Assembly: GCA_043827405.1 (NCBI GenBank) | Contig: JBDRPD010000083.1 | Span: 13,572-77,571 of the forward strand | Direction of reading: 5' to 3' | Source of the DNA: Elusimicrobiota bacterium | GTDB lineage: Bacteria > Elusimicrobiota > Elusimicrobia > UBA1565 | DNA length: 64,000 bases | Part shown: in pieces, positions 1 through 64,000 of the stretch | How positions within the stretch are numbered: position 1 is the stretch's first letter | How the letters are laid out: every line of letters begins with the position of its first letter | Translations under genes and position numbers: made by a program | The notes under the pieces: model-generated | The model's database searches: none | Seen by the model: the letters and a program-made list of their open reading frames with translations, nothing else | What the model was told of the DNA's origin: nothing

Positions 1-283
1 GGCCGCGCGCTTCGGGAAGGGTGGCGACGCCGGTAATGACGGCAGCATCGACATCGATGCCGCCGATTCGAAGCGTCATTGGCAGCGCCGCCACGGCGGC
101 CATGATCTTTCCCGCATCTTTACTGATGAGGCAGTGGGGGTATGGGTCGAAACTCTCGCAGGCGAAAATATGGCTTTGCAGCTCATTCCAGCCCTTGTCG
201 AAGCGATTGCGGAGGATGCAGTCCTCCCAGAGCCTAAGGAGTTCTTGGCTGTCGCGGCGGCGGGCTCGCTCGATGCTGCTCAT
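1..283 (-). CDS. GNAT-family N-acetyltransferase (Eis-like), partial, runs off the window start
   Basis: Not in the ORF track. Manual minus-strand translation from ATG at 283 is open to base 1: MSSIERARRRDSQELLRLWEDC...LRIGGIDVDAAVITGVATLPEARG. The end matches the start of GNAT acetyl-CoA motif A (V-x-T-x-P-x-x-R-G). Confidence 0.75.
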   Translation of the reverse strand, partial: MSSIERARRRDSQELLRLWEDCILRNRFDKGWNELQSHIFACESFDPYPHCLISKDAGKIMAAVAALPMTLRIGGIDVDAAVITGVATLPEARG

Positions 284-395
284 GGCGGGATGTTACCCGT
301 TATGCGGGCGGATTGGCAAGTTGCGGAGCATCACTTTTGTTTATATTCATAATTTATAACAGACTAATTTAACAATTGAAACGGGCCATTAGATA

Positions 396-414
396 TTGTT
401 CAATATATGAACAA
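396..414. promoter_or_regulatory. Palindromic candidate operator TTGTTCA-N5-TGAACAA
   Basis: Perfect 7-bp inverted repeat in the AT-rich spacer between the divergent GNAT gene and the glycan operon. Confidence 0.45.
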
Positions 415-438
415 GCAAGGAGGCTGACGATAATTATT

Positions 439-1467
439 ATGGCTAAGAGACAATTTGCTCGGGTACTGGTGACCGGAGGGGCTGGTTATGTCGGCTGCGT
501 GCTGGTCCGCAAACTGCTTGCGGCGGGCTATGAGGTCGTAGTCTACGATATCTTATATTACGGCAAGGATGGGCTGCCGGAACATGACAAGCTGCGTCTG
601 ATTGAGGGCGATATCCGGGATGCCGGCGCGATGCGTGAAGCGCTTGTCGGCGTCGATGCCGTCATTCATTTGGCCTGCATCTCCAATGACCCGAGCTACG
701 ACCTCGATCCCGAGCTCGGCAAGTCCATCAACTTCGACAGCTTTGAGCCGATGGTTCAGGCCAGTAAGGCGGCTGGCGTCAAGCGATTCATCAACGTCTC
801 TTCGAGTTCGGTTTACGGCATCAGCGATGCCCCCGAAGTTACCGAAGAACATCCGCTTAACCCATTGACCGACTACAGCAAGTACAAATTGATGTGCGAA
901 GAGGTCCTGCAGCGGTATCGCGAGCCGGGCTTCTGCTGCGCCACGATACGACCGGCAACCGTTTGCGGTTATTCGCCGCGGCTGCGTCTGGACTTGTCGA
1001 TCAATATCCTTACCAACTTGGCATACCGCAACCGTAAGATTACGGTCTTCGGCGGCACCCAGAAACGCCCGAACATCCATATCGACGACATCGTTGATCT
1101 CTACCTGCTGCTGCTTGAGCTCGCTGATGTGAAAATCGACGGCAAGGTCTACAATGCGGGATATGAGAACTTCACCATCGCCGAGCTCGCCGAAATGATC
1201 CGCAAGGTGGTGGAGGAAGAGTTCCCGGATAAGGCGCCGATCGAGATCGCCACCACACCGACCGACGATCTGCGCTCCTACCATGTCTGCTCGCGGAAGA
1301 TCGAGCGCGAATTGGGTTTTACCCCTCAACGCGGGCTGGATGACGCGGTGCGGGGACTGTGCGCCGCGTTTAAAGCCGGCCGGATTCCCGATAGCCTTGA
1401 GGATAACAGGTATTTTAATGTGCGGACCATGAAGGTGCTGGCGGCGGGTAAGGCGGCCGGGGCGTGA
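439..1467 (+). CDS. NAD-dependent NDP-sugar epimerase/dehydratase (extended SDR)
   Basis: [11 protein letters not shown] Rossmann motif and YSKYK (YxxxK). Start moved to ATG 439 ([11 protein letters not shown]). Confidence 0.9.
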
Positions 1468-2501
1468 GCGACGGGGCCGACGGCAAGACGGCGGTTGTCA
1501 CCGGGGGCGCCGGCTTTATCGGCAGCCATCTGGTCGACCGTCTGCTGGCTGAAGGCTGCCTGGTGCGCGTTATCGATAATTTTTCAACGGGTCGGCCGGA
1601 AAACCTGGAACATGTTCGCGGTCATGAAGGGCTGGCGGTCCATGAAGCGGACATCTGCGATGCGGCGGCCATTAGGCCGCTGTTTACCGGCGCCGACTGG
1701 GTTTTTCATATTGCGGCGCTGGCTGATATCGTGCCGTCCATCGAAAATCCGCAGAAGTATTTCAACTCCAACGTCGTCGGGACGCAGAACGTGCTGGAGG
1801 CGGCGCGCGGCGCCGGGATCCAGCGCTTCGTTTATGCGGCATCCTCCTCCTGCTACGGTATTCCCGATGCCTATCCGACACGGGAGGACGCGGCGATCCG
1901 GCCGCAGTACCCGTACGCGCTGACGAAGTATCTGGGCGAGGAGCTGGTCCGGCACTGGGGGCAGGTCTATAAGCTGCCGATCGCTTCGCTGAGGTTCTTT
2001 AATGTCTACGGTCCGCGCTCGCGTACGTCGGGGACCTACGGCGCGGTCTTCGGCGTGTTTCTGGCGCAGAAGCTCAAGGGTCGGCCGTACACCGTGGTGG
2101 GCGACGGCGAGCAGACCCGCGACTTTACCTATGTTACGGATGTCGTCGACGCGGTTTATACCGCGGCGCGGCATGAGCAAGCGGCGGGGCAGGTGTTTAA
2201 TGTCGGTTCCGGCAGTACCTACAGCGTGAACCGTCTGGTGGAGCTGTTGGACGGCGAGGTCGTCCATATCCCCAAGCGGCCGGGTGAGCCGGACTGTACG
2301 TTTGCGGATATCGCAAAGATCCGCGATCGGCTGGGCTGGCGGGCAACGGTGAGCTTTGAGGACGGAGTCGCGAAGATGCTGGAAAATATCGATTACTGGC
2401 GGGAAGCGCCGGTGTGGACCGAAAATTCCATAGAGAAGGCGACGGAAAAATGGTTTCAGTACCTGTCGCCTGAGAGTGGGGCCGTGGAGGGAAAAAAGTG
2501 A
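1464..2501 (+). CDS. NAD-dependent NDP-sugar epimerase/dehydratase (WbpP/GalE-like extended SDR)
   Basis: [46 protein letters not shown] overlap with the upstream gene. Confidence 0.9.
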
Positions 2502-4063
2502 AGAAGACCAGCGCGGCCAAGAAGAAGCGCGTCGTCGATGCGCGGCGCTCGCCGAAAATCAAAACACTCAAAGAACTGCGGCGCATTATCCGCGCGTCGC
2601 GCCGCCGCGGCCGTCGTGTTGCGCTCTGCCATGGCGTGTTCGACCTGCTGCATCCTGGGCATATCGTGCATTTTCAGGAAGCGCGGAGCCATGGAGACCT
2701 CCTCGTCGTATCGCTTACGCCGGACCGCTACGTCAATAAGGGGCCGGGACGGCCGTTTTTCCCGGAAGCCCTGCGCATGGAGTCCCTCGCGGCGATCGAA
2801 TCCGTCGACTACGTCGTGCTCAACGAATGGCCGACCGCGACTAAGATGCTGAAGCTTCTGCAGCCCAACTTCTACGTCAAGGGCGGCGACTATGCGGATG
2901 CGCGCAAGGACCTCACGGGCAAGATCGTCGAGGAGGCGGAGGCGATGCGGTCGTTCGGCGGTCGTCTGGTCTTTACCGAAGGATTCACCTCGAGCTCCAG
3001 CCGCTTGCTCAACCGCTTCTTCAGCGTATATCCCAAGGCGACACAGGAGTACCTGCATGCTTTTCGCCGAGAGTACACCGCCGACGAGGTCGTGGGGCAC
3101 CTAAAGGGCCTGCGCGATCTGCGCGTTCTCGTCGTGGGCGAGGCCATCCTTGACCAATACACCTACTGCCTGCCTCTTGGGAAATCCCCCAAGGAGACGA
3201 TCGTGTCCACCAAATTCCTTTCCGACGAACTGTTCGCCGGCGGGGCGGTGGCGACCGCCAATCATATCGCGGGTCTGTGCAAGGAGGTTGTGCTGCTGAC
3301 CGCTCTGGGAGAGGACCAGGCGCAGGAGAAGTTCGTCCGCCGCAAACTTAAGGGCAATGTGCGCCTGGAGCTGATGCGTACGATGGACCGCCCCAGCGTC
3401 CGCAAGCGGCGCTTTATCAGTTCGCCGGAGATGCGCAAGATGTTCGAGATCCAGTTTCTTAATGACGAGCCGCTGCAGACCCGCGACGAAAAGGTCTTTG
3501 CGCGCATGCTGCAGCAGCAGCTGCGCAGCTGCGATCTGGTGGTCGTCAACGATTTTGGCCACGGCCTGCTGACGGAGGGCCTGCGCCGGGACCTGAGCCG
3601 CTGCCGCAGGTTCCTGGCGCTTAATACCCAGTCCAACTCGGCCAATCTCGGCTTCAATGAAATTACAAAGTACTCGCGTGCCGACTACGTCTCTATCGAT
3701 GAGCTGGAGCTGCGTCTGGCCTGGGGCGAGAAGCACTTCGAGATCGACGCCATGACGAAAGCGCTGCGCCGTCGCATCGGCGCCCAGAAGTTCCTCGTCA
3801 GCCGGGGAGCCAAGGGTTCGGTGATCCATGATCGCGCGGGCTTCCATGTGTCGCCGGCGCTGGCGACGCGGATTGTGGACCGCATCGGCGCCGGCGACGC
3901 CCTGTTCGCGGTGACGTCGCCGCTGGCCTATAAGAAGACGCCGTCGGATATTCTCGGCTTTATCGGCAACTGCGTCGGTGCGCTGGCGGTCGAGATCGTG
4001 TGCAACCGCGAATCGATCGAGCCGGTGCCGCTGTTTAAATTTGTGGAGACGCTGCTGAAATAG
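2498..4063 (+). CDS. Bifunctional cytidylyltransferase-like (N-terminal) plus PfkB sugar kinase (C-terminal); HldE/RfaE-related with reversed domain order
   Basis: HGVFDLLHPGH (HxGH) and YVKGGDY in the N-terminal domain. DRIGAGDALFA PfkB signature at the C-terminus. Confidence 0.88.
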   Translation: MKKTSAAKKKRVVDARRSPKIKTLKELRRIIRASRRRGRRVALCHGVFDLLHPGHIVHFQEARSHGDLLVVSLTPDRYVNKGPGRPFFPEALRMESLAAIESVDYVVLNEWPTATKMLKLLQPNFYVKGGDYADARKDLTGKIVEEAEAMRSFGGRLVFTEGFTSSSSRLLNRFFSVYPKATQEYLHAFRREYTADEVVGHLKGLRDLRVLVVGEAILDQYTYCLPLGKSPKETIVSTKFLSDELFAGGAVATANHIAGLCKEVVLLTALGEDQAQEKFVRRKLKGNVRLELMRTMDRPSVRKRRFISSPEMRKMFEIQFLNDEPLQTRDEKVFARMLQQQLRSCDLVVVNDFGHGLLTEGLRRDLSRCRRFLALNTQSNSANLGFNEITKYSRADYVSIDELELRLAWGEKHFEIDAMTKALRRRIGAQKFLVSRGAKGSVIHDRAGFHVSPALATRIVDRIGAGDALFAVTSPLAYKKTPSDILGFIGNCVGALAVEIVCNRESIEPVPLFKFVETLLK

Positions 4064-4071
4064 GAGCGCTT

Positions 4072-4734
4072 ATGGCATATGTGGATTTTGTCCTGAAGAA
4101 TCACCGCAAAACCAAACGCGACTACGTCGGGCGAGTCGTTCAGGAAGATAAGGCCGCCTGCGCCGAGGTGGCGGTTCAATACGGCAGGGAGTATTGGGAC
4201 GGAGATCGCAAGTACGGTTACGGCGGGTATGTCTATGACGGGCGGTGGCGGGCCGTCGCTGAGGAAATGGCGCGCCACTACGGCATTCGCGCGGGCGACC
4301 GCATTCTCGACGTCGGCTGCGGCAAGGGCTACCTGCTCTACGAGTTCACCCGGGCTATTCCCGGCGTTAAAGTGGCAGGAATCGACATATCCTCTTACGC
4401 GATCGACAATGCGAAGGAAGAGGTGAAGGAGCAGTTGACCGTCGGCAACGCGACGAAGCTGCCGTACCCGGATGACAGCTTCGACTACGTGTACTCCCTG
4501 ATCACCCTGCACAATCTTTACGTAAATGAGCTTAAGGATGCGGTTCAGGAGATCGAGCGGGTCGGATGCAAGCATAAGCATATCAGTATCGAAACCTACC
4601 GTAATGAGCGTGAAAAGGCGAACCTTCTCTATTGGCAGCTGACGTGCCGCTCCTTCTATACGCCGCAGGAGTGGGAATGGCTGTTCGCGGAGTGGGGCTA
4701 TACCGGAGACTATTCCTATATCGTGTTTGAGTGA
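4072..4734 (+). CDS. Class I SAM-dependent methyltransferase
   Basis: ILDVGCGKG motif I, GIDISSYA motif II, LPYPDDSFDYV. Confidence 0.9.
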   Translation: MAYVDFVLKNHRKTKRDYVGRVVQEDKAACAEVAVQYGREYWDGDRKYGYGGYVYDGRWRAVAEEMARHYGIRAGDRILDVGCGKGYLLYEFTRAIPGVKVAGIDISSYAIDNAKEEVKEQLTVGNATKLPYPDDSFDYVYSLITLHNLYVNELKDAVQEIERVGCKHKHISIETYRNEREKANLLYWQLTCRSFYTPQEWEWLFAEWGYTGDYSYIVFE

Positions 4735-4737
4735 ATT

Positions 4738-5865
4738 ATGACAGCAGTCAATAAGAACCCGCAGCAGGTCCGTTACTCCTATCTCGCGCGCCAGTTCGCG
4801 GATATCGACAAAATACTCGACGACGTGCGCGCGCTGGTGCGTTCCGGGGATTTTACGTTGGGCGCGGCGGTAAGCGAGTTTGAAGAGAGGTTTGCCCGCG
4901 TCATCGGCACCAAGCACGCGGTCGGGGTCGGTTCCGGGACCGACGCGCTTTTTCTGTCATTAAAGGCGGTGGGCGTGGGCCCCGGCGACGAGGTGATTAC
5001 CTCCGCGAACACCTTCGTCGCGACCGCCGGCGCCATCGCCACCGCGGGCGCGAAGGTCGTTTTCGTCGACTGCGACGACCGCTTCGTGATTGATCCCGGC
5101 AAGATCGAGGCGGCGATTACCGAAAAAACGAAGGCTATTATGCCGGTGCATTGGGGCGGGCAGCCAGCGAATATGCCGCAGATTCTGCAGCTCGCACAAT
5201 CCCGCGGCCTGCCCGTTATTGAAGACGCCTGCCAGTCCATCGGCGCCGCTGTCGGCGGAAAGCGCTGCGGTACCTTCGGCGATGCCGCGGGCTTCAGCCT
5301 GCATCCGCTCAAGAACCTGAACGTCTGGGGGGACGGCGGAGTTATAACGACCAACTCCGCGGAGCTGCGCGATAAGCTGCGGCTGCTGCGCAACCACGGC
5401 ATGACGACCAGGGATGAGTACGCGTTCTATGCCTACAACAGCCGTCTGGATTCGCTGCAGGCCGTTGTGGGCAATCACCTTATTGGGGACACCGAGTGGA
5501 TCACGGAGGCCCGGATTAAGAATGCCCGCCGTCTCGATGCGGCTCTGGCGCTCCTTGATAAGCATTTGACGCTCCCGCGGCGTGAGCCCTCCGAGACGCA
5601 TGTATATCATCTGTATCAGTTTCTCACGCCGCGGCGGGACGAACTGCACGGGTTTTTGCGCGACAAAGGCATCGGCGCGAAAATCCACTACCCCCGGCCG
5701 CTGCACCTGCAGCCGGCGAGCGCGGCGTACGGCTACCAGGAGGGGGATTTTCCGGTCGCGGAGGCGCAGGCGAAGCAGACGATCACTTTGTCGGTCCATC
5801 AGCATCTCACCGATGATGAGGTGCGTTATATGATCGATTCTATTCGCGAGTTCTTTGGAGCTTGA
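4738..5865 (+). CDS. DegT/DnrJ/EryC1/StrS PLP-dependent sugar aminotransferase
   Basis: VGSGTDAL, IEDACQ, FSLHPLKNL (PLP lysine), YNSRLD, IHYPRPLHLQ. Confidence 0.93.
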   Translation: MTAVNKNPQQVRYSYLARQFADIDKILDDVRALVRSGDFTLGAAVSEFEERFARVIGTKHAVGVGSGTDALFLSLKAVGVGPGDEVITSANTFVATAGAIATAGAKVVFVDCDDRFVIDPGKIEAAITEKTKAIMPVHWGGQPANMPQILQLAQSRGLPVIEDACQSIGAAVGGKRCGTFGDAAGFSLHPLKNLNVWGDGGVITTNSAELRDKLRLLRNHGMTTRDEYAFYAYNSRLDSLQAVVGNHLIGDTEWITEARIKNARRLDAALALLDKHLTLPRREPSETHVYHLYQFLTPRRDELHGFLRDKGIGAKIHYPRPLHLQPASAAYGYQEGDFPVAEAQAKQTITLSVHQHLTDDEVRYMIDSIREFFGA

Positions 5866-5870
5866 GTTTT

Positions 5871-6968
5871 ATGCGAGTGCCCTACGTCGATTTTAAGGCG
5901 CAGTACGCGGCGCATGCGCCGCAGCTGATCGGCGCGGCGCGGCGCATCCTGTCCGGCGGCGAGTATATCCTCGGCCGCGAGGTGGAGGTATTTGAGGAGC
6001 GGTTCGCGCGCTTGTGCGGTGTCCGGCATGCGGTCGGCGTTTCTAACGGCACAGATGCCCTCGTTCTGGTATTGAAAGCGGGTGGCGTGGGTCCGGGTGA
6101 CGAAGTGCTGACGGTTCCGAACTCGTTTGTGGCGACGGCTTCTTCTATCGAGCTGGCCGGCGCCCGGCCGGTGTTCATCGATGTCGGAGATGATCAGCTG
6201 ATGGATCCGGAACGCCTGGCCCGGGCGGTTACGCGCCGGACGCGGGCGATCGTCCCCGTGCACCTGACGGGCCGCTGCTGTGATATGCGCGCGATCCTGA
6301 CGGTCGCCCGCAAGCACCGGCTGCTGGTGGTGGAGGATGCGGCACAGGCCGTCGGAGCGAAATTCCGCGGCCGTCCCGCCGGTTCGCTTGGGCGGGCGGC
6401 CTGTTTCAGCTTCCATCCGTTGAAAAATCTGAATGCCGCAGGCGATGCCGGCGCCGTCGTCACCGACAGCGGCCCTCTGGCTCGCCGCCTGCGCTTGCTG
6501 CGCAACCACGGCATGCAGTCGCGCAACAAGATCGTCGCCGTAGGATACAATGCGCGGCTGGACGCCCTCCAGGCGGGGTTTCTGAACGCGCGACTGCGGA
6601 TACTGAGCGAGGTTATCGGCCGCCGTCGCCGCAATGCGCAGCAGTACCGGGAGGGTCTGCGCGGCGTGGTGGGACTGCCGCCGGAGACCGCGGACCGCTG
6701 GGACACCTATCATCTTTTCGTCATCCAGTGCGATCGCCGCGACGCTCTTAAGTCCTTCCTCAAAACTAGGGGTATTTCATCGGCGGTGCATTACCCGAAG
6801 CCGCTGCACCTGCAGCCGGCTTTTCGACATCTTGGCTACCACCGGGGCAGCTTTCCGCGGGTCGAGCGGCAGGCGGCCCGGGTGCTTTCACTCCCGGTTC
6901 ACCAGTGTTTGAGCCGGCGGCAGATCGCGCATGTCGTCTCCGCAGTGCGGGAATTTTATGGCGCTTGA
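5871..6968 (+). CDS. DegT/DnrJ/EryC1/StrS sugar aminotransferase (tandem paralog)
   Basis: VSNGTDAL, VEDAAQA, FSFHPLKNL, YNARLD, VHYPKPLHLQ. ATG 5871 preferred over TTG 5862. Confidence 0.93.
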   Translation: MRVPYVDFKAQYAAHAPQLIGAARRILSGGEYILGREVEVFEERFARLCGVRHAVGVSNGTDALVLVLKAGGVGPGDEVLTVPNSFVATASSIELAGARPVFIDVGDDQLMDPERLARAVTRRTRAIVPVHLTGRCCDMRAILTVARKHRLLVVEDAAQAVGAKFRGRPAGSLGRAACFSFHPLKNLNAAGDAGAVVTDSGPLARRLRLLRNHGMQSRNKIVAVGYNARLDALQAGFLNARLRILSEVIGRRRRNAQQYREGLRGVVGLPPETADRWDTYHLFVIQCDRRDALKSFLKTRGISSAVHYPKPLHLQPAFRHLGYHRGSFPRVERQAARVLSLPVHQCLSRRQIAHVVSAVREFYGA

Positions 6969-8661
6969 GACCCGGCTGCGCATTGGCCTGGATTTCGACA
7001 ATACCGTGATCCGTTATGACGACGTCTTCTGTGGGCTGGCGCGTGAGCGCGGCTGGCTGGCCGCCGGAGACGACTGCTCGAAGACGGAGCTGCGTGAGCG
7101 CCTGGTGCGCGAAGACGGCGACGATCTGCGCTGGCAGAGGCTGCAGGCGGATGCCTATGGAGAACATATGCGCCGGGCGCGGGTGTTCCCCGGCTGCCGC
7201 GAATTCCTGCGGTGGGCGGCGGACCACGGGCACCGCGTCTTCATCGTCAGTCATAAAACGGAAACTTCAAATTTCGCTCCCGGCGTCCGGCTGCGTGAGC
7301 GTGCGTTGGCATGGCTGCAAACCAATGAGTTCGTGAGCAACGGCGTTCCAGCCGAGGGCGGCGTCGCGAACAAAGATGTCTTCTTCTTGGCGACGCGTGA
7401 GGAAAAGGTCGCCAAGATCGTTGAGCTGCGGCTCGACCTTTTTGTCGACGATCTGCTTCCCGTGCTGCGGCATGCGGAGTTCCCGCGCGCTACCTGCGGC
7501 GTGCATTTCGCCCCCGCAGGCTCCCGGCGGGAAGCCGGAGCCGTCACCGCCGGCTCGTGGAGTGGAGTGACGGCGGCCGCGGCCTGTCTGTCTCTTTCCG
7601 GCCGTGAGCCGTTTGACGCTTTCACCGCCGCCTTCGGCCTGCCTACGGCGGCGCGCCCCGCGGACCGCAGCGGCAATAACCGGATAATTCAGGTCGACGC
7701 GGAGGACCGGGTACCCCGCGTAATCAAAAGGTATCTTGTCGATAAGCGCGACCCGCGTCCGCGCGCAGCCGCCGAGTACCAGGCTCTTTCCCTGTTGTGG
7801 GAGAACGGCTTTAGGAATGTCCCGCGTCCGTATATTTTGGACGAATATGGATCTTTCGCCGTATTCTCACGGATAGAGGGCTCGCGGCCCGCGGCGGCGG
7901 CGATCACGGAAGACCATGTCCTGCAAGCGGCGGACTTCCTGCTGGCTCTTGATAAGCTGCACCTCCGGCGCCGGGGCGAAACTTATCCCGAAGCCGCCGA
8001 TTCGCGGCGCTGTTTGCGGGATTACGTGCGTCATATCGAACGTCGGCTCAACGGTATTCGGAGCGGACTTGCAGGCGGGGATTTTTGCGCCGCCGCGGAC
8101 TTTGTTGAAAACAAGCTGGTGCCGCTTAAGGATTGTCTCGTCGATAAGTTTATCCGCGAGGCGGAGGCGAGCGGAGAGGATCTCGACGCGGAGACGCCGG
8201 ACGAAGGGCGCTGTCTCAGCCCCTCCGATTTCGGTTTCCATAATGCCCTGGTTGATGGTAAGGGTAAAGTCCACTTCGTTGATTTTGAATACTTCGGCAA
8301 GGATGATCCGGCCAAGCTGGTGGCGGATTTTCTGCATCATGCCGGGCAGGAGCTCAGCTGGGAACATAAGGCGCTGTTTCTTGAGCGGGTGGTGAGCGGC
8401 TTCGCGCACGGGAAGGCGCTGCGGACGCGGCTGAAGCTTGTCGTAGACCTGATCGGTTTGGAGTGGCTGCTGATTATCCTGAATGTTTTGTCGCCGGAAG
8501 CTCTGGCGCGCAAGGAGTTCTCGAATCCTGGTTCCGATATGCACGGCCGGGTGGCGGCGAGACTGCGGACGGCTGAGATGCGGTACGCTGAGATAATTGA
8601 ATTTGAATCGTCGGCATCGCGGCATGCCACGGTGCCGGACTTTTCCGCTGTGTTGGGGTGA
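6958..8661 (+). CDS. Fusion of a HAD-like phosphatase (N) and an aminoglycoside/choline-kinase-like phosphotransferase (C)
   Basis: IGLDFDNT (HAD DxD), IVSHK, LFVDDL. The C-terminal half has LSPSDFGFHN and FVDFEYFG (APH catalytic and metal-binding motifs). Start at ATG 6958. Confidence 0.8.
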   Translation: MALETRLRIGLDFDNTVIRYDDVFCGLARERGWLAAGDDCSKTELRERLVREDGDDLRWQRLQADAYGEHMRRARVFPGCREFLRWAADHGHRVFIVSHKTETSNFAPGVRLRERALAWLQTNEFVSNGVPAEGGVANKDVFFLATREEKVAKIVELRLDLFVDDLLPVLRHAEFPRATCGVHFAPAGSRREAGAVTAGSWSGVTAAAACLSLSGREPFDAFTAAFGLPTAARPADRSGNNRIIQVDAEDRVPRVIKRYLVDKRDPRPRAAAEYQALSLLWENGFRNVPRPYILDEYGSFAVFSRIEGSRPAAAAITEDHVLQAADFLLALDKLHLRRRGETYPEAADSRRCLRDYVRHIERRLNGIRSGLAGGDFCAAADFVENKLVPLKDCLVDKFIREAEASGEDLDAETPDEGRCLSPSDFGFHNALVDGKGKVHFVDFEYFGKDDPAKLVADFLHHAGQELSWEHKALFLERVVSGFAHGKALRTRLKLVVDLIGLEWLLIILNVLSPEALARKEFSNPGSDMHGRVAARLRTAEMRYAEIIEFESSASRHATVPDFSAVLG

Positions 8662-8663
8662 AT

Positions 8664-9485
8664 ATGAACAAGATCGACTATCGGTCCAAGGGCCTCCAAG
8701 TGCGAAAAGATATCATCGATATTCTTGCCAAGGCGGGGCGCGGTCATATCGGAGCCGCCTTTTCTTTGGTGGAGGTTCTGCTGGTTTTGTACTACGGGGT
8801 GCTGCGGGTAGATTCCCGAAAGCCGGATTGGAAGGATCGGGACAGGCTTATTTTCAGTAAAGGACACGGCTGCCTGGCGTTGTATCCGATACTCGCGGAC
8901 TTGGGCTTCTTCCCTCGCGAGGAGTTGTGGAAGTTTTGCTCCCCGCATGGGATATTGGGCGGGCACCCCGAGCACTACAAAGTGCCCGGAGTTGAAGCGT
9001 CCACGGGAGCGCTCGGCCATGGGCTGTCTATCGGCATTGGAATGGCACTAGCGTCTAAGATGAACGAACAAGACTACCGCGTCTACGTAATCGTCGGCGA
9101 CGGGGAGTGTGACGAAGGCTCAATATGGGAGGGGGCGCTCGCGGCCAGCAAGCACCGGCTTGACCGCTTGACAGTGATCGTGGACTACAATAAGCAGCAG
9201 TCCTACTCAGATACCGCGGAGGTGCTGCCCCTTGAGCCGTTCGCCGACAAGTGGCGGAGCTTCGGTTTCGAGGTTCAGGAAGCAGACATGGAGCACCCCG
9301 AGCAGCTGCGTGACGCGCTGGACAAGGCGCCGCGCGGGGACGGCGCGCCGAGAGTGGTCATTTGCCATACCATAAAAGGCAAGGGCGTCTCTTTCATCGA
9401 ACGGAATTTACAATGGCACCACAAGTCGCGGCCGTCGGAAAGCGAGCTTGCGGATATTCGCCGGGAGCTCGAGGCCGCGTCATGA
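8664..9485 (+). CDS. Transketolase-like N-terminal subunit (ThDP-binding)
   Basis: GHIGAAFS, DRLIFSKGH, STGALGHG, VGDGECDEGSIWE...DYN (GDG-x-N ThDP motif), TIKGKGV. Confidence 0.92.
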   Translation: MNKIDYRSKGLQVRKDIIDILAKAGRGHIGAAFSLVEVLLVLYYGVLRVDSRKPDWKDRDRLIFSKGHGCLALYPILADLGFFPREELWKFCSPHGILGGHPEHYKVPGVEASTGALGHGLSIGIGMALASKMNEQDYRVYVIVGDGECDEGSIWEGALAASKHRLDRLTVIVDYNKQQSYSDTAEVLPLEPFADKWRSFGFEVQEADMEHPEQLRDALDKAPRGDGAPRVVICHTIKGKGVSFIERNLQWHHKSRPSESELADIRRELEAAS

Positions 9486-10420
9486 GAAAGCGCTGCCTAA
9501 ATACAATCCATGAGCTCGCCCGCCGCAATAAAGATGTTGTTTTTGTCGGCTCCGATCTCGGCGCCGGTGTGCTGGAAGATATGAAGCAGGAGCTACCGGG
9601 ACAGTTTATGATGGAAGGCGTTTCGGAGCAGCATATCGTCGGCATGGCCGCGGGGCTAGCGATGAGCGGCAAAATAGTTTACATCAACACGATCGCGCCG
9701 TTTATTACGCGGCGCTGCTTTGAGCAGAACGTGATCGACCTGGGTTTGGCGAAGGCAAACGTTCGCTTGACGGGCAGCGGCGGGGGGCTCGTGTACGCGC
9801 CCTTGGGCCCGACGCATCTGGCGACCGACGACATCGCGATCATGCGTGCGATCCCAAACATGACCGTCATCGCTCCCGCGGATGCCGAAGAGATGGAGCG
9901 GGTCGTGCGGGCGTCAGAAACCTATGCCGGGCCGATTTATATCCGCATCGCCAAGGGCGGCGATCCGGTGGTGTCGTCTCCGGATCATCCCTTCGCTATC
10001 GGCGAGGCGGTCGTGCACCGCGATGCGGGCGAGGTTTTGTTCGTGACCACGGGCATTATGCTGGCGCGCTCTCTTGCCGCAACGGAGTCCCTGCGGAAGT
10101 CCGGTATCGAAGCGGGAGTCGTGCATTTGCATACCATTAAGCCGTTTGACGGTGAGACCGTGCTGCGTGCGCTGGGCGGAGCCCGCGTCGTTATTACACT
10201 GGAAGAGCATACGATCGTCGGCGGCCTGGGCAGCGCGGTCGCCGAGCTTATCGCAGAAAATATTTTTATTCGGACGCCGCTGCTGCAGCGCCTGGGCATT
10301 CCCGATGTATTCCCCGATCAGTACGGCTCGCAGGACTCGCTGCTGAAGCGCTTCGGGCTCGATGTGGAGAGCATTGTTCGGCGGACGGAAGAGAGCCTCG
10401 CCCGGACGGCAAAGCGATGA
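9482..10420 (+). CDS. Transketolase-like C-terminal subunit
   Basis: GVSEQHIVGMAAGLA, GPTHLATDD, PIYIRIAKG, TIKPFD, LEEH...GGLGSAVAE. ATGA overlap at 9482. Confidence 0.92.
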   Translation: MRKRCLNTIHELARRNKDVVFVGSDLGAGVLEDMKQELPGQFMMEGVSEQHIVGMAAGLAMSGKIVYINTIAPFITRRCFEQNVIDLGLAKANVRLTGSGGGLVYAPLGPTHLATDDIAIMRAIPNMTVIAPADAEEMERVVRASETYAGPIYIRIAKGGDPVVSSPDHPFAIGEAVVHRDAGEVLFVTTGIMLARSLAATESLRKSGIEAGVVHLHTIKPFDGETVLRALGGARVVITLEEHTIVGGLGSAVAELIAENIFIRTPLLQRLGIPDVFPDQYGSQDSLLKRFGLDVESIVRRTEESLARTAKR

Positions 10421-10908
10421 ACGCGGACGAGCCCGATATCCCTCCCGGGCTGGACCTTATTGTTGACCGGAGCGGCCGGACCGAGGCCTATTATTCGCGG
10501 TCGTCGCTGCCGGTAATCGATGCCGCCGCCGTCGAGTGGCTCAAGAATAAGGCTGCCGCGGCCGGTACCGCCCGCATCTGCCTGCATCTGGGGAAGGAAG
10601 ATCCTATTCACAGTATGATTATCGCCCACGCACCGTCCGGGGCGTTCGTCGTCCATAAGCATCTGACCCGGGATGAGGTCTATCATATGATCGAGGGCCG
10701 GCTGCGGGTGACGATCTATGGAGAGGACGGCAAGCCGTGTGAAACGAAGACCTTGGGGGCGCTCGGCTCCGGGCTTCCCTTCTTGTGCCGCGTACGTGCC
10801 GGCGCCTGGCACTCCAACGTGCCGGAAGACGGCACGGCGGTTTTTCACGAATCGCGGCCGGGACCGTTTAAGCCAGCCGACACCTTGACGGCGGACCGGA
10901 CGTCGTGA
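10417..10908 (+). CDS. wbuC: WbuC-family cupin-fold metalloprotein
   Basis: IHSMII...HKHLTRDEVYHMIEG...GAWHSN...FHESRPGPF cupin pattern, typical of O-antigen clusters. Confidence 0.7.
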   Translation: MNADEPDIPPGLDLIVDRSGRTEAYYSRSSLPVIDAAAVEWLKNKAAAAGTARICLHLGKEDPIHSMIIAHAPSGAFVVHKHLTRDEVYHMIEGRLRVTIYGEDGKPCETKTLGALGSGLPFLCRVRAGAWHSNVPEDGTAVFHESRPGPFKPADTLTADRTS

Positions 10909-12125
10909 TCCGTGTCCTGCGCCGCGGCGCACGGTATCTGGTGCAGCTGTGCGGCGCTGTCGTGATCCTGCTGCTGTACGCGGTAAAGCCGGTATTGTGG
11001 TTGCGGCTGGGGCGCCTGCACAGCGATCGGATTGGAATTCTGGCGGCGGGCACCGACCTGTTCCTGCGGCGGCGGCAGCTTGGCGACGTCGATCCTCGTA
11101 TTCGGCATTTGTTCGTCGCCCGGCCAACGTGCAACCGGCAGCTGCTCGAAATGTACCAGCGCCTTTTGCCGATTTATGAGAGCGCCGCGTTGTCCAAGAT
11201 TTACGATATTTGTGTGCCGCTGCTGAAGCATACGCCGTTTTATGAGCCGCTCGCCTTCCGTTGCGATGAATTCCGCGAGTTCGCCGAGGGTCGTAGGTCT
11301 TTGTCGTTTACTCCAGAGGAAGAGTTCCGCGGCAGAAAGCTGTTGGCGGAGATGGGGATCAAGGACGGTGATTGGTTCGTGTGCTTCCATAATCGGGATG
11401 GGGCCTATCTGACGCAGGAGTTCCCTGACCGGGATTGGAGTTATCATGATGAGCGCGACAACAGCATTGAAAACCTCTGCGCAGCGGTGCGCTATGTCGT
11501 GGACAGCGGCGGCGCGGCCGTTCGCATGGGCGCGGTGGTTCAGCATCCTCTTCCGGCGAGCTTCCAGCATCCTCGAATTATCGATTATGCGCGCAAGCAC
11601 CGGAGTGATTTTCTGGATATTTACCTGCTGGCCAAGTGCAAGTTTATGATCGGTTCGGATACCGGACTGGCTCAGGTCGCCACGGTGTTTGATGTCCCCG
11701 TCGCGAATACCAACTCCGTGTACAGCGACTGGGCGGCCTTCCGGCCGGACGATATCTTCATCACCAAGAAAGTGTATGACGTGAATGCGGAGAGGTATCT
11801 TGGTTACAGGGAGGCACTTTGCCGCGGCGTGTCCCTCACCGGGTTGGCGCTCCGCGACTACGAGAAGTCGGGATTGTCCTTGCACGAGAACACCGCGGCC
11901 GAGATCAAGGACCTAGTGCTGGAGATGAATGAGCGCCTGGATGGCGTCTGGAAAGTTGAGCCGGCGGATGAGGATTTGCAGCGCCGCTATTGTGAGATGT
12001 TCTCGGAGCGGGATTTCTGTTACGGTTTCCGTTCCCGCGTCGGCACCCGGTTTCTATGGGAAAACAAGAGTCGCATATTTGGGGACGGAGAAGGCGTAAT
12101 GCCGTCCCTTCAGCAAGGAGCTTGA
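10905..12125 (+). CDS. Putative glycosyltransferase, TIGR04372 family
   Basis: RIGILA, WFVCFHNRDGAYL, RDNSIEN, VRMG, DFLDIYLLAKCKFMIGSDTGL. Family recalled from these motifs, not searched. Confidence 0.72.
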   Translation: MIRVLRRGARYLVQLCGAVVILLLYAVKPVLWLRLGRLHSDRIGILAAGTDLFLRRRQLGDVDPRIRHLFVARPTCNRQLLEMYQRLLPIYESAALSKIYDICVPLLKHTPFYEPLAFRCDEFREFAEGRRSLSFTPEEEFRGRKLLAEMGIKDGDWFVCFHNRDGAYLTQEFPDRDWSYHDERDNSIENLCAAVRYVVDSGGAAVRMGAVVQHPLPASFQHPRIIDYARKHRSDFLDIYLLAKCKFMIGSDTGLAQVATVFDVPVANTNSVYSDWAAFRPDDIFITKKVYDVNAERYLGYREALCRGVSLTGLALRDYEKSGLSLHENTAAEIKDLVLEMNERLDGVWKVEPADEDLQRRYCEMFSERDFCYGFRSRVGTRFLWENKSRIFGDGEGVMPSLQQGA

Positions 12126-13384
12126 ACGTGTCCGGTACTACCAACAAGCGTGCCGTATTTCGTCGTAATACCTGCCGACTATGTGCCCGGGGCGGGCTGG
12201 AGCTTGTGCTGCGGCTGCCGCCGACGCCGCCGGGAGACCACTACATCAAGGCCGACCGCCTGAATGAGGCGCAGGCCTGCTATCCCATCGACCTGGCGCT
12301 CTGCCGCGACTGCGGCTTCGTGCAGCTCTTGGATGTGGTCGATCCGGATATTTTGTACGGAAACTACATTTACAGCACGCAGTCTTCGCCAGGGCTGGAT
12401 GAGCATTTCCAGAAATACGCGGACTCGACGATCGCGCGGCTTTCCATCCCGGCTGGTGCATTCCTCGTGGAGTTCGGCAGCAACGACGGTACGCTGCTGC
12501 GGCGCTTTAAAGAGCGCGGCGTCAAGACCCTTGGGGTGGACCCGGCGGCGGCGGTGGCTCGTGCCGCAACTGAGGCGGGCGTCGAAACGATTAACGCGTA
12601 CTTTACGGCGGAAGTCGCCGAGCGGATCGTCGCCGAGAAGGGGCGCGCCGACGTGATCATCGCCAATAATGTTGTCGCCAACATTGACGACCTGGATGCG
12701 GTCGGCGAGGCGGTGCGGCACCTGCTCGCTCCCGGCGGCGCGTTCGTCTTCGAGAGCGGCTACCTGCTCGATCTGGTGCGCAACAACGTCTTCGACAATA
12801 TTTATCACGAGCATTTAAGCTACCTGTCGGCTAAGCCGCTGGTTTCCTTTTTCCGCGGCAAGGGCATGGAGGTCGTGGATGTGGAGCATGTCCCGACAAA
12901 AGGCGGGTCGATCCGGGTGACGACGCAGCTGGCGGGCGGGGGGCGGCAGCCCGCCGCCTCGGTGGCTCAGGCCGTCGCCGAAGAGGAGTCGGCGGGCATT
13001 TATGCGCCGCAAACCTATACCGTCTACGGCCAGCGCCTGGCCAAAATGAAAGCGGACCTGCTGACGCTTCTCGACGCGCTGCGGGAGGAAGGTAAAAAAA
13101 TAGCGGGCTACGGCGCTTCCACCAGCGTCACCACGTTGGGCTACTACTTCGACGTCTGGGACAAGCTGGACTTTATCGTCGACGACAATCCTATCAAGCA
13201 GAATCGCTACACTCCCGGCGCGCATGTCCCGGTGCTGCCGTCCGACGCTCTGTATGAGAAGAAGCCGGACTATGTTGTGGTTCTTCCATGGCGCTTCGCC
13301 GAGCAGATCCGCGCCCGGCACAAAGTTTTCAGCGAGAAGGGCGGCCGCTTCATCGTCCCGGTGCCGGCGCTGGCCGTTTACTAG
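12122..13384 (+). CDS. NDP-hexose C-methyltransferase (N-terminal Zn finger, SAM domain, C-terminal domain)
   Basis: CRLC...CRDC Zn site, VEFGSNDG, IYHEHLSY, GGSIR, GYGA, DDNPIKQ, VLPW. Start uncertain (TTG 12122 or GTG 12128). Confidence 0.88.
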   Translation: MNVSGTTNKRAVFRRNTCRLCARGGLELVLRLPPTPPGDHYIKADRLNEAQACYPIDLALCRDCGFVQLLDVVDPDILYGNYIYSTQSSPGLDEHFQKYADSTIARLSIPAGAFLVEFGSNDGTLLRRFKERGVKTLGVDPAAAVARAATEAGVETINAYFTAEVAERIVAEKGRADVIIANNVVANIDDLDAVGEAVRHLLAPGGAFVFESGYLLDLVRNNVFDNIYHEHLSYLSAKPLVSFFRGKGMEVVDVEHVPTKGGSIRVTTQLAGGGRQPAASVAQAVAEEESAGIYAPQTYTVYGQRLAKMKADLLTLLDALREEGKKIAGYGASTSVTTLGYYFDVWDKLDFIVDDNPIKQNRYTPGAHVPVLPSDALYEKKPDYVVVLPWRFAEQIRARHKVFSEKGGRFIVPVPALAVY

Positions 13385-13390
13385 ATAAAT

Positions 13391-14479
13391 ATGACGAAGA
13401 TCTCGTGGTGGCGGACATCTTTTGGGGAGGCTGAAGTCGAGCGCATGCAAATGGCGGTACGCAATGAGCATATCAGCGCGGGCCCGGTCACTGAGGCGCT
13501 CGAAGCCGAGATCGCGCGCGCGCTGGACGTCCCGTACGCGGTTGTGACAACAAGCGGCAGCGCCGCGCTGTTCCTGGCGCTGCAGGCGGTCGGAGTCCGG
13601 CGCGGCGACGAAGTCATCGTGCCGGACCGCACCTGGATCGCCACGGCCCACGCGGTGTTGCTGGCTGGCGCCAAGGTCGTGCTGGCGGACGTTCGTTCAG
13701 ATATCCCGACGCTGGATGTCGAGCGGCTGAAAGAGAAGATAACTCCGCGGACCAAGGCGATACTGCCGGTCCACTTGAACGGGCGCGCGGTCGAGATGGA
13801 TAAGGTCCACGCACTCGCGGCCGAGCATGGGCTGAGGGTTGTGGAGGACGCCTGCCAGGCTTTATTTTCGCGCGACAGCGGCTGCTGTTTGGGCACGCAG
13901 TCGGATGCGGGTTGCTTTTCCATGAGCGTCACCAAGCTGATCTCAACGGGTCAGGGCGGTTTCGCGGTGACGAAGGATAAGGCGGTGTACGAGCAGATGA
14001 CGGCTCTGCGTAATCATGGGGTGGCTGACTACTTCGCCGACCGTTGGAACCAGTTCGGTTTCAATTTAAAGTTTACGGATCTGCTCGCGTCTTTCGGTTT
14101 GGTGCAACTGGCCAAGGCGGCGGAACGCGTTGCGGTGCTGCAGGCGATCTACGAGAAATACCGAAACGGCCTCGTGGGTCTGCGGTCGGTCAAGCTGCTG
14201 CCGTCCCGGGTGGCCGCGGGCGAGCTCCCGCTGTATGCGGAAGTCCTGTGCACGGAACGGGAGCGGCTCGTCGAGTTCCTGGCTGCCCGGGACATCCAGA
14301 CGCGTCCCGTACCGCCGAACCTGGATATCTCCGACTACATCGAGAACGACGGCAACTATCCGAACTCCCGGCGCTTTGCGGAGCAGGGGATGTACCTGCC
14401 CTGCGGCCCCGGGCAGCCGCTGGAGAACATAGACCGCGTCATCGAGGCGGTCGCGCAGTTCGCGCCCAGAGAGGTTTAG
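13391..14479 (+). CDS. DegT/DnrJ/EryC1/StrS sugar aminotransferase (third copy)
   Basis: TTSGSAALFLAL, VEDACQA, FSMSVTKLISTGQGG, GFNLKFTD. Confidence 0.9.
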   Translation: MTKISWWRTSFGEAEVERMQMAVRNEHISAGPVTEALEAEIARALDVPYAVVTTSGSAALFLALQAVGVRRGDEVIVPDRTWIATAHAVLLAGAKVVLADVRSDIPTLDVERLKEKITPRTKAILPVHLNGRAVEMDKVHALAAEHGLRVVEDACQALFSRDSGCCLGTQSDAGCFSMSVTKLISTGQGGFAVTKDKAVYEQMTALRNHGVADYFADRWNQFGFNLKFTDLLASFGLVQLAKAAERVAVLQAIYEKYRNGLVGLRSVKLLPSRVAAGELPLYAEVLCTERERLVEFLAARDIQTRPVPPNLDISDYIENDGNYPNSRRFAEQGMYLPCGPGQPLENIDRVIEAVAQFAPREV

Positions 14480-15574
14480 ATGAGTTTCAAGACCATCACC
14501 GCGCCCCATATCAACGCCAACGACGTCGAAATGGTACTTGTCGAATGGCATGTCCGCCCATGGCAGAAGATCGTAAAAGGCGAGCCGATATGCGACGTCG
14601 AGAGCACTAAGGCGCTGCTTACCGTTGAGGCCGATCGGGCGGGCTACGTCTATCCCTTGGTCGAAGAGAAAGCGACGGTGCGGGTCGGCGAGCCGCTGGC
14701 GCATGTTTTCGTCAAGAGCGATCCCGAGCAGCTGGCTGCCGTCGAGAAGAAGGCCGCCCGCGGCGGCACAATTGTTACAAAGAAAGCGAGGATTCTTATG
14801 CAGGAATTCGGGCTCACGGCTTCCGATTTTCCGGAGTTCACAAATATTAGTTCGGAGACGGTGGTGGCGAAGATTCGGGAGCGCAAGCTCGCTCCGGCGA
14901 CCGAGGGCGGTGCCGAGGCGCGTGAGGTGCGCTTGGACGATACGTCTGTGGTGCTGTACGGAGATGACCCGAACTTCGCGCTGCTGGCGTTGGATGCGTT
15001 TGCCGCCGGCGGGCGGTACTCGCCGGCGGCCTATGTCGGCGCGGCGCGAGGCGGAGAGTTCTATGGGATCCCCGCGCTACCTTCCGGCGCGCTGAGCGGG
15101 CTTATGGCGCGCGGCGCGCGGCGCGTGTTTATTTGCGGTTCGGATTGCGCGGCGCAGGTGCGGGAGTGTGAGGCTTTGGGATGGGAGATCGTTTCGGCGG
15201 TCCATTCTTCCGCAGTCGTCGCTGTTACCGCGCGTCTGGGCCGGGGCGTGTTCGTTGGCGCCCAGGCTGCGATCGGGCCGGACGCGGAAATCGGAGACTT
15301 CTGCCGGATACTGTGCGGGGCTTCGGTCGCCCACCACGGCCGGTTGGGCAAGTTCGTCAGCGTTTCCGACGGCGCCCGGCTGGGAGGGCACGTCTCGGTG
15401 GGGGACGGAAGCCTCATCGGCATCGGAGTGAATGTGAACAAGCGCGTGGCGATGGGGAAAGGGGTGGTCGTCGTCTCGGGCGTTACCGTGACCGACCATG
15501 TGCCGGATAAGCAGGTCGTGCGCGCCGCCGGACAAGGGAAGACGGATTATCAGCAGAGAGCGAAAGAGGAGTGA
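14480..15574 (+). CDS. Lipoyl domain + peripheral subunit-binding-like domain + PglD/NeuD-type left-handed beta-helix acyltransferase fusion
   Basis: Residues ~1-78 fit a lipoyl domain (VKGEPICDVESTKA, Lys44 at 14609-14611). VTKKARILMQEFGL resembles the PSBD helix. The C-terminus has hexapeptide repeats (VHSSAVV, LGRGVFVG, IGPDAEIG, VAHHGRLG, VSVGDGSLIG). Confidence 0.8.
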   Translation: MSFKTITAPHINANDVEMVLVEWHVRPWQKIVKGEPICDVESTKALLTVEADRAGYVYPLVEEKATVRVGEPLAHVFVKSDPEQLAAVEKKAARGGTIVTKKARILMQEFGLTASDFPEFTNISSETVVAKIRERKLAPATEGGAEAREVRLDDTSVVLYGDDPNFALLALDAFAAGGRYSPAAYVGAARGGEFYGIPALPSGALSGLMARGARRVFICGSDCAAQVRECEALGWEIVSAVHSSAVVAVTARLGRGVFVGAQAAIGPDAEIGDFCRILCGASVAHHGRLGKFVSVSDGARLGGHVSVGDGSLIGIGVNVNKRVAMGKGVVVVSGVTVTDHVPDKQVVRAAGQGKTDYQQRAKEE

Positions 15575-15576
15575 CT

Positions 15577-16611
15577 ATGTATCTGCGACATAACGATATG
15601 CCGGACATCGTCCGGCTTGAATTGACGAACACCTGCAATATGTCGTGCCCTCACTGCCGGCATCATAGCCCGGAAAAGAGGAGGCCGGAGAACTACGCCG
15701 AGTACTACAAAAACCAAACGAACATGACGGAGGAACAGGTGGGGGCGATCTTCGATGAGATCGGGCCGCACAAGCCTTCGATGACGCTCAATGTGGCCAA
15801 TGAGCCGCTTATCGCGCCGGCCTTCCCGTTCGCGGTGCGCAAGGTTCGGGAGCACGGGATCGCGGGAACCTTCAACACCAACGGGATCGCGCTGACGGAG
15901 AAGATCGCCCGTCTTCTCGTGGATGTCGAATTCGACTCGATCAATATTAGCGTCGACGCCCTGACTCCGGAGACTCTAAAAAAGGCGCGCGGCATCACGG
16001 CGCTGGATAAGCTGGTGCGGAACGTCGAAATGCTGGTAGAAATCCGCGGCGGCAAGCGCTTTCCCCGCATCGGAGTGACCTTCGTGGAGATGGACTACAA
16101 CGTCCATGAAATACCGGAGTTTCTGGAGTTCTGGAAGAAGCGCGTCGATGTGATCCGAATCACTGGCTACATCTCCGACAATAAGCCGGATGTCAAGAAG
16201 TTCCCGACAGGACGCAAGGAGGGGTTGCCGGATCGAGTGCCGTGCAAGCAGCTGTTTCGCGATATCGTCATCCGCGCCAACGGCGACGTGACTCCGTGCG
16301 TGATTACTTCAGAAAACCCTGATCCGGTGCTCAGTGTCGGCAATATATTCAAGGATGGCGGCATCCGCGCGGTGTGGAACGGCCGCGCCATGCAGAAGCT
16401 GCGTGACATGCACAACAGCGGGAAATGGGAAGATATTTCATACTGTGCGCCGTGCGACTACTGGGTGGAGACCTTTGAGATGAAGGAGGAGCGGCGGGAC
16501 GGCTTCTTTATCCGAACGCCCTCGCCCTACACCGCGTTCTATAACGTCGAGGAGAGAATGGCGAACTGGAACAAGAAGCTTCTCGACCGGCAAGGGATGG
16601 GCGAACTTTGA
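15577..16611 (+). CDS. Radical SAM protein with C-terminal SPASM/twitch domain
   Basis: TNTCNMSCPHC (CxxxCxxC), ANEPL, FNTNG, ISVDA. C-terminal PCKQLF...VTPC...VGNIFK...CAPC. ATG 15577. Confidence 0.9.
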   Translation: MYLRHNDMPDIVRLELTNTCNMSCPHCRHHSPEKRRPENYAEYYKNQTNMTEEQVGAIFDEIGPHKPSMTLNVANEPLIAPAFPFAVRKVREHGIAGTFNTNGIALTEKIARLLVDVEFDSINISVDALTPETLKKARGITALDKLVRNVEMLVEIRGGKRFPRIGVTFVEMDYNVHEIPEFLEFWKKRVDVIRITGYISDNKPDVKKFPTGRKEGLPDRVPCKQLFRDIVIRANGDVTPCVITSENPDPVLSVGNIFKDGGIRAVWNGRAMQKLRDMHNSGKWEDISYCAPCDYWVETFEMKEERRDGFFIRTPSPYTAFYNVEERMANWNKKLLDRQGMGEL

Positions 16612-17513
16612 GCTTCCAGCTGAGCCGGGTCCTGCTGCTGGGGCATAGCGGCTTTATCGGTTCCGCGCTGGCGCGGCGGCTTCATGAAAGCCGGCCGGGG
16701 ATTGAGGTCGTCGGTCTGTCCTACCCGCCCTTCGACCTGACAGCACAGGAGCGGATAGCGGAGCTGCGGGAGGAACTGCGGCCGGGAACTGCCGTGGTCA
16801 TGTTGTCGGCGGTCAAGCGGCAGAGCGGCGACACGCTGGAGAACTACCTGCAGAACCAGATGATGGTGGTTAATTTGTGCCGGGCGCTGGAGGGACGCAG
16901 CTCCGTGCGCGTCGTATTCTTCAGCTCGACCGCGGTTTACGGCGAGGATGTGCACAATACCGAAATCACCGAGGCGACGCCGGTCCGTCCGCGCTCCTAT
17001 TATGGGATGGCGAAGTACTCCGGGGAGCGGATTCTCGCCAAGGCGTTCCAATCCGACAACGGGCGCGGGCTCGTCCTGCTGCGGCCCGCCACCGTCTATG
17101 GCGCCGGTGAACCCGGCACGGGTTATACGCCCACGGGCTTTCTGCGCAAGATGCGCGGTGGAGAGCGTCTGACACTGTGGGGCGACGGCAGCGAGTTGCG
17201 CGAGTTTATATATATCGATGATCTGACCGCGCTGACCGAGCGCCTGATCTTCAGCGACTTCTCCGGGGTGGTCAATATCGTTAGCGGCCGGAGCCGCACC
17301 TTCCAGGAGATCGCCGCGGCCGCTGTGCAGCTCGTCGGGGGAGGAGAAGCTCCCGACCGCAAGCCGAGGAGCAAGGATAAAGTTGACAACTGCTTCGTTC
17401 CCACTTATGTGCCGCGGCTTTTCCCTGAATTCACGTTCACTAGTATCGAGGACGGGATGCGGCGGATCAACGAGCTGGAAGCGGCTGCAGCTTCCGCCGG
17501 TGGCGTGAAATGA
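16608..17513 (+). CDS. NAD-dependent epimerase/reductase (extended SDR)
   Basis: LLGHSGFIGS, FFSSTAVYG, YGMAK, REFIYIDD. Confidence 0.85.
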   Translation: MSFQLSRVLLLGHSGFIGSALARRLHESRPGIEVVGLSYPPFDLTAQERIAELREELRPGTAVVMLSAVKRQSGDTLENYLQNQMMVVNLCRALEGRSSVRVVFFSSTAVYGEDVHNTEITEATPVRPRSYYGMAKYSGERILAKAFQSDNGRGLVLLRPATVYGAGEPGTGYTPTGFLRKMRGGERLTLWGDGSELREFIYIDDLTALTERLIFSDFSGVVNIVSGRSRTFQEIAAAAVQLVGGGEAPDRKPRSKDKVDNCFVPTYVPRLFPEFTFTSIEDGMRRINELEAAAASAGGVK

Positions 17514-18715
17514 GCTGTCGGCAATGCGGTAAGACTGAGTTGGAGGAGCTCATTCAATGCGGCCCCCAGCCTATAGGCAATAGGTTCCTGGAATCGCGCG
17601 AACTAGAGGAATATCTTCATCCGCTTACGCTCGGCCAGTGCTCCGGTTGTGGAATTGTTCAGCTGACTGAGTCGCCCCCCGCCGAGGAGCTGCGCCCCCG
17701 GCTGGATTGGATTACCTACAGCGAGCCCGAGGCGCATCTGGACGCGCTGGCTGACAGGATCGCGGCGTTGGAGGGGCTGCCCGACGGCGCCGTTATCTGC
17801 GGTGTCAGCTTCAAGGATGATTCCATGCTGCGGCGCATGCGCGAGAGGGGATGCGGCGCTACCTGGCGCGTCGACATCGAGCGGGATCTGGGAGTCGCGG
17901 GCGCGGGTGCCGGGGTAGAGACCGTCCAGGCTCGCTTGACGCGGGGCAGGGCTGCAGCGCTGGCGCGGGAGCACGGCCCGGCGGATGTGGTCATCGCGCG
18001 GCATATTCTTGAGCACGCCTTCGATCCGCGAGAGTTCCTGGCGGCGGTTCGGTGTCTCGGCAAGCCTGGCGCGTATGTGGTATTCGAGGTTCCGGATTGC
18101 TCAGCGTCGATCGAGCGGCTGGATTACTGCGTTATCTGGGAGGAGCACGTGGTGTATTTCTCGCCGGAAACCTTTCGCGACTGCCTGCGTCGCGCCGGCT
18201 TAGTACCGGTGTATTTCGACATGGTGCCGTACCCGATGGAGAATTCGCTTATCGGCATCGGCCGCGCCGGCGCCGGCGGCAGCGGCTCCGGGGAGGATAT
18301 GTCCGCGAAGGTTTTGGAAGCCGAGCTGCGTCGGGGCCGGGCTTTCGCCGACGGCTTCCCCCGTCGTCGGGACGCGCTGCGCGGTCGGCTCGCCGCGCAC
18401 GCGGAGAAAAACGAGAAGATCGCGCTTTTCGGCGCCGGACATCTGGCCTGCACCTTCGTCAGCCTGCTGGGTCTGGGTAAATACATCGAGTTTGTGGCCG
18501 ACGATCATCCGTACAAGAAGGGGATGTTCATGCCGGGCTCGAAGCTGCCGATTATGGGCTCCATGGCGCTGCTGGACCGCGGCGTCCGTCTTTGCCTGCT
18601 TAGTCTTAACCCGAATAATGAGGAGGCGGTGATAAGCAACAACCGCGAATTTGTTGACCGGGGGGGAGAGTTCTTTTCGATCTTTCCGGCCAGCAAGCGC
18701 GCGCTGAAACCCTGA
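17510..18715 (+). CDS. NDP-hexose C-methyltransferase-like protein (second copy)
   Basis: CRQC...CSGC Zn site, RHILEH, FEVPD, WEEHVVYF, LFGAGH, DDHPYKKGMFMPG. SAM motif I looks degenerate. Confidence 0.75.
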   Translation: MSCRQCGKTELEELIQCGPQPIGNRFLESRELEEYLHPLTLGQCSGCGIVQLTESPPAEELRPRLDWITYSEPEAHLDALADRIAALEGLPDGAVICGVSFKDDSMLRRMRERGCGATWRVDIERDLGVAGAGAGVETVQARLTRGRAAALAREHGPADVVIARHILEHAFDPREFLAAVRCLGKPGAYVVFEVPDCSASIERLDYCVIWEEHVVYFSPETFRDCLRRAGLVPVYFDMVPYPMENSLIGIGRAGAGGSGSGEDMSAKVLEAELRRGRAFADGFPRRRDALRGRLAAHAEKNEKIALFGAGHLACTFVSLLGLGKYIEFVADDHPYKKGMFMPGSKLPIMGSMALLDRGVRLCLLSLNPNNEEAVISNNREFVDRGGEFFSIFPASKRALKP

Positions 18716-18720
18716 CCCGT

Positions 18721-20499
18721 ATGCGAGCCTTTAGATTTATCCGCGAGATCTATAATAAATTTCCCGTCCTGCTTGTCGCCTGTATATCCCTCTGGGTTAT
18801 GGTCGGCGTTTTCGAGGCGGCCGCCATCTTTTCGGTCGCTCCGGTAGTCGATTTGCTTATTCATCCGGAGTTGGAAGGCGCGAGTCCCCTAACTGTGAGT
18901 CTGGTCGGTATTCTTGAGCGAGTCGGGCTGTCCGCTACGCTGGCGACGGTGCTGGGTGTTTTCGTCGTCTTTAGCTTGTTTAAGAGCCTTTTTCAGCTCT
19001 TCGCCCGGCATCTTATCCTGCGCGCGAAATACGCGGTCCAGCAGGATTTGATAGTCGGGACGTTTCACGATTTTTTCCATGCCCGCTGGCACTTCTTCGC
19101 CAGTGATCGGCAGGGCAAGCTGCTCAACACCTTCATCCGTGAGATGGGCGTCGTCGGTAACGCTTTCGGTGCGATGGCATTGTTCTTCGCGGCGCTGCTG
19201 CAGCTCGTTATGTATATGGCCGTTCCGCTGTACTTATCGTGGAGGATCACCGCGGTCAGCACCGCCGCGACGCTGATCTTCGGGGCGCCTTTTTTGCTTT
19301 TGGGCGGCATCAGCTACCGCCTGGGTAAGCGCAATACATCCACCGCCAATGATCTGTCTTCGGTCATTAGCGAGAGTTTAAGCGCGGTGAAGATCATCCT
19401 CGGCTTCGGCAATCCCGACAAGAACGTCGAAATGGTCGACCGGACCTACGACGCGCACCGCCGAGTGACTCTCATTTCCCAGACCCTGGACGTGGGGATT
19501 CCGATCCTGTACCTTCCCATCGGGCTGTCCATTATGGCGGTCGCCCTCATCGCCGGCAGGCGCTGGGGGGTGCCGCTGGCCGAATCGGCCGCCGTTTTGT
19601 ATTCCTTGCTGCGGATGGTCCCTGTTATTGGCCAGGTTCTGCAGCAGAAGACCTCCCTTGATAATTTTTTTCCCAGCTACGAGCAGGTCTTAAGCTTGCG
19701 CCGGCGAGCCACAGAACTGCGCCAGGAATCAGGCGCGCGGCTCTTCATCGGGATGAACAGCGAGATTCGACTGCATGGCGTGAGCTTCGCCCACCCCGGG
19801 AATGAGCCCATCCTGCGCGGCATCGATCTCGTGGTTCCTAAAGAAAAAATGATCGCCATCGTCGGTGAATCCGGCGCCGGCAAATCATCCCTGATCGATC
19901 TGATCATGGGCTTCCACCCCCCGACCGCGGGAAAAATAACGGTAGACGGGACGCCGCTGCCCGCGTTCGATATCTACTCGTACCGGCGGCGGATCGGTTA
20001 TGTGCCGCAGGAAAGCGTCCTGTTTAATATGAGCATCCGCGACAATCTGCAGTGGGCCAAGGAAGACGCGTCGCAGGAGGAGATCGAGAAGGCCTGCCAG
20101 CAGGCGAACGCCGCCGGCTTCATTAAGGATCTGCCGGAAGGCTATGCTACCATCGTCGGCGACCGCGGTGTCCGGCTCTCGGGCGGGCAGGTCCAGCGCG
20201 TGGCGTTGGCCCGGGCGATACTGCGCAAGCCGGATCTGCTGATCCTCGATGAGGCGACAAGCGCTCTGGATACGAAGTCCGAGCGCATGATTCAGCAGTC
20301 GATCGAGGAGTTGGCCAAGAAAACCACTCTTATTGTGGTGGCGCACCGGCTGTCGACCATTGTCCAGGCGGATTATATTTACGTCCTGGGCAAGAGCGGC
20401 TTGGTTGAGGAAGGGAGCTACGCCGAGCTGATGGCCAAGAAGGGGCTTTTCGCGCGCATGGCGGAATACCAGGAGCTCAGCGATCCGCAGGCCGCTTAG
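18721..20499 (+). CDS. ABC exporter with fused TMD and NBD (MsbA/PglK/Wzk-like, possible glycan flippase)
   Basis: N-terminal hydrophobic helices. GESGAGKS Walker A, LSGGQ signature, LILDEATS Walker B, VAHRLS. Confidence 0.92.
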   Translation: MRAFRFIREIYNKFPVLLVACISLWVMVGVFEAAAIFSVAPVVDLLIHPELEGASPLTVSLVGILERVGLSATLATVLGVFVVFSLFKSLFQLFARHLILRAKYAVQQDLIVGTFHDFFHARWHFFASDRQGKLLNTFIREMGVVGNAFGAMALFFAALLQLVMYMAVPLYLSWRITAVSTAATLIFGAPFLLLGGISYRLGKRNTSTANDLSSVISESLSAVKIILGFGNPDKNVEMVDRTYDAHRRVTLISQTLDVGIPILYLPIGLSIMAVALIAGRRWGVPLAESAAVLYSLLRMVPVIGQVLQQKTSLDNFFPSYEQVLSLRRRATELRQESGARLFIGMNSEIRLHGVSFAHPGNEPILRGIDLVVPKEKMIAIVGESGAGKSSLIDLIMGFHPPTAGKITVDGTPLPAFDIYSYRRRIGYVPQESVLFNMSIRDNLQWAKEDASQEEIEKACQQANAAGFIKDLPEGYATIVGDRGVRLSGGQVQRVALARAILRKPDLLILDEATSALDTKSERMIQQSIEELAKKTTLIVVAHRLSTIVQADYIYVLGKSGLVEEGSYAELMAKKGLFARMAEYQELSDPQAA

Positions 20500-22168
20500 C
20501 GGCGGCGGGTTTTAAGCGCACAACTCGTCCGTAGTTCGGTAGCATCGTCACTTCGGCTCCGAGTTCGATTAGGTGGTCTATGTATGGCCGGATGTGGCCG
20601 TCGTAACGTAGGCGCAGATTCGTCGCGCTGCCGATGATTTCCACCATGGCCTGTGATTCGAATACGCAGTCAATGCGCTCGGGGCGCAGCCCGGCATAGC
20701 CGGGATCGCCCAAATGTCCGAACGGCGGGATTTCCCAGGGATCGTACAGGCGCTCGATCGGCACGTCGAGGAAGGCGCCGAAGAAGAGGATTTCCTGCGA
20801 TAGGATTCCCCCGCATCCGTGCGCCAGGCGCCGCAGTTCCTGGTACGGGATGTTCCTGGAGCTCGGCTTCTTCCGAATGACGGTGAGGCTGCCGGGGTCG
20901 CGCACGGCCTCCTGCGCGATGGCGGGCCAGCGCAGTCCGCCGTCAGACAGCAGCAGCAGGCTGAGCGGCATTGCGGCCGCCGCGCCCAAGCGGCTTCCTT
21001 TCGCGTGCAGCTTGTCCCGCAGTCGCGCACCCAGCGAGGCCGCGATGGCGATCAGCACCGGGATCCAGGGGATGAAGTAGCGCGTTTTGGCCAGCACGAG
21101 CGCGGTCGTCGAGATCACCGCCACGCAGCCGGTGTAGAATAGGAATTCGTCCGGTGACCAGGTGCGCCAGGCAAAAAGGGTGAAGGTGAAAAGGACGAGA
21201 AAGGCGGCGGCGTGGGCATGCGGAACAAAGCCGAGCAGCTTGGGGAGCATCGTGATGAGTACGGAGTGGTAGGGCAGCTCCAATAGATTGCGCCATATCT
21301 GGCGGATAACGAATTTAGGATTGGCCTGTACGGCGGCCGGCAGAGTCTCAGCTCCGGCAAACAGCTCCTGGTTGGTGAAGTAGAAGTCATGTCCTTCGAA
21401 CGTGCCGTAGCGCGATTCGATATATTTCCAGTTTTGTCCTTGAATAAATGCCGCGTTCGTCAGGCCGTGCGCGGCTCCCGGCATCCATCTGGCTGTCGCG
21501 AACTGCGCGTTGTTCCAGCGATGAGTGGAGGGGGAAGCGCTAAGCGCGACGGCCAGGAGCAGCGCCAGTCCAAGCGGCAAGTCTTCGCGCCGGGGGAGTA
21601 GGTTTTTCAGCCGGTGCTGACGCCAAAGGCGGTAGAGGTCGAGCATTATGAACAGTAGTATGAGCAGAATGAATGTGGTGCGCAGGAGGGCGGCGCCAAC
21701 AAGCAAAGCGTAGGACCAGGACCCCGGTCCGCGTGTGTCCTTGCCGCGCAGCACCAGCGCGAGGCAGCAGAGCGCAAGGCACAGCGGCTGCGTCGGCGGA
21801 GGCGACGCAGCGATAAACGGGAGCCAGAGTACCGCGGCGAATACCGCCATTTTCCCGCCGACGAACCGGCGGGCAAAAAGCGCTATTGCGCCGCCGGCCA
21901 GCGTCAGGGTGACGATGCGCTCGAGCAGGTATCCGAAGGGAAAGCCGAGTCCCCAAAACGGCAGTAGATAGAGAACGTACAGCGGGCTGCGTCCCGGGTT
22001 AACCATGCCGCCCGTTTCCCACAGCACGCGCGCGAAAAACCAGTAGCCTCGCGCCTCATTCCCCGGGTCCCGAATGAGCGGTATGGCCAGCATCGCGAGC
22101 AGGGCGATGGCACCCAAAGCCGGCAGGCCGTGCCGCCGGTTCAATCGTCGCGGCAAAAGCGCCTCCAT
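20477..22168 (-). CDS. Polytopic membrane protein, possible GT-C fold glycosyltransferase
   Basis: About 10 or more hydrophobic segments, an early acidic loop (DPGNEARGY) and a soluble C-terminal domain. Start moved to ATG 22168 (MEALLPRR). Confidence 0.55.
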   Translation of the reverse strand: MEALLPRRLNRRHGLPALGAIALLAMLAIPLIRDPGNEARGYWFFARVLWETGGMVNPGRSPLYVLYLLPFWGLGFPFGYLLERIVTLTLAGGAIALFARRFVGGKMAVFAAVLWLPFIAASPPPTQPLCLALCCLALVLRGKDTRGPGSWSYALLVGAALLRTTFILLILLFIMLDLYRLWRQHRLKNLLPRREDLPLGLALLLAVALSASPSTHRWNNAQFATARWMPGAAHGLTNAAFIQGQNWKYIESRYGTFEGHDFYFTNQELFAGAETLPAAVQANPKFVIRQIWRNLLELPYHSVLITMLPKLLGFVPHAHAAAFLVLFTFTLFAWRTWSPDEFLFYTGCVAVISTTALVLAKTRYFIPWIPVLIAIAASLGARLRDKLHAKGSRLGAAAAMPLSLLLLSDGGLRWPAIAQEAVRDPGSLTVIRKKPSSRNIPYQELRRLAHGCGGILSQEILFFGAFLDVPIERLYDPWEIPPFGHLGDPGYAGLRPERIDCVFESQAMVEIIGSATNLRLRYDGHIRPYIDHLIELGAEVTMLPNYGRVVRLKPAAAKRPADR

Positions 22169-23007
22169 TTTATCTTCGATTCCGGCATCTCCGGGGGCCG
22201 GTGTGCGCTCTTTTCTCCGATCAAGCGGTCGATCTGATCTGGAAATATCGGCGCAGCGCCGCAAGCGGCCGCGAGGCGCACGAATGCGGCCAATAACGGC
22301 AGCCAAATGGGGATCGGGACGGCCCCCCAGCGCTGGGAAATCCGTCGAGCCAAGGCGGCGCCGTCGAACTCCTCGGGGCCGCAGATTTCATGGATATGCT
22401 CGCCATCCTCAGGGTGAGTCATTATACGGGTGCAGATCTCCGCGAAATCATCCGCATGGACCGGAGCAAAACGGATATTCCGGTGCCCGAGCAGCATCGG
22501 CACGATTCGCCACTTGCGCGCCAATGCCACCAAGCGGTCCACACCCTCCGTGCCGTCCGCCGCGTAAACTTCAGCCGGTCGCAGGATGGTCAGGCTCCTC
22601 CAGGAAAGTCGTCTGAGCGAGTCCTCGGCTTGCCGCTTCGAATCGCCGTACGCTCCTGAGCCGCGGCCGATGCAGCGCGTACTGAGGTAAAGCATACGCT
22701 CACAGCCGGCGCCTTGGACGGCGGCGGCCAGCCGTTCGGTTCCCCGCAGGTTCACCTCGGTGTAGGCGGTAAAGTCCGCGGCATGTGTTATCCCCGCGAA
22801 GTGAACGCAGCGTTGCGGACGCAGACCGCGAGGAAGGAGGGGGCGGCGGCGTAGATCGAGAGGAAAGGACTTTACTTGCGGATGGCTCAGCGGCGGAGGA
22901 TGGCGATGCACGCCGCACCAAATGCGAACATCCGGCACGCGCTCAAGGTAGCGGCTCAGCACCTGCGCCCCGAGCTTTGAAGAGGCTCCTGTCCAAACTA
23001 TATCCAT
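22141..23007 (-). CDS. Atypical SDR / NAD(P)-binding epimerase-like protein
   Basis: IVWTGASSKLG, VHFAGITH, VNLRGT, YGDSK (YxxxK), ILRPAEVY, APVHADD. Confidence 0.8.
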   Translation of the reverse strand: MDIVWTGASSKLGAQVLSRYLERVPDVRIWCGVHRHPPPLSHPQVKSFPLDLRRRPLLPRGLRPQRCVHFAGITHAADFTAYTEVNLRGTERLAAAVQGAGCERMLYLSTRCIGRGSGAYGDSKRQAEDSLRRLSWRSLTILRPAEVYAADGTEGVDRLVALARKWRIVPMLLGHRNIRFAPVHADDFAEICTRIMTHPEDGEHIHEICGPEEFDGAALARRISQRWGAVPIPIWLPLLAAFVRLAAACGAAPIFPDQIDRLIGEKSAHRPPEMPESKIKWRRFCRDD

Positions 23008-23062
23008 AATCCGAACATGCTCCCTGACGGGCGCTGCGGCAGGATATAGTACGATATCTGCT

Positions 23063-23833
23063 GTGAATAAAGATGTCGATGGGCCGGTGCCGTTTCTCTC
23101 GTTAGTCGTCCTTTGTTACCGCAGCGAGGAGTCCGTTGTCCCATTTGTTGAGCGCATCGTAAAGATGCTCTCGTTCTGCAATTTTACCTACGAATTGATC
23201 TTGGTCGGGAATTACCTTGAGGGCAGCGACGATCGCACCCCCGAGGTCGTTCGTGATCTCGCCAACCATTTCGCGCAGGTGCGCGCGATCACGCTACCGA
23301 AATCGGGCATGATGGGCTGGGACATGCGTTCCGGTATGGATGCCGCGCGCGGGAAGTATGTGTGTATTATCGACGGGGACGGGCAGTTCCCCCTTGAATC
23401 CGTCCTCACCTGCCTGATTAAGATCGACACAGAAAACTACGACCTAGTAAAAACATACCGCGTGCGCCGCGAAGACGGGCTGTATCGCAGGATCATCTCA
23501 ACCGTATACAACGCGATCTTTCGGCTGCTGTTTAAGACTAACTACTACGACGTTAACTCGAAGCCTAAAATTATTCGCCGGGAGCAATACGTGGATCTCG
23601 CGCTGCAGTCGGATGATTGGTTTACCGACGCTGAAATTATGATCCGTGCGACGGAGATCGGCTTGCGCGTCGCTGAAATTCCGATCCATTTCTACCGTAT
23701 TGAAGAGCGCTCCTCGTTCGTCAGGCCAAGCGCCATATTTGAGTTCCTGAAGAATTTGTGGGATTATCGTTTTCGTCGGCCGCCGGCGCGCTCAGGCGCG
23801 CGCGGCGACAAAATATTGGGCGCCAAGCGGTAG
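23063..23833 (+). CDS. GT2 glycosyltransferase (DPM1/GtrB-like polyprenol-phosphate sugar synthase)
   Basis: LSLVVLCY, IIDGDGQ (DxD), KTYRVRRED...RRIISTVYN, DVNSKPKII, AEIPIHF. Confidence 0.82.
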   Translation: MNKDVDGPVPFLSLVVLCYRSEESVVPFVERIVKMLSFCNFTYELILVGNYLEGSDDRTPEVVRDLANHFAQVRAITLPKSGMMGWDMRSGMDAARGKYVCIIDGDGQFPLESVLTCLIKIDTENYDLVKTYRVRREDGLYRRIISTVYNAIFRLLFKTNYYDVNSKPKIIRREQYVDLALQSDDWFTDAEIMIRATEIGLRVAEIPIHFYRIEERSSFVRPSAIFEFLKNLWDYRFRRPPARSGARGDKILGAKR

Positions 23834-24478
23834 CCTGCGCAGGCCGTGTTCGATAATTTCAAAGAGCCTGCCGCGCCAGGGGAAGAACAGGAAGTACGCG
23901 CGGTCGATCAGCGACAGGCCCGCCGCACGGAACAGGTCCCGCACCTCCGTCATCCTGAGCAGGATCGCATCCTCATCGAATGGGCAGGCTTGCACGACCT
24001 TGGCGGTTATGGGGTTGAGCGGGTTGTGCTCAAAAATCAAAATCAGCCCGCCAGGACGAACCGCCCGGCGCATTTCCCGTATAGCGGCCAGCCGCGCCTT
24101 CGGCGCGATGTGGTGCAGCACGTTGATCGCGAATATTAGATCGAATGTCGCGTCGGGAAACGGGATGGAACTCCCGTCGTAGCACCGGTAATCCACGGAC
24201 GGGTTCGTTGCGGCCGCCACCTCGATGACGCCGGGGGCGACGTCTACTCCATGCAGCATTTTTATGCTTGCCGCGACGTACGTGTCGGTAGCGCCGATTC
24301 CACAACCGAGGTCGAGCGCGCGGAGGTCCTTGACTGAGCCGAAGAATTTACGCGCTTCGTTGATGAGAATCCGCGCCTTCATTTCGGTAAAAAAGGAGGA
24401 GTCTTGACCGCTGAAGGCGATTTGCTCGTCGAGCGTCCGGCGATAATTGTCTTTGAAGTGGTCGAAATCGGTGGACAT
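23792..24478 (-). CDS. Class I SAM-dependent methyltransferase
   Basis: ALDLGCGIG, GVDVA, IPFPDATFDLI, VLHHI, FEHNPLNP. Confidence 0.9.
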   Translation of the reverse strand: MSTDFDHFKDNYRRTLDEQIAFSGQDSSFFTEMKARILINEARKFFGSVKDLRALDLGCGIGATDTYVAASIKMLHGVDVAPGVIEVAAATNPSVDYRCYDGSSIPFPDATFDLIFAINVLHHIAPKARLAAIREMRRAVRPGGLILIFEHNPLNPITAKVVQACPFDEDAILLRMTEVRDLFRAAGLSLIDRAYFLFFPWRGRLFEIIEHGLRRLPLGAQYFVAARA

Positions 24479-24482
24479 CGGG

Positions 24483-26168
24483 CTATCGGGACCGCCGCGG
24501 CGCGGGAGCGCCGATGAGTGGTATGGGCGCGGTCCTTCGGTGCAGGGTGGCTGAGATCGTATCGGTCAGCTGGAAAGTGGGTCCAGGGATGAACGGCAGG
24601 CGGCGGTCTCGCAGCAGTTCTCGAATCTGCGTCTCCAGGCGGCGAACGTCTTCCTTCAATATGCCGTCCGGCAGGCCGTCCACCAGCAGTAGATGGTCGA
24701 CGTCCTTGTCCCGCAGGCGGGCGAGGGTCCGCTCGACACGCGTTTCGTTGTATCCATAGCTGACGAACCTGAGCGGATAGTTCCGGCGCGCGCTGAAATA
24801 GTTGAGATTGTTGGAGTTTAGGTATCCGATTTCTGTGCCGAGGGCCACTTTTGTTTCTTGTTTTCCCGTCTCGCGCCAGATCCAATCAACAAGTTCCTGC
24901 TGGCGCCAAAGTCCTTCCCGCTGAGGTGGTCCGCTGTAGGTGCTGCCCGGCTTCAGGAAGGACGCCGGCCCGATCTGGACGGCAGGAAAAAGCTTCACGC
25001 CAAAAGTCTGCAGTGCGTAGCCAGCCGCGGGGATCGCAAAAAACAGGCTTAGGAGCGCGGCGCGCAGGCGCGAGTTTCGCGTTAGCAGATCGAGGCCGCC
25101 GGCTAGCAGCAGGGAGAAGGCCGGCAGCGCCGGAGTCATGAAGCGGATGGCCTTGTTGACGCCGACGGTGCCGAAAAACAACGGAACGAGCAGCCAGGAC
25201 AGGAGCAGGCTCAGGGAGGAGTTGGAAATCAATAGGGGGAGCGGCCGCAGGCCGCGGCGATGCCGGTAGAGGAGCGCGGCGGCGACTGCGGCCGACGCAA
25301 GGAAATAGTAATAGGACAGGCCGTTTTCGATCAGCTTGTGCCAGTAGCCGAAAAGGACGGCGGGGTTGAATACCCGCGTGTCACCGTAGTGCGCCGCGAC
25401 CTTGCCGAAGCTGGCCATATAGATGTAGCCGGCCGTGTAGATCAAATTGTGGGCGTACCAGGTCAGGGCGATCAACCCGCTTATTGCGACGATGGTCTTT
25501 AGCGGCGGCTCAACCGCGCGGAGGAAGCCGCCGCGCGACTCACGCCAGCGGCGCCACAGAACGTCGGCAAGGGCGCCGATGACGAACATGGGGAAAAGCA
25601 CTTTGAGCAGCAGCCCCGCGCCGGCCAGCGCGCCGACGGCTCGGACATGGGTCCGTCGCCGCAGCCCGTCGGAGGCGGCGAGATGGTAGGTGACTGCGGA
25701 CACCACCGCCGTTAGTGCGATTTCAACGAAGAAGCGGTGGGTGAGCCCGGCGATGAGCGGCAGCGTCAGGGTTATTAGCACCGCCAGCAGTCCGGCGGTC
25801 TGGGAAAATAGGCGCCGGCCGAGGAGAAACACATAGCCGCCGAGCATGATGGTCGCGGCGAGGTTGACTAGAAGCGCCGTATCGTGCGATGGCCCGAAGA
25901 GAAAGAAGGGCGGCAGCGCCAGAACCGAGATCAGGGGAGCCTTGAAGAGGAAGGCGGAGGCGTAAGCGCGGTAGAACGCGGCTGGCCCGTTATCGCGCAG
26001 GGCGTAATAGAGCTTGCAGGCGATTTCAAGATACCAGGCGTCGTCGAAGGTCGGGGGGTGCGTTTCGGCGTGAAAATACCACAGATTGATAGCGCAGCAG
26101 ATTATGACGGCCGCGGCGGCCCCGGCGGCGGGGGAAATGCGTCCAATGCGATGGCGGACTGAAGTCAT
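24483..26168 (-). CDS. ArnT/PMT-like (GT-C, family 39/83-like) membrane glycosyltransferase
   Basis: PPTFDDAWY acidic motif in the first loop, KAPL, FFVEIAL, GAGLLLK, many TM segments and a C-terminal soluble domain. Confidence 0.78.
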   Translation of the reverse strand: MTSVRHRIGRISPAAGAAAAVIICCAINLWYFHAETHPPTFDDAWYLEIACKLYYALRDNGPAAFYRAYASAFLFKAPLISVLALPPFFLFGPSHDTALLVNLAATIMLGGYVFLLGRRLFSQTAGLLAVLITLTLPLIAGLTHRFFVEIALTAVVSAVTYHLAASDGLRRRTHVRAVGALAGAGLLLKVLFPMFVIGALADVLWRRWRESRGGFLRAVEPPLKTIVAISGLIALTWYAHNLIYTAGYIYMASFGKVAAHYGDTRVFNPAVLFGYWHKLIENGLSYYYFLASAAVAAALLYRHRRGLRPLPLLISNSSLSLLLSWLLVPLFFGTVGVNKAIRFMTPALPAFSLLLAGGLDLLTRNSRLRAALLSLFFAIPAAGYALQTFGVKLFPAVQIGPASFLKPGSTYSGPPQREGLWRQQELVDWIWRETGKQETKVALGTEIGYLNSNNLNYFSARRNYPLRFVSYGYNETRVERTLARLRDKDVDHLLLVDGLPDGILKEDVRRLETQIRELLRDRRLPFIPGPTFQLTDTISATLHRRTAPIPLIGAPAPRRSR

Positions 26169-26183
26169 GTAGAATATGAAGGC

Positions 26184-27134
26184 GTGAGCATGATAGCAAA
26201 AGAGGGTTTACCGGTCGGTGAGCTGTGGCGACGAATGCTGTTGATCCGGCGCTTTGAAGAGAACCTGCTGCGGATGTTTGGGCAGGGCGAGATCTTCGGC
26301 ACCACACACTGCTGTATCGGCCAAGAAGCCAACGCCGTTGGCATAGCCTCCTGCCTGCGGCCGGGTGATTTCGTGGTCAGCAACCACCGTTGCCATGGAC
26401 ACTATCTGGCGCGCACCGGTGATGTGGAGGGGCTGCTCGCGGAGATGATGGGACGGTCGGCGGGGGTCGTCGGCGGCAGAGGGGGGTCTCAGCATCTGCA
26501 CGCAGAGAACTTTATTTCGAATGGAATCCTCGGCGGCGGCACGCCTATCGCGGTCGGAACCGCGCTCGCGCATAAACTGGAAAAATCCGATGCGGCAACA
26601 GTTTGCTTTATTGGTGATGGGACTTTCGGCGAAGGGGTTCTCTACGAAGCGCTTAACATGGCATCCTTGTGGGGGGTACCGGTCCTTTTTGTGGTTGAGA
26701 ATAACCATTATTCACAATCGACGCCGATCATGAAAAACCTGGCGGGGAGTCTGCGCGGGCGTTTCGACGCTTTCGGGATTGCGGCGCAGGAGATCGAGAG
26801 CTTCGATGTGGCGGAGATTCGCAGCGCCGCTGATAAGCTTCTGGAAGATATGCGGCGGCGTGTCCGACCGGCGGCTTTACTCATAAGTACCTACCGTTTT
26901 TGTCACCATTCCAAGAACGATGACGCGCGCGATCCGGCGGAGGTCGCGCGGTGGAAAAAACGTGATCCCGTCGACGCCTTGCGGGAAACTGTCGACGCCG
27001 GCGAGCTCGAGCGGGCCGAACAGGAGATCGAGCAGCGCCTGAAACAGGCGGAGCGCGCGGCCAGCGAGAGCCCGGAGCCGGCGCTCACCGCGCGGCATCT
27101 TGATCCCTATTTTACCAGCGATGAGATACGTTAA
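26184..27134 (+). CDS. ThDP-dependent 2-oxoacid dehydrogenase E1 alpha-like subunit
   Basis: TTHCCIGQEA, SNHRCHGH, GRGGSQH, FIGDG...EALN...VENNHYSQST, TYRFCHHS. Start at GTG 26184 or ATG 26190. Confidence 0.92.
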   Translation: MSMIAKEGLPVGELWRRMLLIRRFEENLLRMFGQGEIFGTTHCCIGQEANAVGIASCLRPGDFVVSNHRCHGHYLARTGDVEGLLAEMMGRSAGVVGGRGGSQHLHAENFISNGILGGGTPIAVGTALAHKLEKSDAATVCFIGDGTFGEGVLYEALNMASLWGVPVLFVVENNHYSQSTPIMKNLAGSLRGRFDAFGIAAQEIESFDVAEIRSAADKLLEDMRRRVRPAALLISTYRFCHHSKNDDARDPAEVARWKKRDPVDALRETVDAGELERAEQEIEQRLKQAERAASESPEPALTARHLDPYFTSDEIR

Positions 27135-28134
27135 GCGGCTCAACGAGGCCTTGGCCGGCCTGCTCGCCGATGACCCCAAGATCGTGCTGCTGGGCGAAGA
27201 TATCGCCGATCCTTACGGCGGCGCCTTCAAGGTTACCCGCGGCCTGTCTACGCGCTTCCCCGAGCGGGTATTCTCAACCCCGGTAAGCGAGGCCGGCTTT
27301 ACCGGCGTCGCGGTCGGCCTGGCGCTTAAGGGCTTCAAGCCCGTCGTCGAGATTATGTTCGGCGACTTCATCACTCACTGCGCCGATCAGATAGTCAACC
27401 ACGCGGCCAAGCTCGGCTGGTACCGCGATCCCGAGCGCGGGGTGCCGCTGGTTTTTCGCACGCCGATGGGCGGCGGCCGCGGCTACGGCGCGACGCATTC
27501 GCAGTCCCTTGAGAAAATGTTTCTTGGCGTGCCGTTTGTGCATGTCGTCGCCGGCAATCTGCTGACCGATCCCGGCGATCTTCTCACGCAGGCGCTCCGG
27601 CTGGACCGGACCGTTCTCTTCATCGAACATAAGCTGCATTACGGCAGGGAGTTGCTGGACGAAACCGCCGATGAGTTGGGCGCGTTTCGCATCACGATGA
27701 CTACTGGAGACTTTCCGACAGCGACGATTGCGATCGCCGACGGCGCCGCGCCGCAGGCGACCTTGGTCGCCTATGGCGCGATGGCCGACCTTTGCCTTGA
27801 GGCTTCGCGCCGTCTGTTTGTTGAAGATGAGGTCGAAGCGGAAGTCGTGGTCCCGTCGCGGATTAAGCCTTTCCCGCTCGATCCGATCATGGCGTCCGTG
27901 CGGCGGACCGGCCGGCTCGTCGTCGTCGAGGAGGGGACGGAGGGCTTCGGCTGGGGCGCGCAGGTCGTCTGCACTTTGCTGGAGCGCGGCGCCGCGTTCG
28001 CCGCGCCGCCCAAGGCCATCGCCGCGGCGGCCTGCCCGCTGGCGGGCTCTCCGTATCTCGAGAAGATGCTCCTGCCGCGGACGGATGATATCGTCGCCGC
28101 GGTGCGGTCGATTATGGCAGGGAGGAAATTATGA
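27121..28134 (+). CDS. 2-oxoacid dehydrogenase E1 beta-like subunit
   Basis: LLGEDIADPYGGAFKVTRGL, FSTPVSE, EIMFGDF, YGATHSQS, FIEHK, VVVEEG. ATG 27121. Confidence 0.92.
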   Translation: MRYVKRLNEALAGLLADDPKIVLLGEDIADPYGGAFKVTRGLSTRFPERVFSTPVSEAGFTGVAVGLALKGFKPVVEIMFGDFITHCADQIVNHAAKLGWYRDPERGVPLVFRTPMGGGRGYGATHSQSLEKMFLGVPFVHVVAGNLLTDPGDLLTQALRLDRTVLFIEHKLHYGRELLDETADELGAFRITMTTGDFPTATIAIADGAAPQATLVAYGAMADLCLEASRRLFVEDEVEAEVVVPSRIKPFPLDPIMASVRRTGRLVVVEEGTEGFGWGAQVVCTLLERGAAFAAPPKAIAAAACPLAGSPYLEKMLLPRTDDIVAAVRSIMAGRKL

Positions 28135-28346
28135 GAAGCATGCGGATGGCCGGGCTTGCCGTGTCCATCTTCCTGGCCGGGGCGCTTCCCGCGCATGCCT
28201 ATCTCGATCCCGGCTCCGGCAGCATGTATCTGCAGCTGCTGCTGGGCGGGCTCGCCGGCATTGGCCTGGTTCTTAAGATATTCTGGGGAAATATCCTGGA
28301 GATGTTCGGCCTTGGCAGGAAGGACGACGACGGCAAGGCCGAGTAG
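28131..28346 (+). CDS. Small membrane protein of the YLDPGxGS type
   Basis: Signal-like N-terminus ending AHA, then YLDPGSGS and one TM helix. ATGA-coupled to E1 beta and 3 nt before the next gene. Confidence 0.7.
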   Translation: MRSMRMAGLAVSIFLAGALPAHAYLDPGSGSMYLQLLLGGLAGIGLVLKIFWGNILEMFGLGRKDDDGKAE

Positions 28347-28349
28347 CGC

Positions 28350-29741
28350 ATGGGATACGATACGGCCTCCTTCCGGGATCGCAGCGGCCGCGTTCTGCTC
28401 GCGGACGGCGCCGTCTATCGCTGCCTGAGCGCCGGAGCCCTCGCGGATTGGAACCGCCTGAAAGATACCGCCTTCTTTCGCCGCATGACGGATGACGGAC
28501 GGCTGGTGGGTACCCGCGAAGCCGACGCCGACAAAAGCAGCCGGCTGATGCCGCCGGGGGATTGGATCGGCCTGCTGGAGCATGACGTCATCCCGTTTGT
28601 TTCCTACCCGTATGAGTGGAGCTTCGGCATGCTGCGCGACGCCGCTCTGCTGCAGCTCGATATCCTCCTCGCCGCCCTGCGGGAAGGCCTGACGCTTAAA
28701 GACGCTTCCGCATTCAATATCCAATGGCGCGGCGCGCGTCCGGTGTTTATCGATATGCTGTCGTTTGCGCCGTACCGGAAAGGCGCGCCCTGGGCGGGAT
28801 ACCGCCAATTCTGCCAGATGTTTCTCTACCCGCTGTTCCTGCAGGCGTACCGCGATGTGCCGTTTCATCCCTGGACGCGCGGCGCGATAGAGGGGATCAC
28901 CCCCGAACAATGCCGCCGCCTGCTGTCGCTGCGCGACCTGCTGCGCCCCGGAGTGTTTACCCACGTCTACCTGCAGGCGAAGCTGCAGGAGCGCTGCGGC
29001 GGCGCCGGCCGCGACGCGCGGAGTGATCTTGAGCGAGTGGGATTCGATGAGAAGCTTATTCGCGCGAACCTGAGGTCTCTGCGCGGCCTGGTGGAGTCGC
29101 TGCATTGGCGGCCCGCGCGCTCCGAGTGGTCGGAGTACGGAGATGATCATAGCTATGCCGCGGAAGATCATGCGGCGAAAAAGGCGTTTGTTGAGGAGGC
29201 CGCGGCGGAGAAGCGGCGGACGCTGGTTTGGGATCTCGGCGCCAACCGCGGGGATTTCTCACGTCTCGCCGCCGAGCATGCCGACTGTGTCTTGGCCATG
29301 GACGCCGATCACCTCGTCGTAGAGCGTCTGTACCAGGAACTAAAGAAGGACGGCCGCGATAATATCCTGCCGCTGGTGATGAACGTCGCAGACGCCTCGC
29401 CGGGGCTCGGTTGGCGCGGCGCGGAGCGCCGGAGTCTGCCGGAGCGGGGGCGGCCCGGACTGGTCCTTTGTCTCGCCCTGCTGCACCATATGGTCATCAC
29501 CCATAATATTCCGCTCGCAGAGTTCGTCGCCTGGCTGGCTGAGCTGGGCGGGGACTTGGTTATTGAATTTATCGACAAGCAGGACCCGATGGTGCGCCGG
29601 CTGCTGCTTAATAAGGCGGATCAGTACGCGGATTATGAACGTTCTTGTTTCGAGTCCTGCCTGTCTCGTTATTTTACGATCGTGCGGCAGCAGGCGCTGT
29701 CCGGCGAGCGGCGGGTTCTGTACTATGGGCGGCGTAAATGA
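28350..29741 (+). CDS. noeA: NoeA-like protein: N-terminal kinase-like region plus C-terminal SAM methyltransferase
   Basis: SFRDRSG start, IPFVSYPYEWSF, LKDASAFN, FIDMLSF, C-terminal WDLGANRG motif I. Resembles rhizobial NoeA from memory. Confidence 0.7.
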   Translation: MGYDTASFRDRSGRVLLADGAVYRCLSAGALADWNRLKDTAFFRRMTDDGRLVGTREADADKSSRLMPPGDWIGLLEHDVIPFVSYPYEWSFGMLRDAALLQLDILLAALREGLTLKDASAFNIQWRGARPVFIDMLSFAPYRKGAPWAGYRQFCQMFLYPLFLQAYRDVPFHPWTRGAIEGITPEQCRRLLSLRDLLRPGVFTHVYLQAKLQERCGGAGRDARSDLERVGFDEKLIRANLRSLRGLVESLHWRPARSEWSEYGDDHSYAAEDHAAKKAFVEEAAAEKRRTLVWDLGANRGDFSRLAAEHADCVLAMDADHLVVERLYQELKKDGRDNILPLVMNVADASPGLGWRGAERRSLPERGRPGLVLCLALLHHMVITHNIPLAEFVAWLAELGGDLVIEFIDKQDPMVRRLLLNKADQYADYERSCFESCLSRYFTIVRQQALSGERRVLYYGRRK

Positions 29742-30595
29742 TTCTCATCACCGGGGCCGACGGCGCGGTCGGCTCCTACGCCGAGGAGGTCTTTGCGGGC
29801 GAGCGTCTGCATCTCGGGACGCTGGAGACGCTGGACGTTACCGACCCGGATAAGGTTTTGACGCTATGCCGCGAATTGCGGCCGGCGGCGGTGGTGCATC
29901 TCGCTTCCGAAACGGACGTGGATCGCTGCGAGAAGGAGCGCGCGCATGCCTTCCGCGTCAACGCGGATGGCGCCGCGAACGTCGCGGCGGCCTGCCGGGA
30001 AACCGGGGCGGTTATGGCGTATGTCAGCACGGGCATGGTGTTCGACGGGAGCAAGGACGAGCCCTATGTCGAGTCTGACCCCGTCGCGCCGGGCAACGTT
30101 TACGCAGAATCCAAGCTGGCGGGTGAAGAGGCGGTGCGCAGGGAGCTGGAGCGCTTCTTTATCGTTCGCACCAGCTGGCTGATCGGCGGCGGCAAGCGCG
30201 ATAAGAAATTCGTAGCCAAGATCCTGCGTCTGCTGGGGGAGCGGGATCGCATCGAGGTCGTCAGTGATCTCTACGGCACGCTCACCTATGGAAGGCAGCT
30301 GCTGCTGCAGATCAAGGCGCTGTTGGCCACCGAGCATTACGGCGTTTTCCATGCAGCCAATCCGGGTAAAGTCTCGCGTTTTGACATCGCGCAGGAGATC
30401 GTGCGCCTGATTGGGAGCTCGGCCGAAGTCGTGCCGGTCGGCGCCGAGCGCTTCCCGCTGCCGGCGCCCCGCGGAAAGTCAGAGGTGCTGTCGGTCGCCA
30501 AGCTGGAGGCGCTGGGGCTGTGCCGCATGACCGATTGGCGGCGGGCCTTGGCCGAGTATCTGGAAGAGCTGAAGCGGATAGGGAGGTGGGAATAG
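29738..30595 (+). CDS. rfbD: dTDP-4-dehydrorhamnose reductase family
   Basis: LITGADG, TDVDRCE, YVSTGMVFDG, YVESD, NVYAESKLAGEE, RTSW, VVSDLYGTLT. Confidence 0.85.
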   Translation: MILITGADGAVGSYAEEVFAGERLHLGTLETLDVTDPDKVLTLCRELRPAAVVHLASETDVDRCEKERAHAFRVNADGAANVAAACRETGAVMAYVSTGMVFDGSKDEPYVESDPVAPGNVYAESKLAGEEAVRRELERFFIVRTSWLIGGGKRDKKFVAKILRLLGERDRIEVVSDLYGTLTYGRQLLLQIKALLATEHYGVFHAANPGKVSRFDIAQEIVRLIGSSAEVVPVGAERFPLPAPRGKSEVLSVAKLEALGLCRMTDWRRALAEYLEELKRIGRWE

Positions 30596-30597
30596 GG

Positions 30598-31437
30598 ATG
30601 GGGATATTGCCCGAATGGCTGCGCCGCGTACTTCCTGAAAAGGTCCTGGTGGGGCTGCGCAAGACTCATGACGCCGCGCGCGCGGTTCCGTTCGCTTTCG
30701 GCAGCCGTTTCGAGCGGTGCGCGGTGCGAGGCTTGGCGATTGAGTTGCTGGTGACCAGCGGCATCGAGCATTATCGCGCCGAGACCTATGCCTCCAAGGA
30801 GCCGGGTACCTTGGACTGGCTGGACGCCGAGCTGCGGGAAGGCGACGTGCTCTACGACGTCGGAGCGAATATCGGCCTATATTCGCTCTACGCCGCCCAG
30901 AGGGCGCCGGGCTGCGCGGTTTTTGCGTTCGAGCCGGAGGCGCAGAACTTCGCGCACCTATGCCGCAATATCCATCGCAATGGGCTGACACAGATCGTTC
31001 CTGTCTGTGTGCCGCTGTCCGATAGGGAAGAGTTCGCCCGGCTGCACGTGACCGATATGGCGGCGGGCACCGCTTTCCATTCGCTGCACGCTCCCTCGAC
31101 CCAACGATCGGATGGTGTGCGCTCCGTGCTCGAGCAAGGCGCGCTGGCGACGTCGCTTGACCACATGACGGAGAAGCTGGGCCTGCCGGCGCCGAGCCTG
31201 CTCAAGCTCGATGTCGACGGACATGAGCTGCAGATCGTTAAGGGCATGCGATCGCTGTTGGGGTCGGGAAAGATCCGCAGCCTGATGGTTGAGATCAACG
31301 GCGAGATCGAGGGCGAGAGCGCGAGCCCCATTCCCAAGCTATTAACGGAATGCGGCTACGTTTTGGCGGCGACTTCCGACGGCGAAGCCATTCGCCGGGG
31401 CGATACCTCGCGCAATTGCGTGTTCAAGAGGAAGTAG
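30598..31437 (+). CDS. FkbM-family methyltransferase
   Basis: YDVGANIGLYS, FAFEPE, LKLDVDGHE. ATG 30598. Confidence 0.88.
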   Translation: MGILPEWLRRVLPEKVLVGLRKTHDAARAVPFAFGSRFERCAVRGLAIELLVTSGIEHYRAETYASKEPGTLDWLDAELREGDVLYDVGANIGLYSLYAAQRAPGCAVFAFEPEAQNFAHLCRNIHRNGLTQIVPVCVPLSDREEFARLHVTDMAAGTAFHSLHAPSTQRSDGVRSVLEQGALATSLDHMTEKLGLPAPSLLKLDVDGHELQIVKGMRSLLGSGKIRSLMVEINGEIEGESASPIPKLLTECGYVLAATSDGEAIRRGDTSRNCVFKRK

Positions 31438-32170
31438 ACGCGAGGTAGAGCAGGAACTCGACATTGCCTTTCGGGCCCTTCACGGGGCTCTCCATGAGGC
31501 CGCGCTCTTTCAGCCCCAGGCCCCGCGCCGCCGCGCGCACTTTCTCCACCGCTTCGCGGCGATAGCTCTCCTGGCGCACCACGCCCTTGGGCGCCTTTTT
31601 GGGTTCGAGCTCGAACTGCGGCTTGATCAGGGCGACCACCTCGCAAGGAGCCTGCAGGCAGGCCAACGCCGGCGGCAGAACGAGGGTGAGGGATATGAAG
31701 GAAACGTCGATCACCGCCAGATCGATCCGCTCGCTCGCGCCGCCCAGGAGCTCCGGCGTCAGATTTTTGGCATGGGTTTTTTCCCGGCATATCACACGGG
31801 GATCTTCGCGCAGCCGGCTGTCGAGCTGGCCGTGCCCCACATCCACGGCATAGACCTTGGCGGCTCCGCGCTGGAGCAGGCAATCGGTAAAGCCGCCGGT
31901 TGAGGCGCCGAGGTCCAGGGCGGTCCGGCCGCGGACATCGAGCCGGAAGGCGTCAAGGCCGGCGGCCAATTTGAGACCGCCGCGGGAAACGTAGGGGACG
32001 GCGTCCTTGAGCACTTCGATGCGGACGTCGGCCTTGACCGGGGTCCCCGCTTTGGTTGCAGGCCGGTCATTAAGCAGGACCTTGCCCGCCATGAGCGCGG
32101 CCTGCGCTTTGGTCCTGCTGGCAAAGAGGCCGCGTTCGACCAGGAGGGCGTCCAGGCGGAGCTTCTTCAT
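31424..32170 (-). CDS. tlyA: TlyA-family rRNA 2'-O-methyltransferase (S4 + FtsJ)
   Basis: RLDALLVERGL, YVSRGGLKL, LDLGASTGGFTDCLLQRGA, DVSFISL, LIKPQFE, SPVKGPKGNVEFL. Start moved to ATG 32170. Confidence 0.95.
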   Translation of the reverse strand: MKKLRLDALLVERGLFASRTKAQAALMAGKVLLNDRPATKAGTPVKADVRIEVLKDAVPYVSRGGLKLAAGLDAFRLDVRGRTALDLGASTGGFTDCLLQRGAAKVYAVDVGHGQLDSRLREDPRVICREKTHAKNLTPELLGGASERIDLAVIDVSFISLTLVLPPALACLQAPCEVVALIKPQFELEPKKAPKGVVRQESYRREAVEKVRAAARGLGLKERGLMESPVKGPKGNVEFLLYLASTSS

Positions 32171-32176
32171 CCCGCA

Positions 32177-32227
32177 ATTATAGCGTTTGCGAAGACCCTT
32201 GACAGTACGGGAGTGCCGCCCTACAAT
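32177..32227. promoter_or_regulatory. Overlapping divergent sigma70-type promoters
   Basis: Plus strand: TTGACA (32199-32204)-N17-TACAAT (32222-32227). Minus strand: CTGTCA (32205-32200)-N17-TATAAT (32182-32177), 6 nt before the tlyA ATG. Confidence 0.75.
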
Positions 32228-32296
32228 TAGGTAAGGGACAGGGCAGACGTAATTCGCAAAAATCATTAATTAATAACGCAATTTAAGCGAGTCCGC

Positions 32297-34888
32297 ATGA
32301 TCCTGCTTAGGTATCTTATTCTCAGTTTAATTGTTTTTGGGCTCCCGCTCCAGGCGCAGGCGGCCAGAGGCGAGCGTGGGAGTTCGGATAAGCAGAAACA
32401 GGAAGCCGAATCGCCCGGTCTCTGGAGCCGCGCCTGGAATTCCTTTAAATCGGTTTTTGTCCCGCCCGATCCTCCTCCCAGCTATCCCCCGGAAGTCGCG
32501 GAAGCGAAGTTTCAGCAATCGGTGTCCAAAACCAAGCAGTTTCTCGAATCCAAGCAAGGGCAGGAGGTCGGAAAGGGCGGGAATAAAACAGTAATAGATG
32601 AGAAGTCCATTCAGCAGTTCGAAGCCGAGGCAAACAAGCTGGCCAATGAGCCGGATCCCGAAAAGAGGGTCGCGGCGCAAAACGCTTTTCTCGCCCTGCA
32701 GGAAACCCGTAATAAGATGCGGCAGATGTACCAGCAGGAAACCGGTAACGGCCTTCTCGACCGCGCCGCACGCAAGCAGGTGCGCAATTACTATCGCGAC
32801 CAGATGAAGCACTATTCGAGCCAGCTCGATGAGATGGGCTATGGTGGGTTGGCGGGCAAATACTTCAAGTCGCAGGGCGACAAGGAAGGTCCGGCGGCGA
32901 TCGCGGAGGCGGGCGCCAAGATCGCGCCCAACTATGCGCCGGCGCAGCGGGACTGGATGAACGCCGAGCTCGATGCGGGCAACTATGAGGATGCGAAAGA
33001 CGCGGGGATGCAGGCCATGCAGCTTAATCCCGAGCATCCGGAGCCCTATGTCGGAGTATCCAAGGCCAGCTATGAGCTGCGGGACTATGAGGACGCCTAC
33101 CAGTTCTCCAAGCGGGCCCTCGACATCAACCCCCGGGACTATCGCGCGCGGACGATCAACCGCCTGTCGGTGCAGCGGCTGGGCGATCGAAGCGATACCG
33201 CGCGGGCCGACGCCGGCGCCGTTCCGGTGGTCGCGGCGAAGGCGGCCTCCGCCATGCGGACGGCTCCGGCTTATCGTCAGTTTGCGCAGCCGTCCGCCGC
33301 GGCCGACGGGCGGGCCTCCGAGCAGCTTTTGGCCTCGAAGCTCTACGCCAACAAGGCGATGACCTTGCTGCAGCAGGGCGATGCCAAGGCCGCCGCCCAG
33401 GCCGCCGTCGCCGCGCTGCGCGCCAATCCGACCAACCTCAGGGCGCGTGTCGCTTACATAAAGGCGCTGGAAAAGACCGGTCGGCATCAGTTGATGCTCT
33501 ATGCAGTTAATGAGGCGCTCAGGTATCACCCCAACAACTCGATGCTGCTGGCGATGCGGGCCGGCGCCTTCAATCATATGAAGCAGTATAAGGACGCGCT
33601 CGCTTCCGCCACTGGGGCGATCGTCGCCGACAGCAAGAACCCCGAGGCCTATCTGCAGAAGGCGTGGGCGCTCGACGGCATGGGCCGCAAGCTCGAGCGC
33701 AACCAGGCGCTGGAGCTCGCTCGTCAGTACGGCGGCGCCGGCACGAAGTACGAGCAGGTATGGGAGAAGGTAAACGAGCTCGACGAGGGGGAGCTGGCGG
33801 CCTGGCTGGCGGGTGAGAATTTGCCGCCCAAGGAGCAGGCCGCCAAGGGCGTTTGGGGCAAGGGTTTTGAGAACCGCCGCCTGCTGACTTTGGGGCTGAC
33901 CAGCATCGTCGGCGGCTTTCTTATCGCCCTCGGCTTGCTGCGGTCGTTCTCCAGCCGCTGGAAGGCGCTCATGCATCGGATTGCCCTGGCCTTCGGACGC
34001 GAATCGCCGCGGCTCGAAACGCATGCCGCGGCGGCCGGACTGCCCGGCGGCAACGGGGCTTCGCGCGATGTCGGCGAAATTTTGTCGCGCGGCTACGACG
34101 TGCGGCGGGAGCTGGGCGTGGGCGGCATGGGCATCGTTTATGAAGCCGTCGACCGTGCTCTGCAGCGCCGGGTGGCGGTCAAGAAAATGCGCGACGAAAT
34201 CCGCTCCGATCCGCGTGAGCGCGAGCGCTTTTTGGTCGAGGCGCGCACCGTCGCCACTTTGCATCATCCCAATATCGTCGAGATATTCTCCATCGTCGAG
34301 GACGGCCGCGACGCCTTCCTGATCTTTGAATTCGTCGACGGCAAGGACGTTAACGAGGTCCTGCACAAAAAGAAGCGGTTGACCTTTACCGAAGCCGTCA
34401 GCGTCCTGCGCGGGGTGACCGCGGCTCTCGACTACGCGCACAGCCGCCGTGTCGTGCACCGCGACCTTAAGCCATCCAATATCATGGTGAGTAAAGAGGG
34501 ACGGGTGAAGGTTATGGACTTCGGCGTCGCCCGTATGGCCAAGGACTCGCTTTCGCGCGTGTCGCGCACCAACACCGTCGTCGGAACGCCGCCCTATATG
34601 GCGCCGGAGCAGGAGCAGGGCCGGGTCTGCTCGGAATCCGATATCTATGCGCTCGCGGTCATGCTTTACGAGATGGTGACAGGGCGCCTGCCCTTTGAAG
34701 GGGTCGGCGCCGGCATGCTCATGGCCAAGCTCAATAAGACCTATGTGCCGGCCGGTCGCGTGGTTTCCGGTTTGCCCGCAGGCTTTGACGCGGCGCTGGA
34801 TCGGGCGTTGGAGCCCGAGCCTGAAAAGCGTTGGAAGACGGCCGGTGAGTTCCTCAGCAGCCTCGACGCGCTGTCGATACCGCGCTGA
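32297..34888 (+). CDS. Hanks-type Ser/Thr kinase with signal peptide, extracytoplasmic TPR region, TM helix and C-terminal kinase domain
   Basis: Signal peptide ending AQA, TPR-like helices, TM at ~33881-33940. Kinase motifs LGVGGMG, VAVK, HRDLKPSN, DFG, GTPPYMAPE, SDIY are all intact. Confidence 0.9.
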   Translation: MILLRYLILSLIVFGLPLQAQAARGERGSSDKQKQEAESPGLWSRAWNSFKSVFVPPDPPPSYPPEVAEAKFQQSVSKTKQFLESKQGQEVGKGGNKTVIDEKSIQQFEAEANKLANEPDPEKRVAAQNAFLALQETRNKMRQMYQQETGNGLLDRAARKQVRNYYRDQMKHYSSQLDEMGYGGLAGKYFKSQGDKEGPAAIAEAGAKIAPNYAPAQRDWMNAELDAGNYEDAKDAGMQAMQLNPEHPEPYVGVSKASYELRDYEDAYQFSKRALDINPRDYRARTINRLSVQRLGDRSDTARADAGAVPVVAAKAASAMRTAPAYRQFAQPSAAADGRASEQLLASKLYANKAMTLLQQGDAKAAAQAAVAALRANPTNLRARVAYIKALEKTGRHQLMLYAVNEALRYHPNNSMLLAMRAGAFNHMKQYKDALASATGAIVADSKNPEAYLQKAWALDGMGRKLERNQALELARQYGGAGTKYEQVWEKVNELDEGELAAWLAGENLPPKEQAAKGVWGKGFENRRLLTLGLTSIVGGFLIALGLLRSFSSRWKALMHRIALAFGRESPRLETHAAAAGLPGGNGASRDVGEILSRGYDVRRELGVGGMGIVYEAVDRALQRRVAVKKMRDEIRSDPRERERFLVEARTVATLHHPNIVEIFSIVEDGRDAFLIFEFVDGKDVNEVLHKKKRLTFTEAVSVLRGVTAALDYAHSRRVVHRDLKPSNIMVSKEGRVKVMDFGVARMAKDSLSRVSRTNTVVGTPPYMAPEQEQGRVCSESDIYALAVMLYEMVTGRLPFEGVGAGMLMAKLNKTYVPAGRVVSGLPAGFDAALDRALEPEPEKRWKTAGEFLSSLDALSIPR

Positions 34889-34902
34889 GTGCGCCGCTCT
34901 TG

Positions 34903-34931
34903 TTGATTGGGCGGGATTTCTCTGATATACT
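34903..34931 (+). promoter_or_regulatory. sigma70-type promoter for ssrA
   Basis: TTGATT (34903-34908)-N17-TATACT (34926-34931) with a TG extended -10. Confidence 0.7.
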
Positions 34932-35012
34932 GCGGGGGGCCTGTCACTCGCGTTTATCGCGTCCGCAATCCTTCCTTAATAGTCCGGTGGTATGCTGAAG
35001 GGTGCGATAAAC

Positions 35013-35370
35013 GGGGGTGAATAGGTTCGACATGGGTCGTTTCGTCTGACGGTCGCAGGCCCTGGTTGGTCGGAGCCAGGATAAAATCCGCCCAAACAAC
35101 AACTGCCAACTCACCGTTGGCCTGGGCAACTGCCTAAACCGCAGTAAGTCCACGTCGGTCCTCCAATGCCTGCTAGGGGGAGTCCGGCGCCAAGAAGCGG
35201 GCTGGGGAACGCGGCGCGAGCGTCGTCGCCGCGGTCCCGAGACAAAACGAGGCTAGTCCCGGGATACTCGTTCGGCGGTTTTTCCGGGGCGAAACTGAAG
35301 CCGAACTAAGCCTGTAGTGGTCTCAGACAGCGTTCCGTGGACGCGGGTGCGATTCCCGCCACCTCCACCA
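35013..35370 (+). ncRNA. ssrA: tmRNA (transfer-messenger RNA)
   Basis: 5' GGGGGTGAATAGGTTCGAC pairs with 3' CACCTCC-ACCA, with the G3.U alanine identity pair. T-arm GCGGG-TGCGATT-CCCGC. 358 nt. Likely tag ORF 35105-35137 encodes ANSPLAWATA*. Confidence 0.95.
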
Positions 35371-35384
35371 TTTTATTGGCAGCA

Positions 35385-36710
35385 ATGCTGAACAGACGCA
35401 ACGTCACTTTCATCGTCTGCTGTCTCATCTTTGCCGCGGTATCCGCAGCGCTCTACCGCCTGCAAGGCTGGGAGGCCGTGCTGTTTCCCGCCTATGGCCT
35501 GATCTACTTGTGGAACGACCTCCGCAACGAGGAAGAAACCCACATCATATTTTTGTTTTTGACCTTCATCGCCGGTTTTCTTGTATCGACTCGTCTCGCC
35601 GATGTCGTTGTGGTCGCCGCCTTGGTCGCCGAGGGGGTCGGTATTGTGCTGTTGTGTGCGGGGCTGAGCATCCACCGCGGCCGGCTCGGCGGTGAAAGCC
35701 ACCGCATCCGTTCCGAGGTCGAGAAGCTGGATCTCCATATCCGGGATCATCAGCGCGAGCATAAGTTCTATCAGGCTTATGAATCCTCCGCGCTCACCCA
35801 GATCCGGCTGCGCCGCGATCTGACGCAGGCGGCGCGCAGCCTCGGCAACACCATGGACTCTCAGGAGGTCAAGCTCCGCCTGACCGGAATCCTTGAGGGG
35901 CGATTCAAGGGGAGCAAGGTGAGCATTCTGCCGGGCCGCGCGGATGACCCGGTGGCCCAGTACGTCCTCAAGAGCAGAACGCCGGTTTTGGTCAAGGATA
36001 TGCGCAAGGAGGTCCGCTTCGGCCCGCGGACGCCCGCCGCCGAGCTGCGCTCGTCGCTCGTCGTGCAGCTCAATGTCATGAAGAAGCCCTACGGTTTTGT
36101 GCGCGTTGAGACCGGCCAGCCCGATGCCTATTCCAACGATGATCTCAAGACGGTGGATCTGTTCGCGACGCTGGCCGGGCTGACCCTGGAGAATATCCAG
36201 CTCTATGACAAGGTGGGGACCATGGCGGCGCACGACAGCCTGACCCGGCTGGTCACCCAGCGCACTTTTCTGCAGCGGCTGAAAGAAGAGCTCCTGCGCG
36301 CCGGGCGCGCCCAGATGCCGTTATCCCTGATTATGCTCGATGTCGATCACTTCAAGCGCTACAACGACACCTATGGTCACCAGGCCGGCGACGAGGTGCT
36401 GCGCACGGTTTCCCGCATCCTCGTCAACCGTATCCGGCAGGTGGACTGCGCGGCGCGCTATGGGGGCGAGGAGTTTATGGTCATCCTTCCGAACGTCGAC
36501 CCCCCCCGGGCGCGAGAGGTCGCCGAGGATCTCCGGGCGGCGATTGAAGCGGAGCCGCTGATATTCCAGGGACAGCGCACCCGGGTCACGGCGAGCTTCG
36601 GCGTGTCCTCCTTTCCGCAGGATGCGACCTCGCAGAGCCAGCTGGTGCGCTCGGTCGACGAGCGGCTCTATCAAAGTAAAGCGCAAGGGCGCAACCGGGT
36701 GACCGGATGA
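35385..36710 (+). CDS. Membrane-anchored GAF-GGDEF diguanylate cyclase
   Basis: N-terminal TM helices, coiled coil, GAF-like region, DVDHFKRYNDTYGHQAGD, RQVD I-site, YGGEEF. Start moved to ATG 35385 because GTG 35337 lies inside tmRNA. Confidence 0.9.
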   Translation: MLNRRNVTFIVCCLIFAAVSAALYRLQGWEAVLFPAYGLIYLWNDLRNEEETHIIFLFLTFIAGFLVSTRLADVVVVAALVAEGVGIVLLCAGLSIHRGRLGGESHRIRSEVEKLDLHIRDHQREHKFYQAYESSALTQIRLRRDLTQAARSLGNTMDSQEVKLRLTGILEGRFKGSKVSILPGRADDPVAQYVLKSRTPVLVKDMRKEVRFGPRTPAAELRSSLVVQLNVMKKPYGFVRVETGQPDAYSNDDLKTVDLFATLAGLTLENIQLYDKVGTMAAHDSLTRLVTQRTFLQRLKEELLRAGRAQMPLSLIMLDVDHFKRYNDTYGHQAGDEVLRTVSRILVNRIRQVDCAARYGGEEFMVILPNVDPPRAREVAEDLRAAIEAEPLIFQGQRTRVTASFGVSSFPQDATSQSQLVRSVDERLYQSKAQGRNRVTG

Positions 36711-37999
36711 GCCTCGTTGTGATGGTCGCACTGCTGTCGATGTTTCAGGCGGCCGCGCTGTGGGGCGCTTATCCCCGGCGGCGGCGGGCATCCAGCATCG
36801 CCGCGGGCCTCGCCGTTGTCTTCTGGGTGCTGGGCTTCGCTTTTGTCGGCGGCGCCTATGCGGCGCCTTGGGTGCTGGCGGGACTGCTCAGCATCGGAAC
36901 CTGCTATTATGCCTCCTATGTGGTCGGGCGCAACAGCGACGAATACGACCGCCTGGATGCCGCGCTCGAACAGCGGCAAAAGAGCCGTTTGGAGCTGCGC
37001 AGCAAAGTCAGCGCGGCGCGTGCCCGTATTCAAAAAATCGAGACCGAGCAGCGCGAGGTCACGGCGCTTTACAGCATGATCAAGGGATTGTCGGAGGCGC
37101 TGTCGTGGGAGGAGATGCGCCCCAAGCTGGAGATCGCGATCCAGCAGTACCTCGGGGTCGAATCCTTCGCGCTCTATGTCGAAGAGGATGGAAAGATGCG
37201 GCTGATCGCCGCCCGCAAGATGAGCGCTTCCGTCGGCGCCGCCTGGGGAACCTTCGAGCGCTTTTTGCAGGAGCATAAGATTCCCGTGCGCGTGCCTCAT
37301 GTCTTCGACTTTACGGAGCAGGCCGTCGGCGTGCCGATCTTTGAGAACGAGAAGCTCTCCGGCTATTTCTATGTCCGCGCGCCCGAGAAGACCGACGCGG
37401 TGGGGCTGCTGGCGAAGTGCGAGAACTTCGTCGAGGAGATATCTTTCGCTTTCCGGCGGGTGCGGCTGTTCCAAGAGGTCGAGCGCTATTCCGTGACCGA
37501 CGGCCTCACCGGGCTTTACCGCCGGGGCGAGCTGGACCGCAAGCTGCAGGAAGAGGTCATCCGCGGCCGCACTTTCAAGACCACGTTCTGTCTAATGCTG
37601 CTCGACATCGACCACTTTAAATCATTGAATGACAAGTACGGGCATCCTTTTGGGGACCAGGTGCTCGCCCGCATCGGGCAGGTGCTGCGCGACAGCTTCT
37701 ATGAGACCGATTTCGTCGCGCGCTATGGGGGCGAGGAGTTCGCGGTGCTGATGCCGCGTGCCCAGATGGACGGGGTTTTGCGCAAGGCGGAGTCGGTGCG
37801 CCATGCCGTTGCCGCCGAGACCTTCGAGATCGCGATGCAGAAGCTGCGGGTGACGATGTCTATCGGCATCGCGCACTTCCCGCGCGACGGGGAGTCCGCC
37901 GAGGCCGTGCTGCGGCAGGCGGACCAGGCGCTGTACTACGCTAAAGAGAATGGACGCAACCGGACGGTGGATATTTCGCAGACGCGGGGCGACAAATGA
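36707..37999 (+). CDS. Membrane-anchored GGDEF diguanylate cyclase
   Basis: N-terminal TMs, TDGLTGLY, DIDHFKSLNDKYGH, YGGEEF, ADQALYYAK. Confidence 0.9.
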   Translation: MSLVVMVALLSMFQAAALWGAYPRRRRASSIAAGLAVVFWVLGFAFVGGAYAAPWVLAGLLSIGTCYYASYVVGRNSDEYDRLDAALEQRQKSRLELRSKVSAARARIQKIETEQREVTALYSMIKGLSEALSWEEMRPKLEIAIQQYLGVESFALYVEEDGKMRLIAARKMSASVGAAWGTFERFLQEHKIPVRVPHVFDFTEQAVGVPIFENEKLSGYFYVRAPEKTDAVGLLAKCENFVEEISFAFRRVRLFQEVERYSVTDGLTGLYRRGELDRKLQEEVIRGRTFKTTFCLMLLDIDHFKSLNDKYGHPFGDQVLARIGQVLRDSFYETDFVARYGGEEFAVLMPRAQMDGVLRKAESVRHAVAAETFEIAMQKLRVTMSIGIAHFPRDGESAEAVLRQADQALYYAKENGRNRTVDISQTRGDK

Positions 38000-39156
38000 A
38001 CGAAGAAGAATTTCCCAAGGACGAAACTGAAAAAACTCCCGACGCGGCGGCGGACACCGCCGCCGCGGCCGCAAAAGAAAGCGGCCCCGATGAAGCCGGG
38101 GCGCGAGGGGAGAACGACCGGCGCGCCGAGCCTGAAAAGCCGCCGGAGCCCCGGCTGATGAATCGCCGCGCTTCGGACCTGCATCCCATCAAGCGCCGGC
38201 TGGTGATGTCTCTGGTGGGGCTCTACGCCGTCTCGGTGATCGCGGCGGCGGCGGTGCTGTGGCGCTCACAGAGCATGCGCTCCGGCGGCGACGGCAAGGG
38301 CATCGACCTTAAGCCGGTCGCCGGCATGCTCGCGAACAAGGATGCCGTCGGCATGCTGACGATCAGCGGTCCGATCTACCGCTCCGAGGGCGGGCGCATG
38401 TTCGAGCGCGGCGTTCAGCAGTGGGGGCGCCACATCGAGAAGCTGGCCAAGAAGAAGGAGGTCAAGGCGATCGTCATCAGCATCAACTCCCCGGGCGGCA
38501 GCGTGGGGGCGGTGCAGGAGCTCTACGATACGATCCTGCGGGTGAAGAAGGAGCATAAGAAGCCGGTGGTGGCCCATCTGGGCGACGTCGCGGCTTCCGG
38601 CGGCTACTACTTGGCCATTACCTGCGACCATATCGTGGCGCATCCGGGGACTTTGCTCGGCTCGATCGGCGTCATCTTCAGCAACGTGAACGTCGAGGGC
38701 CTGCTCACGAAGGTCGGCATCAAGTCGCGGGTCATCAAGTCGGGCAAGATGAAGGATATCGGCTCGATGTCCCGGCCGATGACGGAAGAGGAGCGCGCGC
38801 TGATGCAGGAGCTTATCGACAACGCGTACGCGCAGTTTCTCGGCGCCGTGGTCAAGGGGCGCAAGCAGCCGGCCAGCAAGATCCGGCCGCTGGCCGACGG
38901 CCGTATCTTCACCGGCCAGCAGGCGCTGGAGCTCGGCCTCATCGACAGCCTCGGGGACTCGCATGCGGCGGTTATGCTGGCGGCCAAGCTGGGCGGCATC
39001 AAGGACGCTGAACCCCGGATCATCCGCGGCTCCGACGGCCTCTCGAACTTTATGGAGCTGCTGGACTCGCGTTGGGGCGGCCTGTTCTCTGCCCGGAGCG
39101 CGGCGCTGCAGGAGTTCAAGCAGTGGGGCTACCATGGGCTGGAGTACCGCTGGTGA
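37996..39156 (+). CDS. sppA: Signal peptide peptidase SppA (S49, 36K type)
   Basis: INSPGGSVG, AASGGYY, GSIGV, KSGKMKD, DGRIFTGQQALELGLID. Confidence 0.93.
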   Translation: MNEEEFPKDETEKTPDAAADTAAAAAKESGPDEAGARGENDRRAEPEKPPEPRLMNRRASDLHPIKRRLVMSLVGLYAVSVIAAAAVLWRSQSMRSGGDGKGIDLKPVAGMLANKDAVGMLTISGPIYRSEGGRMFERGVQQWGRHIEKLAKKKEVKAIVISINSPGGSVGAVQELYDTILRVKKEHKKPVVAHLGDVAASGGYYLAITCDHIVAHPGTLLGSIGVIFSNVNVEGLLTKVGIKSRVIKSGKMKDIGSMSRPMTEEERALMQELIDNAYAQFLGAVVKGRKQPASKIRPLADGRIFTGQQALELGLIDSLGDSHAAVMLAAKLGGIKDAEPRIIRGSDGLSNFMELLDSRWGGLFSARSAALQEFKQWGYHGLEYRW

Positions 39157-39743
39157 CTACCGTCAGCGAGAGCATCGGCGTCTTCTACGACTTTATCGAA
39201 GACCCGCCGCGCGCGGCGGAGGCCGCGCGCCGGGATGCGCCGCTGACTTTGGGTATCGGCGCCTACCTGCTGTCGGCGCTCAGCCTGTTTTTGGCGCAGG
39301 CGATCTCGGGCAAGACCGGCCTGTTCGGGCTGACCTGGATGTCGATCAGCTTCGTTACCGTATGGAGCGTCGGCATGGGCATCCTGCAGACCGGGCTGGT
39401 GCACGTGGTGGCGGAGGTTTGCGGCGGAAAGGGGCGGGCGGTGTCGCTGTTTGTGATGCTGGGTCTCAGCGAGCTCGCTTGGGCGCTGGTCCTGCCCGGC
39501 GTCCTGGTGGTCCAGGCCTTCTTCCCCGATTCGAGATGGGGTTTGCCCGTGGTGTCCTTCTTCGTCAGCGTAATCTGCATTTTTCTCAAGGTTCGCTGCA
39601 TTCGTCTCAACTACCGCTTCGGCTCGCTGCAGGCCTGGTTCTCGATTCTGTTCCCGTACCTGGCGGTCGCCGCCGCCTGCGCCTTCATATTCCTGGCGGC
39701 GATATGGGATCTGGTGCGCGGCCTTAAAGGCCTGATGCTGTGA
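39153..39743 (+). CDS. Yip1-like multi-TM membrane protein
   Basis: About five hydrophobic helices; GTGA-coupled on both sides. Start GTG 39153. Confidence 0.6.
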   Translation: MTTVSESIGVFYDFIEDPPRAAEAARRDAPLTLGIGAYLLSALSLFLAQAISGKTGLFGLTWMSISFVTVWSVGMGILQTGLVHVVAEVCGGKGRAVSLFVMLGLSELAWALVLPGVLVVQAFFPDSRWGLPVVSFFVSVICIFLKVRCIRLNYRFGSLQAWFSILFPYLAVAAACAFIFLAAIWDLVRGLKGLML

Positions 39744-40483
39744 AGGAAGCGATTCCCGAGGAGTATCAGGGCTATCCAGTCGTCACTCCGAAGATGATGC
39801 AGGAGATCGACCGGCGGGCGATCGAGGAGTACGGCATCCCCTCGCTTGAGCTGATGGAAAGCGCCGGGCGGGCCATCGCCGATGAGACGATCAAGTATCT
39901 CAAGAAGCACTCGACCATGCCGGTCGAGGATACCATGGTGACCGTCTGCTGCGGCCGCGGCAATAACGGCGGCGACGGACTGGTGGTCGCGCGCTATCTG
40001 AAAGAGGCGGGCTACGAGGTGCAGGTCTATATCGCGCCTGCCAAGCGCGACCGGCCCTACCCGGACGAGGTGCATAAGAATCTGGGACGCGCCAACGAAG
40101 TCGGCGTTTCGGTGCACCAGGTCTCGGAAGAGCTGGTCGAGCTTGACGTCCGCCTGCGCTCCTCGGCGATCAATATCGACGCTTTGCTCGGCACCGGAGC
40201 CAGCGGCAAGCCCGCCGGCTATACGCACCGCATGGTTCAGCGCTTGATGAAGGCCGGCAAGCCCATTATCTCCGTGGATGTGCCCACCGGCCTTAATCCC
40301 GAGACCGGCTATCACAGCGGCGTGGTCGTAACCGCGGTGATGACCTGCGCCTTGGGCCTGCCCAAATGCGGCCTGCTGGCGACGGCGGCACGCCGCTTCG
40401 TCGGCGAGCTTAAAATTCTGGAGATCGGCTTTCCCGAGGACCTGATCCGTAAGGTCGTCGACGCCGCGGAGCGGATGCGTTGA
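39740..40483 (+). CDS. nnrE: NAD(P)HX epimerase (stand-alone YjeF N-terminal domain)
   Basis: MQEIDRRA, LELMESAG, CGRGNNGGDG, IDALLGTG, SVDVPTG, LEIGFP. Confidence 0.92.
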   Translation: MKEAIPEEYQGYPVVTPKMMQEIDRRAIEEYGIPSLELMESAGRAIADETIKYLKKHSTMPVEDTMVTVCCGRGNNGGDGLVVARYLKEAGYEVQVYIAPAKRDRPYPDEVHKNLGRANEVGVSVHQVSEELVELDVRLRSSAINIDALLGTGASGKPAGYTHRMVQRLMKAGKPIISVDVPTGLNPETGYHSGVVVTAVMTCALGLPKCGLLATAARRFVGELKILEIGFPEDLIRKVVDAAERMR

Positions 40484-41067
40484 TTCGGTTCGCCGCCGTT
40501 CTGCTGGCGGCGGGGCTGGCCGCCTGTGCGCAGACGCCCAAGAAGTCCGCGGCGCTTAAACCCCTGCCGCCTTCCACGTCCGCCGACAGCGGCCGTTTCG
40601 CCGTATTGACAACAAGCCGCGGCGAGATCAGGGTTAAGCTGCTGGCCGACGAAGCGCCGCTGGCGGTCAAGAACTTCACCAGCCTGGCGGCTGGGAAGTC
40701 CAAGCGCCCGTTCTATAACGGCACGCATTTTTTTAAAGTGATCCCCGGCTTCATTATTCAAGGAGGAGATCCGTTAAACACCGGCCAGGGCGGGGCGGGC
40801 TATACGTTCGCCGACGAGTTCTATCCGCGGCGGAAATTCGACCGGGCCGGCCTGGTGGCGCTGGCCAGTTCGGCGCCCGACAGCAATAGCTCGCAGTTTT
40901 TCATCACCTTGGCTCCGGCGCCCTGGCTCGACGGCAAGCACACCATCTTCGGAGAAGTGGTCGAGGGCATGGATGTCGTGGCGGCTATCGCCGCCGCACC
41001 GCTGCGCGGCGACCGTCCGGTCATGCCGCAGGTTCTGCGGACGGTCCGCATCGAGGGGGAAAAGTAG
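40480..41067 (+). CDS. Cyclophilin-type peptidyl-prolyl isomerase, predicted lipoprotein
   Basis: Lipobox LAAC. APLAVKNF, FIIQGGDP, GYTFADE, SQFFIT, WLDGKHTIFGEVVEG. Confidence 0.92.
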   Translation: MIRFAAVLLAAGLAACAQTPKKSAALKPLPPSTSADSGRFAVLTTSRGEIRVKLLADEAPLAVKNFTSLAAGKSKRPFYNGTHFFKVIPGFIIQGGDPLNTGQGGAGYTFADEFYPRRKFDRAGLVALASSAPDSNSSQFFITLAPAPWLDGKHTIFGEVVEGMDVVAAIAAAPLRGDRPVMPQVLRTVRIEGEK

Positions 41068-41080
41068 AGTGCGGCGGATC

Positions 41081-41767
41081 ATGGACGGGCTTTACCGGCT
41101 GGAATCGGGAGGGTTCGTCAACTCCTATTTGATCGAAGGCGTCTCCGATCTGACTCTGGTCGACAGCGGGCATTCGCGCGCGGCGCGAGCGCTGCTGGGT
41201 GAGCTCAAAGACAACGGTTTCCAGGTCCGCGACATCGGCCGCGTTGTGCTGACCCACACCCACGCCGATCATGTCGGCGGGCTGGCGGCGCTTCTGGACC
41301 GGCATCCGGTTAAAATATTCGCCCACCCCAAAGAGATCCCCATTCTGCAGGGCAAGCAGCTGGCCAAGCCTCTCAAGGGTATCCGGGGATTTATCTCCGA
41401 ATTTGTGCAGGAGCATTGGTTTCCCTGGCCTCCGGTAGAGGCGGTATTTCCGCTGGAGCCGGGCAGCCCGGTGCGCGGGCTGTCGCAGTGGCAGGTTCTG
41501 CTTACGCCCGGACATACCGCGGGCTCGGTGAGCCTGTTTAATCCCGCCAAGCAGGTGCTGATATGCGGCGATTCGATCAGTAATCTCCGGGGACGCCTGC
41601 AGCTGCCTGCCGCCTGCTACAATGCCAGCAACTCGGCCCTGCGCCGCACCATCGAGGAGCTCGCCAAGCTCGATACCGACATCCTATGTCCGGGCCATGG
41701 TCCGGTTCTGCGCGGGGGCGCCTTCCGCTACATCGAGGCGCTGCAGGCCCGGCGGCGCAGCAGCTAG
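41081..41767 (+). CDS. MBL-fold metallo-hydrolase
   Basis: THTHADHVG (HxHxDH), TPGHTAG, ICGD, CPGHG. ATG 41081. Confidence 0.88.
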   Translation: MDGLYRLESGGFVNSYLIEGVSDLTLVDSGHSRAARALLGELKDNGFQVRDIGRVVLTHTHADHVGGLAALLDRHPVKIFAHPKEIPILQGKQLAKPLKGIRGFISEFVQEHWFPWPPVEAVFPLEPGSPVRGLSQWQVLLTPGHTAGSVSLFNPAKQVLICGDSISNLRGRLQLPAACYNASNSALRRTIEELAKLDTDILCPGHGPVLRGGAFRYIEALQARRRSS

Positions 41768-41771
41768 CCGG

Positions 41772-43073
41772 CTATTCGGCCAAGTAGTCGCGGATGTCGG
41801 CGGCGCGAAACCAAGCCCACACCCAGGCAGCATAACCCCACTCAAAAAGCTTGCCGCGGAGCTTGAGCCAGGCGGTGGGCTCATGCGGCCTGACGGGGAA
41901 GGTCAGCGCCTGGACGGCGGCGGGATCGGGCGAGACCACCTGGTAGCCTTCAAGGAAGCTCTCGCGCACCACTTCGGGAGAGGGGGTCAAGGTGAACTGG
42001 AAGGCCTCAATTACGTCGAGCTTGTTCTCAACCCAGGTGCGATCCAGGACTTCAGTGAACGGCATAATGGCGTCGAGGCTGCCGTCCTGGGTTACGAGCT
42101 GATAGTCGATATCGCTTTTGGGGGTGGATTCGCCGATGGCGTAGCTGCCCAGCAGGATTAAAGCGACGATCTTTTTGCCCTGCGGCAGGCGCACATTCAC
42201 TTCGAGGATGGATTTGTTGACCGCTTCTTTAAATGAGGCGACGACCGCCGCTTGTTTTTCGGCGCGATGGCGCTCGACTTTTTCCACCTCCGCGCGGCCG
42301 AGCTTGGCCTCGATGTAGGCTTTGACTTCCCGCGGCGTCTTGGTTACGGTCTCAAAGAAGATGCCGAAGGCATGCTTGCGGTAATTGCTCGGGCGCAGCG
42401 GCGAGACGTACGCGTCGACGCGATCGAGGTAGTTGTGGAAGGCCTTGCGCGTTTCGGGATCCTGGGGGAAATACTTATCGTAGACCTTTTCGGCTTCGCG
42501 GCGTACCGTCTTGCGGTCGGCGGTGGTAAAACCCGCGGTCTGTACGCCGCCGGTATAGCCCTTCACCCGCCAGGCGGTCCACATGCCCTCGAGATCGGCT
42601 ACCGCGCGTTCCTTGCCCTTGGTTTCGAGCTCCTGTTCCTTGACCCACTGGCGCAGCAAAGCTACCCGCGAGCCGAAGAAGAACTTGAAGGTCTCCCACT
42701 GGGCGCGGCGGTACTGCGTCTTGGCCTGCGAGGAGGGAGCGGCGTTGGTCCAGAGTACGGGATGGCCGGCGACCTCTTCTTTGGCCGGGGCCGCGAAGGC
42801 GATGCTTTTGTCCGCATTCTGTATTTTCATCGCGGGGAGAGCGCTGTTCAGCGTGGGCGACGGAGTAAGGACGGAAGGTAGAGCGAGGCCGGTTCCCGGC
42901 TGGAGCGCGGAGGCGGTTACCGAAATGCTGATATGTGTCGGTACGGCGCCGGCCACCGCGGCATTGGCCGCGCCGCCGGGATGGAGGACCGGGCGGACGG
43001 CGTTAACGGCGGCGGAAGAAAAGTTGGGAAACGCTACGGTGAGGGAGGCTAGGAGCGACAGCAGTCGTTTCAT
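41772..43073 (-). CDS. Exported hypothetical protein with a C-terminal nucleotidyltransferase-like domain
   Basis: Signal peptide and an Ala/Pro/Ser-rich linker. LILLGSYAIGESTPKSDIDY matches the pol-beta NTase GS...DxD signature. Confidence 0.6.
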   Translation of the reverse strand: MKRLLSLLASLTVAFPNFSSAAVNAVRPVLHPGGAANAAVAGAVPTHISISVTASALQPGTGLALPSVLTPSPTLNSALPAMKIQNADKSIAFAAPAKEEVAGHPVLWTNAAPSSQAKTQYRRAQWETFKFFFGSRVALLRQWVKEQELETKGKERAVADLEGMWTAWRVKGYTGGVQTAGFTTADRKTVRREAEKVYDKYFPQDPETRKAFHNYLDRVDAYVSPLRPSNYRKHAFGIFFETVTKTPREVKAYIEAKLGRAEVEKVERHRAEKQAAVVASFKEAVNKSILEVNVRLPQGKKIVALILLGSYAIGESTPKSDIDYQLVTQDGSLDAIMPFTEVLDRTWVENKLDVIEAFQFTLTPSPEVVRESFLEGYQVVSPDPAAVQALTFPVRPHEPTAWLKLRGKLFEWGYAAWVWAWFRAADIRDYLAE

Positions 43074-43257
43074 AATCCTAATTCTAACAAGGACTCTGAT
43101 TTTGACCTAGGAGCATAAGTCACAGCGCGCGCGTGCCATTGGTCCTAGACGCGTCTGTTCACATATTGATCCCTAGCATCCCTGGGGGATTGGGGCTATA
43201 ATGGGACGGAAAAGCGGAGGCTAAAGCAGATGTTTCGATCACGCAGGAGCGGGGTTA

Positions 43258-44448
43258 ATGGCAATTAAAGCTGTTTTCTGGACTTTGGTTGTCGGCGTAG
43301 AACTTTTGGGTTTTGTTTTTTGGGGCTGGTGGAGTATTTTAATTATTAATGGCGGAATCATCGTTTTGGAGTTTTTGCTAACAGACAACCTGGATAATTT
43401 TCTGCAAGAAAGCAATTTGAATGTCAAAAAGATTCCCAAGTTGTTGATTGAACGAAAGTATGAGTTTCAGAATTCGGAAGAGAAAATAAACTGGAAGCAC
43501 GACGCCGAGCTTGGGTGGAGGCTGAAGCCTAATACGCGGCTCGCAATGAATATCGCAATTCCTGAACTTGGGTTGAGGCATTCCCTAGTCTATAACACGA
43601 TTGAAAACGGTTCGCGCCGAACATCTTCGGCGTCTGCCGAGAGCAAAAAACATTGTCCGGTTATTTCCATTTTAGGATGTTCCAACACTTACGGGCACTC
43701 CTTAAATGACGAAGAGACCTATGCGTGGCTTCTGCAGGAGCAGTTTCCAGAGAAACGGGTTATTAATTATGGCGTTGCCGGGTACTCCCTGTATCAATGT
43801 CTTTTGGTTTTAGAAAAAACGATCAAAGAGGACGGCCCGGAAGTCGTAGTGATCGGATTCCATCCCGATTTAGGGTGGCGAAATACCAGCTCTTTTGCCT
43901 GGGCTCACCGGATCAATGATACGTGGCGGATCCCTTCTTGCGTTTCCCGTAAGGGTAAACTGCATCGTTATCCCCCTCGGGGTTACGTGGGATTGCCTTA
44001 CTCCGGGTTCCGGGTCGCGAAATCGTTGGAGCTCTACATGAATCGGCTGTTGTTTTGGAGGCGCGGTCAGAAGGCCGTGATTCAGAAAACGATGGAGCAT
44101 TTGCTCCTACAGATGAGAGCCCTTTGTGAAAGGCATGGAGCGAAATTGATCGTGGCGTGTCTCGATGAATCAAGGATGTATTACGACTTTCTTAATAAAA
44201 ATGGTTTTTCATGGTGCGTGACCGGGGTGGACACCAACGAGCTGACCAAGGATGGACGGTTCCGGTGGATTCTTTATCCTTTTGACAACCATCCGAATCA
44301 GGACGCCCATCGACGCTATGCCGAGGTGATCGGAGAAGCCGCCGGAGATGTCTTGGCCGGAAGGCGTTGTTCTATCCGGCCCGAACTGCTGCGAGGCGGC
44401 GGTTTTGAAACAAAAGATGCGGGTGCGTACATTTATCCAATTTTTTGA
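43258..44448 (+). CDS. Membrane-anchored SGNH/GDSL hydrolase-family protein
   Basis: N-terminal TM, ILGCSNTYG (block I), NYGVAGY (block II), FDNHPN (block V DxH). Confidence 0.78.
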   Translation: MAIKAVFWTLVVGVELLGFVFWGWWSILIINGGIIVLEFLLTDNLDNFLQESNLNVKKIPKLLIERKYEFQNSEEKINWKHDAELGWRLKPNTRLAMNIAIPELGLRHSLVYNTIENGSRRTSSASAESKKHCPVISILGCSNTYGHSLNDEETYAWLLQEQFPEKRVINYGVAGYSLYQCLLVLEKTIKEDGPEVVVIGFHPDLGWRNTSSFAWAHRINDTWRIPSCVSRKGKLHRYPPRGYVGLPYSGFRVAKSLELYMNRLLFWRRGQKAVIQKTMEHLLLQMRALCERHGAKLIVACLDESRMYYDFLNKNGFSWCVTGVDTNELTKDGRFRWILYPFDNHPNQDAHRRYAEVIGEAAGDVLAGRRCSIRPELLRGGGFETKDAGAYIYPIF

Positions 44449-44503
44449 GACAGAAATTCATAAGACAGCCAGGAGCCGTTAGCGAACGAAACAGGCGGAG
44501 ATT

Positions 44504-45217
44504 ATGACAGGGAGCGAAGAGTCGGCGTATTTGGAGCGCAATCAGGCGTATTGGCGACGAGGTTACAAGGGGTACGCCGACGAGCATATCGAAAGTTTTG
44601 TTTTTCGTCCTTACGGCAGAATCATCGAAAAGGAGCTCGGCGACCGCGGCGCTGGGCCGCGAAAGCTTTTGGATTTCGGCTGCGGGGCAGGCGCCCCCGC
44701 GCGATTTTTCCTATCTAAAGGGTTCGCTGTCTACGGGGTCGATATCTCGGAAGCGAATATTGAATGCTGCAAGCGGCGGATGCCCGAGATCGCCGACCAT
44801 TTCGCGGTCATCGACGCCGCTCCCGATGCGGGCGGAAATTTTTGGGACGGCGATTATGATCTGGTGGTCGCTATCCAATCTCTATACTATTTCTCCAACA
44901 AAGATTTGAGAGTCGCGCTGAACTCGATGCATCGCCAAATGAAGCCGGGAGCGCTGATTTATGCCACGATGATCGGGACCAAATGTTGGTGTTTCGAGCA
45001 TTCCGCGTCCATGAAAGACGGCTTAAGAAGGTTCGAAGTGAAGAATGAGCGAAGTCAGATTGACTATCATTACGTGAATTTCGTTGAGGATGAAAATGAG
45101 TTATGCGCGAAGTTCGATATGTTTAGGAAGCTGCATGTCGGATTTCATTCGGAGCGTTTCAGGGAAGACGAGGGAATAGATTTCCACTATACCTACGTGG
45201 GAAAAAAGGACGGTTAG
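44504..45217 (+). CDS. Class I SAM-dependent methyltransferase
   Basis: LLDFGCGAG, GVDISE, YDLVVAIQSLYY. Confidence 0.88.
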   Translation: MTGSEESAYLERNQAYWRRGYKGYADEHIESFVFRPYGRIIEKELGDRGAGPRKLLDFGCGAGAPARFFLSKGFAVYGVDISEANIECCKRRMPEIADHFAVIDAAPDAGGNFWDGDYDLVVAIQSLYYFSNKDLRVALNSMHRQMKPGALIYATMIGTKCWCFEHSASMKDGLRRFEVKNERSQIDYHYVNFVEDENELCAKFDMFRKLHVGFHSERFREDEGIDFHYTYVGKKDG

Positions 45218-45239
45218 GCCGCGACCTCGAAAATCCTCC

Positions 45240-45908
45240 CTACAGGCCGGACATCTGAGCGAAGGTGCCGCTGTCGATATCTAGCGGCTTTTTCTGTTCC
45301 TGAATGTAGACTTTTTCGTCCCTTGTCGATTTTGCCACGAGAGCGCCGGCACCGATAAAATTCCTTTTGCCCACTTTGACGTCATGCGTGATGGTGGCGT
45401 TCATGCCGAGAAAACTCCCCCGCCCAATGACGGCATCACCGCCGATAGCGATCTGGGATGATATCCATACGTGATCTTCGATGACGGTTCGGTCGCCGAT
45501 GTGATTGCCCGACCACATCACGACGTTGTTGCCGATCTTGACGTCGAGATTTATCGTCTGCCGATCCAGAATAAAGCAGTTCTCACCCACGTCGATATCT
45601 TCGATGCGGAAGATATCGGAGGCGACGTAGCTGATAAGGGAATATCCCTTTGCTTTGGCTTCTTCGTATTTTCTTATGCGCAGCTCGTTGAATCCTTGAA
45701 ATCCCAAAAGGATGAACATCCTGTATTGGTCGGGAGGGAATTTTTTATCGAGATCGGAAAAGTCCGCAACCGGCAGGCCGTGATATTCGCGGTTGCCTTC
45801 GGGCTTGTCGACGGCAAATGCGACGATTTCATGGTCCGTGTCCTTGGAGAGATAGCGAAAAGCGGTATCGGCGCCGCCGCCCGCCCCGAAAATGATCACT
45901 TTGCTCAT
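45240..45908 (-). CDS. PglD/NeuD-type hexapeptide-repeat acetyltransferase
   Basis: IIFGAGG, hexapeptide repeats IDVGENCFI, KIGNNVVMWSGNHIG, VIEDHVWI. Confidence 0.88.
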   Translation of the reverse strand: MSKVIIFGAGGGADTAFRYLSKDTDHEIVAFAVDKPEGNREYHGLPVADFSDLDKKFPPDQYRMFILLGFQGFNELRIRKYEEAKAKGYSLISYVASDIFRIEDIDVGENCFILDRQTINLDVKIGNNVVMWSGNHIGDRTVIEDHVWISSQIAIGGDAVIGRGSFLGMNATITHDVKVGKRNFIGAGALVAKSTRDEKVYIQEQKKPLDIDSGTFAQMSGL

Positions 45909-47473
45909 TGTGCCGCCCTTTGCTGCTGGTTTTTTACGAATTCGCTGCGTAAAAACTTGCGGTCTGTTTTGCCGTTGGCGTTCTTGGGCATGTTCTTCAA
46001 CAAGTAAACCCGGTTCGGGACCATGTACTTCGGAACCCAGTCGGCGACTCGACGCTTGATCTCCGCCCCCGTGAAATCCTTTCGCGAGGCGATAACCGCG
46101 ATGATTCTGCTGATTTCTCCGTCGATCGAATGCAGCGCCACGGCTTCGTCGATGCCTTCCAGGCTCATTAAGGCGTGTTCGATTTCCTCGAGCTCAATGC
46201 GATGCCCTTGATGCTTGATCTGAAAATCTTTCCGTCCCACAAACCATAGCTTTTGGTCGCTTGGGTCGAGGCGAAATAAATCCCCCGTGCGGTAAAGCAG
46301 TTCTCCCTCGTGCGGGGAACGGGGGTCCGGAACAAACGCCTTCTTCGTGAGCTCCGTCTGGCCCAGGTATCCCTGTCCGACGCAGGGGCCGCCCAGGCAA
46401 AGCTCCCCGGACTCGCCCGGAGGCACCTCTTCGCTGCCGGCGAGCAGCCGGTAGTGAAAATTTCTCGTCAGCGAACCGATCGGCGGATAACCCTCAAGGT
46501 TTTCGAAGTCCTCCGGTCCGATCTGATAGCTGGAGCATATGCAGGTGCATTCGGTGGGCCCGTAAACATTAACCAACTTTGTTTGCGGCGACAGTTGGTC
46601 ATACAGCTCTTTTAGCCGGGTCTTTGGGTATCCCTCGCCGCCGAATATCACCCATCTCAGGGAGCGCAGCGCCTGCGGCTCAATGACCTTCGTGGTTTGT
46701 AGAAACATCAGCATGGAGGGTACCGAGAAGAACGTCGTGCATCGGGTCTTTTCAATGTGATCGACGATTTTTTGCGGTTCCTGGAGCCAGGCGGTTTTAA
46801 ATGGGACGAGCGTGCCGCCGGAAAACAAGGTCGAATAGATGTCAAAAACAGAGTTGTCAAAATATATGGGGTTTAAATGGGTATGCGTATCCTCGGGAGT
46901 GAAGCCGTACTCGCTGACGGCCCAATCAATAAACAAATCCAGGTTGCCGTGGCTCATGACGGCGCCTTTCGGGACTCCAGTAGAGCCCGACGTGAACATG
47001 ATATAGGCCGTATTCTCGGGGTGAACAACGGCCTGTCTTTCAGGGGCGGCCGTGGGATAGTCGCTGCAAAACGCTAGGTTGTCGTGGCTGGCGGGGCAGA
47101 CGATGGTCTTATCCTTCCACTGCGGCGATGCGAGCTCGGTGTGGGAAAAAATCAGGGCGGGGGAGCACTGGGCGAAGATCTTTTCTGTCCGCTTGAGCGG
47201 GCTGGACGGATCGATCGCGAAGTACCCGATGCCGAGCTTAAGGCAGGCCAGGATCACGCAGTACGGTGTGGCGTCTTTGTCGAGATTGATGCAGACCCGG
47301 TCGCTTTGTCCGATCCCGTGATCCAGCAGGAACCGCGCCGCCTGGTTGGAGCGGCGGTCCAGGTCTTGATAAGACATCGCGCCATCCTCTGTGAACTGCA
47401 GGGCCGTGCGCGCGGGATGTCGCTGCGCGACTTGCGAAAAGCGCGATCCCAGGTCTTGAGCCTGGTCCGTCAT
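45905..47473 (-). CDS. Stand-alone amino acid adenylation enzyme (DltA-like)
   Basis: Core motifs YIMFTSGSTGVPKG (A3), FDNS (A4), NVYGPTE (A5), YRTGD (A7), GRKDFQIK (A8), NANGKTDR (A10). Confidence 0.92.
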   Translation of the reverse strand: MTDQAQDLGSRFSQVAQRHPARTALQFTEDGAMSYQDLDRRSNQAARFLLDHGIGQSDRVCINLDKDATPYCVILACLKLGIGYFAIDPSSPLKRTEKIFAQCSPALIFSHTELASPQWKDKTIVCPASHDNLAFCSDYPTAAPERQAVVHPENTAYIMFTSGSTGVPKGAVMSHGNLDLFIDWAVSEYGFTPEDTHTHLNPIYFDNSVFDIYSTLFSGGTLVPFKTAWLQEPQKIVDHIEKTRCTTFFSVPSMLMFLQTTKVIEPQALRSLRWVIFGGEGYPKTRLKELYDQLSPQTKLVNVYGPTECTCICSSYQIGPEDFENLEGYPPIGSLTRNFHYRLLAGSEEVPPGESGELCLGGPCVGQGYLGQTELTKKAFVPDPRSPHEGELLYRTGDLFRLDPSDQKLWFVGRKDFQIKHQGHRIELEEIEHALMSLEGIDEAVALHSIDGEISRIIAVIASRKDFTGAEIKRRVADWVPKYMVPNRVYLLKNMPKNANGKTDRKFLRSEFVKNQQQRAAQ

Positions 47474-48217
47474 TTAGATTCTCAGGCCGCCGTCCAGATT
47501 TAATACCGCTCCCGTATAGAATTCGTTGTCGAATACGAACTGAATGGCGTGGTTCAGGTCGTCAACCGTCCCCAACCGCTTGAGCGGCGTGCTCCTCCGG
47601 ATGCGCATCAGGCGGTCCTCGCGGACCGCTTGCAAGGTCGAGGGGGTGTCAAGAAAGCCGGGCGCGATCGAGACCACGCGAATGCCTAGCGGTCCCAGTT
47701 CTTTGGCGAGGGCCATGGTCAGTCCGTTGAGTCCGGCCTTGGCGGCCGAATAGGCGGCTTGCCCGGGGTTCCCTTGGGCGCAGATCGAGCTGATGTTTAT
47801 GATCGTCCCTTTGATCCCGTCCGGCACAAGGTGTTTTACGCAGGCCGCGGACACGTAAAAAGCTGAGCTTAATGATACCGACAATACCCGGTTCCATTCC
47901 TCGAATCCATGGCATGTGATCTGCCCGTCCTCAAATTTAACCAGCGGGCTGTTGAAGATTAGACCGACATTATTGATCACATGGGTGACCGGACCATCGT
48001 CTTTGATGTGCGCGTCGATCACCCCGGCCGCGGCTTCGCCGTCGCTCAAGTCGCATTGGGCGTATGTGAAGTGGTCGTTTTTCGCACAGGCTTCCGGAGC
48101 GCGGTCCGTGATATCCATTCCGAAAACCCGGCATTCCTTGGCCAGGAAGTACTCCGCGACCTTTGAGCCGATTGCACCGCTAACGCCGGTGATCAGTATT
48201 TGCCTGTCAGCGCTCAT
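47474..48217 (-). CDS. Classical SDR (FabG-like ketoreductase)
   Basis: ITGVSGAIG, INNVG, NISS, YSAAK, IAPGFLDT, GAVLNLDGG. Confidence 0.88.
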   Translation of the reverse strand: MSADRQILITGVSGAIGSKVAEYFLAKECRVFGMDITDRAPEACAKNDHFTYAQCDLSDGEAAAGVIDAHIKDDGPVTHVINNVGLIFNSPLVKFEDGQITCHGFEEWNRVLSVSLSSAFYVSAACVKHLVPDGIKGTIINISSICAQGNPGQAAYSAAKAGLNGLTMALAKELGPLGIRVVSIAPGFLDTPSTLQAVREDRLMRIRRSTPLKRLGTVDDLNHAIQFVFDNEFYTGAVLNLDGGLRI

Positions 48218-48447
48218 CGTCCCACTCCATGTTCCGCTAAAACTTTTACGATCCCCGAGAACGTCAGAAGCTGCGCGATTTGCTCTTTGCTGAATGTCAG
48301 ACTGAACTCTGACTGCAGGGCTCCGACTAGCTTGACGTACATGATCGAATCCCAGAATTCCAGGCTCCTAAAATTGTCGGCTTCCCGGATGCTGTCTATG
48401 TTCTCGTCTAGTACGCGCTCTAGAATTTCTTTTAGTTTTTCGTTCAT
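48214..48447 (-). CDS. Acyl/peptidyl carrier protein
   Basis: 77 aa, acidic, with FWDSIMYV phosphopantetheine serine motif; lies next to the SDR and adenylation genes. Confidence 0.85.
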   Translation of the reverse strand: MNEKLKEILERVLDENIDSIREADNFRSLEFWDSIMYVKLVGALQSEFSLTFSKEQIAQLLTFSGIVKVLAEHGVGR

Positions 48448-48496
48448 GTTCGCGATTCCTGTTAAAAGCTTTAGTGGTTTTTAAAAATTTATCAGT

Positions 48497-49498
48497 CTAA
48501 ATCAAGTCCCAGGTGATGGGGGTGTCGGCCTTTATGTCGCCCTTAGTCTCACGGCCCAGGACCATCTCGTAATGCTCAGGCATAATTCCAAAGGCCTCTC
48601 TTTTAACGGTGATCAGGTCTTTGGTTAGTTCCGTTCCCTTCGGGATATCCTGTGCCGCAAACAAGCGCACAATGCGTTCGGTATCTTCCGCGCCTTTGAC
48701 CGCTGTTTTTATCGGCGAGCCCAGGCATTTTTCCACCTCTCGAATACTCTTTACCATCTGCTTTAATTCATCCGGCTCGAGGGCGAAGGCATGGTCCAGC
48801 CCCTCTAAGGCATGTGACAGCGTAAAGTGCTTCTCGATGACGCAGGCGCCCCGGGCCGCGGCGGCTATCGGAATGGCGATCCCCAATGAGTGGTCCGAAA
48901 ACCCAACCGGGACTTGGAAGGCGGTTCTCATCGTTTCCATCATTCGCAGGTGCGTGTCCTCCGGCTTGGTGGGATAGGACGAGACGCAGTGAAGCAAAAT
49001 GAGGTTCTCATTATTGGCGCTCTGGACGGCATCGACAGCCCTTTGCACATCGGCCAAATCGCAGACCCCCGTAGACATAATCATGGGGCGTTTTTTCGCA
49101 GCAGCATACTTAATGAGTGGGATATCGAATATCTCTGATGACGCCCATTTGTACACCGGCGTATCATATCGCTCCAGCAGGTCTACGGCTTCTTTATCAA
49201 AGGGCGCTGCAAAAAGAATAATTTTCCGCTTTCTGGCATGTTCGAGAAGCTGGTCCATCCAGCCCCGATTTGTCTCTAAAGATTTTAGTATGGGGTAGGC
49301 TTTGCTGCTCTTCGGCCATAGGCCTGAACCATAATATAGTTGAAGCTTAACCGCGTCCGCGCCGCTTTCGGCTGCGATATCGATTAGCTCCAGGGCTTGT
49401 GATAGCTTGCCGTCGTGGTTGGCTCCCAGTTCTGCGATAATAAATACGGGTTCGCCATCTCCCACGAGTCGATTGCCAATTTTGACTTTTCTGTTCAT
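48497..49498 (-). CDS. pseI: Nonulosonic acid synthase (NeuB/PseI/LegI family) with SAF domain
   Basis: FIIAELGANHDG, ADAVKLQ, IMSTG, LLHCVSSYPT, GFSDHS, IEKHFTL, DHAFALEP. The exact product is not determinable. Confidence 0.9.
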   Translation of the reverse strand: MNRKVKIGNRLVGDGEPVFIIAELGANHDGKLSQALELIDIAAESGADAVKLQLYYGSGLWPKSSKAYPILKSLETNRGWMDQLLEHARKRKIILFAAPFDKEAVDLLERYDTPVYKWASSEIFDIPLIKYAAAKKRPMIMSTGVCDLADVQRAVDAVQSANNENLILLHCVSSYPTKPEDTHLRMMETMRTAFQVPVGFSDHSLGIAIPIAAAARGACVIEKHFTLSHALEGLDHAFALEPDELKQMVKSIREVEKCLGSPIKTAVKGAEDTERIVRLFAAQDIPKGTELTKDLITVKREAFGIMPEHYEMVLGRETKGDIKADTPITWDLI

Positions 49499-50562
49499 AG
49501 CAGGTTTGTTTTTTTTAGTTCGCTGATAATCCGTTCAGCGCCCCGGCCGTCGATCAATCTCCTTCCAGTAGTAGACATATCTCTTCTTTGCGTGTAATCC
49601 CCCAGGATGTCATTGATTCCCTTTGCCAAGTAATCCTGATGAGTGTCGTCTGGGATGCTTAGGTGTTTCGAAGTGCCAGCCTGGATGAAAGGATCATTAT
49701 TATATTTCTTTAAGTCATCACGCGTGAGGCATATGCTGGGTGTTCCGGCTAATGCGGCCTCGTAGCGCGTCAGGCCGATTGCCGTTATCGCCAGGTCCGC
49801 CCACAATAGCAAGTTAGGAACGTCGGCAGTTGCGCACAGCTCAACGGCCGGCGTCGAATCCTTCGCCATGCGTGCGAGCGTGCTTTTTAGATCGTTAGAA
49901 AAACACGCCCCAACCGCCACCTTGATCGTCGTGTCTGTAAGCGCGAGCGCTTCAAGTGCGTCGATTGCGTCGACCGTCAAGCCGGTCGGGTCGCTGCCTC
50001 CGAGTGAGATAAATATCTTTCTTACGGTTTCGGCGATCGGCCGCTCTCTGCTGCCGCGCGCGGCCTGCTCCGGTCCACAGATAAAGTAATCCGCGCCAAG
50101 CATGTATCGTGTGTCCGCGAACCGGCGGTAGTCGATCTTTTCCGCCCCGAAATAAGGCACGATCTGCGCGGCGACGGGAACGTCGACCTTGTCGAAGTCG
50201 TCGATGACGACTGTTTTTGGGCCGGCGTTCTGGAGTAGGGAAAAATATCTTTCGAACTGCGCTTTGCGCTTGATGTTGTCGACGGTGCCTAGGTCAGTCA
50301 GTACAAATTTTGCCGCACTGCGTTTCGCGGCCGCGGCGGTGAAGGCTGCATCATGGTCGAAATCCGCCGTCTTGTCGAGCGGGAAGACCGCAAACCCCCG
50401 CGTTTGGATAAGGTCCATGATGGCCTGGTTTGGATCGCGGACAATAAATTGGGCCTGAACGTCGTGATCTCGAAGCGTCGCGGCGAACGCCAGACAGCGC
50501 ATGATGTGCCCCATCCCGATTCGAGGCGACCCGTCCGCCCGGATCAAAACCTTATCCGGCAT
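49495..50562 (-). CDS. pseG: UDP-2,4-diacylamido-sugar hydrolase (PseG/SpsG family)
   Basis: LIRADGSPRIGMGHIMRCL, VVIDD, ISLGGSDP, IDGRGAERI. Start moved to ATG 50562. Confidence 0.87.
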   Translation of the reverse strand: MPDKVLIRADGSPRIGMGHIMRCLAFAATLRDHDVQAQFIVRDPNQAIMDLIQTRGFAVFPLDKTADFDHDAAFTAAAAKRSAAKFVLTDLGTVDNIKRKAQFERYFSLLQNAGPKTVVIDDFDKVDVPVAAQIVPYFGAEKIDYRRFADTRYMLGADYFICGPEQAARGSRERPIAETVRKIFISLGGSDPTGLTVDAIDALEALALTDTTIKVAVGACFSNDLKSTLARMAKDSTPAVELCATADVPNLLLWADLAITAIGLTRYEAALAGTPSICLTRDDLKKYNNDPFIQAGTSKHLSIPDDTHQDYLAKGINDILGDYTQRRDMSTTGRRLIDGRGAERIISELKKTNLL

Positions 50563-51262
50563 CAAGCTCTTTTTTCGCTCGCTGTCCGAGATACAGCGTT
50601 CGCGCGAACTCAAGGTCCTCGGGATTATCGATGTCGACCGCCTTGTGCGGCGCGATTTCGTAAGAGGTGAATTTCACTTCCTGATTTTCGGCGGGGGCCA
50701 ATAGGTGGTGCGCGGCAAAATACGAAAATGGCCCGGCCTCGTAATACGCGGGCTGCAGGTCCTGTGAGCGGATTTTTAAGGCCGCGGGCGAAGCGGGGGT
50801 CAACGTCCCGGCGGCGTCGCGGCGAAACGCCCACTCGGCGGGCACCGGCAGCCTGGCCACGACGAGCAGCGGGTGTTTCCTCCCTTGGTCCAGGAAAGCC
50901 TGATACCCGGCCTTCAGGTCCTCCGCTTCGAGCAGCGGCGCCGCCGGCATGATGCAGGCGACGTCCTCGTACTCCAGGCCGTCTTTGCGATAGCGCTCCA
51001 GGACCCAGCTGAGAACGGGCGCAAGTCCAGTGTGGTTGTCGGCCAGTTCGTCGGGGCGCTTGAAGTCGATCGCGAAGCCGAGTTTCTTCGCTGCTTCCGC
51101 GATCTCATCGGAGTCCGTCGAGACGTGGATCTTGTCGAACAGCGCGGATTGCTCGGCCGCCTCAAGCGCATAGGCGATAATGGGTCGGCCTAGAAAATCA
51201 ACGATATTCTTGCTTTTGATTCGCTGGCTTCCGCCCCGTGCCGGTATGATCGCTATTTTCAT
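50552..51262 (-). CDS. pseF: CMP-nonulosonate synthetase (PseF/NeuA family)
   Basis: IAIIPARGGSQRIKSKNI, IHVSTDS, KRPDELADNHT, RSQDL, VDIDNPEDL. Confidence 0.9.
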   Translation of the reverse strand: MKIAIIPARGGSQRIKSKNIVDFLGRPIIAYALEAAEQSALFDKIHVSTDSDEIAEAAKKLGFAIDFKRPDELADNHTGLAPVLSWVLERYRKDGLEYEDVACIMPAAPLLEAEDLKAGYQAFLDQGRKHPLLVVARLPVPAEWAFRRDAAGTLTPASPAALKIRSQDLQPAYYEAGPFSYFAAHHLLAPAENQEVKFTSYEIAPHKAVDIDNPEDLEFARTLYLGQRAKKELDAG

Positions 51263-51266
51263 CTGT

Positions 51267-52187
51267 TTATTCCTCTACCGCTATGCCGATGCCGTTCTGG
51301 CCGTAATTGTTGCCGTTGTAGAACATATACCGGCCGCCTTGGTGCTCAATGACGGCGGCGTAGGCGATCATCTCCGAATCCCAGCCGGCTGCGGATACGT
51401 CGATTCCCGCCAACTCGTCCATGCGGTTCCAAGCGATCCCGTCCGGAGACTCGGCGTAGCCGATGCGGTAGCTCGGGCCGCGGTACGAATACCACATTTT
51501 ATACACGCCGTTTTCAACTACGATCCATGGTCGTGAAATGGCATACTCGTCGTCGTTGAGAAAATCGATTGCGACTCTCCCCCGCCGGTCCCAGCAAACG
51601 CCGTCCGTCGACTCCGCGTACTTGAGGTGGTATCGGGGCAGGGGATTCCCATCCACGATGCGCCAGGCGGTATTCGAGGTATACCACATCCTCCAGATTC
51701 CATTTTCCACGATTACTGCCGCCGAGGCCGTGAATAGCGGGTCGATATCAGTGCGTGTTAAGAGCGGCGCGCTGGACAGCTTCTTGAAGGTCTTCCCGTT
51801 GTCCTCACTGACCGCCGCGCCAAGTGAAGAGTAAAAGGGCACTCGTTTTCCCTGCATCCAACCGCTGTAATAAAGGTACTTTTTCCCGGCGTGATTCAGG
51901 ATCCAGCTGGGGATAATTCCGCTATCGTCGAATGTCCCGAGGGCGCCAAGGGATAAAACGGGCTCGGCAGTAAAGTCCAGTATCTCTTTCGGCTTATCGA
52001 TATGAAAGGTGTAGGCTCCTGGCTGGCTCATATTGGCTTCGTTCCTGCCGGAAAAATACATGCGGTAGTGTCCCCGGTCATCCAGAGATTCCACGACGGG
52101 AACCCAGGCATAGGATTTGATCCAGTCGACACGGCCTGCGGGCTCAAAAATCAAGCCCTTTTTGCGCCATTTAGGGGGTTTGCTCAT
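51267..52187 (-). CDS. Five-bladed beta-propeller glycoside-hydrolase-like protein of unknown activity
   Basis: Repeated blades: WRKKGLIF, YLYYSGW, AVSEDNGKTFKK, WRMWY, YAESTDGVCW, YAESPDGIAW, MFYNGN. Start ATG 52187. Confidence 0.7.
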   Translation of the reverse strand: MSKPPKWRKKGLIFEPAGRVDWIKSYAWVPVVESLDDRGHYRMYFSGRNEANMSQPGAYTFHIDKPKEILDFTAEPVLSLGALGTFDDSGIIPSWILNHAGKKYLYYSGWMQGKRVPFYSSLGAAVSEDNGKTFKKLSSAPLLTRTDIDPLFTASAAVIVENGIWRMWYTSNTAWRIVDGNPLPRYHLKYAESTDGVCWDRRGRVAIDFLNDDEYAISRPWIVVENGVYKMWYSYRGPSYRIGYAESPDGIAWNRMDELAGIDVSAAGWDSEMIAYAAVIEHQGGRYMFYNGNNYGQNGIGIAVEE

Positions 52188-52884
52188 TAGTCCGCCGCCC
52201 CGAGCGAATAATCGCCAGGCTTTCCTCCCCATGGTTGAATAGTAAATCGACCACAGACAAATAGGGAATAAATTCTCCGTGAAGCTGCGTGTATTTGGGA
52301 TGCTGGTAATAATGATACTCGAGCGTTATTTCGTGGTCCCTGAACAAAGCTCCTTCGCCGATATATTCTTTCGACCTCACGGGGCTTAGATAGCGTCGGG
52401 CTCCAACCTTCCTGCAGATTTCTACCAGAAGTTCAGTTTTTGCGCCGTTCGCTTCTAATGCGGAGCTCCTTACCATCTCTGTGCCGACGCCGAGAGATTC
52501 TTTAATAATGGAAATTAGGTCGATGGTTAAGTCGGCGAGCAAGACGTGCTGCTTATTGTATGCCGAAGCAAAGCGGTCTGCGTACTGTCTGAAGTGCCGG
52601 GATTTGGCATAGCTCATTTCGAGCGCTTTTAAATGCTCTTCGCGAAATTTCGCGGTGGGATCAATTCTCGCGTCCCGGATGGTTTGATCTCGTCGCCCTT
52701 TTGTCAGAACGGGGATCGTGAGCCTCTGCTCGCCACGGCAATTTTTGATTCGGTTGCGCTGCTGCCAGGAGCGTTTGTCAAACTGTACGGAATCCAATAG
52801 GACGAACACATCTGCCTGGTCCATTAGGTCGAAATATCCCAGCCAGGGAAGGTAGGTCGGCTGCATAATAACGGCTGTTTTCAT
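52171..52884 (-). CDS. wbqC: WbqC-family protein
   Basis: MQPTYLPWLGYFDLM...DVFVLLDSVQF...WQQRNRI, LTIPV, LSVVDLLFNHG. Start ATG 52884. Confidence 0.9.
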   Translation of the reverse strand: MKTAVIMQPTYLPWLGYFDLMDQADVFVLLDSVQFDKRSWQQRNRIKNCRGEQRLTIPVLTKGRRDQTIRDARIDPTAKFREEHLKALEMSYAKSRHFRQYADRFASAYNKQHVLLADLTIDLISIIKESLGVGTEMVRSSALEANGAKTELLVEICRKVGARRYLSPVRSKEYIGEGALFRDHEITLEYHYYQHPKYTQLHGEFIPYLSVVDLLFNHGEESLAIIRSGRRTNEQTP

Positions 52885-52903
52885 GACGGGTTCGGCGTCG
52901 CTC

Positions 52904-53530
52904 TCATTTGTATACGTAGACCGTGTATTCGTACAGCCCGTAATCATGTCGAATGACAAAATTTCTGCTGATGCTTTCACGCAAAAAATCCGTTAGTTTA
53001 TTAAAGGGGAGATAGAAGTTCCCCGGGTTTTCCCAGTCCACGAATGGGGACATAACGTTAAAGGCGAGTCCCTTTCGGGTTTTGCTGAATAAGCGCTCCA
53101 CAGAGTCCTTCATGAACTCGAGCATATCGTCAAGGCTGAGTTCCCGTTTTTGCGTAAACACCCCATTCGCGACGATGTAATCGAAGAGGGGAAGCTCATC
53201 CGTCCCATCCATGATATCCAGTTGATAAAAATTTTCGTCGGGATATTTTTCTTTTGCCAGCAGCAGAAGGCTCTCCGAGATATCAAGACCGGAGTACTTA
53301 ATCGATCGGCCGGCATGCTTTTTGACGTATCCGCACAAATGGCCTGTGCCGCAGCCAAAATCTAGAAGTGTCTTCGGGTCGCCGTTCCGCGAATTAATAA
53401 CTTCAAGCATGATTTTGAAGCGGAGCTCGGCGTCGTCGGCGTCGGGCCATCCTGCGCCTAAATAAGTGTCGCCGTTTTTCTCGAGACAGGACTCATAGTG
53501 TCTGGCTAATTTTAAGTATTTTTTTTTCAT
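52904..53530 (-). CDS. Class I SAM-dependent methyltransferase
   Basis: LLDFGCGTG, YSGLDIS, FDYIVANGVF, GLAFNVMS, HDYGLYEYTVYV. Confidence 0.88.
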   Translation of the reverse strand: MKKKYLKLARHYESCLEKNGDTYLGAGWPDADDAELRFKIMLEVINSRNGDPKTLLDFGCGTGHLCGYVKKHAGRSIKYSGLDISESLLLLAKEKYPDENFYQLDIMDGTDELPLFDYIVANGVFTQKRELSLDDMLEFMKDSVERLFSKTRKGLAFNVMSPFVDWENPGNFYLPFNKLTDFLRESISRNFVIRHDYGLYEYTVYVYK

Positions 53531-53533
53531 GCC

Positions 53534-54844
53534 CTAGTTGAGCCGCTTGAAGCCGGAATGGCAAACGGGGCCGTTAAGAGAGCTTTTAAGGGAGCCTTTT
53601 GCTTTTAATTCTCGAATCAAAGAAAAGACTTCATCCGCATTTTTCAAATAGTCTTTGACGAGGTCCTCCGTGTGCGCATAGGACACGAAAATCACATTGG
53701 ATGCGAGAAACCCCCGCTTCAGCATTTCCTGCGTAAAACAAGTCTTTATCTCCAGGGCATCATCACCCCGAATCGCCATCACGATAATGGTGGGGAGGCC
53801 CAGGAGTTCGATGTCCAGGTCGTGCTTCTGGAAAATCTTCTCCAGCTCCGATCTGAGAATTCCCCCCGTGTTTTTAATGGCTTCGATGACGTTGTGTTTT
53901 TCAAAAAACTTAATCGTTTCAAGTGCGGCGACAAAGCCGCTTCTCTCTGTCCAGTAGGTGCTGCTGATGAAAGTGGACTGGGCCGCATTCATTACGTCTC
54001 GCTTTCCCAAAACAGCCGAAATGGCGTACCCATTGCCCAGCGCCTTCCCGAGGACGACGATGTCGGGCTCGATGCCGTAGAGCATATGCATGCCGCCGAT
54101 ATTCAAGCGGAAGCCGGAAGAAACCTCGTCGATAATTAGGACCGCGCCGATTTCCCTGGCCGTTTTTTGGACCAGCTTGATGAAATCAAGGTCCACCTTT
54201 TTCTGCTTGGCGAATTCCATGATGATGACGCCCAGCTCGTTCCGGTTCGCCTCCACCAAAGCCAGGAAGGCCGCGGAATTCCCGTATTCGAAGGGAAGCG
54301 AGGAGCCCCGGAGTTGCGACGGAACGCCTTTGGGCTCAAGCCCCGGCAGGAGCATCCCATCGAGATTGTTGCCGTCGGCGAGGTTGGACGCCAGATACCA
54401 ATCGTGCCAACCGTGGTAGCCGCAAAAGGCCACTTTGGATTTTCCGGAAAAGGCACGTCCGATGCGGACGGCGATGGTGCAGGCCTCTCCCCCGGTGCGC
54501 GAGTAGCGTGCCATATCGGCCCAGGGGTGAAGCGCTAGCAGCTTTTCCGTCAACTCGACCTCTTCCGGGCAGTTAAGGGTCGAAACAACGCTGTTCTCAA
54601 CGGCGCGAATTACGGCGGCGTTGACCTGGTCGTTAGCGTATCCCAGAACGGATGTTCCGATCCCCATGATGCTCATGTCGATAAATTCATTGCCGTCCAA
54701 GTCCCAGATTCGCGCGCCCTTTGCTTTTTGATAGTAGGCAGGCCATTGATCGGGCAGAAACATCTCCGCGCGCTTGGACAGCAGCTGGTTCCCGCCGGGA
54801 ATAATTCTCTTCGCTTTGTTCCACAGGTCCGTTCCTTTTGACAT
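53534..54844 (-). CDS. Class III PLP aminotransferase (glutamate-1-semialdehyde aminomutase-like)
   Basis: IPGGNQLLSKR, GARIWDLDGNEFID, TGGEA, GYHGWHDW, IIDEVSSGFR, GKALGNGY. Start ATG 54844. Confidence 0.88.
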   Translation of the reverse strand: MSKGTDLWNKAKRIIPGGNQLLSKRAEMFLPDQWPAYYQKAKGARIWDLDGNEFIDMSIMGIGTSVLGYANDQVNAAVIRAVENSVVSTLNCPEEVELTEKLLALHPWADMARYSRTGGEACTIAVRIGRAFSGKSKVAFCGYHGWHDWYLASNLADGNNLDGMLLPGLEPKGVPSQLRGSSLPFEYGNSAAFLALVEANRNELGVIIMEFAKQKKVDLDFIKLVQKTAREIGAVLIIDEVSSGFRLNIGGMHMLYGIEPDIVVLGKALGNGYAISAVLGKRDVMNAAQSTFISSTYWTERSGFVAALETIKFFEKHNVIEAIKNTGGILRSELEKIFQKHDLDIELLGLPTIIVMAIRGDDALEIKTCFTQEMLKRGFLASNVIFVSYAHTEDLVKDYLKNADEVFSLIRELKAKGSLKSSLNGPVCHSGFKRLN

Positions 54845-54939
54845 CTTTATGCTTCCTCTCTTGGGCGGCGATTCTCTAGCGCGGTTCGGGATATGAACCT
54901 TAAGCAGGGCGTATTCCAAATATTATCAAAGTAATAGGT

Positions 54940-54954
54940 CCTCCGCGCCGGAGG
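54940..54954 (-). terminator. Possible weak intrinsic terminator after the rSAM/GT2 pair
   Basis: CCTCCG-CGC-CGGAGG 6-bp stem just past the stop at 54963, followed on the minus strand by a T-rich but imperfect run. Confidence 0.3.
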
Positions 54955-54962
54955 CCGCGCCG

Positions 54963-55622
54963 TCAATTCAGATCCAATCCGCGCTCGTAGCGCCGATTCA
55001 TGGCGCGGTCGGAGCGCCCCATGCGGTACTCCAGCTTCAGCCGCTGGTTCATTAGAGACTGCCTCCATATTCCGTTTTTGCGGAAGCGGACGGAGGAGGT
55101 GGTGGAGAGGAAGGGCAGAATCCGCGGGGGGCCGCTCTCGCGAAGGATCATCGATAACTCGGTGTCCTCGAAAATCTCAACCGGGGGGATGGGCCGGACG
55201 AGAAGCTCGCGGCGGAAGAATATGCAGTGGTCCAGATACACGATGCCGCGCCGCTGCGCGCGGATGCGGTTGGAGTACCAACTGGTGAGCCGCAGGAGGG
55301 GATGACTGGAGTCGAAGGCATGGGTGAACCCGCCCCAGGAGACGTCGCCGGCGTTGGCGGAGAGCCAACGCAGCCCTGTGGCGTCGATGAGGCTGCGCGG
55401 GTGATGGAGCAGAATAAGGGAGTGCGAGGCGGCCTCGATGCCGGCCTGCAGCTTCACCGCGCGGGAGGCGGCGGCGAGGCGGACGGCGCGGATGCCATCC
55501 TGGGCCGGAGGCGTCCCGACGCAGAGAACCTCGAGGCCGGCGATAGCTCGCAGCCGGTCGAATATGCGGGGAAGCCAGGCGTCTCCGGCGCCGCCGGCGG
55601 CGGGAATGACGACGGAGATCAT
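54963..55622 (-). CDS. GT2-like glycosyltransferase related to rSAM-associated transferase 2 (TIGR04283-like)
   Basis: MISVVIP, RAVKLQAG, WGGF, YLDHCIFFRR, IFEDTELS, TTSSVRF. ATGA-coupled to the radical SAM gene; start 55622. Confidence 0.65.
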   Translation of the reverse strand: MISVVIPAAGGAGDAWLPRIFDRLRAIAGLEVLCVGTPPAQDGIRAVRLAAASRAVKLQAGIEAASHSLILLHHPRSLIDATGLRWLSANAGDVSWGGFTHAFDSSHPLLRLTSWYSNRIRAQRRGIVYLDHCIFFRRELLVRPIPPVEIFEDTELSMILRESGPPRILPFLSTTSSVRFRKNGIWRQSLMNQRLKLEYRMGRSDRAMNRRYERGLDLN

Positions 55623-56554
55623 CCGGGGGCGCAGGAGGCGCCGCCGAGTACGCAGAACGAGGCGCAGTAGGGATGGGCTAGGCTGACCGGGCGGCTTGAC
55701 TCCCGCAGCGTGCGCCCGAGATCGAACCGCGCATCGTGGGGCAGCAGGGTGCAGGCGGCGACGCGCGCGGAGTCCTCGCACTTTCTTTTCACGACCATGC
55801 GCGATGACGCGCACATCACCGAAGCCGGGGACCTGTTCAGCCGGCGCCAACACGCGGTGGATATCTCAGGCGGGTCCGCCGCGTCGTCGAGCTCGGGAAA
55901 CAGGATCAGCCGCTCGGGGTCCGACGAGTCGAGCTCGATGCCTAATCCCGCGAACAGGCGCCGGTAGCCCGCCCGCATGTTCGGCTCCTTCTCTTTCGTC
56001 AGGGACCTCCCGGCGACGCTCGTGACGAACCCGTTGGCCGCGAGCCAGCGCAGGCCCTCTACCGCCTTGCTCCAGGAGCCCGGACCGCGCTCGGCCTCGT
56101 GGACGGCGGCGGTATAGTGGTCCAAGGAGACCCGGAACCGCAGGCGCTTCCGGTACTTGCCGCGCAGGTCCATAAGCGCTCCAGTCTTGCGCATCATCGG
56201 CGTCATGGCGTTGGTCAGGATGAGGACGGTGAAGCCGCGAGCCAGGCACTCTTCAAGCATCGCCGCGAGATGGGGGTTGAGAAAAGGCTCTCCCCCGGTA
56301 AACCCGATCTCCGCGGCGCCGGAGTCTCCGGCAGCGAGCTCATCGATGAAAGGGAGCATGTCTTCTTTCGTGATGTAGGCGAGCCGGTCGTTTCGGGGGG
56401 AGGATTTGATGTAGCAGTTGGCGCAGGCGAGATTGCACCGCGTGCCGGTGTTAAACCACAGTGTTTTCAGGCGGCCTAGGCCGACGGCGGCGCGCGTCTT
56501 GCCGTCGGCCGTATGATCGGGATTGGTCCACTTGGCGGCAGTTCGCGGCACCAC
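55619..56554 (-). CDS. Radical SAM protein related to the ArsS/TIGR04167 group
   Basis: LWFNTGTRCNLACANC, FTGGEP, ILTN, VSLDHY, PEISTACW, VMCASSRMVV, ACTL, HPYCASFC...ASC. Confidence 0.8.
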   Translation of the reverse strand: MVPRTAAKWTNPDHTADGKTRAAVGLGRLKTLWFNTGTRCNLACANCYIKSSPRNDRLAYITKEDMLPFIDELAAGDSGAAEIGFTGGEPFLNPHLAAMLEECLARGFTVLILTNAMTPMMRKTGALMDLRGKYRKRLRFRVSLDHYTAAVHEAERGPGSWSKAVEGLRWLAANGFVTSVAGRSLTKEKEPNMRAGYRRLFAGLGIELDSSDPERLILFPELDDAADPPEISTACWRRLNRSPASVMCASSRMVVKRKCEDSARVAACTLLPHDARFDLGRTLRESSRPVSLAHPYCASFCVLGGASCAPG

Positions 56555-56566
56555 TGCTCCTCTCGC

Positions 56567-57316
56567 TCAGCTGCCGACCAGCACGCCGGTGACCTTCCGC
56601 GTTCGGCAGTCGATATGGACTTGCGCATGGTAGTCCGCCTGAAGAGTCGGCGGCTCCGTCGGCGGGATCACGAAGGTCACGACCCGTAAGCCCTTTTCGA
56701 CCGTTACCTTGATGGGCGTGTCCGGCGGATAGGACACCTTGCCCTTTATGGCCTCGGCGGCGATGGCGATCGCCGCGGCGCGCGCGAGAGCGCACTCGCC
56801 TGCGCGCTGCGGTTTCTTCGGCGCCGGTTCCTGATGATGCCCCCGGTCCGTGCTTTTCTGCTTGACCGGGACGCACCAGCGCAAAGAGCTCTCGCACTTG
56901 AGCATGTCGCGCTGGTGGCCGTCCGGGCACTTTCCTTCCTCGGCCTCCTCCCAGCCGTTGGTACGCATGCGTGCGACCGATGCCAGACAGCAGGAGTCCT
57001 CCGTGTGGCCCCGGCAGTCCTTCTCTAGGCGGCCGTAGTAGGCCTTGGCGCCCCAGGCCTTCCCGCCTTCCTTCTGTTCCTTGAAGTGAGGGTCGTGCTG
57101 CCGGTCGCGCTCCCGGTGCCGCTTCTGGATGGCATCCATCATCGACCGGCCTTTTTCCCGCGACTCCCAAGTCTCGTCCTTAAACGGTCCGCTGTGGCAG
57201 TGATAGTTGTCGCGCTGGCGGCTGCGGTGGCAGCCGTAGAGATCGAGCCTGCCGTCATGGGCGGCGGCAGGAGCCGGTGCCATGATGGATAACGCCAGGA
57301 CCGCCAGGAAGCGCAT
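56567..57316 (-). CDS. Secreted modular protein with an N-terminal YHYH-like His/Cys motif
   Basis: Signal peptide (..AAA), HDGRLDLYGCH...NYHCH, a central six-Cys module and a C-terminal PepSY-like segment. Start ATG 57316 (alternative 57364). Confidence 0.6.
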   Translation of the reverse strand: MRFLAVLALSIMAPAPAAAHDGRLDLYGCHRSRQRDNYHCHSGPFKDETWESREKGRSMMDAIQKRHRERDRQHDPHFKEQKEGGKAWGAKAYYGRLEKDCRGHTEDSCCLASVARMRTNGWEEAEEGKCPDGHQRDMLKCESSLRWCVPVKQKSTDRGHHQEPAPKKPQRAGECALARAAAIAIAAEAIKGKVSYPPDTPIKVTVEKGLRVVTFVIPPTEPPTLQADYHAQVHIDCRTRKVTGVLVGS

Positions 57317-57395
57317 CTGGAAAGTGTAGCGCGCGGCGGAGAGAAGAGCAAGACGCCGCGGCATTCCGCATTAGGGGAAGCCGACTGTTTATATA

Positions 57396-57424
57396 TTGAC
57401 CACCAGGAGGAACGGGGTTAAACT
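57396..57424 (+). promoter_or_regulatory. sigma70-type promoter
   Basis: TTGACC (57396-57401)-N17-TAAACT (57419-57424), 8 nt before ATG 57433. Confidence 0.6.
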
Positions 57425-57432
57425 ATCCCGTT

Positions 57433-58569
57433 ATGGCCGCCTCTCGCCGAGTCGCTGTTGGCGTCGCGCTTTTCGCTTTCTGCTCCCCGTGGGCGTCCGC
57501 GGAGGACGCATCCTCCGGCCTCGTCTACGCCGATAAAGGCGGCTATCACGTGATCATCGCCGATCTGGCTTCCAAGGCCTTGGAGGTCCGCGTCGCCCGG
57601 CCGCATTCCGATCCCAAGCTCAACAAGCGTACCGTGGCGCAGCATGCCGCCGCCGAAGATGCCTTGGTCGCCGTCAACGCCAACTATTTCGGCGGCTCCG
57701 ACAACCATCCCTGCGGCGCGGCGCGCGGCTACGGCATCCAGTATCCGGGCATCTACGGCGAGGCGAAAAACTGCGAGACCAGCCTGGGCTGGGGCCGGGG
57801 CGGGGGCGAAGTATTCCACAGCGGCGGCCGCGAGACCGACCCCAAGTTCAAGCCCGAGCTCACCGAGGTCGTGACCGGCGGCGGCTACCTGCTGCGCGGC
57901 GGTCTGCGGGTCGAATGGAACCGCGGGAAGTTCGCGCAGAAACGGCCCTGCACCGCCGCCGGTCTGAGCGCGGACCGCCGGAAGTTGGTGCTTGTCGTCG
58001 GCGGCAACCGCGTATGTACCGGGGAAGGTCTGCAGAAGGTCCTGCTGGGGGCGGGGGCGGCGGACGCTGTCCACCTGGACGGCGGCGGCTCCGCAAAGAT
58101 GTGGATCAAGGATCGCGGCTACGTCGACAGCGCGGGCGCAGGGCGCGCGCCGCCGGTGGCCATCGTGATCAAGCGGACCGCAGATACGGCGAAGTGCCCG
58201 AGCGATTGCGGTTCGGCCCCTTGTATTCAGCTGCCGCCGCCGCTGGGCCCGCAGTGTCTCGGCATGTCCTGCCGCCGCGGCCTCAATAATATCTGGAACT
58301 GCGATCCGGCGCGCCGCGACCGGATTCGCTGCGAAAAAGGGAAGGTGGTGCGGCAGCCGTGCGCCGCGGGCTGTCTGCCGCAGCGTCCGGGCCGGCATGA
58401 CATCTGCGCGGCCTGCCCCTCGGGCAACGGCTTGTACTGCGGCAACAATCAGGTCCTGGGCCGTCCGGATATGCTGTACCGCTGCACGGGGGGCGTGCTG
58501 AGCGCTGCGCAGCGCTGCGCCGGGGGCTGTCTGCGGATGCCCCCAGGCACCAACGACAAGTGCCGTTGA
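57433..58569 (+). CDS. Secreted phosphodiester glycosidase (NAGPA-like) with a Cys-rich C-terminal tail
   Basis: Signal peptide, VAVNANYF, RPCTAAGL, AVHLDGGGS (NAGPA hallmark), then Cys-rich repeats. Confidence 0.78.
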   Translation: MAASRRVAVGVALFAFCSPWASAEDASSGLVYADKGGYHVIIADLASKALEVRVARPHSDPKLNKRTVAQHAAAEDALVAVNANYFGGSDNHPCGAARGYGIQYPGIYGEAKNCETSLGWGRGGGEVFHSGGRETDPKFKPELTEVVTGGGYLLRGGLRVEWNRGKFAQKRPCTAAGLSADRRKLVLVVGGNRVCTGEGLQKVLLGAGAADAVHLDGGGSAKMWIKDRGYVDSAGAGRAPPVAIVIKRTADTAKCPSDCGSAPCIQLPPPLGPQCLGMSCRRGLNNIWNCDPARRDRIRCEKGKVVRQPCAAGCLPQRPGRHDICAACPSGNGLYCGNNQVLGRPDMLYRCTGGVLSAAQRCAGGCLRMPPGTNDKCR

Positions 58570-58570
58570 A

Positions 58571-59374
58571 ATGAAGAGCTTGACGGAAAGCGCCGCGTTC
58601 CAGGAACGCTTGCGCACCACCGGTTCCTACCGCACCGATCCCGCGCGCCGCCGCCCGTTTTTTGGGCGTTTTGATTTCTGGTACGTCTTAAGGGTCGCGC
58701 ACCTTATCTATGAGGGCAACCGCTTGGCGGTTCGCGGCGAGTTCAATACCGAGACTTGGGCGGCGCATTCGCTGAGCTACGTATCGATTATCGAGGATTG
58801 CGGCGGCACGCTGGATATCTCCGGACTCGAGCATTCGCTCAGGCCGGGCCGTCCGGTGGTCTATGTCGGCAATCATATGAGCATGATGGAGAGTTTTCTG
58901 CTTCCCGGACTGCTGCTTTCCGGCGGTTGGGTCACCGCGGTGATAAAGAAGAGTCTGGGCCGCTATCCGGTGCTGGGCGCCTTCGCCCGCGCCACCGAGC
59001 CGATCATGGTCGGACGGGAAAATCCCCGCGAGGACCTCAAGACCGTGCTGGGCGAAGGTCGGGAGTCTTTGGCCAAAGGACGCTCGGTGGTGCTGTTCCC
59101 GCAGGCCACGCGCAGCGCGGTATTTGATCCCTCCGCCTTCAACAGCCTCGGCGTCAAACTGGCCAAGTCGGCCGGCGTTCCGGTGGTCCCGCTGGCGCTT
59201 AAGACCGACTTCCAACGCAACGGCCGCATCCTTAAGGATATCGGCGGGCTCGACCGGAGCAAGACGGTTTGCTTTCGCTTCGGCGAGCCGCTGGAGGTGA
59301 CCGGTACGGGTAAGGACGCCAACGAAAAGGTCATGCGCTTTATTTCCGATGCGCTCAAGGAGTGGGGCGGCTAA
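58571..59374 (+). CDS. plsC: 1-acyl-sn-glycerol-3-phosphate acyltransferase family
   Basis: VYVGNHMSMME, VIKKSL, VLFPQATRS, VPVVPLAL. Confidence 0.8.
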   Translation: MKSLTESAAFQERLRTTGSYRTDPARRRPFFGRFDFWYVLRVAHLIYEGNRLAVRGEFNTETWAAHSLSYVSIIEDCGGTLDISGLEHSLRPGRPVVYVGNHMSMMESFLLPGLLLSGGWVTAVIKKSLGRYPVLGAFARATEPIMVGRENPREDLKTVLGEGRESLAKGRSVVLFPQATRSAVFDPSAFNSLGVKLAKSAGVPVVPLALKTDFQRNGRILKDIGGLDRSKTVCFRFGEPLEVTGTGKDANEKVMRFISDALKEWGG

Positions 59375-59378
59375 TACA

Positions 59379-60377
59379 ATGAAACTCCTGGTGCTCGGCG
59401 GCAGCAAATTTCTCGGCCGTCATATCGTCGAATCCGCCCTTAACCGTTCCCACGAAGTAACCCTGTTCAATCGCGGCATGACTAATTCGGAGCTGTTCCA
59501 AGACGTTGAACGCGTCGTCGGTGATCGCAATCGCGACCTCGCGAAACTGGCAGCCGGGAAATGGGACGTCGTCATCGACACCTGCGGCTACTTTCCCGGG
59601 CAAACCGCCCAAGCCGCGCAAGTATTACAGAACAAGGTACGCCGCTACTGCTTTATTTCCACTGTTTCGGTTTATGAGGACTTCTCTCAGGAGTATTTGG
59701 ACGAAAATTCCGCGGTCGCTCAACTGCCCATAGATCAAGATCCTGACGAAAATCGCCCCGAAACCTACGGCGCCAGGAAATATCTTTGTGAGAAGACTAT
59801 TGAAGGAGCTTTCCGCGACCGTGCTCTCATCATTCGTCCCGGCCTTATCGTCGGGCCTCACGACCCTTCCGGCCGCTTCACCTATTGGGTCGACCGCGCT
59901 GCCCGGGGCGGGGAGATCCTCGCCCCCGGAGACCCCAGTCTCCAGATCCAATATATCGACGCTCGTGATCTCGCCGTATGGATAGTAACGGCCCTGGAGA
60001 ATAAGATCGGCGGGATCTATAACGCGGTAGGACCCGCTGCTCCGATGACGATGAAAGGCCTGATTGACTGCTGCATCCAGGGCGTGCAATCCAACGGCAT
60101 GCCGCATTGGATCGACGAGGAATTTCTTGCGCAGCAGAAAGTCCTCCCCTGGATGGAGCTTCCGGTCTGGGTCGCCAAGGACAGCCTCGGCATCCATCAC
60201 GTCGCCAATGAGCGCGCGCTCAAGGCCGGGCTGAAATTCCGCAGTCTCGAAGAGACCGTTCGCGATACCTGGGAATGGTTCAAGAAGGAGCATCCGGTCT
60301 ATCCCGACGGTGTCGGATTAGATGCGCAAAAAGAGAAACATCTGCTCAAGGAATGGCGTCAAGCCCCGACCTGCTGA
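59379..60377 (+). CDS. NAD-dependent epimerase / isoflavone-reductase-like SDR
   Basis: LVLGGSKFLG, TLFNRG, WDVVIDTCGY, YGARK, IRPGLIVGP, QYIDARDLA. ATG 59379. Confidence 0.85.
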   Translation: MKLLVLGGSKFLGRHIVESALNRSHEVTLFNRGMTNSELFQDVERVVGDRNRDLAKLAAGKWDVVIDTCGYFPGQTAQAAQVLQNKVRRYCFISTVSVYEDFSQEYLDENSAVAQLPIDQDPDENRPETYGARKYLCEKTIEGAFRDRALIIRPGLIVGPHDPSGRFTYWVDRAARGGEILAPGDPSLQIQYIDARDLAVWIVTALENKIGGIYNAVGPAAPMTMKGLIDCCIQGVQSNGMPHWIDEEFLAQQKVLPWMELPVWVAKDSLGIHHVANERALKAGLKFRSLEETVRDTWEWFKKEHPVYPDGVGLDAQKEKHLLKEWRQAPTC

Positions 60378-60473
60378 ATCCCGCCAGGCATGCCCCCGTA
60401 CGGCGATTCCCCAGTATATGAAAACAAAAAGTACAATAAGTCGAAGGCCGGTTCGAAACTTAAGCGGGGAATC

Positions 60474-61574
60474 ATGATTAGTCAGCAATGGGTCGACTAT
60501 ATTCGCACCAATATGGACAAGTACCCCATCGAGGGTCTCAAGGCGGCGCTCATTAAGGGGGGGGCGACGCCTGAACAGGCCGAAGAAGCCGTTCGCTTGG
60601 CGAGCGCTCCGCCCCTGAGCGCCCCGCAGCCGCAAATAGAACCGCAGCATGAGCCCGAAGGGAACCCCGATTTCAAGACCATTATCGCGATCGCCAAGAA
60701 GGTGCTGTTTAGTCCCAGGGAATTCTACCGCGCCATGCCCAAGGACGGCGGCTATTTTCCGCCCCTGATATTTCTCGCCGTAATGGCGGCGACCGGTCTC
60801 GCCATTAAGGTCGTTCTCACCATCGTCTTCACTGTAGCCAATGTGCCCGGCCATGCCTCCACCGGTTCCTTCAGCGTGGTCATCTTCGGCACTATCGGTA
60901 TGGCTCTCGCCTCGATGATCGTGATCCCCATTTTCACCTTCATCGGGGCCGGCATCGCCATGGTGATATGGAAGCTGCTGGGCTCGCGGGAAAACTACGA
61001 GACCGCGTTTCGCTGCGGCGCCTATACCGCCGCCGTCATGCCGTTCTCGCTGTCATTGGAGATTATCCCGGTCATCGGATTCTATGCCGCGCTCGCCGTG
61101 CTCGGTTACACCACCTATCTCTATATCGCGGCTTCGGTTGAGGTGCACCATGTGCCGCAAAAGAGGGCCGTTTTCGCCTTCGGCGGGCTATGCCTGCTTA
61201 TGATGCTGACCATGGTCGGCTCCCGGGCGGCCCTGGAGCGGGCCGCTAAAATGCAGCGCGCCAAGATGACCCCTCAGCCGCCCGGCGAGATCATGCAGGA
61301 TGCGGCGACGCCGGCCACCAGGATGCAGACTACCAAGACGGAAGGAATGGTCGGCCACTTCACGGATACCGGAGCGCTGCAGCAGTCCGGCTGGGAGTGG
61401 GTGGTGCGGGATATCGATTCCGCCAATTTGCTGCTGGAGCGCAATGTCAGGGTGCGGGATCGAAGGACCAAGCGCGGTCAGGACGAGACCCTGTACTACT
61501 ACTTTGTGCAGTCAGGAGACGCCGGGCTGCTGGAGCGCTTGGGCTTCAAGCGCTCCGAGGATCCCGACCAGTAA
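60474..61574 (+). CDS. YIP1-family membrane protein with extra soluble N- and C-terminal domains
   Basis: KVLFSPREFYRAM, about five TM helices, ENYETAFRCGAY. Start ATG 60474. Confidence 0.65.
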   Translation: MISQQWVDYIRTNMDKYPIEGLKAALIKGGATPEQAEEAVRLASAPPLSAPQPQIEPQHEPEGNPDFKTIIAIAKKVLFSPREFYRAMPKDGGYFPPLIFLAVMAATGLAIKVVLTIVFTVANVPGHASTGSFSVVIFGTIGMALASMIVIPIFTFIGAGIAMVIWKLLGSRENYETAFRCGAYTAAVMPFSLSLEIIPVIGFYAALAVLGYTTYLYIAASVEVHHVPQKRAVFAFGGLCLLMMLTMVGSRAALERAAKMQRAKMTPQPPGEIMQDAATPATRMQTTKTEGMVGHFTDTGALQQSGWEWVVRDIDSANLLLERNVRVRDRRTKRGQDETLYYYFVQSGDAGLLERLGFKRSEDPDQ

Positions 61575-62292
61575 GCCGCCGTACGTCCGCCGCGATCGCC
61601 AAGAGGTTGGCCCGCACCCCGGGATTGCGCTTCTCCAGCAGGGGCAGGATGCGCCGCCGCACCCAGTTTCGGGTGAATTTCTCTGATTTATTCGTGCTGT
61701 CTGTGCGGTATGTGAGTCCAAAGGCTTTTAGGTAGGCCAAAATTTCCCGGCGGTTTAAAGCCATAAGGGGTCGGATCAGCTTAACCTTCGAGTCTGCGCG
61801 CAGCAGTCTTTTCGGAGGGATGCCCCCCAGCCCGCGCGCTTTCTTGCCTCGCAACAGATGCAGAATAAGAGTCTCGGCCTGGTCATCGGCATTATGGCCC
61901 ACTGCGATCTTATTGCAGGCGAGCTTTCCGGCCCAGAAACCGAAAGCCCGGTAGCGCAGGAAGCGCGCCGCGTCCTCCAGGCTGCGTCTTTCCTGCTGGG
62001 CGAAAGCCCGCACCGGCAGTTCGTCGAGGATGAAAGGCAGGCTTAGCCTGACCGCGATTTTTTCCACAAAAAGAGCGTCCCGGACCGCCTCCTTGCCGCG
62101 CAGGCCGTGATTAATGTGGAGCACCGCCAGGTTTAGGGAGCGCCGCCCGGCGATTCTGGCCAAATGATGGGCCAGGCAGACCGAATCCGGGCCTCCGGAG
62201 ACCCCGATCAGGACCCTATCGCCGGAAGAGAGCAGCCGCTCCGCCCGGTCGAAGACCGCCAGATGTGACAAAAGTCGCTTGGGGGCGGGCAT
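61546..62292 (-). CDS. tilS: tRNA(Ile)-lysidine synthetase, catalytic domain only
   Basis: GVSGGPDS PP-loop, HINHGLRG, EDAARFLRY, AVGHNADDQAET, LIRPL, YRTDSTN, RNWVR. Confidence 0.9.
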   Translation of the reverse strand: MPAPKRLLSHLAVFDRAERLLSSGDRVLIGVSGGPDSVCLAHHLARIAGRRSLNLAVLHINHGLRGKEAVRDALFVEKIAVRLSLPFILDELPVRAFAQQERRSLEDAARFLRYRAFGFWAGKLACNKIAVGHNADDQAETLILHLLRGKKARGLGGIPPKRLLRADSKVKLIRPLMALNRREILAYLKAFGLTYRTDSTNKSEKFTRNWVRRRILPLLEKRNPGVRANLLAIAADVRRLTGRDPRSA

Positions 62293-62311
62293 GCTAAATC
62301 GTACAAAATGA

Positions 62312-62340
62312 TTGCTTTTTTCCGACCAGATTATTATAAA
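62312..62340 (+). promoter_or_regulatory. sigma70-type promoter for the response regulator
   Basis: TTGCTT (62312-62317)-N17-TATAAA (62335-62340), 8 nt before ATG 62349. Confidence 0.55.
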
Positions 62341-62348
62341 ATGGCTTC

Positions 62349-62732
62349 ATGACGAAGAAAGTATTGGTGATCGACGACGAACCGGAAATGCTCAACCTGA
62401 TCCGGTTCACGCTGCAACAGGGCGGCTACGATATCGTGACTTGCGATACCGGCCGGCATGCGTGGGCCGCGATAATGGACAACAAACCCGATCTCCTGCT
62501 TCTCGACGTTATGCTGCCGGGAATCGACGGCTACTCGCTGCAGATCAAGATCTCGCAGGACGAGGCCACCAAGCACATTCCGATTATCGTTCTAACGGCG
62601 CTTGAGCCGTCGCGGACGCTGTTCAAGAAATTCGAGCAGGTGAAAGGCTTCATGACCAAGCCTTTCAAGACGGACGATCTCCTCGCGAAAGTCGAGGAGG
62701 TCATCGGCAAGGCGACGCAGTCGCCGGCCTAA
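62349..62732 (+). CDS. Single-domain response regulator receiver (CheY-like)
   Basis: LVIDDE, LLLDVMLPGIDG (phospho-acceptor Asp), VLTA, MTKPF. Confidence 0.92.
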   Translation: MTKKVLVIDDEPEMLNLIRFTLQQGGYDIVTCDTGRHAWAAIMDNKPDLLLLDVMLPGIDGYSLQIKISQDEATKHIPIIVLTALEPSRTLFKKFEQVKGFMTKPFKTDDLLAKVEEVIGKATQSPA

Positions 62733-62757
62733 ATCCCCGTTCCTTACCACAAACACT

Positions 62758-64000
62758 ATGCCCGAATATGATTTCGACGCTATCGTCGTAGGCGCCGGAC
62801 CCGCCGGTATTTCCGCCGCCATTACCATGGCCAAGGGCGGGCTCAAGGTCGTCGTTCTCGAGCGCGGGGAGTATCCCGGGGCCAAGAATGTCCAGGGAGC
62901 GGTGCTGTACTCGCAGATGCTCCATGAGATCATCCCCGAATTCTGGAAGGACCCCAAGTCCGCCATGGAGCGGCCGATCGTCGAGCAGAAGATATGCCTC
63001 ACCACCGAGGACTCCTGGCTGACGACCGCTTATCACTCCAAGAAGTTCCTGGAGGGCGTACCCAACTGCTACACCATCATCCGTACCCAGTTTGATCAGT
63101 GGTATGCGAGCAAGGCCGAGGAGGCCGGCGTCGAGGTCTACCCCGGCGTCAAGGTGGAGGACGTCCTGCGTGAGGACGGCAAGATCTGCGGCGTCAAAAT
63201 GACCGACGACGAGGTCCTGCGGGCGCCGGTGGTCATCGCCTGCGACGGCGTCAACTCGATCATCGCCCAGAAGGCGGGTTTCCGCGAGGAGCTTAAGCCC
63301 GCGGAAGTGGCCCTGGGCGCCAAGGAGGTGCTGGCCCTCGACGCCGGGAAGATCGAGGAGCGCTTCTGCCTGGAGAAGGGCGAAGGCGCTACCATGGAGA
63401 TGTTCGGCTCCACCACCTACGAGATGCTGGGCTACGTTTTTCTCTACACCAACAAGGAGTCTCTGGCGCTGGGCGTCGGCTGCAAGCTCACCGACTACCA
63501 GAAGACCGGCCTGCGGCCGTCCGAACATCTGGAGCTGGTCAAGAAGCACCCTTATATCAAGAAGCTCATCGAAGGCTCCAAGCCCCTCGAGTACTCGGCG
63601 CACCTGATCCCCGAGGGCGGCTACCATTCGATGCCGCCTTTGGCCAAGGACGGCTTTCTGGTCGCCGGCGACGCCGCGCAGATGGTCAACGCCGCCTTCC
63701 GCGAAGGCTCCAACCTCGCCATGACTTCCGGCATGCTCGCCGGACAGACCGTCATTGAGGCCAAGAAGGCGGAAGACTACAGCGAGGCGCAGCTGTCGTC
63801 CTATATCGACAAGCTGGAGGCTTCCTACGTGCTGCCCGATCTCGAAGAGGTCAAGGACCTGGAGAACCATATCGAGAACAGCGAGGGCTTCCTCGATTTC
63901 TACACCCGCTTGGCCTGCGCCATGGCGCATATGCGCTTCTCGTGCGACGGGCAGCCCAAGAAAGAACACTTCAAGAAGGCCATCGGCATGGTTAAAAAGC
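62758..64000 (+). CDS. fixC: FixC / ETF-quinone oxidoreductase-type flavoprotein, partial, runs off the window end
   Basis: Not in the ORF track (no stop in window). MPEYDFDAIVVGAGPAG, LERGEYPGAKN, ACDGVNS, EYSAHLIPEGG, VAGDAA, EGSNLAMTSG. Confidence 0.88.
   Translation, partial: MPEYDFDAIVVGAGPAGISAAITMAKGGLKVVVLERGEYPGAKNVQGAVLYSQMLHEIIPEFWKDPKSAMERPIVEQKICLTTEDSWLTTAYHSKKFLEGVPNCYTIIRTQFDQWYASKAEEAGVEVYPGVKVEDVLREDGKICGVKMTDDEVLRAPVVIACDGVNSIIAQKAGFREELKPAEVALGAKEVLALDAGKIEERFCLEKGEGATMEMFGSTTYEMLGYVFLYTNKESLALGVGCKLTDYQKTGLRPSEHLELVKKHPYIKKLIEGSKPLEYSAHLIPEGGYHSMPPLAKDGFLVAGDAAQMVNAAFREGSNLAMTSGMLAGQTVIEAKKAEDYSEAQLSSYIDKLEASYVLPDLEEVKDLENHIENSEGFLDFYTRLACAMAHMRFSCDGQPKKEHFKKAIGMVKK

What the first reader, a model, noticed from the sequence alone, without database searches (positions are those of the whole stretch)
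13391..15574. E2-like lipoyl carrier fused to a sugar N-acyltransferase: possible CoA-independent acyl relay
Seen: 14480-15574 has a lipoyl domain (ESTKA, Lys44; closer to the lipoyl E[T/S]DKA motif than to biotin EAMKM), a PSBD-like helix, then a PglD/NeuD left-handed beta-helix with a His (VAHH) at the expected catalytic position. Its ATG directly follows the stop of a DegT aminotransferase. Established: lipoyl-PSBD-catalytic is E2 architecture; PglD-type trimers N-acylate NDP-amino sugars using acetyl-CoA; PDH-like E1 pairs load glycolyl units onto lipoyl carriers in quinocarcin/naphthyridinomycin biosynthesis. Inference: the orphan E1 alpha/beta at 26184-28134 acylates this lipoyl arm from a 2-oxoacid or ketose, and the beta-helix passes the acyl group (acetyl, glycolyl or other) straight to the amino sugar. 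Caveat: the PglD N-terminal GxGGH motif is degenerate (YGDDPNF).
Basis: partly seen in the sequence, partly recalled or inferred. Interest (0 to 1): 0.9.

Follow-up and report, generated by a model that had tools for sequence, protein, structure and literature searches.

The report
Lipoyl-armed sugar N-acyltransferase with PDH-like E1
A sugar-decorating enzyme here carries the swinging lipoyl arm and docking helix of a pyruvate-dehydrogenase E2, and in about 85 of 89 other genomes it sits next to its own E1 enzyme. This suggests an undescribed way of putting an acyl group on a cell-surface amino sugar straight from a 2-oxoacid, without coenzyme A.

Summary
ORF 14480-15574 (364 aa) has four parts:
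- a lipoyl domain (ESTKA, Lys44);
- a degenerate peripheral-subunit-binding domain (PSBD);
- a PglD_N-like Rossmann-like domain;
- a PglD/PerB-type left-handed beta-helix. His285 aligns with the catalytic His141 of PerB.

Its ATG directly follows the stop codon of a DegT aminotransferase.

The architecture is a broad family, not a one-off. At least 140 clusters at 50% identity were found, and 93 genome loci across more than ten phyla. Lys44 and His285 are invariant in 156/156 members.

In 85 of 89 informative loci, E1 alpha/beta genes orthologous to window 26184-28134 lie within 2.6 kb, usually directly upstream.

Two Clostridia loci also carry a lipoate-protein ligase and an E3-like dehydrogenase in the same cluster. 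One Omnitrophota locus has the carrier and the transferase as separate genes flanking E1.

Best reading: this is a PDH-like system whose E2 catalytic core has been replaced by a sugar N-acyltransferase. The path would be E1 to acyl-lipoyl-Lys44 to beta-helix to 4-amino sugar.

The acyl group is unknown, and coenzyme A independence is inferred, not shown. Seven searches of the held paper library found no description of it.

The parts
13391..14479 (+). DegT/DnrJ/EryC1-family PLP aminotransferase. It is the presumed maker of the NDP-4-amino-4,6-dideoxy sugar that receives the acyl group.
   Evidence: Pfam E = 1e-83. The best NCBIfam models are C4 aminotransferases PseC, LegC and WecE, all below cutoff. 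Its stop TAG at 14477-14479 abuts the fusion's ATG.
14480..15574 (+). Fusion protein of 364 aa: lipoyl domain, PSBD, PglD_N-like domain and left-handed beta-helix N-acyltransferase.
14480..14710 (+). Lipoyl domain (aa 1-77). Lys44 (codon 14609-14611) is the predicted lipoylation site.
   Evidence: Biotin_lipoyl scores 34-39 bits, above the cutoff. K44 is invariant in 156/156 and E41 in 154/156. AF2 pLDDT is about 78-97. Foldseek matches lipoyl domains 3crk_C and 1y8n_B at rmsd 1.3-1.4.
14768..14890 (+). Degenerate peripheral-subunit-binding domain (aa 97-137, TIVTKKARILMQEFGLTASDFPEFTNISSETVVAKIRERKL).
   Evidence: It has no Pfam or PDB match on its own. Family profiles match PSBD structures at E about 1e-6. 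AF2 predicts two helices at 101-110 and 125-135.
14936..15199 (+). Rossmann-like domain of PglD_N type (aa 153-240) with a degenerate glycine loop (LYGDDPNF).
   Evidence: It aligns with PerB residues 23-100. AF2 pLDDT is 74-92 with alternating strands and helices. Pfam PglD_N matches other members: P0017-P0019, the L030 fusion and the L062 fusion.
15200..15520 (+). Left-handed beta-helix acyltransferase domain (aa 241-347). His285 (codon 15332-15334) sits at the catalytic position.
   Evidence: Hexapep and NeuD/PglB/VioB, E = 2e-30. H285 aligns with PerB H141 and is invariant in 156/156.
26184..27134 (+). E1 alpha subunit (ThDP-binding) of a heterotetrameric 2-oxoacid dehydrogenase type. It is the predicted loader of the lipoyl arm.
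   Evidence: E1_dh E = 1e-53. It matches human PDHA1 at E = 1e-43. It is 41-56% identical to the E1 alpha next to the fusion in other genomes. The His in RFxxHSK is invariant in 48/48.
27100..28134 (+). E1 beta subunit.
   Evidence: Transket_pyr + Transketolase_C. PDB PDH E1 beta matches at E = 3e-44. The His of THSQSLE (the H128-beta position) is present in all 75 sequences with a residue there, and the Glu of SEAG in all 73.
8658..10420 (+). Split transketolase-like pair (8658-9485 and 9362-10420) at the head of the same operon. It is a possible alternative loader in the window only, and not a conserved partner.
   Evidence: NCBIfam transketolase scores 235 and 198 bits, with Pfam matches. 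A true copy was seen only in L010 among the related loci. The architecture matches QncN/SclQ2-Q3 (PMC6335953).

Best explanation
The fusion is the core of a pyruvate-dehydrogenase-like multienzyme system. The usual E2 catalytic domain, which passes the acyl group to coenzyme A, has been replaced by a PglD/PerB-type sugar N-acyltransferase that is presumably a trimer.

Proposed cycle:
1. Lys44 is lipoylated by the cell's lipoate machinery, or by a ligase encoded in the cluster in some Clostridia.
2. The E1 alpha/beta enzyme (window 26184-28134) decarboxylates a 2-oxoacid with ThDP and reductively acylates the lipoyl arm. The substrate is unknown, and pyruvate is the default guess. The PSBD holds E1 and/or E3 on the core.
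3. The S-acyl-dihydrolipoyl arm swings into the acyl-donor groove of the beta-helix, where relatives bind the pantetheine of acyl-CoA.
4. His285 deprotonates the 4-amino group of the NDP-amino sugar made by the adjacent DegT enzyme. The acyl group ends up as an amide on the sugar.
5. A dihydrolipoamide dehydrogenase (E3) re-oxidises the arm with NAD+.

Net reaction: 2-oxoacid + NDP-4-amino sugar + NAD+ gives CO2 + NDP-4-acylamido sugar + NADH, with no coenzyme A.

Shown here: the domain content, the invariant residues, and the gene linkage with E1, lipoate ligase, E3 and DegT. Inferred: every chemical step, the acceptor and the acyl group.
For: Domains and residues. K44 and H285 are invariant in 156 members that are mostly 50% identical or less. 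PSBD homology holds at family level.

E1 linkage: 85 of 89 informative loci across more than ten phyla have E1 within 2.6 kb. The taxa include Elusimicrobia, Alpha-, Beta- and Gammaproteobacteria, Prochlorococcus, Chloroflexota, Bacteroidota, Myxococcota, Actinomycetota, Clostridia and Gemmatimonadota-type (Longimicrobiales) MAGs. The Omnitrophota locus L014 adds an unfused version of the same module.

Anaerocolumna xylanovorans L030 has this gene order: three GT4 glycosyltransferases, a fused E1 alpha-beta, the fusion, lipoate-protein ligase LplA, an E3-like Pyr_redox_2 + Pyr_redox_dim protein, DegT, and an ABC-2 exporter. L068 also has LplA and E3.

Unfused version in L014: a PglD-like protein, E1 alpha, E1 beta, then a 145-aa lipoyl+PSBD protein.

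Module E1s keep the residues needed to acylate lipoate: the H271-alpha and H128-beta equivalents and the ThDP-activating Glu. They are invariant, and their roles are described in PMC2663715.

Frequent neighbours are DegT, a PglC-like phosphoglycosyl transferase and a dehydratase, which together form a bacillosamine-like cassette. Subfamily A6 keeps the canonical GGGGHAK loop and A5 a glycine-rich IYGAGxGA loop. Both points argue for an amino-sugar acceptor.

The C-terminal GxP[AGS][KR] motif is present in all plain PglD-like units examined but missing in 135/156 fusions. This is suggestive only.

Precedent from established knowledge: LpxA and LpxD are beta-helix acyltransferases that take the acyl group from a carrier protein (their NCBIfam names appear).
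Against: There is no biochemical evidence at all.

In the window, E1 lies 10.6 kb from the fusion and in another transcription unit. That layout is an outlier, though four other loci also lack an adjacent E1.

The window has no E3 or lipoate ligase, so both must come from elsewhere in the genome.

The window's subfamily has lost the glycine-rich loop, and the Asp that follows the second strand is not conserved either. In the window it is AYVGA where relatives read FLDD or FIDD. Its acceptor may therefore not be bound like a standard NDP-sugar.

Many Chloroflexota loci show no DegT within 6 kb.

If the acyl group is plain acetyl, the advantage over acetyl-CoA is unclear.

The AF2 model is a monomer with pTM 0.39 and says nothing about docking of the arm.
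Confidence: 0.65

Rival explanations
1. Coenzyme A shuttle. The beta-helix domain first works as a true E2, passing the acyl group from acyl-dihydrolipoyl to CoA. The resulting acyl-CoA is then used, in the same or a neighbouring active site, to acylate the sugar. The system would be a private acyl-CoA generator channelled to a sugar transferase, and would not be CoA-independent.
For: Relatives such as PerB and PglD bind acetyl-CoA (crystal entry titles). The acyl-donor groove is built for a pantetheine thiol. 21 of 156 fusions still have the C-terminal GxP[AGS][KR] motif of plain PglD-like enzymes. In many Chloroflexota the E1-fusion operon stands alone, away from sugar genes.
Against: Most fusions, including the window's, lack that motif. 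A two-step route through free CoA needs the same groove twice. The QncL-type system already shows lipoyl-to-acceptor transfer without CoA (PMC6335953). No CoA-related gene is linked.
Confidence: 0.15
2. The lipoyl domain and PSBD do not carry the acyl group. The transferase uses acetyl-CoA from the pool as PglD does. The lipoyl arm serves another purpose, for example as a redox partner or scaffold for an E1 that modifies the sugar itself. An example is the two-carbon branching of a keto sugar proposed, from my memory, for E1-like pairs in avilamycin and aldgamycin pathways.
For: The window cluster makes a heavily modified sugar. It has two C-methyltransferases, a radical SAM/SPASM enzyme and a split transketolase. 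E1 is not adjacent to the fusion in the window.
Against: K44 is invariant in 156/156, and a lipoate ligase and E3 lie in the cluster in Clostridia. The E1 histidines needed specifically for lipoate acylation are invariant. Linkage is to the transferase, fused or unfused, rather than to any keto-sugar enzyme.
Confidence: 0.08
3. In this window only, the loader is the split transketolase 8658-10420. It would take a C2 unit from a ketose phosphate and place it on the lipoyl arm as glycolyl, as in the quinocarcin and scleric acid systems. The sugar would become N-glycolylated, and the E1 pair at 26184-28134 would serve something else.
For: The split transketolase is in the same operon as the fusion, 4 kb upstream. 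Its two-gene architecture matches SclQ2/SclQ3 and QncN/QncL (PMC6335953). L010 also has both a split transketolase and the module.
Against: It is absent from the other related loci, whereas E1 alpha/beta is present in 85/89. The window's E1 pair carries the signatures of the module E1s: Gln in NNHYSQSTP, and HSK..DD. L010 has its own adjacent E1 as well.
Confidence: 0.08

Closest known systems
Dihydrolipoamide acyltransferase (E2) of 2-oxoacid dehydrogenase complexes with heterotetrameric E1, such as Geobacillus stearothermophilus PDH and acetoin dehydrogenase AcoABC
   Same: It shares the N-terminal lipoyl domain with the modified lysine, followed by a PSBD and then a catalytic domain. It has partner E1 alpha/beta genes directly upstream, and E3 and a lipoate ligase in some clusters. 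The lipoyl domain's best NCBIfam match is AcoC. Full-length E2 models are the top Foldseek hits.
   Different: The catalytic domain is not the chloramphenicol-acetyltransferase-like 2-oxoacid_dh fold. It is a PglD-type Rossmann-like domain plus a left-handed beta-helix. The predicted acceptor is an amine on a sugar, not the thiol of CoA. The core would be a trimer rather than a 24-mer or 60-mer (inference).
PglD / PerB / VioB / LegH-type NDP-4-amino-sugar N-acetyltransferases (NCBIfam TIGR03570)
   Same: It shares the two-domain catalytic part, the catalytic His (PerB H141 = His285) and a position next to a DegT aminotransferase. In other loci it lies next to PglC-like transferases or NeuB-like synthases.
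   Different: It has about 150 extra N-terminal residues (lipoyl + PSBD) and obligate linkage to E1. The window's subfamily lacks the glycine-rich loop, and most members lack the C-terminal GxPA[KR] motif. The score is below the family cutoff (105.7 against 160.8 bits).
QncN/QncL/QncM (quinocarcin) and SclQ1-4 (scleric acid) glycolyl-loading systems
   Same: A ThDP enzyme loads an acyl unit onto a lipoyl domain. An attached acyltransferase then passes it to a non-CoA acceptor for use in a biosynthetic pathway (PMC6335953).
   Different: In those systems the loader is transketolase-like, the acyltransferase is the ordinary E2 catalytic domain, the acceptor is the thiol of an acyl carrier protein, and the product enters a non-ribosomal peptide. 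Here the loader is PDH-type E1, the transferase is a beta-helix, and the acceptor is a sugar amine.
LpxA / LpxD
   Same: These are left-handed beta-helix trimers that acylate a UDP-sugar (O- or N-acylation) with an acyl thioester delivered on a carrier protein rather than on CoA (family names; mechanism from established knowledge).
   Different: Their carrier is a free acyl carrier protein with phosphopantetheine, loaded by fatty acid synthesis. Here the carrier is a fused lipoyl domain loaded by a 2-oxoacid decarboxylase.

Membership tests
2-oxoacid dehydrogenase E2 (dihydrolipoamide acyltransferase) | Lipoyl domain with a conserved lipoyl-lysine at the tip of a beta-hairpin | tested here: met
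   Biotin_lipoyl scores above its cutoff. K44 is invariant in 156/156. All sequence matches are to E2 or E3BP lipoyl domains. Foldseek gives rmsd 1.3-1.4 to PDH L2 domains.
2-oxoacid dehydrogenase E2 (dihydrolipoamide acyltransferase) | Peripheral-subunit-binding domain (Pfam E3_binding) | tested here: inconclusive
   The window's copy alone has no match. Family profiles match PSBD structures at E about 1e-6, and 19/45 members match Pfam E3_binding. It is homologous at family level and degenerate in this copy.
2-oxoacid dehydrogenase E2 (dihydrolipoamide acyltransferase) | C-terminal 2-oxoacid_dh catalytic domain (CAT-like fold with a His/Asp active site) that transfers the acyl group to CoA | tested here: not met
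   No such Pfam or NCBIfam match covers residues 140-364. That region is PglD_N-like plus Hexapep.
2-oxoacid dehydrogenase E2 (dihydrolipoamide acyltransferase) | Lysine actually lipoylated and reductively acylated by E1 | not testable with these tools
   Support is indirect only: the E1 linkage, LplA and E3 in the cluster in L030 and L068, and conserved E1 histidines.
PglD/PerB/NeuD-type sugar acyltransferase (TIGR03570) | Left-handed beta-helix with hexapeptide repeats | tested here: met
   Hexapep E = 3e-10. TIGR03570 positions 75-197 match at E = 2e-30. PerB matches at E = 6e-15.
PglD/PerB/NeuD-type sugar acyltransferase (TIGR03570) | Catalytic histidine (PerB H141, PglD H125 from memory) | tested here: met
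   H285 aligns with the residue mutated in 4eaa and 4eab. It is invariant in 156/156.
PglD/PerB/NeuD-type sugar acyltransferase (TIGR03570) | N-terminal Rossmann-like domain with a glycine-rich GxGGH loop that holds the nucleotide | tested here: not met
   The fold is predicted, but the loop reads LYGDDPNF where PerB has GGGGHAK. The window's subfamily reads IYGExNQ. Subfamily A6 keeps ILGGGGHAK and A5 keeps IYGAGxGA.
PglD/PerB/NeuD-type sugar acyltransferase (TIGR03570) | Whole-protein score above the family's curated cutoff | tested here: not met
   105.7 bits against a cutoff of 160.8.
PglD/PerB/NeuD-type sugar acyltransferase (TIGR03570) | Acetyl-CoA as acyl donor | not testable with these tools
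   The C-terminal GxPA[KR] motif of plain members is absent. Its role in CoA binding was not checked.
QncN/L/M-type lipoyl relay | Transketolase-like loader, lipoyl + E2 catalytic domain, ACP acceptor | tested here: not met
   The conserved loader is PDH-type E1. There is no E2 catalytic domain. No ACP turned up among the ORFs scanned in the window, though small ORFs were not scanned. A split transketolase is present but is not a conserved partner.

The most novel reading that the evidence does not exclude
This would be a widespread, so far unrecognised class of 'glycan-acylating 2-oxoacid dehydrogenase complexes'. E1, a lipoyl-PSBD-beta-helix core and E3 together would write acyl groups taken directly from 2-oxoacids onto NDP-amino sugars without coenzyme A. 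The acyl groups may be non-acetyl ones such as glycolyl, propionyl or hydroxyacyl, for which the cell has no acyl-CoA pool. Such complexes could account for N-acyl decorations of bacterial surface sugars and nonulosonic acids whose genetic basis is unknown. Examples are the N-glyceroyl and putative N-glycolyl groups discussed for Tannerella forsythia in PMC5378307. No link to that organism was tested here.
Probability: 0.35. Interest if true: 0.9.

Novelty: new variant of a known kind. Interest (0 to 1): 0.8.

Why it matters
Lipoyl arms are known to deliver acyl groups to coenzyme A in central metabolism and, in one rare natural-product system, to a carrier protein. Delivery to a sugar amine by a beta-helix transferase would be a third outlet and a new way to build an amide.

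It would show that the E2 scaffold is modular, because the lipoyl and PSBD parts can be attached to an unrelated catalytic fold.

It would give a function to hundreds of 'orphan' E1 pairs annotated as pyruvate or acetoin dehydrogenase inside polysaccharide, nonulosonic-acid and bacillosamine-like clusters. Many of these are in anaerobes that have no PDH complex.

It also offers a concrete, testable candidate for the origin of unusual N-acyl groups on surface glycans. These groups shape antigenicity and phage or immune recognition.

The system is small, three or four proteins, and looks straightforward to reconstitute.

Tried and rejected
Searches and tests that gave nothing or were superseded:
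- PSBD detection on the window's own linker and on its close subfamily, by Pfam at E <= 10, a PDB profile, and per-member scans. There was no match. Detection succeeded only with family-wide profiles.
- The word-indexed protein search suggested only about 22 fusions. The exhaustive HMM search showed this was an artefact of sensitivity.
- A family-wide alignment of 150 sequences was too diverse for the locus finder, so I used subfamily alignments.
- Seven literature searches found nothing on this architecture. These covered lipoyl with hexapeptide, PglD, NeuD, bacillosamine, nucleotide sugar or O-antigen, and E1 with nonulosonic acids or glycosylation islands. One hit on 'lipoylation' of flagellin glycans uses the word loosely for fatty acylation.
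- Source names for homologues were uninformative: 'sugar O-acyltransferase NeuD family' and 'UDP-perosamine 4-acetyltransferase'.

Readings considered and rejected:
- Biotin carrier. The motif is not AMKM, all sequence matches are to lipoyl domains, and LplA is linked.
- P0047, P0070 and P0115 as larger fusions. They are tandem PglD repeats without a lipoyl domain.
- An alternative large E1 in the four loci without E1. The neighbours in L062 are unrelated genes, including a copper ATPase, a NACHT protein and an enolase-superfamily enzyme.

Inferring the acyl group from E1 active-site residues was inconclusive. The only finding is a family-specific Gln at the position of I206-alpha.


Full report
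1. WHAT IS IN THE WINDOW

The finding lies inside a sugar-biosynthesis super-cluster of about 31 kb (1-31,400). The cluster holds:
- NAD-dependent dehydratases and epimerases;
- an HldE-like kinase/nucleotidyltransferase;
- three DegT aminotransferases;
- two TylC3-like C-methyltransferases;
- a radical SAM/SPASM enzyme, a WbuC cupin and a TIGR04372 glycosyltransferase;
- an ABC exporter, a GT2 glycosyltransferase, a PMT_2-type membrane transferase, RmlD and several methyltransferases.

One long + strand operon runs from about 8.6 kb to 20.5 kb and includes the two ORFs of the finding. DegT is at 13391-14479, with Pfam E = 1e-83. Its best NCBIfam models are C4 aminotransferases. Its TAG is followed at once by the ATG of ORF 14480-15574. 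The end of that ORF overlaps the GTG of the next gene.

2. THE FUSION PROTEIN (364 aa)

Lipoyl domain, residues 1-77.
- Pfam Biotin_lipoyl scores above its cutoff.
- The motif is E41-S-T-K44-A.
- Every sequence-level match is to the lipoyl domain of an E2 or E3BP: AcoC, SucB, PDH E2, and PDB entries 1ghj, 2dnc, 1pmr and 1lab. None is to a biotin carrier.
- The AlphaFold model gives a confident flattened barrel (pLDDT 78-97). It superposes on the human PDH L2 domains at 1.3-1.4 A.

Catalytic part, residues about 153-347.
- It aligns with perosamine N-acetyltransferase PerB (4ea7, E = 6e-15) over both the Rossmann-like domain and the beta-helix.
- His285 falls on the residue mutated in the H141N and H141A crystal entries.
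- NCBIfam NeuD/PglB/VioB matches at E = 2e-30 but below the family cutoff.

Linker, residues 97-137. This was the weakest part of the observation.
- Alone, or as a profile of the 19 closest relatives, it matches nothing.
- The wider family settles it. A profile of a systematic sample (every third of 156 members, drawn) has PSBD structures as its three best PDB hits: 1w4i 1.2e-6, 1w4j 5.9e-6, and 2eq9_C 7.6e-6. From memory, 2eq9_C is a PSBD crystallised with E3.
- A hand-picked subset gives the same result. 19 of its 45 members match Pfam E3_binding individually.
- Many members read like textbook PSBDs, for example ...AKKILENNSLSINELPGTGPIKADDV....
- The window's copy is a variant with a shortened loop (TKKARILMQEFGLTASDFPEFTNISSETV). 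AF2 still predicts two helices there.
- The two best Foldseek hits for the whole model are full-length E2 chains aligned over 187-210 columns, beyond the lipoyl domain.

3. IT IS A LARGE FAMILY

The word-indexed search returned only about 22 fusions. An exhaustive HMM search of 1.84 billion cluster representatives gave a different picture. About 140 of the best 150 clusters at 50% identity are full-length fusions of 340-400 aa. 1,210 proteins score E <= 1e-30.

In a MAFFT alignment of 156 full-length members, which are mostly 50% identical or less, the key residues hold:
- Lys44: 156/156
- Glu41: 154/156
- His285: 156/156
- the motif is E-[TS]-[TS]-K-[AST].

Subfamily A6 keeps the canonical ILGGGGHAK loop, and A5 keeps a glycine-rich IYGAGxGA loop. 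The degenerate loop is therefore a feature of the window's subfamily only.

One subfamily pattern alone found 541 relatives among GTDB species representatives. The best 80 cover essentially the whole query, so they are full-length fusions. They come mostly from Anaerolineales and other Chloroflexota, but also from Bacteroidota, Myxococcota, Actinomycetota, Clostridia, Paracoccaceae and others. The window's subfamily occurs in Elusimicrobia, Magnetospirillum, Kiloniella, Brevundimonas, a betaproteobacterium and a Prochlorococcus single-cell genome.

4. THE DECISIVE TEST: GENE LINKAGE

They do.

I ran tblastn with the window's own E1 alpha and E1 beta against all 97 fetched loci. Of the 93 loci with a full-length fusion:

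| Outcome | Loci |
|---|---|
| E1 within 2.6 kb | 85 |
| No E1 despite at least 2.2 kb of upstream flank | 4 |
| Flanks too short to tell | 4 |

The usual layout is E1 alpha, E1 beta, then the fusion, on one strand with gaps of 0-150 bp. Identity to the window's E1 is 37-56%. The precomputed gene tables for L008-L010 agree.

The linkage holds even for members only 23-24% identical to the window's protein (L010). It survives gene fusion of E1 alpha with E1 beta in L008 and L030. It also survives a change of gene order in L001.

The window is one of the rare cases where E1 (26184-28134) is not adjacent. It lies 10.6 kb downstream in the same glycan super-cluster. The closest relatives have it adjacent: L008 at 59% identity, and L001, which also shares the radical SAM enzyme at 67% and DegT at 46%.

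Three further observations bear on mechanism.

(a) Anaerocolumna xylanovorans DSM 12503 (L030). The cluster reads: three GT4 glycosyltransferases, fused E1 alpha-beta, the fusion, a lipoate-protein ligase (LplA-B_cat E = 1e-61), an E3-like flavoprotein (Pyr_redox_2 + Pyr_redox_dim), DegT, and an ABC-2 exporter. A Clostridiales MAG (L068) also has LplA and E3 around the fusion. A plausible reading, from general knowledge and not tested here, is that strict anaerobes lacking a PDH complex must import the cofactor-attachment and re-oxidation enzymes along with the module. Either way, a dedicated ligase and E3 argue that the lysine is lipoylated and cycles through the dihydrolipoyl state.

(b) A Candidatus Omnitrophota chromosome (L014). 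The parts are separate genes: a 213-aa PglD-like protein, E1 alpha, E1 beta, then a 145-aa protein made only of a lipoyl domain and a clear PSBD. A NeuB-like gene follows. Fused in most genomes and split in one is the classic sign of a functional partnership.

(c) The E1s of the module. They keep the ThDP-activating Glu and the two histidines that G. stearothermophilus E1p needs for reductive acetylation of lipoate, H271-alpha and H128-beta (PMC2663715). In the module these are RFxxHSK (48/48), THSQSLE (75/75) and SEAG (73/73). The window's E1 has YRFCHHSKNDD and GATHSQSLE. The module E1 alpha also has a Gln, in 46/48 and in the window, where the Geobacillus enzyme has I206-alpha. This is a family signature of unknown meaning.

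5. WHAT IS THE ACCEPTOR?

Beyond E1, the most frequent neighbours are:
- DegT aminotransferases (22-29 loci);
- a small PglC-like phosphoglycosyl transferase, Bac_transf (18 loci);
- a LysM protein (18 loci), which has no obvious role in this pathway;
- NAD-dependent dehydratases/epimerases (13 loci).

Apart from the LysM protein, these are the parts list of a bacillosamine-type pathway. L008 and L014 place the module in nonulosonic-acid clusters with NeuB-like and CMP-transferase genes. In the window the gene is translationally abutted to DegT.

Together with the glycine-rich loops kept in subfamilies A5 and A6, this supports an NDP-4-amino sugar as acceptor.

Two cautions apply. Many Chloroflexota loci show the three-gene module alone, between unrelated genes. 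And the window's subfamily has lost the glycine-rich loop, while the acidic residue after the second strand is not conserved and is a Gly in the window.

6. MECHANISM

I commit to the following as the best reading, with confidence about 0.65:
- E1 decarboxylates a 2-oxoacid and reductively acylates lipoyl-Lys44.
- The PSBD tethers E1 and/or E3 to the presumably trimeric beta-helix core.
- The acyl-dihydrolipoyl arm enters the groove where relatives bind acyl-CoA.
- His285 activates the sugar amine, and the acyl group ends as an amide.
- E3 re-oxidises the arm.

All chemical steps are inferred. A carrier-borne thioester as donor for a beta-helix acyltransferase has a precedent in LpxA and LpxD (established knowledge). 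Lipoyl-to-non-CoA transfer has a precedent in QncL/SclQ4 (PMC6335953).

A small additional hint comes from the C-terminal GxP[AGS][KR] motif. It is present in all ten plain PglD-like units examined and in P0024. It is absent from 135 of 156 fusions, including the window's. I did not verify that this motif contacts CoA.

The acyl group cannot be named. The E1 is closest to PDH-type E1 (human PDHA1 E = 1e-43; TIGR03182 at 265 bits, below its cutoff). Acetyl from pyruvate is therefore the default. A private loader makes more sense for an acyl group that has no CoA pool.

7. RIVALS

- CoA shuttle through the beta-helix site (confidence 0.15).
- An ordinary acetyl-CoA-dependent PglD whose lipoyl arm serves another purpose (0.08). 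This is hard to square with the invariant lysine, the in-cluster LplA and E3, and the conserved E1 histidines.
- For this window only, loading by the split transketolase 8658-10420 in quinocarcin fashion (0.08). That pair is in the same operon, but among the related loci a true copy was seen only in L010.

8. COMPARISON AND NOVELTY

The protein works like an E2 but is not a member of the E2 family, because the defining catalytic domain is absent. It is a divergent member of the PglD/PerB superfamily, but it fails that family's cutoff and, in this subfamily, its nucleotide-loop motif.

Seven full-text searches found no description of a lipoyl-beta-helix fusion or of an E1-dependent sugar N-acyltransferase. 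Database names are generic. The held library lacks most subscription journals, so prior description cannot be excluded.

I rate it a new variant of a known kind: known parts in a new combination with a new predicted reaction. It is of high interest because it is widespread, internally consistent and directly testable.

9. LIMITS

- The work is comparative and predictive only.
- Many of the 80 Chloroflexota loci are phylogenetically related, so 85/89 overstates the number of independent observations. The linkage is nonetheless seen across more than ten phyla.
- The AF2 model is a monomer (mean pLDDT 74, pTM 0.39), and the beta-helix start is poorly predicted.
- No E3, lipoate ligase or canonical E2 was found in the window. 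This rests on tblastn with the L030 proteins and on Pfam scans of the larger ORFs, not of all ORFs.

Noticed in passing
window 8658-9485 and 9362-10420 (+): A transketolase split into a ThDP-binding half and a pyrimidine-binding/C-terminal half heads the operon that contains the fusion. This is the same two-gene architecture as QncN/QncL-N and SclQ2/SclQ3, which load glycolyl onto a lipoyl domain. L010 has one too. Its role here is unknown; it could be a C2 transfer to a sugar or an alternative loader.
   Followed up: partly
L014 5980-9052 (Ca. Omnitrophota chromosome OY759724): An unfused version of the module: a stand-alone PglD-like protein, E1 alpha, E1 beta, then a 145-aa protein made only of a lipoyl domain plus a clear PSBD. 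A NeuB-like synthase gene follows.
   Followed up: yes
L030 4065-10555 (Anaerocolumna xylanovorans DSM 12503); L068: The cluster holds E1 alpha-beta fused in one 647-aa chain, the fusion, lipoate-protein ligase LplA, an E3-like dihydrolipoamide dehydrogenase and DegT. It is a self-contained PDH-like set inside a glycan cluster of a strict anaerobe. L008 also has a fused E1 alpha-beta (667 aa).
   Followed up: yes
window 26184-27134, residues 173-182 (NNHYSQSTPI): E1 alpha subunits linked to the fusion carry a Gln (46/48) where G. stearothermophilus E1p has I206-alpha, a residue that controls the active-site loops. The motif after the catalytic His is HSK[GN]DD. This is a possible signature for recognising module-type E1s, or a hint about substrate.
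   Followed up: partly
window 15490-15574 (C-terminus of the fusion) and family: The C-terminal GxP[AGS][KR] motif, found in every plain PglD-like unit examined, is missing in 135 of 156 fusions. They end with VPDxxxVRxDG-like tails instead.
   Followed up: partly
window 12056-13384, 17510-18715, 15571-16611: Two TylC3-type NDP-sugar C-methyltransferases (Methyltransf_13/14 domains) and a radical SAM/SPASM enzyme flank the fusion. The radical SAM enzyme is 67% identical to one in the Elusimicrobia locus L001. The sugar made here is probably branched or otherwise heavily modified.
   Followed up: no
window 2498-4063, 4738-6968: An HldE-like bifunctional PfkB kinase/cytidylyltransferase-like protein and two further DegT aminotransferases lie in tandem upstream. 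L010 has the same HldE-like gene plus SIS and HAD genes, which hints at a heptose-derived precursor.
   Followed up: no
window 6931-8661 (+), 20477-22306 (-), 28350-29741 (+): Three large ORFs (576, 609 and 463 aa) inside the glycan cluster have no Pfam match.
   Followed up: no
window about 42000-54000: G+C drops to 0.49-0.58 here, against about 0.60-0.65 in the rest of the window. The stretch holds an AMP-binding enzyme and a class-III aminotransferase, and may be a horizontally acquired segment.
   Followed up: no
P0047 (865 aa), P0070 (638 aa), P0115 (425 aa): These proteins consist of four, three and two tandem complete PglD-like units in one chain, with no lipoyl domain. They surfaced among the best family hits.
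   Followed up: partly
L062, L067, L072, L075 (Anaerolineales MAGs): Four fusions have no E1 within 6 kb. In L062 the neighbours are unrelated: a copper ATPase and its repressor, DUF4013, an enolase-superfamily enzyme and a NACHT protein. As in the window, E1 is presumably elsewhere in the genome.
   Followed up: partly

Follow-up and report, generated by a model that had tools for sequence, protein, structure and literature searches.

The closest described systems to the gene pair analyzed here are the QncN/QncL/QncM enzymes (also the SclQ1-4, RenH/RenI and NapB-D type), which belong to the glycolicacyl-ACP pathway of tetrahydroisoquinoline and scleric-acid biosynthesis. For QncN/L/M, a published study describes a relay from E1 through a lipoyl arm to an acceptor that is not CoA, and QncN enzymes are reported to form dihydroxyethyl-ThDP from a ketose phosphate (PMC6335953). 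E1-like pairs also have a published precedent in deoxysugar pathways, where AviB1/AviB2 and Pau11/Pau12 are linked to the acetyl branch at C-4 of eurekanate or paulomycose; their proposed reaction is C-C bond formation on a keto sugar, without a lipoyl protein (PMC4753412). Two further points of comparison are the pyruvate dehydrogenase (PDH), acetoin and branched-chain dehydrogenase complexes and the sugar acyltransferases PerB, PglD, VioB and NeuD. In the searchable literature we found no description of a lipoyl-linked sugar acyltransferase or of PDH-like genes in glycan loci; apparent matches were unrelated (a Leptospira transcriptome, and 'lipoylation' in the sense of lipidation of flagellin glycans).

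Here we analyzed a 64-kb stretch of DNA (hereafter, the window) that carries, within a glycan locus, the following E1 gene pair:

26190-27134, + strand: E1 alpha (ThDP-binding, QncN-like clade), 314 aa, ATG start; PF00676, E 1e-53
27121-28134, + strand: E1 beta, 337 aa, ATG start; pyrimidine-binding and transketolase C-terminal domains (Pfam: PF02779, E 1e-26, and PF02780, E 1e-17)

The two reading frames overlap by 14 nt. Other starts had been listed for both genes, a GTG at 26184 two codons 5' of the E1 alpha ATG and a TTG at 27100 in frame and 5' of the E1 beta ATG; both ATG starts agree with genes called independently on a Logan contig whose sequence is the same for 20,945 bp, and a database record exists for the ATG-start E1 alpha product, whereas none was found for the GTG-start product of 316 aa. 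E1 alpha matches human PDHA1 (1e-43) and E1 beta matches its human and Geobacillus counterparts (1e-44). The ThDP/Mg motif of E1 alpha is complete (GDG at residues 142-144 and ENN at 170-172, the NN being 171-172), and H240 corresponds in the alignment to the His in the HGHS motif of human E1 alpha (YRYHGHSMSD). In E1 beta, two residues line up with conserved ones of human and Geobacillus E1 beta: the Glu in TPVSEAGF (human TPISEMGF, Geobacillus TPLAESG) and the His in ATHSQS (human AQHSQC, Geobacillus ELHSDS). The His residues kept in the two subunits align with active-site His of solved E1s that are implicated in reductive acylation of lipoamide. By its sequence, then, the pair is a member of the heterotetrameric 2-oxoacid dehydrogenase E1 superfamily, with the ThDP motif and the cofactor-activating Glu in place; it shares the E1 fold, the ThDP motif and the catalytic residues with the PDH, acetoin and branched-chain complexes, and the ThDP motifs that a preliminary description of this DNA had called intact in both subunits are so.

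We compared the pair with the housekeeping PDH E1 equivalogs (TIGR03182 and TIGR03181 for alpha, NF006667 and NF008854 for beta), and both subunits scored far under the cut-offs (E1 alpha vs. TIGR03182, 265 bits, cut-off 393.85; E1 beta vs. NF006667, 203 bits, cut-off 321; NCBIfam); none of the curated families reached its own cut-off. In a tree of 93 E1 alpha sequences, built without AviB1, Pau11 and AlmDI, the window E1 alpha fell into a clade of 90 sequences (bootstrap 100/100, branch 0.30) that excludes a canonical E1a-E1b-E2-Lpd operon (L096), PdhA (L093) and AcoA (L094) and includes the QncN-type E1s, namely RenH and the E1s of ACP-E1a-E1b-E2 sets, found in Streptomyces loci and, in L092, inside an NRPS cluster. 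The clade as a whole carries the signatures GTTH, HRCHGH and GGSQH (in place of GGSMH) in the active-site region, and the window E1 is 44.6-50% identical to the QncN type. The comparison with QncN/L-type enzymes that had been suggested was therefore apt, since the window E1 falls in the same fully supported clade. Inside the clade its placement has a bootstrap of 5.

We considered that the pair could still be the E1 of an ordinary catabolic dehydrogenase for pyruvate or acetoin, with a canonical E2 and E3 elsewhere in the genome and an accidental position among glycan genes. In PDB and NCBIfam the pair matches PDH E1 alpha and beta best, homologs are labeled 'pyruvate/acetoin dehydrogenase alpha subunit' by JGI, and our search for E2 and E3 covers the 64-kb window. 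However, the equivalog scores and the long, 100%-supported branch apart from PdhA, AcoA and the E1a-E2-Lpd operons speak against it, as does the finding that, of the 67 related E1-anchored loci with enough downstream DNA to be evaluated (80 related loci in all), just one has a canonical-type E2, itself QncL-like in appearance. The tree largely refutes this reading, which we regard as highly improbable. The check set beforehand, grouping with housekeeping enzymes, thus came out negative, in favor of the preliminary description, and the predicted E1 pair is not a housekeeping PDH.

That the pair stands without E2 or E3 locally was also borne out. A phmmer search of the six-frame ORFs of the window with the E. 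coli AceF and SucB catalytic domains and Lpd gave no match to an E2 catalytic domain or to an E3. In Pfam scans, which covered most candidate window genes, E2, E3 and lipoate ligase were likewise absent, and no ACP occurred among the genes scanned. A lipoyl-domain profile had its sole match in the window at 14480-15571, in the sugar acyltransferase that had been noted, correctly, as the only lipoyl protein, some 11 kb upstream. The locus therefore differs from those of the PDH, acetoin and branched-chain complexes by having neither an E2 core nor an E3, in addition to the sub-threshold scores and the separate clade, and its product is presumably a sugar amide and not an acyl-CoA. Downstream, four genes are co-transcribed with the pair:

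28131-28346, + strand: 71-aa membrane-like ORF
28350-29741, + strand: 463-aa methyltransferase-like gene
29738-30595, + strand: RmlD
30598-31437, + strand: FkbM methyltransferase

Packing is tight throughout: E1 beta and the 71-aa ORF share 4 nt (ATGA), the 463-aa gene follows after 3 nt and shares 4 nt with RmlD, and FkbM comes after another 2 nt. Coupling of the E1 pair to NoeA-like, RmlD and FkbM genes had been proposed, and while the packing upholds the coupling, the 'NoeA-like' identity of the 463-aa gene is unsupported; this gene has no Pfam match and just a weak FkbM-like stretch, and its homologs are labeled SAM-dependent methyltransferases in their sources. Among the 80 E1-anchored loci, the 71-aa ORF, the 463-aa gene and RmlD each occurred in 0/80 and FkbM in 2/80, and the counterpart of the 71-aa/463-aa pair (a small ORF with a 465-aa gene) was found without E1 in two other loci (L097, L098). 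Because the coupled genes are almost absent from related loci, the further idea that they define the function of the E1 pair found no support.

What does follow the E1 pair in its relatives is a lipoyl protein, present after E1a-E1b in 61 of the 67 evaluable loci. In 48/67 it is a fusion of a lipoyl domain with a PglD-type left-handed beta-helix (LbH), and in 13/67 it is of another sort (10 with a second hexapeptide-transferase type, three of which were scanned with Pfam, 1 frameshifted PglD-type, and 2 cut by a contig end); 5/67 have no lipoyl partner. The fusion gene starts at a median gap of about 45 nt from E1b, and an E1 lies directly upstream of close homologs of the window fusion in 4/4 recovered contexts. 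In two of these (L005 and L008) the E1 is one fused ORF, and fusion of E1 alpha to beta occurs at times in the QncN type and in the present system alike; a genome scan with a narrower fusion alignment returned one locus only, L008. The cassette is found in at least 571 species-level genomes, and its carriers, at least several hundred species, are spread over Chloroflexota, Actinomycetota, Myxococcota and Acidobacteriota; culturable ones include Catelliglobosispora koreensis (L071) and Allorhizocola rhizosphaerae (L043). It is currently annotated as 'pyruvate/acetoin dehydrogenase' and 'NeuD family acetyltransferase'. No E3 or lipoate ligase lies nearby in the window or in the relatives; weak 'Lpd' matches in Anaerolineales loci, lying about 5 kb upstream, proved thioredoxin-reductase-like (about 320 aa, CATCDG motif), and we treated them as conserved synteny and not as a dedicated E3.

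In the window itself, the E1 pair and the fusion share one glycan locus, and each lacks its usual neighbor. Because the partners are 10.6 kb apart in different operons, their pairing here rests on comparative genomics. Co-evolution is neutral on the point, since the window E1 alpha is not closest to the E1s beside its own fusion subfamily (42-50% identity, vs. up to 54.5% to others) and the interior of the clade is poorly supported.

These observations bear on an alternative that had already been raised, direct C2 branching of an NDP-keto sugar. In this reading the pair would be a carboligase of the AviB1/AviB2 type: it would decarboxylate pyruvate and, needing no lipoyl partner, attach the C2 unit to the NDP-4-keto-deoxy sugar itself as a C-acetyl or hydroxyethyl branch, after which RmlD and the downstream methyltransferases would finish the sugar. 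Compared by description only, AviB1/AviB2 and Pau11/Pau12 are likewise E1 alpha/beta-like pairs without E2 or E3 in a sugar context; the window pair is co-transcribed with an RmlD 4-ketoreductase homolog and methyltransferases, and keto-sugar intermediates would be expected from the dehydratases and C-methyltransferases of the locus. However, the downstream genes are not kept with the E1 clade, a lipoyl protein is a conserved neighbor of that clade, unlike in the AviB and Pau systems, and a lipoyl-acyltransferase of exactly the partner type, otherwise partnerless, lies in the same locus. Moreover, a split transketolase pair at 8658-10420 could equally meet a need for C2 branching. Direct branching thus keeps its precedent and is less well supported than a lipoyl relay; we think it unlikely.

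The proposed partner has the following architecture (residues are those of the fusion protein):

14480-15574, + strand: lipoyl/PerB-PglD-type acyltransferase fusion; PF00364 (E 2e-8) and PF00132; TIGR03570 NeuD/PglB/VioB
Residues 1-77: lipoyl domain, with Lys44 at nt 14609-14611
Residues ~98-135: PSBD-like two-helix element (AF2 model)
Residues ~156-238: PglD_N-like domain
Residues ~240-340: PerB/PglD-type left-handed beta-helix, with His285 at nt 15332-15334

The N-terminus is an E2-type lipoyl domain (PF00364), a flattened beta-barrel with a predicted modifiable Lys44 at the tip of the hairpin. The fusion profile matched E2p lipoyl domains (1e-19) and had no biotinyl carrier among its best 60 PDB sequence matches; superposition of the lipoyl-domain model on human PDC L2 gives 1.3 A, and Foldseek with the AF2 model of the fusion returned full-length E2 models, PerB, and lipoyl domains at an rmsd of 1.3 A, although Foldseek by itself cannot tell lipoyl from biotinyl domains. 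The lipoyl motif is E-T/S-S/T-K-A, the one found in QncL-like E2s, and as in QncL, where the motif is ETSKA-like, a short, putatively PSBD-like element follows. Assignment of this linker as a putative PSBD (PF02817) is weak: its helices (101-109 and 125-135) have a pLDDT of about 80, the linker profile aligns at the PSBD position of one E2 (L080; E 1e-3 at Z = 10,000), its best alignments to E. coli AceF and SucB are non-significant and lie between the lipoyl and catalytic domains, and Pfam E3_binding gives sub-threshold matches (E 0.03-0.1) for the L002-L004 type only and no match for the window type. The swinging lipoyl-lysine arm of the partner and, if the assignment is right, its candidate subunit-binding element have counterparts in the PDH, acetoin and branched-chain complexes. 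After the arm, however, comes a PerB/PglD-type LbH and not, as in QncL, an acyltransferase domain of the 2-oxoacid dehydrogenase (CAT) type.

The remainder of the fusion is predicted to be a PglD/PerB/NeuD-type LbH sugar acyltransferase with catalytic His285. Its C-terminal 200 residues match PerB (profile vs. 4ea7, E 2e-44 over residues 158-349) with His285 on the catalytic His141 of PerB, and K44 and H285 are invariant among 22 fusion sequences. It shares with PerB, PglD, VioB and NeuD an N-terminal Rossmann-like domain ahead of the LbH (PglD_N is annotated on fusion homologs) and an adjacent DegT aminotransferase, and it scores 105.7 against TIGR03570 (cut-off 160.8), so it is a divergent member. 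Unlike those enzymes, it has about 150 extra N-terminal residues (the lipoyl domain and linker element) and is genetically coupled to an E1 pair, which implies an acyl donor carried on a protein, in place of acyl-CoA or in addition to it.

The fusion gene lies within a module of glycan genes:

10905-12125, + strand: TIGR04372 glycosyltransferase; homologs in L005 and L008
12056-13384, + strand: NDP-sugar C-methyltransferase; homologs in L005 and L008
13391-14479, + strand: DegT/DnrJ/EryC1-type sugar aminotransferase (PF01041, E 1e-83), abutting the fusion gene; 55% identical to the L005 DegT
15571-16611, + strand: radical SAM/SPASM (Pfam); 64% identical to the L008 counterpart
16608-17513, + strand: SDR epimerase (Pfam)
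17510-18715, + strand: second C-methyltransferase-like gene (Pfam)
18721-20499, + strand: ABC exporter (Pfam); 50% identical to the L005 counterpart

This module, at 10.9-20.5 kb, recurs in L005 and L008 (C-methyltransferase, DegT, TIGR04372 glycosyltransferase, radical SAM and ABC genes), where the E1 and the fusion lie between or beside the radical SAM and ABC homologs; the glycosyltransferase and C-methyltransferase homologs there are 33-52% identical to those of the window. The split transketolase pair lies upstream of the module. We had considered it as a conserved loader of the lipoyl arm and rejected it, as L005 and L008 have the E1 pair and no transketolase.

DegT presumably makes the amine acceptor, and a presumed NDP-amino sugar acceptor, the lack of an ACP and a glycan locus in place of an NRPS cluster set the system apart from QncN/L/M. 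The E1 pair might instead work with the fusion in some other chemistry: the fusion could O-acylate a sugar in the manner of NeuD, or make an acyl-CoA or acyl-ACP that another enzyme uses, or its lipoyl domain could serve in regulation or tethering, with acetyl-CoA as the donor. O-acetyltransferases do exist in the NeuD/PglB/VioB family, a DegT gene lies within the fetched locus in just 20 of the 48 PglD-type fusion loci, and in the window's subfamily the catalytic His is followed by His and not Asp. On the other hand, the nearest structural relatives of the fusion, PerB, PglB, PglD and VioB, N-acetylate 4-amino sugars, and the DegT gene adjoins the fusion both in the window and in the same cassette of L002-L004. 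Lipoyl domains that accompany an E1 are not known to serve as anything but catalytic swinging arms. Together these points leave such other chemistries a small share of the probability, slightly below that of direct branching.

We therefore favor, as the probable reading, that the E1 pair is the ThDP part of a three-part acyl relay, with the lipoyl-acyltransferase fusion as the second part and DegT as the supplier of the substrate. Its proposed logic, like that of QncN/L/M, would be transfer of a ThDP adduct via a lipoyl arm to a non-CoA acceptor. The E1 pair would form a C2 ThDP adduct, either hydroxyethylidene-ThDP from pyruvate or, as reported for QncN, dihydroxyethyl-ThDP from a ketose phosphate, and this adduct would reduce and acylate the dithiolane on lipoyl-Lys44 of the fusion, which the PSBD-like element may hold on the E1. 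The acyl-dihydrolipoyl arm would then swing, within the same trimer, to the active site of the beta-helix, where His285 would activate the amino group of the DegT-made NDP-4-amino-deoxy sugar, yielding an N-acyl (acetyl or glycolyl) sugar with no CoA thioester. Finally, an E3 encoded elsewhere would re-oxidize the arm. The fusion would in effect be an E2 whose chloramphenicol-acetyltransferase-like core has been swapped for a sugar N-acyltransferase, and the product sugar would be part of a surface glycan. In this genome the E1 genes would have been displaced to 5.7 kb downstream of the module, ahead of unrelated glycan genes.

The acyl group may be either glycolyl or acetyl, and the only pointer to a ketose-phosphate donor and a glycolyl unit is the set of shared signatures GGSQH, HRCHGH and GTTH. 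Note that a bypass of acetyl-CoA is hard to explain unless the acyl group is something other than acetyl. We offer only tentatively, as a possibility that we would not bet on, the more specific idea of a CoA-independent sugar-acylating machine, PDH-like and built on a trimeric beta-helix, that turns a ketose-phosphate C2 unit into an N-glycolyl group on 4-amino sugars or nonulosonic-acid precursors.

The E1-fusion system is widespread and apparently undescribed. If the relay is correct, the lipoyl swinging arm would be a third means of acyl delivery to beta-helix sugar acyltransferases, beside acyl-CoA and acyl-ACP, the E2 core of 2-oxoacid dehydrogenase-type systems would be exchangeable for an unrelated transferase fold, and a function would be assigned to a cassette of hundreds of species-level genomes. 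The relay would also be a candidate for where the unusual N-acyl groups of bacterial amino sugars and nonulosonic acids come from; one paper describes the enzymes behind such modifications as little known and reports a possible N-glycolyl legionaminic acid (PMC5378307). Were the N-glycolyl reading also true, the system would provide a hydroxylase-free bacterial route to N-glycolyl sugars.

Pfam assigns both subunits of the E1 pair to the heterotetrameric 2-oxoacid dehydrogenase type, and the genes lie as follows:

start at 26168, minus strand: GT39/PMT_2-like gene, divergent, upstream of E1 alpha
26190-27134, plus strand: E1 alpha, 314 aa (PF00676, E 1e-53)
27121-28134, plus strand: E1 beta, 337 aa (PF02779 and PF02780)

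Independent gene calling on a groundwater-metagenome contig from Logan gave the same ATG starts for both E1 genes; over 20,945 bp this contig and the window are identical, which rules out an assembly artefact as the source of the arrangement. E1 alpha carries a ThDP-type motif (GDG at 142-144, ENN at 170-172) and H240, the aligned counterpart of the human 'HGHS' His; E1 beta has a Glu (in 'TPVSEAGF') and a His (in 'ATHSQS') that match conserved positions of the human and Geobacillus enzymes. The two genes overlap by 14 nt and E1 beta overlaps a 71-aa ORF by 4 nt, after which come a 463-aa gene, RmlD (TIGR01214, 257 bits, above cut-off) and an FkbM methyltransferase gene, with gaps or overlaps of 2-4 nt. 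Only ~21 nt separate the divergent starts (26168-26190), so each promoter would fall within the coding sequence of its neighbour, unless one of the starts has been miscalled. The 64-kb window yielded neither an E2 catalytic domain nor an E3 or lipoate ligase, and its sole lipoyl domain sits on the sugar acyltransferase at 14480-15574 (plus strand); the preliminary description, which had reported an E1 pair without local E2 or E3 and a single lipoyl domain on an upstream sugar acyltransferase, is thus confirmed in both respects.

Judged by its sequence, the window pair is not a housekeeping E1, and a housekeeping role is contradicted both by equivalog scores and by the E1 alpha tree. E1 alpha reaches 265 bits against an NCBI equivalog cut-off of 394, and E1 beta 203 against 321. 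Database relatives are numerous (5,452 with E <= 1e-20), and the best of them, ~305-320 aa long and 50-57% identical, come from many phyla. Comparison with housekeeping E1s by phylogeny, suggested earlier as a check, set the window E1 apart: in a neighbour-joining tree (93 sequences, 100 bootstraps; branching within the clade unresolved, AviB1-type sequences absent) it falls in a clade of 90 of the 93 sequences, on a long branch with 100% support, and outside lie the canonical Brevibacillus E1a-E1b-E2-Lpd operon, Sinorhizobium pdhA and Thermus acoA. Clade members share signatures in active-site regions (GTTH[TC][YC], HR[CGS]HGH, YAQSTP), GGSQH in place of canonical GGSMH followed by a 3-residue deletion, and HSKGDD followed by a 2-residue deletion. 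Outside this clade, the symbiosis-type Sinorhizobium fredii plasmid pSF45436d (locus L093) holds a further E1/E2 set with an acyl carrier protein at its end (acsA-pdhA-E1beta-E2-ACP operon, 4205-9330).

Members of the clade have two kinds of partner. The QncN type is represented among the best annotated plasmid matches by the renieramycin-cluster protein RenH, in which E1 alpha and beta are fused and whose gene precedes that of the E2-like RenI, and by a Streptomyces ACP-E1a-E1b-E2 set within an NRPS cluster; a Streptantibioticus cattleyicolor locus is also of this type. QncN/QncL/QncM and SclQ1-4 are described as enzymes that convert a ketose phosphate to a glycolicacyl unit via ThDP, a lipoyl domain and ACP (PMC6335953). 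The other partner, far commoner, is a lipoyl-tagged beta-helix acyltransferase. Three homologues at 55% identity have contiguous E1a, E1b, a Biotin_lipoyl + PglD_N + Hexapep protein and DegT, downstream of genes for an initiating phosphoglycosyl transferase and GT4 enzymes. When one genome of each species was scanned with two clade motifs, at least 571 relatives were confirmed; we analysed the best 80 loci with our own profiles, and in the 67 with enough downstream DNA, E1a-E1b is followed by:

48 loci: lipoyl + PglD/PerB-type beta-helix fusion, median gap ~45 nt
1 locus: the same fusion, frameshifted
10 loci: lipoyl + clearer PSBD-like stretch (ATRKAAELAERHGLDLSAIDKRGFITEKDVEELL) + different hexapeptide transferase + C-terminal extension
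2 loci: lipoyl domain, contig end directly beyond
1 locus: E2-type catalytic domain
5 loci: no lipoyl protein

In total, E1 is coupled to a lipoyl-tagged beta-helix acyltransferase in 61 of 67 loci, including the two that end after the lipoyl domain. Pfam confirmed Biotin_lipoyl + Hexapep in 3 of the 10 transferases of the second type, which are ~490-520 aa long (L013 7433-8998, L010 2176-3672, L087 4702-6171 and seven similar Actinomycetota loci) and whose conserved extension ends ...RKRGIR(L/F)EPGPW.Y.GGL. Of the five loci that lack a lipoyl protein, four are also missing E1 beta and look like remnants. Related Chloroflexia loci (L044, L046, L063, L076), in which Bac_transf and EamA genes precede a lone E1 alpha without E1 beta or a lipoyl protein, look like decayed cassettes. 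Alpha-beta fused ORFs of ~670-720 aa (L005 7984-10008, L008 5445-7673, L050, L059, L064, L069, L085; RenH in L091) apparently arose in more than one lineage of the clade. Many Chloroflexota carry a thioredoxin-reductase-like flavoprotein (CATCDG, ~320 aa) ~5-6 kb upstream of the cassette (L015 2053-3057, L024 3687-4673, L072 3811-4791 and other Anaerolineales), probably as conserved synteny; no other disulfide reductase was seen close to the cassette.

E1ab is co-transcribed with genes that are not conserved alongside it. Among the 80 E1-anchored loci (best 80 of at least 571), none has a homologue of the 71-aa ORF, of the 463-aa gene or of RmlD, and two have one of FkbM; the earlier view that E1 function is tied to the translationally coupled genes was not borne out. 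These counts also bear on the possibility that E1ab is an AviB1/AviB2-type enzyme placing a C2 branch on a sugar, which has a precedent (PMC4753412) and would fit the local RmlD; we consider it less likely, since it is at odds with the non-conserved downstream genes and with the conserved lipoyl partner. The methyltransferase-like family that includes the 463-aa gene is very large (7,884 matches; 54-61% identity among the matches listed). Together with the small ORF, this gene forms a pair (28131-29741), a hydrophobic ~70-aa ORF and then a ~465-aa methyltransferase-like protein without a Pfam domain, which recurs beside sulfatase-family genes in unrelated genomes and stands without a nearby E1 on two other contigs (L097 7790-9398, L098 7724-9407).

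The AlphaFold model of the lipoyl-acyltransferase fusion (mean pLDDT 74) predicts:

residues 1-77: lipoyl domain, then a helix
residues 101-109 and 125-135: two-helix element
residues 156-238: Rossmann-like domain
residues 240-340: left-handed beta-helix

In the Foldseek ranking, full-length E2 models (~200 aligned columns) stand ahead of PerB, and PerB ahead of lipoyl domains (1.3 A rmsd). A 22-sequence profile matches the perosamine N-acetyltransferase PerB (2e-44), placing His285 on PerB His141 (altered by mutation in entries 4eaa and 4eab), and also E2p lipoyl domains (1e-19). Lys44, in an E-S/T-S/T-K-A/S motif similar to that of QncL-like E2, and His285 are invariant in the 22 sequences. 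The linker profile aligns at the subunit-binding position of one related E2 (E 1e-3, Z = 10,000); Pfam E3_binding gave only sub-threshold matches on linkers, and none in the window's subfamily. This subfamily is rare (25 protein-database matches, one genome locus), and E1 lies directly upstream of the fusion in all four recovered contexts: L005 and L008 have it as a single alpha-beta ORF, L007 has it split, and L006 retains a remnant of E1 beta where the contig ends. Two of these contexts run:

L008: C-methyltransferase, DegT, TIGR04372 glycosyltransferase, radical SAM/SPASM (64% identical), E1ab, fusion, ABC exporter
L005: cupin, C-methyltransferase, B12-radical SAM, DegT, glycosyltransferase, ABC (50%), E1ab, fusion

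The window has this module without interruption at 10.9-20.5 kb, minus E1ab, which lies 5.7 kb past the module's ABC gene; in the window, then, E1ab and the fusion each lack an otherwise constant neighbour, yet share one locus. Beyond the fusion, L005 continues with nonulosonic-acid genes matching window 48.5-54.9 kb (minus strand) at 45-72% identity. The corresponding block (~45240-54919, minus strand) encodes a class-III aminotransferase, methyltransferase, WbqC, GH43-like, CMP-transferase-like and 372-aa unknown proteins, NeuB, an SDR, an AMP-binding ligase and a second hexapeptide transferase, and its low GC (0.49-0.58 vs ~0.62 elsewhere) suggests a separately acquired segment. The glycan locus has a second ThDP enzyme, a split transketolase (8658-9485, Transketolase_N; 9362-10420, Transket_pyr + Transketolase_C; plus strand) whose genes precede the lipoyl-acyltransferase by 4 kb; it is absent from the related modules of L005 and L008 and could perform C2 transfer or branching on a sugar. 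The 521-aa protein at 2498-4063 (plus strand) joins a cytidylyltransferase-like N-terminus to a PfkB kinase C-terminus, which we take to be the reverse of the HldE order.

The individual parts, like the relay principle, have precedents in PDH complexes, QncN/L/M and PerB/PglD. Coupling of E1 to a lipoyl-tagged sugar acyltransferase appears undescribed: no account of it was found in the full-text literature searched, which largely excludes subscription journals, and no NCBIfam (June 2026) model reached its curated threshold on E1 alpha, on E1 beta or on the fusion. Current databases label the E1s pyruvate/acetoin dehydrogenase and the fusion a NeuD-family acetyltransferase.

From the observed anatomy and gene linkage, we infer a relay in which E1ab would make a C2-ThDP adduct that reductively acylates lipoyl-Lys44 of the fusion; the lipoyl arm would then carry this acyl group into the active site of the beta-helix, with His285 activating the amine of the DegT product, and an E3 encoded elsewhere would re-oxidise the dihydrolipoamide. 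Beta-helix acyltransferases can accept carrier-bound thioesters, as LpxA and LpxD show. It is possible that E1ab and the fusion are paired for different chemistry, either O-acylation or a reaction with acetyl-CoA as the true donor. The proposed relay would yield an N-acylated 4-amino-deoxy sugar without acyl-CoA, and its donor would set the acyl group: PDH-like ancestry suggests pyruvate and hence acetyl, QncN clade membership and shared polar substitutions suggest a ketose phosphate and hence glycolyl, and we give the two roughly even odds. A glycolyl group would also explain why acetyl-CoA would be bypassed.

What the first reader, a model, noticed from the sequence alone, without database searches (positions are those of the whole stretch)
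45240..51262. NRPS-like A domain, ACP and ketoreductase fused into a nonulosonic acid operon
Seen: pseF-pseG-pseI followed in one transcriptional run by ACP, SDR, adenylation enzyme and hexapeptide acetyltransferase. PseH (GNAT), PseB and PseC are absent from the module. The A4 Asp (FDNS) points to an alpha-amino acid substrate. Established: some nonulosonates carry alanyl or 3-hydroxybutyryl groups. Inference: a carrier-bound aminoacyl or hydroxyacyl unit is built, possibly N-acetylated or reduced, and attached to the diamino sugar, giving a new nonulosonate derivative. The precursor might come from the left-hand operon.
Basis: partly seen in the sequence, partly recalled or inferred. Interest (0 to 1): 0.7.

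Follow-up and report, generated by a model that had tools for sequence, protein, structure and literature searches.

The report
Carrier-protein acylation cassette in pseudaminic-type operon
A groundwater bacterium has a sugar-decorating gene cassette (amino-acid activating enzyme, carrier protein, reductase, acyltransferase) built into an operon for a sialic-acid-like sugar, probably so that the sugar carries an unusual amino-acid-derived side group; the cassette is common in bacteria but no characterisation of it was found.

Summary
On the minus strand, 51262-45240 encodes PseF-like, PseG-like, PseI/NeuB-like, ACP, FabG-like SDR, a stand-alone amino-acid adenylation enzyme and a NeuD/PglB/VioB-family hexapeptide transferase. 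The genes are tightly packed, and no PseB, PseC or PseH is present.

The unit is larger than reported. It starts at 54844 with a class-III aminotransferase, a methyltransferase, WbqC and a GH43/GH130-like beta-propeller, and it lies in a low-GC island.

ACP, SDR, A domain and transferase are not an invention of this operon. They form the core of a widespread cassette, seen in 47 loci across many phyla, that usually also carries the propeller, WbqC and a DesI-like aminotransferase and has no nonulosonate genes. The specificity pocket (DNFFxGVCIK) is nearly invariant.

The window's closest relatives (55-62% identity, one clade, six of six loci) all sit in Pse-type operons despite gene shuffling. 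One of them has bona fide PseB and PseC directly upstream and no PseH.

Best reading: the hexapeptide transferase replaces PseH and puts an ACP-borne, SDR-modified aminoacyl unit on N7 of a pseudaminic-type sugar. The acyl identity is unknown; the pocket looks Val/Ile-like and does not look like D-Ala. This is a new variant of a known kind.

The parts
53534..54844 (-). Class-III (GSA-aminomutase-like) aminotransferase, 436 aa; first gene of the island operon
   Evidence: Pfam Aminotran_3 1.4e-36. NCBIfam best hits are GSA aminomutase and GntE-like, all below cut-off. 55% identical to its counterpart in L086. Start codon checked. Present in the NulO-linked clade. A similar gene is reported inside Aeromonas pse islands (PMC7874193).
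52904..53530 (-). SAM-dependent methyltransferase, 208 aa
   Evidence: Pfam Methyltransf_12/25/31. Holds the same position in L001, L084 and L087.
52171..52884 (-). WbqC-family protein, 237 aa; candidate amino-acid-adding enzyme
   Evidence: Pfam WbqC 3e-74. Found in 33 of 47 cassette loci. 28-30% identical to the WbqC proteins of E. coli O121 and O123 clusters, whose O antigens carry aminoacyl-Qui4N (PMC10609480). AF2 model has pLDDT 94 with no PDB fold neighbour.
51267..52187 (-). Cytoplasmic five-bladed beta-propeller (GH43/GH130/GH137-like), 306 aa; function unknown
   Evidence: Weak Pfam GH43 hit. AF2 model has pLDDT 94.5. Foldseek TM 0.72-0.77 to BT_0996 and to GH130 mannoside phosphorylases. 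Found in 42 of 47 cassette loci. Homologues are 55-73% identical.
50552..51262 (-). PseF-like CMP-nonulosonate synthetase
   Evidence: CTP_transf_3 1.4e-25; TIGR03584 PseF 194.6 bits (cut-off 205.7).
49495..50562 (-). PseG-like nucleotide-sugar hydrolase, 355 aa
   Evidence: TIGR03590 PseG 143 bits (cut-off 153.55), and this is the only hit. Start at Met18 of the ORF matches the 355-aa homologues.
48497..49498 (-). Nonulosonate synthase (PseI/NeuB type)
   Evidence: Pfam NeuB 2.8e-80 plus SAF domain. PseI 326.5 bits (cut-off 340.25); NeuB 319.2 bits (cut-off 399.65).
48214..48447 (-). Stand-alone carrier protein (ACP/PCP), 77 aa; Ser in the WDS motif
   Evidence: PP-binding 8e-9. The DS motif is invariant in 41 homologues. 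No DltC model hit. Stop codon overlaps the SDR start.
47474..48217 (-). Classical SDR, FabG / 3-hydroxyacyl-CoA dehydrogenase type II-like, NAD-type
   Evidence: adh_short 1e-38. PDB best hits are FabG and HADH2. Ser/Tyr/Lys are conserved, and the Asp at the end of beta-2 is conserved in at least 80% of 46 homologues. Adjacent to the ACP and A genes in 45 of 47 loci.
45905..47473 (-). Stand-alone NRPS-type amino-acid adenylation enzyme, 522 aa; pocket DNFFIGVCIK
   Evidence: TIGR01733 344.4 bits, above its cut-off of 317.4. DltA models score 286-302 against cut-offs of 476-560. PDB hits are NRPS A domains. The pocket is invariant except at position 299 in 49 of 54 relatives.
45240..45908 (-). 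NeuD/PglB/VioB-family left-handed beta-helix acyltransferase, 222 aa; proposed carrier-dependent N-acyltransferase standing in for PseH
   Evidence: TIGR03570 145.5 bits (cut-off 160.8). PDB: PerB, PglD and VioB at about 1e-10. Found in 46 of 47 cassette loci.

Best explanation
The island (about 43.2-54.9 kb) encodes the late part of a pseudaminic-acid-type pathway in which a portable acyl-supply cassette takes over the usual PseH N-acetylation step.

Proposed steps:
1. The A domain adenylates an alpha-amino acid. The pocket DNFFIGVCIK is closest to aliphatic Val/Ile-type codes. The enzyme then thioesterifies the amino acid to the 77-aa carrier protein.
2. The NAD-type FabG/HADH2-like SDR changes the redox state of the carrier-bound unit, most likely at the beta position.
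3. The NeuD/PglD/PerB-like hexapeptide transferase moves the acyl group from the carrier to the 4-amino group of UDP-4-amino-4,6-dideoxy-beta-L-AltNAc. That substrate is made by PseB and PseC encoded elsewhere in the genome.
4. The PseG-like hydrolase, the PseI/NeuB-like synthase and the PseF-like synthetase then give a CMP-activated Pse5Ac7(acyl) sugar.
5. WbqC (probably an amino-acid-adding enzyme), the beta-propeller, the class-III aminotransferase and the methyltransferases decorate it further.

Shown here: the gene content, the family assignments, the motifs and the conserved gene neighbourhoods. Inferred: every substrate, the direction of the SDR reaction, the use of the carrier by the transferase, and the acceptor.
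For: The cassette is a conserved unit. In 47 loci the counts are: A 46, hexapeptide transferase 46, SDR 45, propeller 42, ACP 40, DesI-like aminotransferase 38 and WbqC 33. A cassette this consistently linked to a 4-aminotransferase and an N-acyltransferase family points to N-acylation of a 4-amino-6-deoxy sugar.

Six loci lack WbqC and any other acyltransferase: L004-L007, L010 and L070. There the hexapeptide enzyme is the only candidate to attach the unit.

The NulO-linked A domains (window, L001, L084-L087) form one clade. They keep NeuB, PseG-like and PseF-like neighbours through at least four different gene orders.

L086 reads PseB (515.7 bits > 407.75) - PseC (558 > 423.5) - AKR - aminotransferase - formyltransferase - ACP - SDR - A - transferase - NeuB - PseG-like - ... 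- PseF-like, with no PseH.

PseF, PseG and PseI in the window all score just under their equivalog cut-offs. That is what enzymes handling a non-acetyl substituent would be expected to do.

N-acyl and aminoacyl variants of these sugars exist: Leg5Ac7(D-Ala) in E. coli O161, and many aminoacyl-Qui4N groups (PMC10609480, PMC7685785, PMC3210612).
Against: - No biochemical data exist for any member of the cassette.
- Most cassette loci have no nonulosonate genes, so co-location here could reflect two sugars of one glycan.
- The window lacks PseB and PseC.
- Two relatives (L084, L087) carry an extra GNAT and a formyltransferase between NeuB and the ACP. These could acylate the sugar amine instead. 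Neither GNAT hit any PseH model.
- An aliphatic-type pocket gives the SDR no obvious beta-hydroxyl to act on, so steps 1 and 2 do not yet fit together.
- In the alignment to PerB and PglD, the catalytic His position is an Asp.
- The transferase scores below the NeuD-family cut-off.
- NeuD itself is an O-acetyltransferase.
Confidence: 0.5

Rival explanations
1. The cassette decorates a second sugar, not the nonulosonate. As in most other genomes, it would acylate an NDP-4-amino-4,6-dideoxyhexose (viosamine or perosamine type) made elsewhere. It would sit beside the pse-like genes only because both sugars belong to one glycan.
For: About 40 of 47 cassette loci have a DesI-like DegT aminotransferase and no NeuB. 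The hexapeptide enzyme's best structural relatives are PerB and VioB, which act on hexoses. The window has three DegT genes in the left-hand locus.
Against: In the six NulO-clade loci, no RmlA/RmlB or DesI-type gene accompanies the cassette. PseH is missing from all six. The cassette genes are interleaved with pse-like genes in several orders. L086 has PseB and PseC immediately upstream.
Confidence: 0.2
2. A two-residue side chain. WbqC first adds an amino acid to the sugar amine, as inferred for E. coli O121 and O123. The hexapeptide transferase then caps that amino acid's amine with the ACP-borne unit. The result would be an N-acyl-aminoacyl (dipeptide-like) substituent comparable to N-(3-hydroxybutyryl)-alanyl.
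For: WbqC is present in 33 of 47 loci, including the window. The E. coli O121 cluster has only VioA + WbqC + GNAT to make N-acetylglycyl-Qui4N. The O123 cluster has VioA + WbqC + hypothetical protein + GNAT + MaoC to make N-(3-hydroxybutyryl)-D-alanyl-Qui4N (PMC10609480).
Against: Six cassette loci work without WbqC. The role of WbqC is inferred by elimination only. Its fold has no solved relative.
Confidence: 0.15
3. Ester-linked aminoacylation. The NeuD-like enzyme O-acylates a hydroxyl of the nonulosonate with the carrier-bound amino acid, a cytoplasmic analogue of D-alanyl esters.
For: NeuD proper is a sialic acid O-acetyltransferase (own knowledge; it is the name-giver of TIGR03570). The A domain's nearest named families include DltA.
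Against: The cassette is tightly linked to sugar 4-aminotransferases across phyla. PseH is absent, which leaves a free amine that must be acylated. The closest solved relatives are N-acyltransferases.
Confidence: 0.08
4. A Dlt-like D-alanylation system serving another polymer. Alternatively, the SDR acts on the nonulosonate itself (for example as an ElaC-like 8-keto reductase), and the A/ACP pair is unrelated to it.
For: Automatic annotation calls many homologues 'D-alanine--poly(phosphoribitol) ligase subunit 1'. SDRs that act on CMP-nonulosonates exist (ElaC, PMC13656337).
Against: DltA equivalog scores 286 bits against a cut-off of 559.85, and no DltC model hits. No MBOAT/DltB or DltD was found among the ORFs scanned in the island or its flanks. 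The pocket has Gly where DltA has its discriminating Cys (own knowledge of DltA). The SDR travels with ACP and A in loci that have no nonulosonate genes.
Confidence: 0.03

Closest known systems
PseH / LegH (PglD-like) N-acetylation step of pseudaminic and legionaminic acid pathways
   Same: The position in the pathway is the same: acylation of the 4-amino group of the nucleotide-linked 2-acetamido-4-amino-2,4,6-trideoxyhexose, before hydrolysis and PEP condensation. The enzyme fold is the same as LegH, PglD and PerB (left-handed beta-helix).
   Different: The donor is proposed to be an acyl-carrier-protein thioester made by a dedicated A domain, not acetyl-CoA. PseH itself is a GNAT, and none is present. 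The transferase scores below the NeuD-family cut-off.
E. coli O161 CMP-Leg5Ac7Ala pathway (Lea1-Lea7, Lea3 = proposed alanyltransferase; PMC7685785, PMC10609480)
   Same: A nonulosonate whose N7 carries an amino acid instead of acetyl, with the responsible gene inside the sugar operon.
   Different: The backbone is Leg-type, not Pse-type. One proposed transferase does the job, with no A domain, ACP or SDR reported. The family of Lea3 could not be checked here, because no O161 sequence could be retrieved.
[quoted passage not shown]
   Same: The three-gene order is the same, beside pseudaminic acid genes. The linking sugar there is a Pse derivative of 376 Da (316 + 60). Group I islands also carry an aldo/keto reductase and a class-III aminotransferase inside the pse operon, as do L086, L087 and (aminotransferase only) the window.
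   Different: The Aeromonas triad is followed by luxE/luxC, PseH is present, and the authors read it as fatty-acid-related. Here a hexapeptide transferase follows and PseH is absent. Sequence homology could not be tested with the collections at hand.
DltA/DltC D-alanylation of teichoic acids
   Same: A stand-alone adenylation enzyme of about 510 aa loads a small stand-alone carrier protein. DltA models are among the best named hits.
   Different: Scores are far below the DltA cut-offs. There is no DltC match and no DltB or DltD. The partner is a cytoplasmic hexapeptide transferase, an SDR is part of the unit, and the pocket differs.
ACP-dependent acyl supply for amino-sugar N-acylation: Vibrio cholerae O1 RfbK-O (tetronate on perosamine) and the Pseudomonas syringae vio cluster (3-hydroxybutyryl on viosamine via ACP/FabG/FabH-like + VioB). 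Recalled from memory, not tested.
   Same: A dedicated carrier protein plus a FabG-like or adenylating enzyme and a hexapeptide/VioB-type transferase sit in a glycan locus and decorate a 4-amino-6-deoxy sugar.
   Different: Here the loading enzyme is an NRPS-type amino-acid A domain (Asp235), not a ketosynthase or a fatty-acyl ligase. In this clade the acceptor pathway is nonulosonate.
Aminomalonyl-ACP formation in zwittermicin biosynthesis (ZmaJ A domain, ZmaH ACP, ZmaG dehydrogenase). Recalled from memory.
   Same: The logic is the same: a free-standing A domain loads an amino acid on a free-standing ACP, and a dehydrogenase oxidises it while carrier-bound.
   Different: It belongs to a polyketide extender-unit pathway. 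The amino acid is serine and the dehydrogenase family is different. No sugar acceptor is involved.

Membership tests
NRPS-type amino-acid adenylation domain (TIGR01733) | Whole-protein score above the curated cut-off | tested here: met
   344.4 bits against a cut-off of 317.4. The best PDB hits are NRPS A domains.
NRPS-type amino-acid adenylation domain (TIGR01733) | Asp235 (A4 FDxS) and Lys517 (A10) equivalents, which bind the alpha-amino and carboxylate groups | tested here: met
   D206 lies in FDNSVFD and K502 in NGKTDR. Both are invariant in 13 and in 54 relatives. Numbering was mapped to GrsA by motif, from memory of the GrsA sequence.
NRPS-type amino-acid adenylation domain (TIGR01733) | Cognate carrier protein with a phosphopantetheine-attachment Ser | tested here: met
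   An adjacent 77-aa PP-binding protein has an invariant WDS motif. Actual phosphopantetheinylation is not testable here.
Dlt D-alanylation system | DltA equivalog score | tested here: not met
   TIGR01734 286 bits against 559.85; NF003417 302.1 bits against 476.
Dlt D-alanylation system | DltC carrier, DltB (MBOAT) and DltD in the neighbourhood | tested here: not met
   The carrier hits only generic ACP models, weakly. No MBOAT or DltD family appeared among the ORFs scanned, nor in any of the relatives' Pfam tables.
Pseudaminic acid pathway (PseB, C, H, G, I, F) | PseG, PseI and PseF equivalogs | tested here: inconclusive
   In each case the best (or only) hit is the Pse model, but just below cut-off: 143/153.55, 326.5/340.25 and 194.6/205.7.
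Pseudaminic acid pathway (PseB, C, H, G, I, F) | PseB and PseC present | tested here: not met
   Not in the window. Met in relative L086: 515.7 > 407.75 and 558 > 423.5. The rest of the 276-kb contig was not available.
Pseudaminic acid pathway (PseB, C, H, G, I, F) | PseH GNAT N-acetyltransferase | tested here: not met
   No GNAT lies in the island. The GNATs in L084 and L087 did not hit any PseH model.
NeuD/PglB/VioB sugar acyltransferase family (TIGR03570) | Family score, and fold shared with PglD, PerB and VioB | tested here: inconclusive
   145.5 bits against a cut-off of 160.8. PerB, PglD and VioB match at 1e-7 to 1e-11 over the full length. In that alignment the PerB His141 / PglD His125 position aligns with Asp.
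FabG-type ketoacyl reductase (classical SDR) | TGxxxxxG cofactor motif and the Ser-Tyr-Lys catalytic residues | tested here: met
   Present and conserved in 46 homologues. The FabG equivalog cut-offs are not reached: 148.5 bits against 297.75.
FabG-type ketoacyl reductase (classical SDR) | NADPH preference (basic residues after beta-2) | tested here: not met
   An Asp ends beta-2 (GMD), conserved in at least 80% of homologues, as in NAD-dependent HADH2. The interpretation rests on general SDR knowledge.
Aeromonas group II FGI ACP-reductase-synthetase triad | Sequence homology of the three proteins | not testable with these tools
   Only the gene order and annotations from PMC7874193 are available. 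No Aeromonas sequence could be reached in the collections.

The most novel reading that the evidence does not exclude
The six-gene unit (WbqC, ACP, SDR, A domain, hexapeptide transferase, beta-propeller) is a small carrier-protein assembly line for glycans. It would build a two-residue, redox-tailored aminoacyl chain on the 4-amino group of nucleotide sugars. WbqC would be an amino-acid ligase of a fold with no solved relative, and the GH-like propeller would have been recruited for a non-hydrolytic step. In this lineage the unit has been plugged into the pseudaminic acid pathway, giving a peptide-bearing sialic-acid mimic.
Probability: 0.25. Interest if true: 0.8.

Novelty: new variant of a known kind. 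Interest (0 to 1): 0.6.

Why it matters
Nonulosonic acids and 4-amino-6-deoxy sugars carry a long list of chemically determined N-acyl and aminoacyl groups. The enzymes that install most of them are unknown.

This cassette is abundant. Hundreds of proteins of about 513 aa share about 50% identity in the search, from Acidobacteriota, Bacteroidota, Planctomycetota, Pseudomonadota, Omnitrophota, SAR11 and others. Automatic pipelines routinely mislabel them as DltA.

If the cassette delivers an aminoacyl unit from a carrier protein to a nucleotide sugar, that would be a further donor type for glycan N-acylation. The known routes use acyl-CoA, ATP-dependent ligases and aminoacyl-tRNA. It would also explain a family of surface-antigen decorations and give a handle for predicting them from sequence.

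The side result is directly testable: WbqC tracks with aminoacyl-Qui4N in E. coli O121 and O123.

Tried and rejected
- **Literature.** Eight full-text searches were run. They found no paper that characterises an A-domain/ACP cassette in a nonulosonate or O-antigen locus. Only the Aeromonas gene lists and structural catalogues turned up. The Shigella dysenteriae 7 Qui4N paper (PMC2168959) is not held.
- **E. coli O161 (Leg5Ac7Ala).** I tried to reach a genome by blastn with a low-GC NeuB gene. There was no match, so the family of Lea3 stays unknown.
- **More WbqC-bearing serogroups.** blastn with the O123 wbqC gene found only O123/O186.
- **WbqC structure.** It has no sequence match in the PDB. 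Foldseek gives nothing better than probability 0.44 and TM 0.35, to TyrRS-like Rossmann folds. I do not build on that.
- **O123 'hypothetical' 324-aa protein.** It is not the beta-propeller and has no Pfam hit.
- **Glycine as substrate.** I considered it because LgrA tops the PDB list. That rank comes from two A domains summing their scores. The second LgrA domain alone (229 bits) is no better than the Pro, Leu or Ile domains.
- **Position 278.** My first hand-mapping of pocket position 278 (Ser) was wrong. Recounting against GrsA numbering gives Phe.
- **Transcription.** No RNA run holds this DNA.
- **Organism.** Only 'groundwater metagenome' is known, and the proteins are singletons.

Full report
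**1. What is in the sequence**

The minus strand between 54844 and 45240 carries eleven tightly packed genes:
- class-III aminotransferase, 53534-54844
- methyltransferase, 52904-53530
- WbqC, 52171-52884
- a GH43-like protein, 51267-52187
- PseF-like cytidylyltransferase, 50552-51262
- PseG-like hydrolase, 49495-50562
- PseI/NeuB-like synthase, 48497-49498
- a 77-aa carrier protein, 48214-48447
- a classical SDR, 47474-48217
- a 522-aa adenylation enzyme, 45905-47473
- a hexapeptide-repeat transferase, 45240-45908

Family assignments come from Pfam and NCBIfam. Neighbouring genes overlap by 4-17 nt or are separated by at most 49 nt. Start codons for three genes were re-set using homologue lengths. 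A consensus scan finds no excess of internal promoter-like or terminator-like sites.

The region from roughly 42 to 54.9 kb has 49-58% G+C against 62-65% on both sides. This points to an acquired island. The DNA comes from a groundwater metagenome. Its proteins are singletons in the 15-billion-protein collection.

**2. The four cassette proteins**

*Adenylation enzyme.* It passes the curated cut-off for amino-acid adenylation domains (TIGR01733, 344.4 bits against 317.4). It fails both DltA models by a wide margin. Its relatives in the PDB are NRPS A domains. I mapped the ten specificity positions onto GrsA numbering through the A4, A5 and A10 motifs. The GrsA numbering is from memory and was checked for self-consistency. 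The result is D206, N207, F210, F249, I276, G278, V303, C311, I312, K502, that is DNFFIGVCIK. The Asp and Lys that hold the alpha-amino and carboxylate groups are present.

Among 54 relatives from many phyla, 49 have DNFFxGVCIK and vary only at position 299. The whole family therefore probably activates one substrate. From memory of the Stachelhaus table, the code is closest to Ile/Val-type codes (for example DGFFLGVVYK). It is unlike the Ala, Gly, Ser or Thr codes. This is a lead, not a prediction.

*Carrier protein.* It has an invariant Ser in a WDS motif and hits no DltC model.

*SDR.* It has the Ser-Tyr-Lys triad. It resembles FabG and NAD-dependent 3-hydroxyacyl-CoA dehydrogenase type II. 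An Asp at the end of strand beta-2, conserved in at least 80% of homologues, suggests NAD rather than NADPH. On general SDR knowledge, this leaves an oxidative role open.

*Transferase.* It is a NeuD/PglB/VioB-type left-handed beta-helix enzyme (145.5 bits, cut-off 160.8). It aligns over its full length with PerB, PglD and VioB.

**3. The cassette is widespread and usually has nothing to do with nonulosonates**

The A domain has hundreds of homologues of about 513 aa at about 50% identity.

I collected 80 loci from species-representative genomes and nine from metagenome assemblies. I then scored neighbours by tblastn and by de novo clustering of ORFs.

Counts in the 47 loci that carry a family member:

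| Gene family | Loci (of 47) |
|---|---|
| A domain | 46 |
| Hexapeptide transferase | 46 |
| SDR | 45 |
| GH43-like protein | 42 |
| ACP | 40 |
| DegT-type aminotransferase (best model DesI, the dTDP-4-keto-6-deoxyglucose aminotransferase) | 38 |
| WbqC | 33 |
| UbiE-like methyltransferase with a Trm112-like zinc ribbon | 33 |

Frequent extras are a GNAT, formyltransferases, TylF-type methyltransferases, a GtrB/ArnC-like GT2 and a Wzt-like ABC ATPase.

NeuB, PseG or PseF homologues are absent from nearly all of these loci. The ancestral job of the cassette therefore looks like N-acylation of a nucleotide-linked 4-amino-4,6-dideoxyhexose.

Six loci (L004-L007, L010, L070) have neither WbqC nor any other acyltransferase. 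In those, the hexapeptide enzyme is the only candidate for attaching the unit.

**4. In the window's own clade the link to a Pse-type pathway is conserved**

The five closest A domains (55-62% identity) come from L001, L084, L085, L086 and L087. One of these is from an Omnitrophota-like contig. In a neighbour-joining tree they form one clade with the window, sister to hexose-type loci L088, L089 and L003.

All six have NeuB and a PseG-like gene, and PseF-like or CTP_transf_3 genes, but in different arrangements:
- window type: aminotransferase - MT - WbqC - propeller - PseF - PseG - NeuB - [0-4 inserted genes] - ACP - SDR - A - transferase
- L085: WbqC and PseF lie downstream of the transferase
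- L086: NeuB and PseG lie downstream of the transferase

L086 is the most informative. PseB (515.7 bits, cut-off 407.75) and PseC (558 bits, cut-off 423.5) are followed by an aldo/keto reductase, the class-III aminotransferase, a formyltransferase, ACP, SDR, A, the transferase, NeuB, PseG-like, MT, the propeller, WbqC and PseF-like. No PseH is present.

In this clade the cassette supplies the group that ends up on N7 of a pseudaminic-type sugar.

The window itself lacks PseB and PseC. Its best DegT matches to the L086 PseC are 26-32% identical and lie in the left-hand locus. The precursor must therefore be made elsewhere on the 276-kb contig. No evidence points to the left-hand operon.

**5.

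*WbqC.* It has no PDB sequence match. A confident AF2 model (pLDDT 94) has no structural neighbour better than probability 0.44.

A blastn search with a low-GC cassette locus hit E. coli wbqC genes. In E. coli O121 the viosamine part of the cluster is rfbB-rfbA-DegT-WbqC-GNAT. In O123/O186 it is rfbB-rfbA-wzx-DegT-WbqC-hypothetical-GNAT-MaoC. Neither cluster has an A domain or an ACP.

The O121 / S. dysenteriae 7 antigen contains Qui4N(N-acetylglycyl). The O123 antigen contains Qui4N{N-[(S)-3-hydroxybutyryl]-D-alanyl} (PMC10609480). By elimination, WbqC is the enzyme that adds the amino acid to the 4-amino group. This is my inference from two serogroups. The window's WbqC is 28-30% identical to both.

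*GH43-like protein.* It models confidently (pLDDT 94.5) as a five-bladed beta-propeller. TM is 0.72-0.77 to BT_0996 and to GH130 beta-mannoside phosphorylases. Its N-terminal sequence shows no obvious signal peptide, judged by eye. It is more conserved than the A domain (55-73% identity). I cannot assign its role.

**6. What is already known**

- Amino-acid and hydroxyacyl amides on these sugars are well documented chemically: Leg5Ac7(D-Ala) in E. coli O161, many aminoacyl-Qui4N and Qui3N groups, and 3-hydroxybutyramido nonulosonates (PMC10609480, PMC3210612).
- For O161 a single 'alanyltransferase', Lea3, has been proposed (PMC7685785). I could not retrieve its sequence.
- The closest published gene arrangement is in Aeromonas polar-flagellin glycosylation islands. 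In group II, ACP, 3-oxoacyl-ACP reductase and an AMP-dependent synthetase lie next to pseFGHI, followed by luxE and luxC. The flagellin-linking sugar there is a 376-Da Pse derivative. The authors interpret the genes as fatty-acid-related.
- Group I Aeromonas islands carry an aldo/keto reductase and a class-III aminotransferase inside the pse operon (PMC7874193). This mirrors the AKR/aminotransferase genes of L086 and L087 and the aminotransferase of the window.
- Whether the Aeromonas triad is homologous to this cassette could not be tested.
- From memory, ACP-dependent supply of N-acyl groups is also proposed for V. cholerae O1 tetronate (RfbK-O) and for P. syringae viosamine 3-hydroxybutyrate.
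- SDRs acting on the nonulosonate itself exist (ElaC, PMC13656337). This SDR, however, travels with ACP and A in loci that lack nonulosonate genes.

**7. Mechanism and its weak points**

The best-supported model has four stages:
1. The A domain loads an alpha-amino acid on the carrier.
2. The SDR modifies it while it is bound.
3. The hexapeptide transferase moves it to the 4-amine of UDP-4-amino-4,6-dideoxy-L-AltNAc, in place of PseH.
4. The PseG-, PseI- and PseF-like enzymes finish a CMP-Pse5Ac7(acyl). WbqC, the propeller, the aminotransferase and the methyltransferases add further decoration.

Weak points:
- The aliphatic-looking pocket offers the SDR no obvious beta-hydroxyl.
- The transferase has Asp where PerB and PglD have the catalytic His.
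- L084 and L087 carry an extra GNAT and a formyltransferase.
- Most cassette loci act on hexoses.
- No protein of the family has been assayed.

I put the model at about 0.5. The rivals are a separate hexose acceptor (0.2), a WbqC-first dipeptide-like chain (0.15), O-aminoacylation (0.08) and Dlt-like or sugar-directed SDR readings (0.03).

**8. Verdict**

This is a pre-existing, phylogenetically widespread, uncharacterised carrier-protein acylation cassette. One lineage has wired it into a Pse-type pathway.

It is a new variant of a known kind (N-acyl diversification of amino sugars and nonulosonates). It comes with a concrete, testable biochemical hypothesis and a useful by-product, the inferred role of WbqC.

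Noticed in passing
window 14480-15574 (+), with 26184-28134 (+) and 8658-10420 (+): A biotin/lipoyl-attachment domain is fused to a NeuD-type hexapeptide transferase. The same glycan locus holds PDH-E1 alpha/beta-like genes and a split transketolase. This looks like a 2-oxoacid-derived acyl or two-carbon-branch supply for a sugar, a second unusual acyl-delivery route in the same window.
   Followed up: partly
window 376-20499 (+): A large separate glycan locus. It holds two extended SDRs, an HldE-like kinase/adenylyltransferase with reversed domain order, three DegT aminotransferases, two sugar C-methyltransferases (Methyltransf_13/14), a radical SAM/SPASM enzyme, a TIGR04372 glycosyltransferase and an MsbA/PglK-like ABC exporter. 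None of its enzymes passes the PseB or PseC cut-offs.
   Followed up: partly
window about 42000-54900: G+C falls to 0.49-0.58 against 0.62-0.65 in the flanks. The dip coincides with the nonulosonate/cassette operon and two plus-strand genes: 43258-44448, with no family hit and a GDSL-like motif seen by eye; and the methyltransferase at 44504-45217. It is probably a horizontally acquired island. The nearest protein relatives include Omnitrophota MAGs.
   Followed up: partly
window 54963-56554 (-): Directly upstream of the island lie a TIGR04283 'arsenosugar biosynthesis glycosyltransferase'-like protein (86.7 bits, cut-off 182) and a radical SAM protein whose best hits are the Rv1681 family and ArsS-like models. 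They are probably unrelated to the operon.
   Followed up: no
L087 12261-15410; L085 14635-17487; L001 13604-17164: Relatives of the island carry further amino-acid or acyl supply systems next to the cassette. L087 has a FemAB-family protein (TIGR04421) with a PLP_IMCC1989 DegT. L085 has an FkbH-like protein, a second small ORF and a TylF methyltransferase. L001 has a second ACP with an AMP-binding/inositol-phosphatase fusion and a GAPDH-like protein. These clusters seem to stack several acyl-decoration routes.
   Followed up: no
L091 12001-14650 and L092 11995-13123 (E. coli O123/O186 and O121 O-antigen clusters): WbqC directly follows the VioA-type aminotransferase in the two E. coli serogroup families found here, O121 and O123. 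The O121 and O123 O antigens carry aminoacyl-Qui4N. O123 adds a MaoC hydratase and a GNAT, which fits a 3-hydroxybutyryl cap. This suggests WbqC is the unassigned aminoacyl-adding enzyme.
   Followed up: partly
window 32297-37999: A TPR-rich Ser/Thr protein kinase (863 aa) is followed by two membrane-anchored proteins whose C-termini read as GGDEF diguanylate-cyclase-like by eye (not scanned against family models). They lie between the two glycan regions.
   Followed up: no
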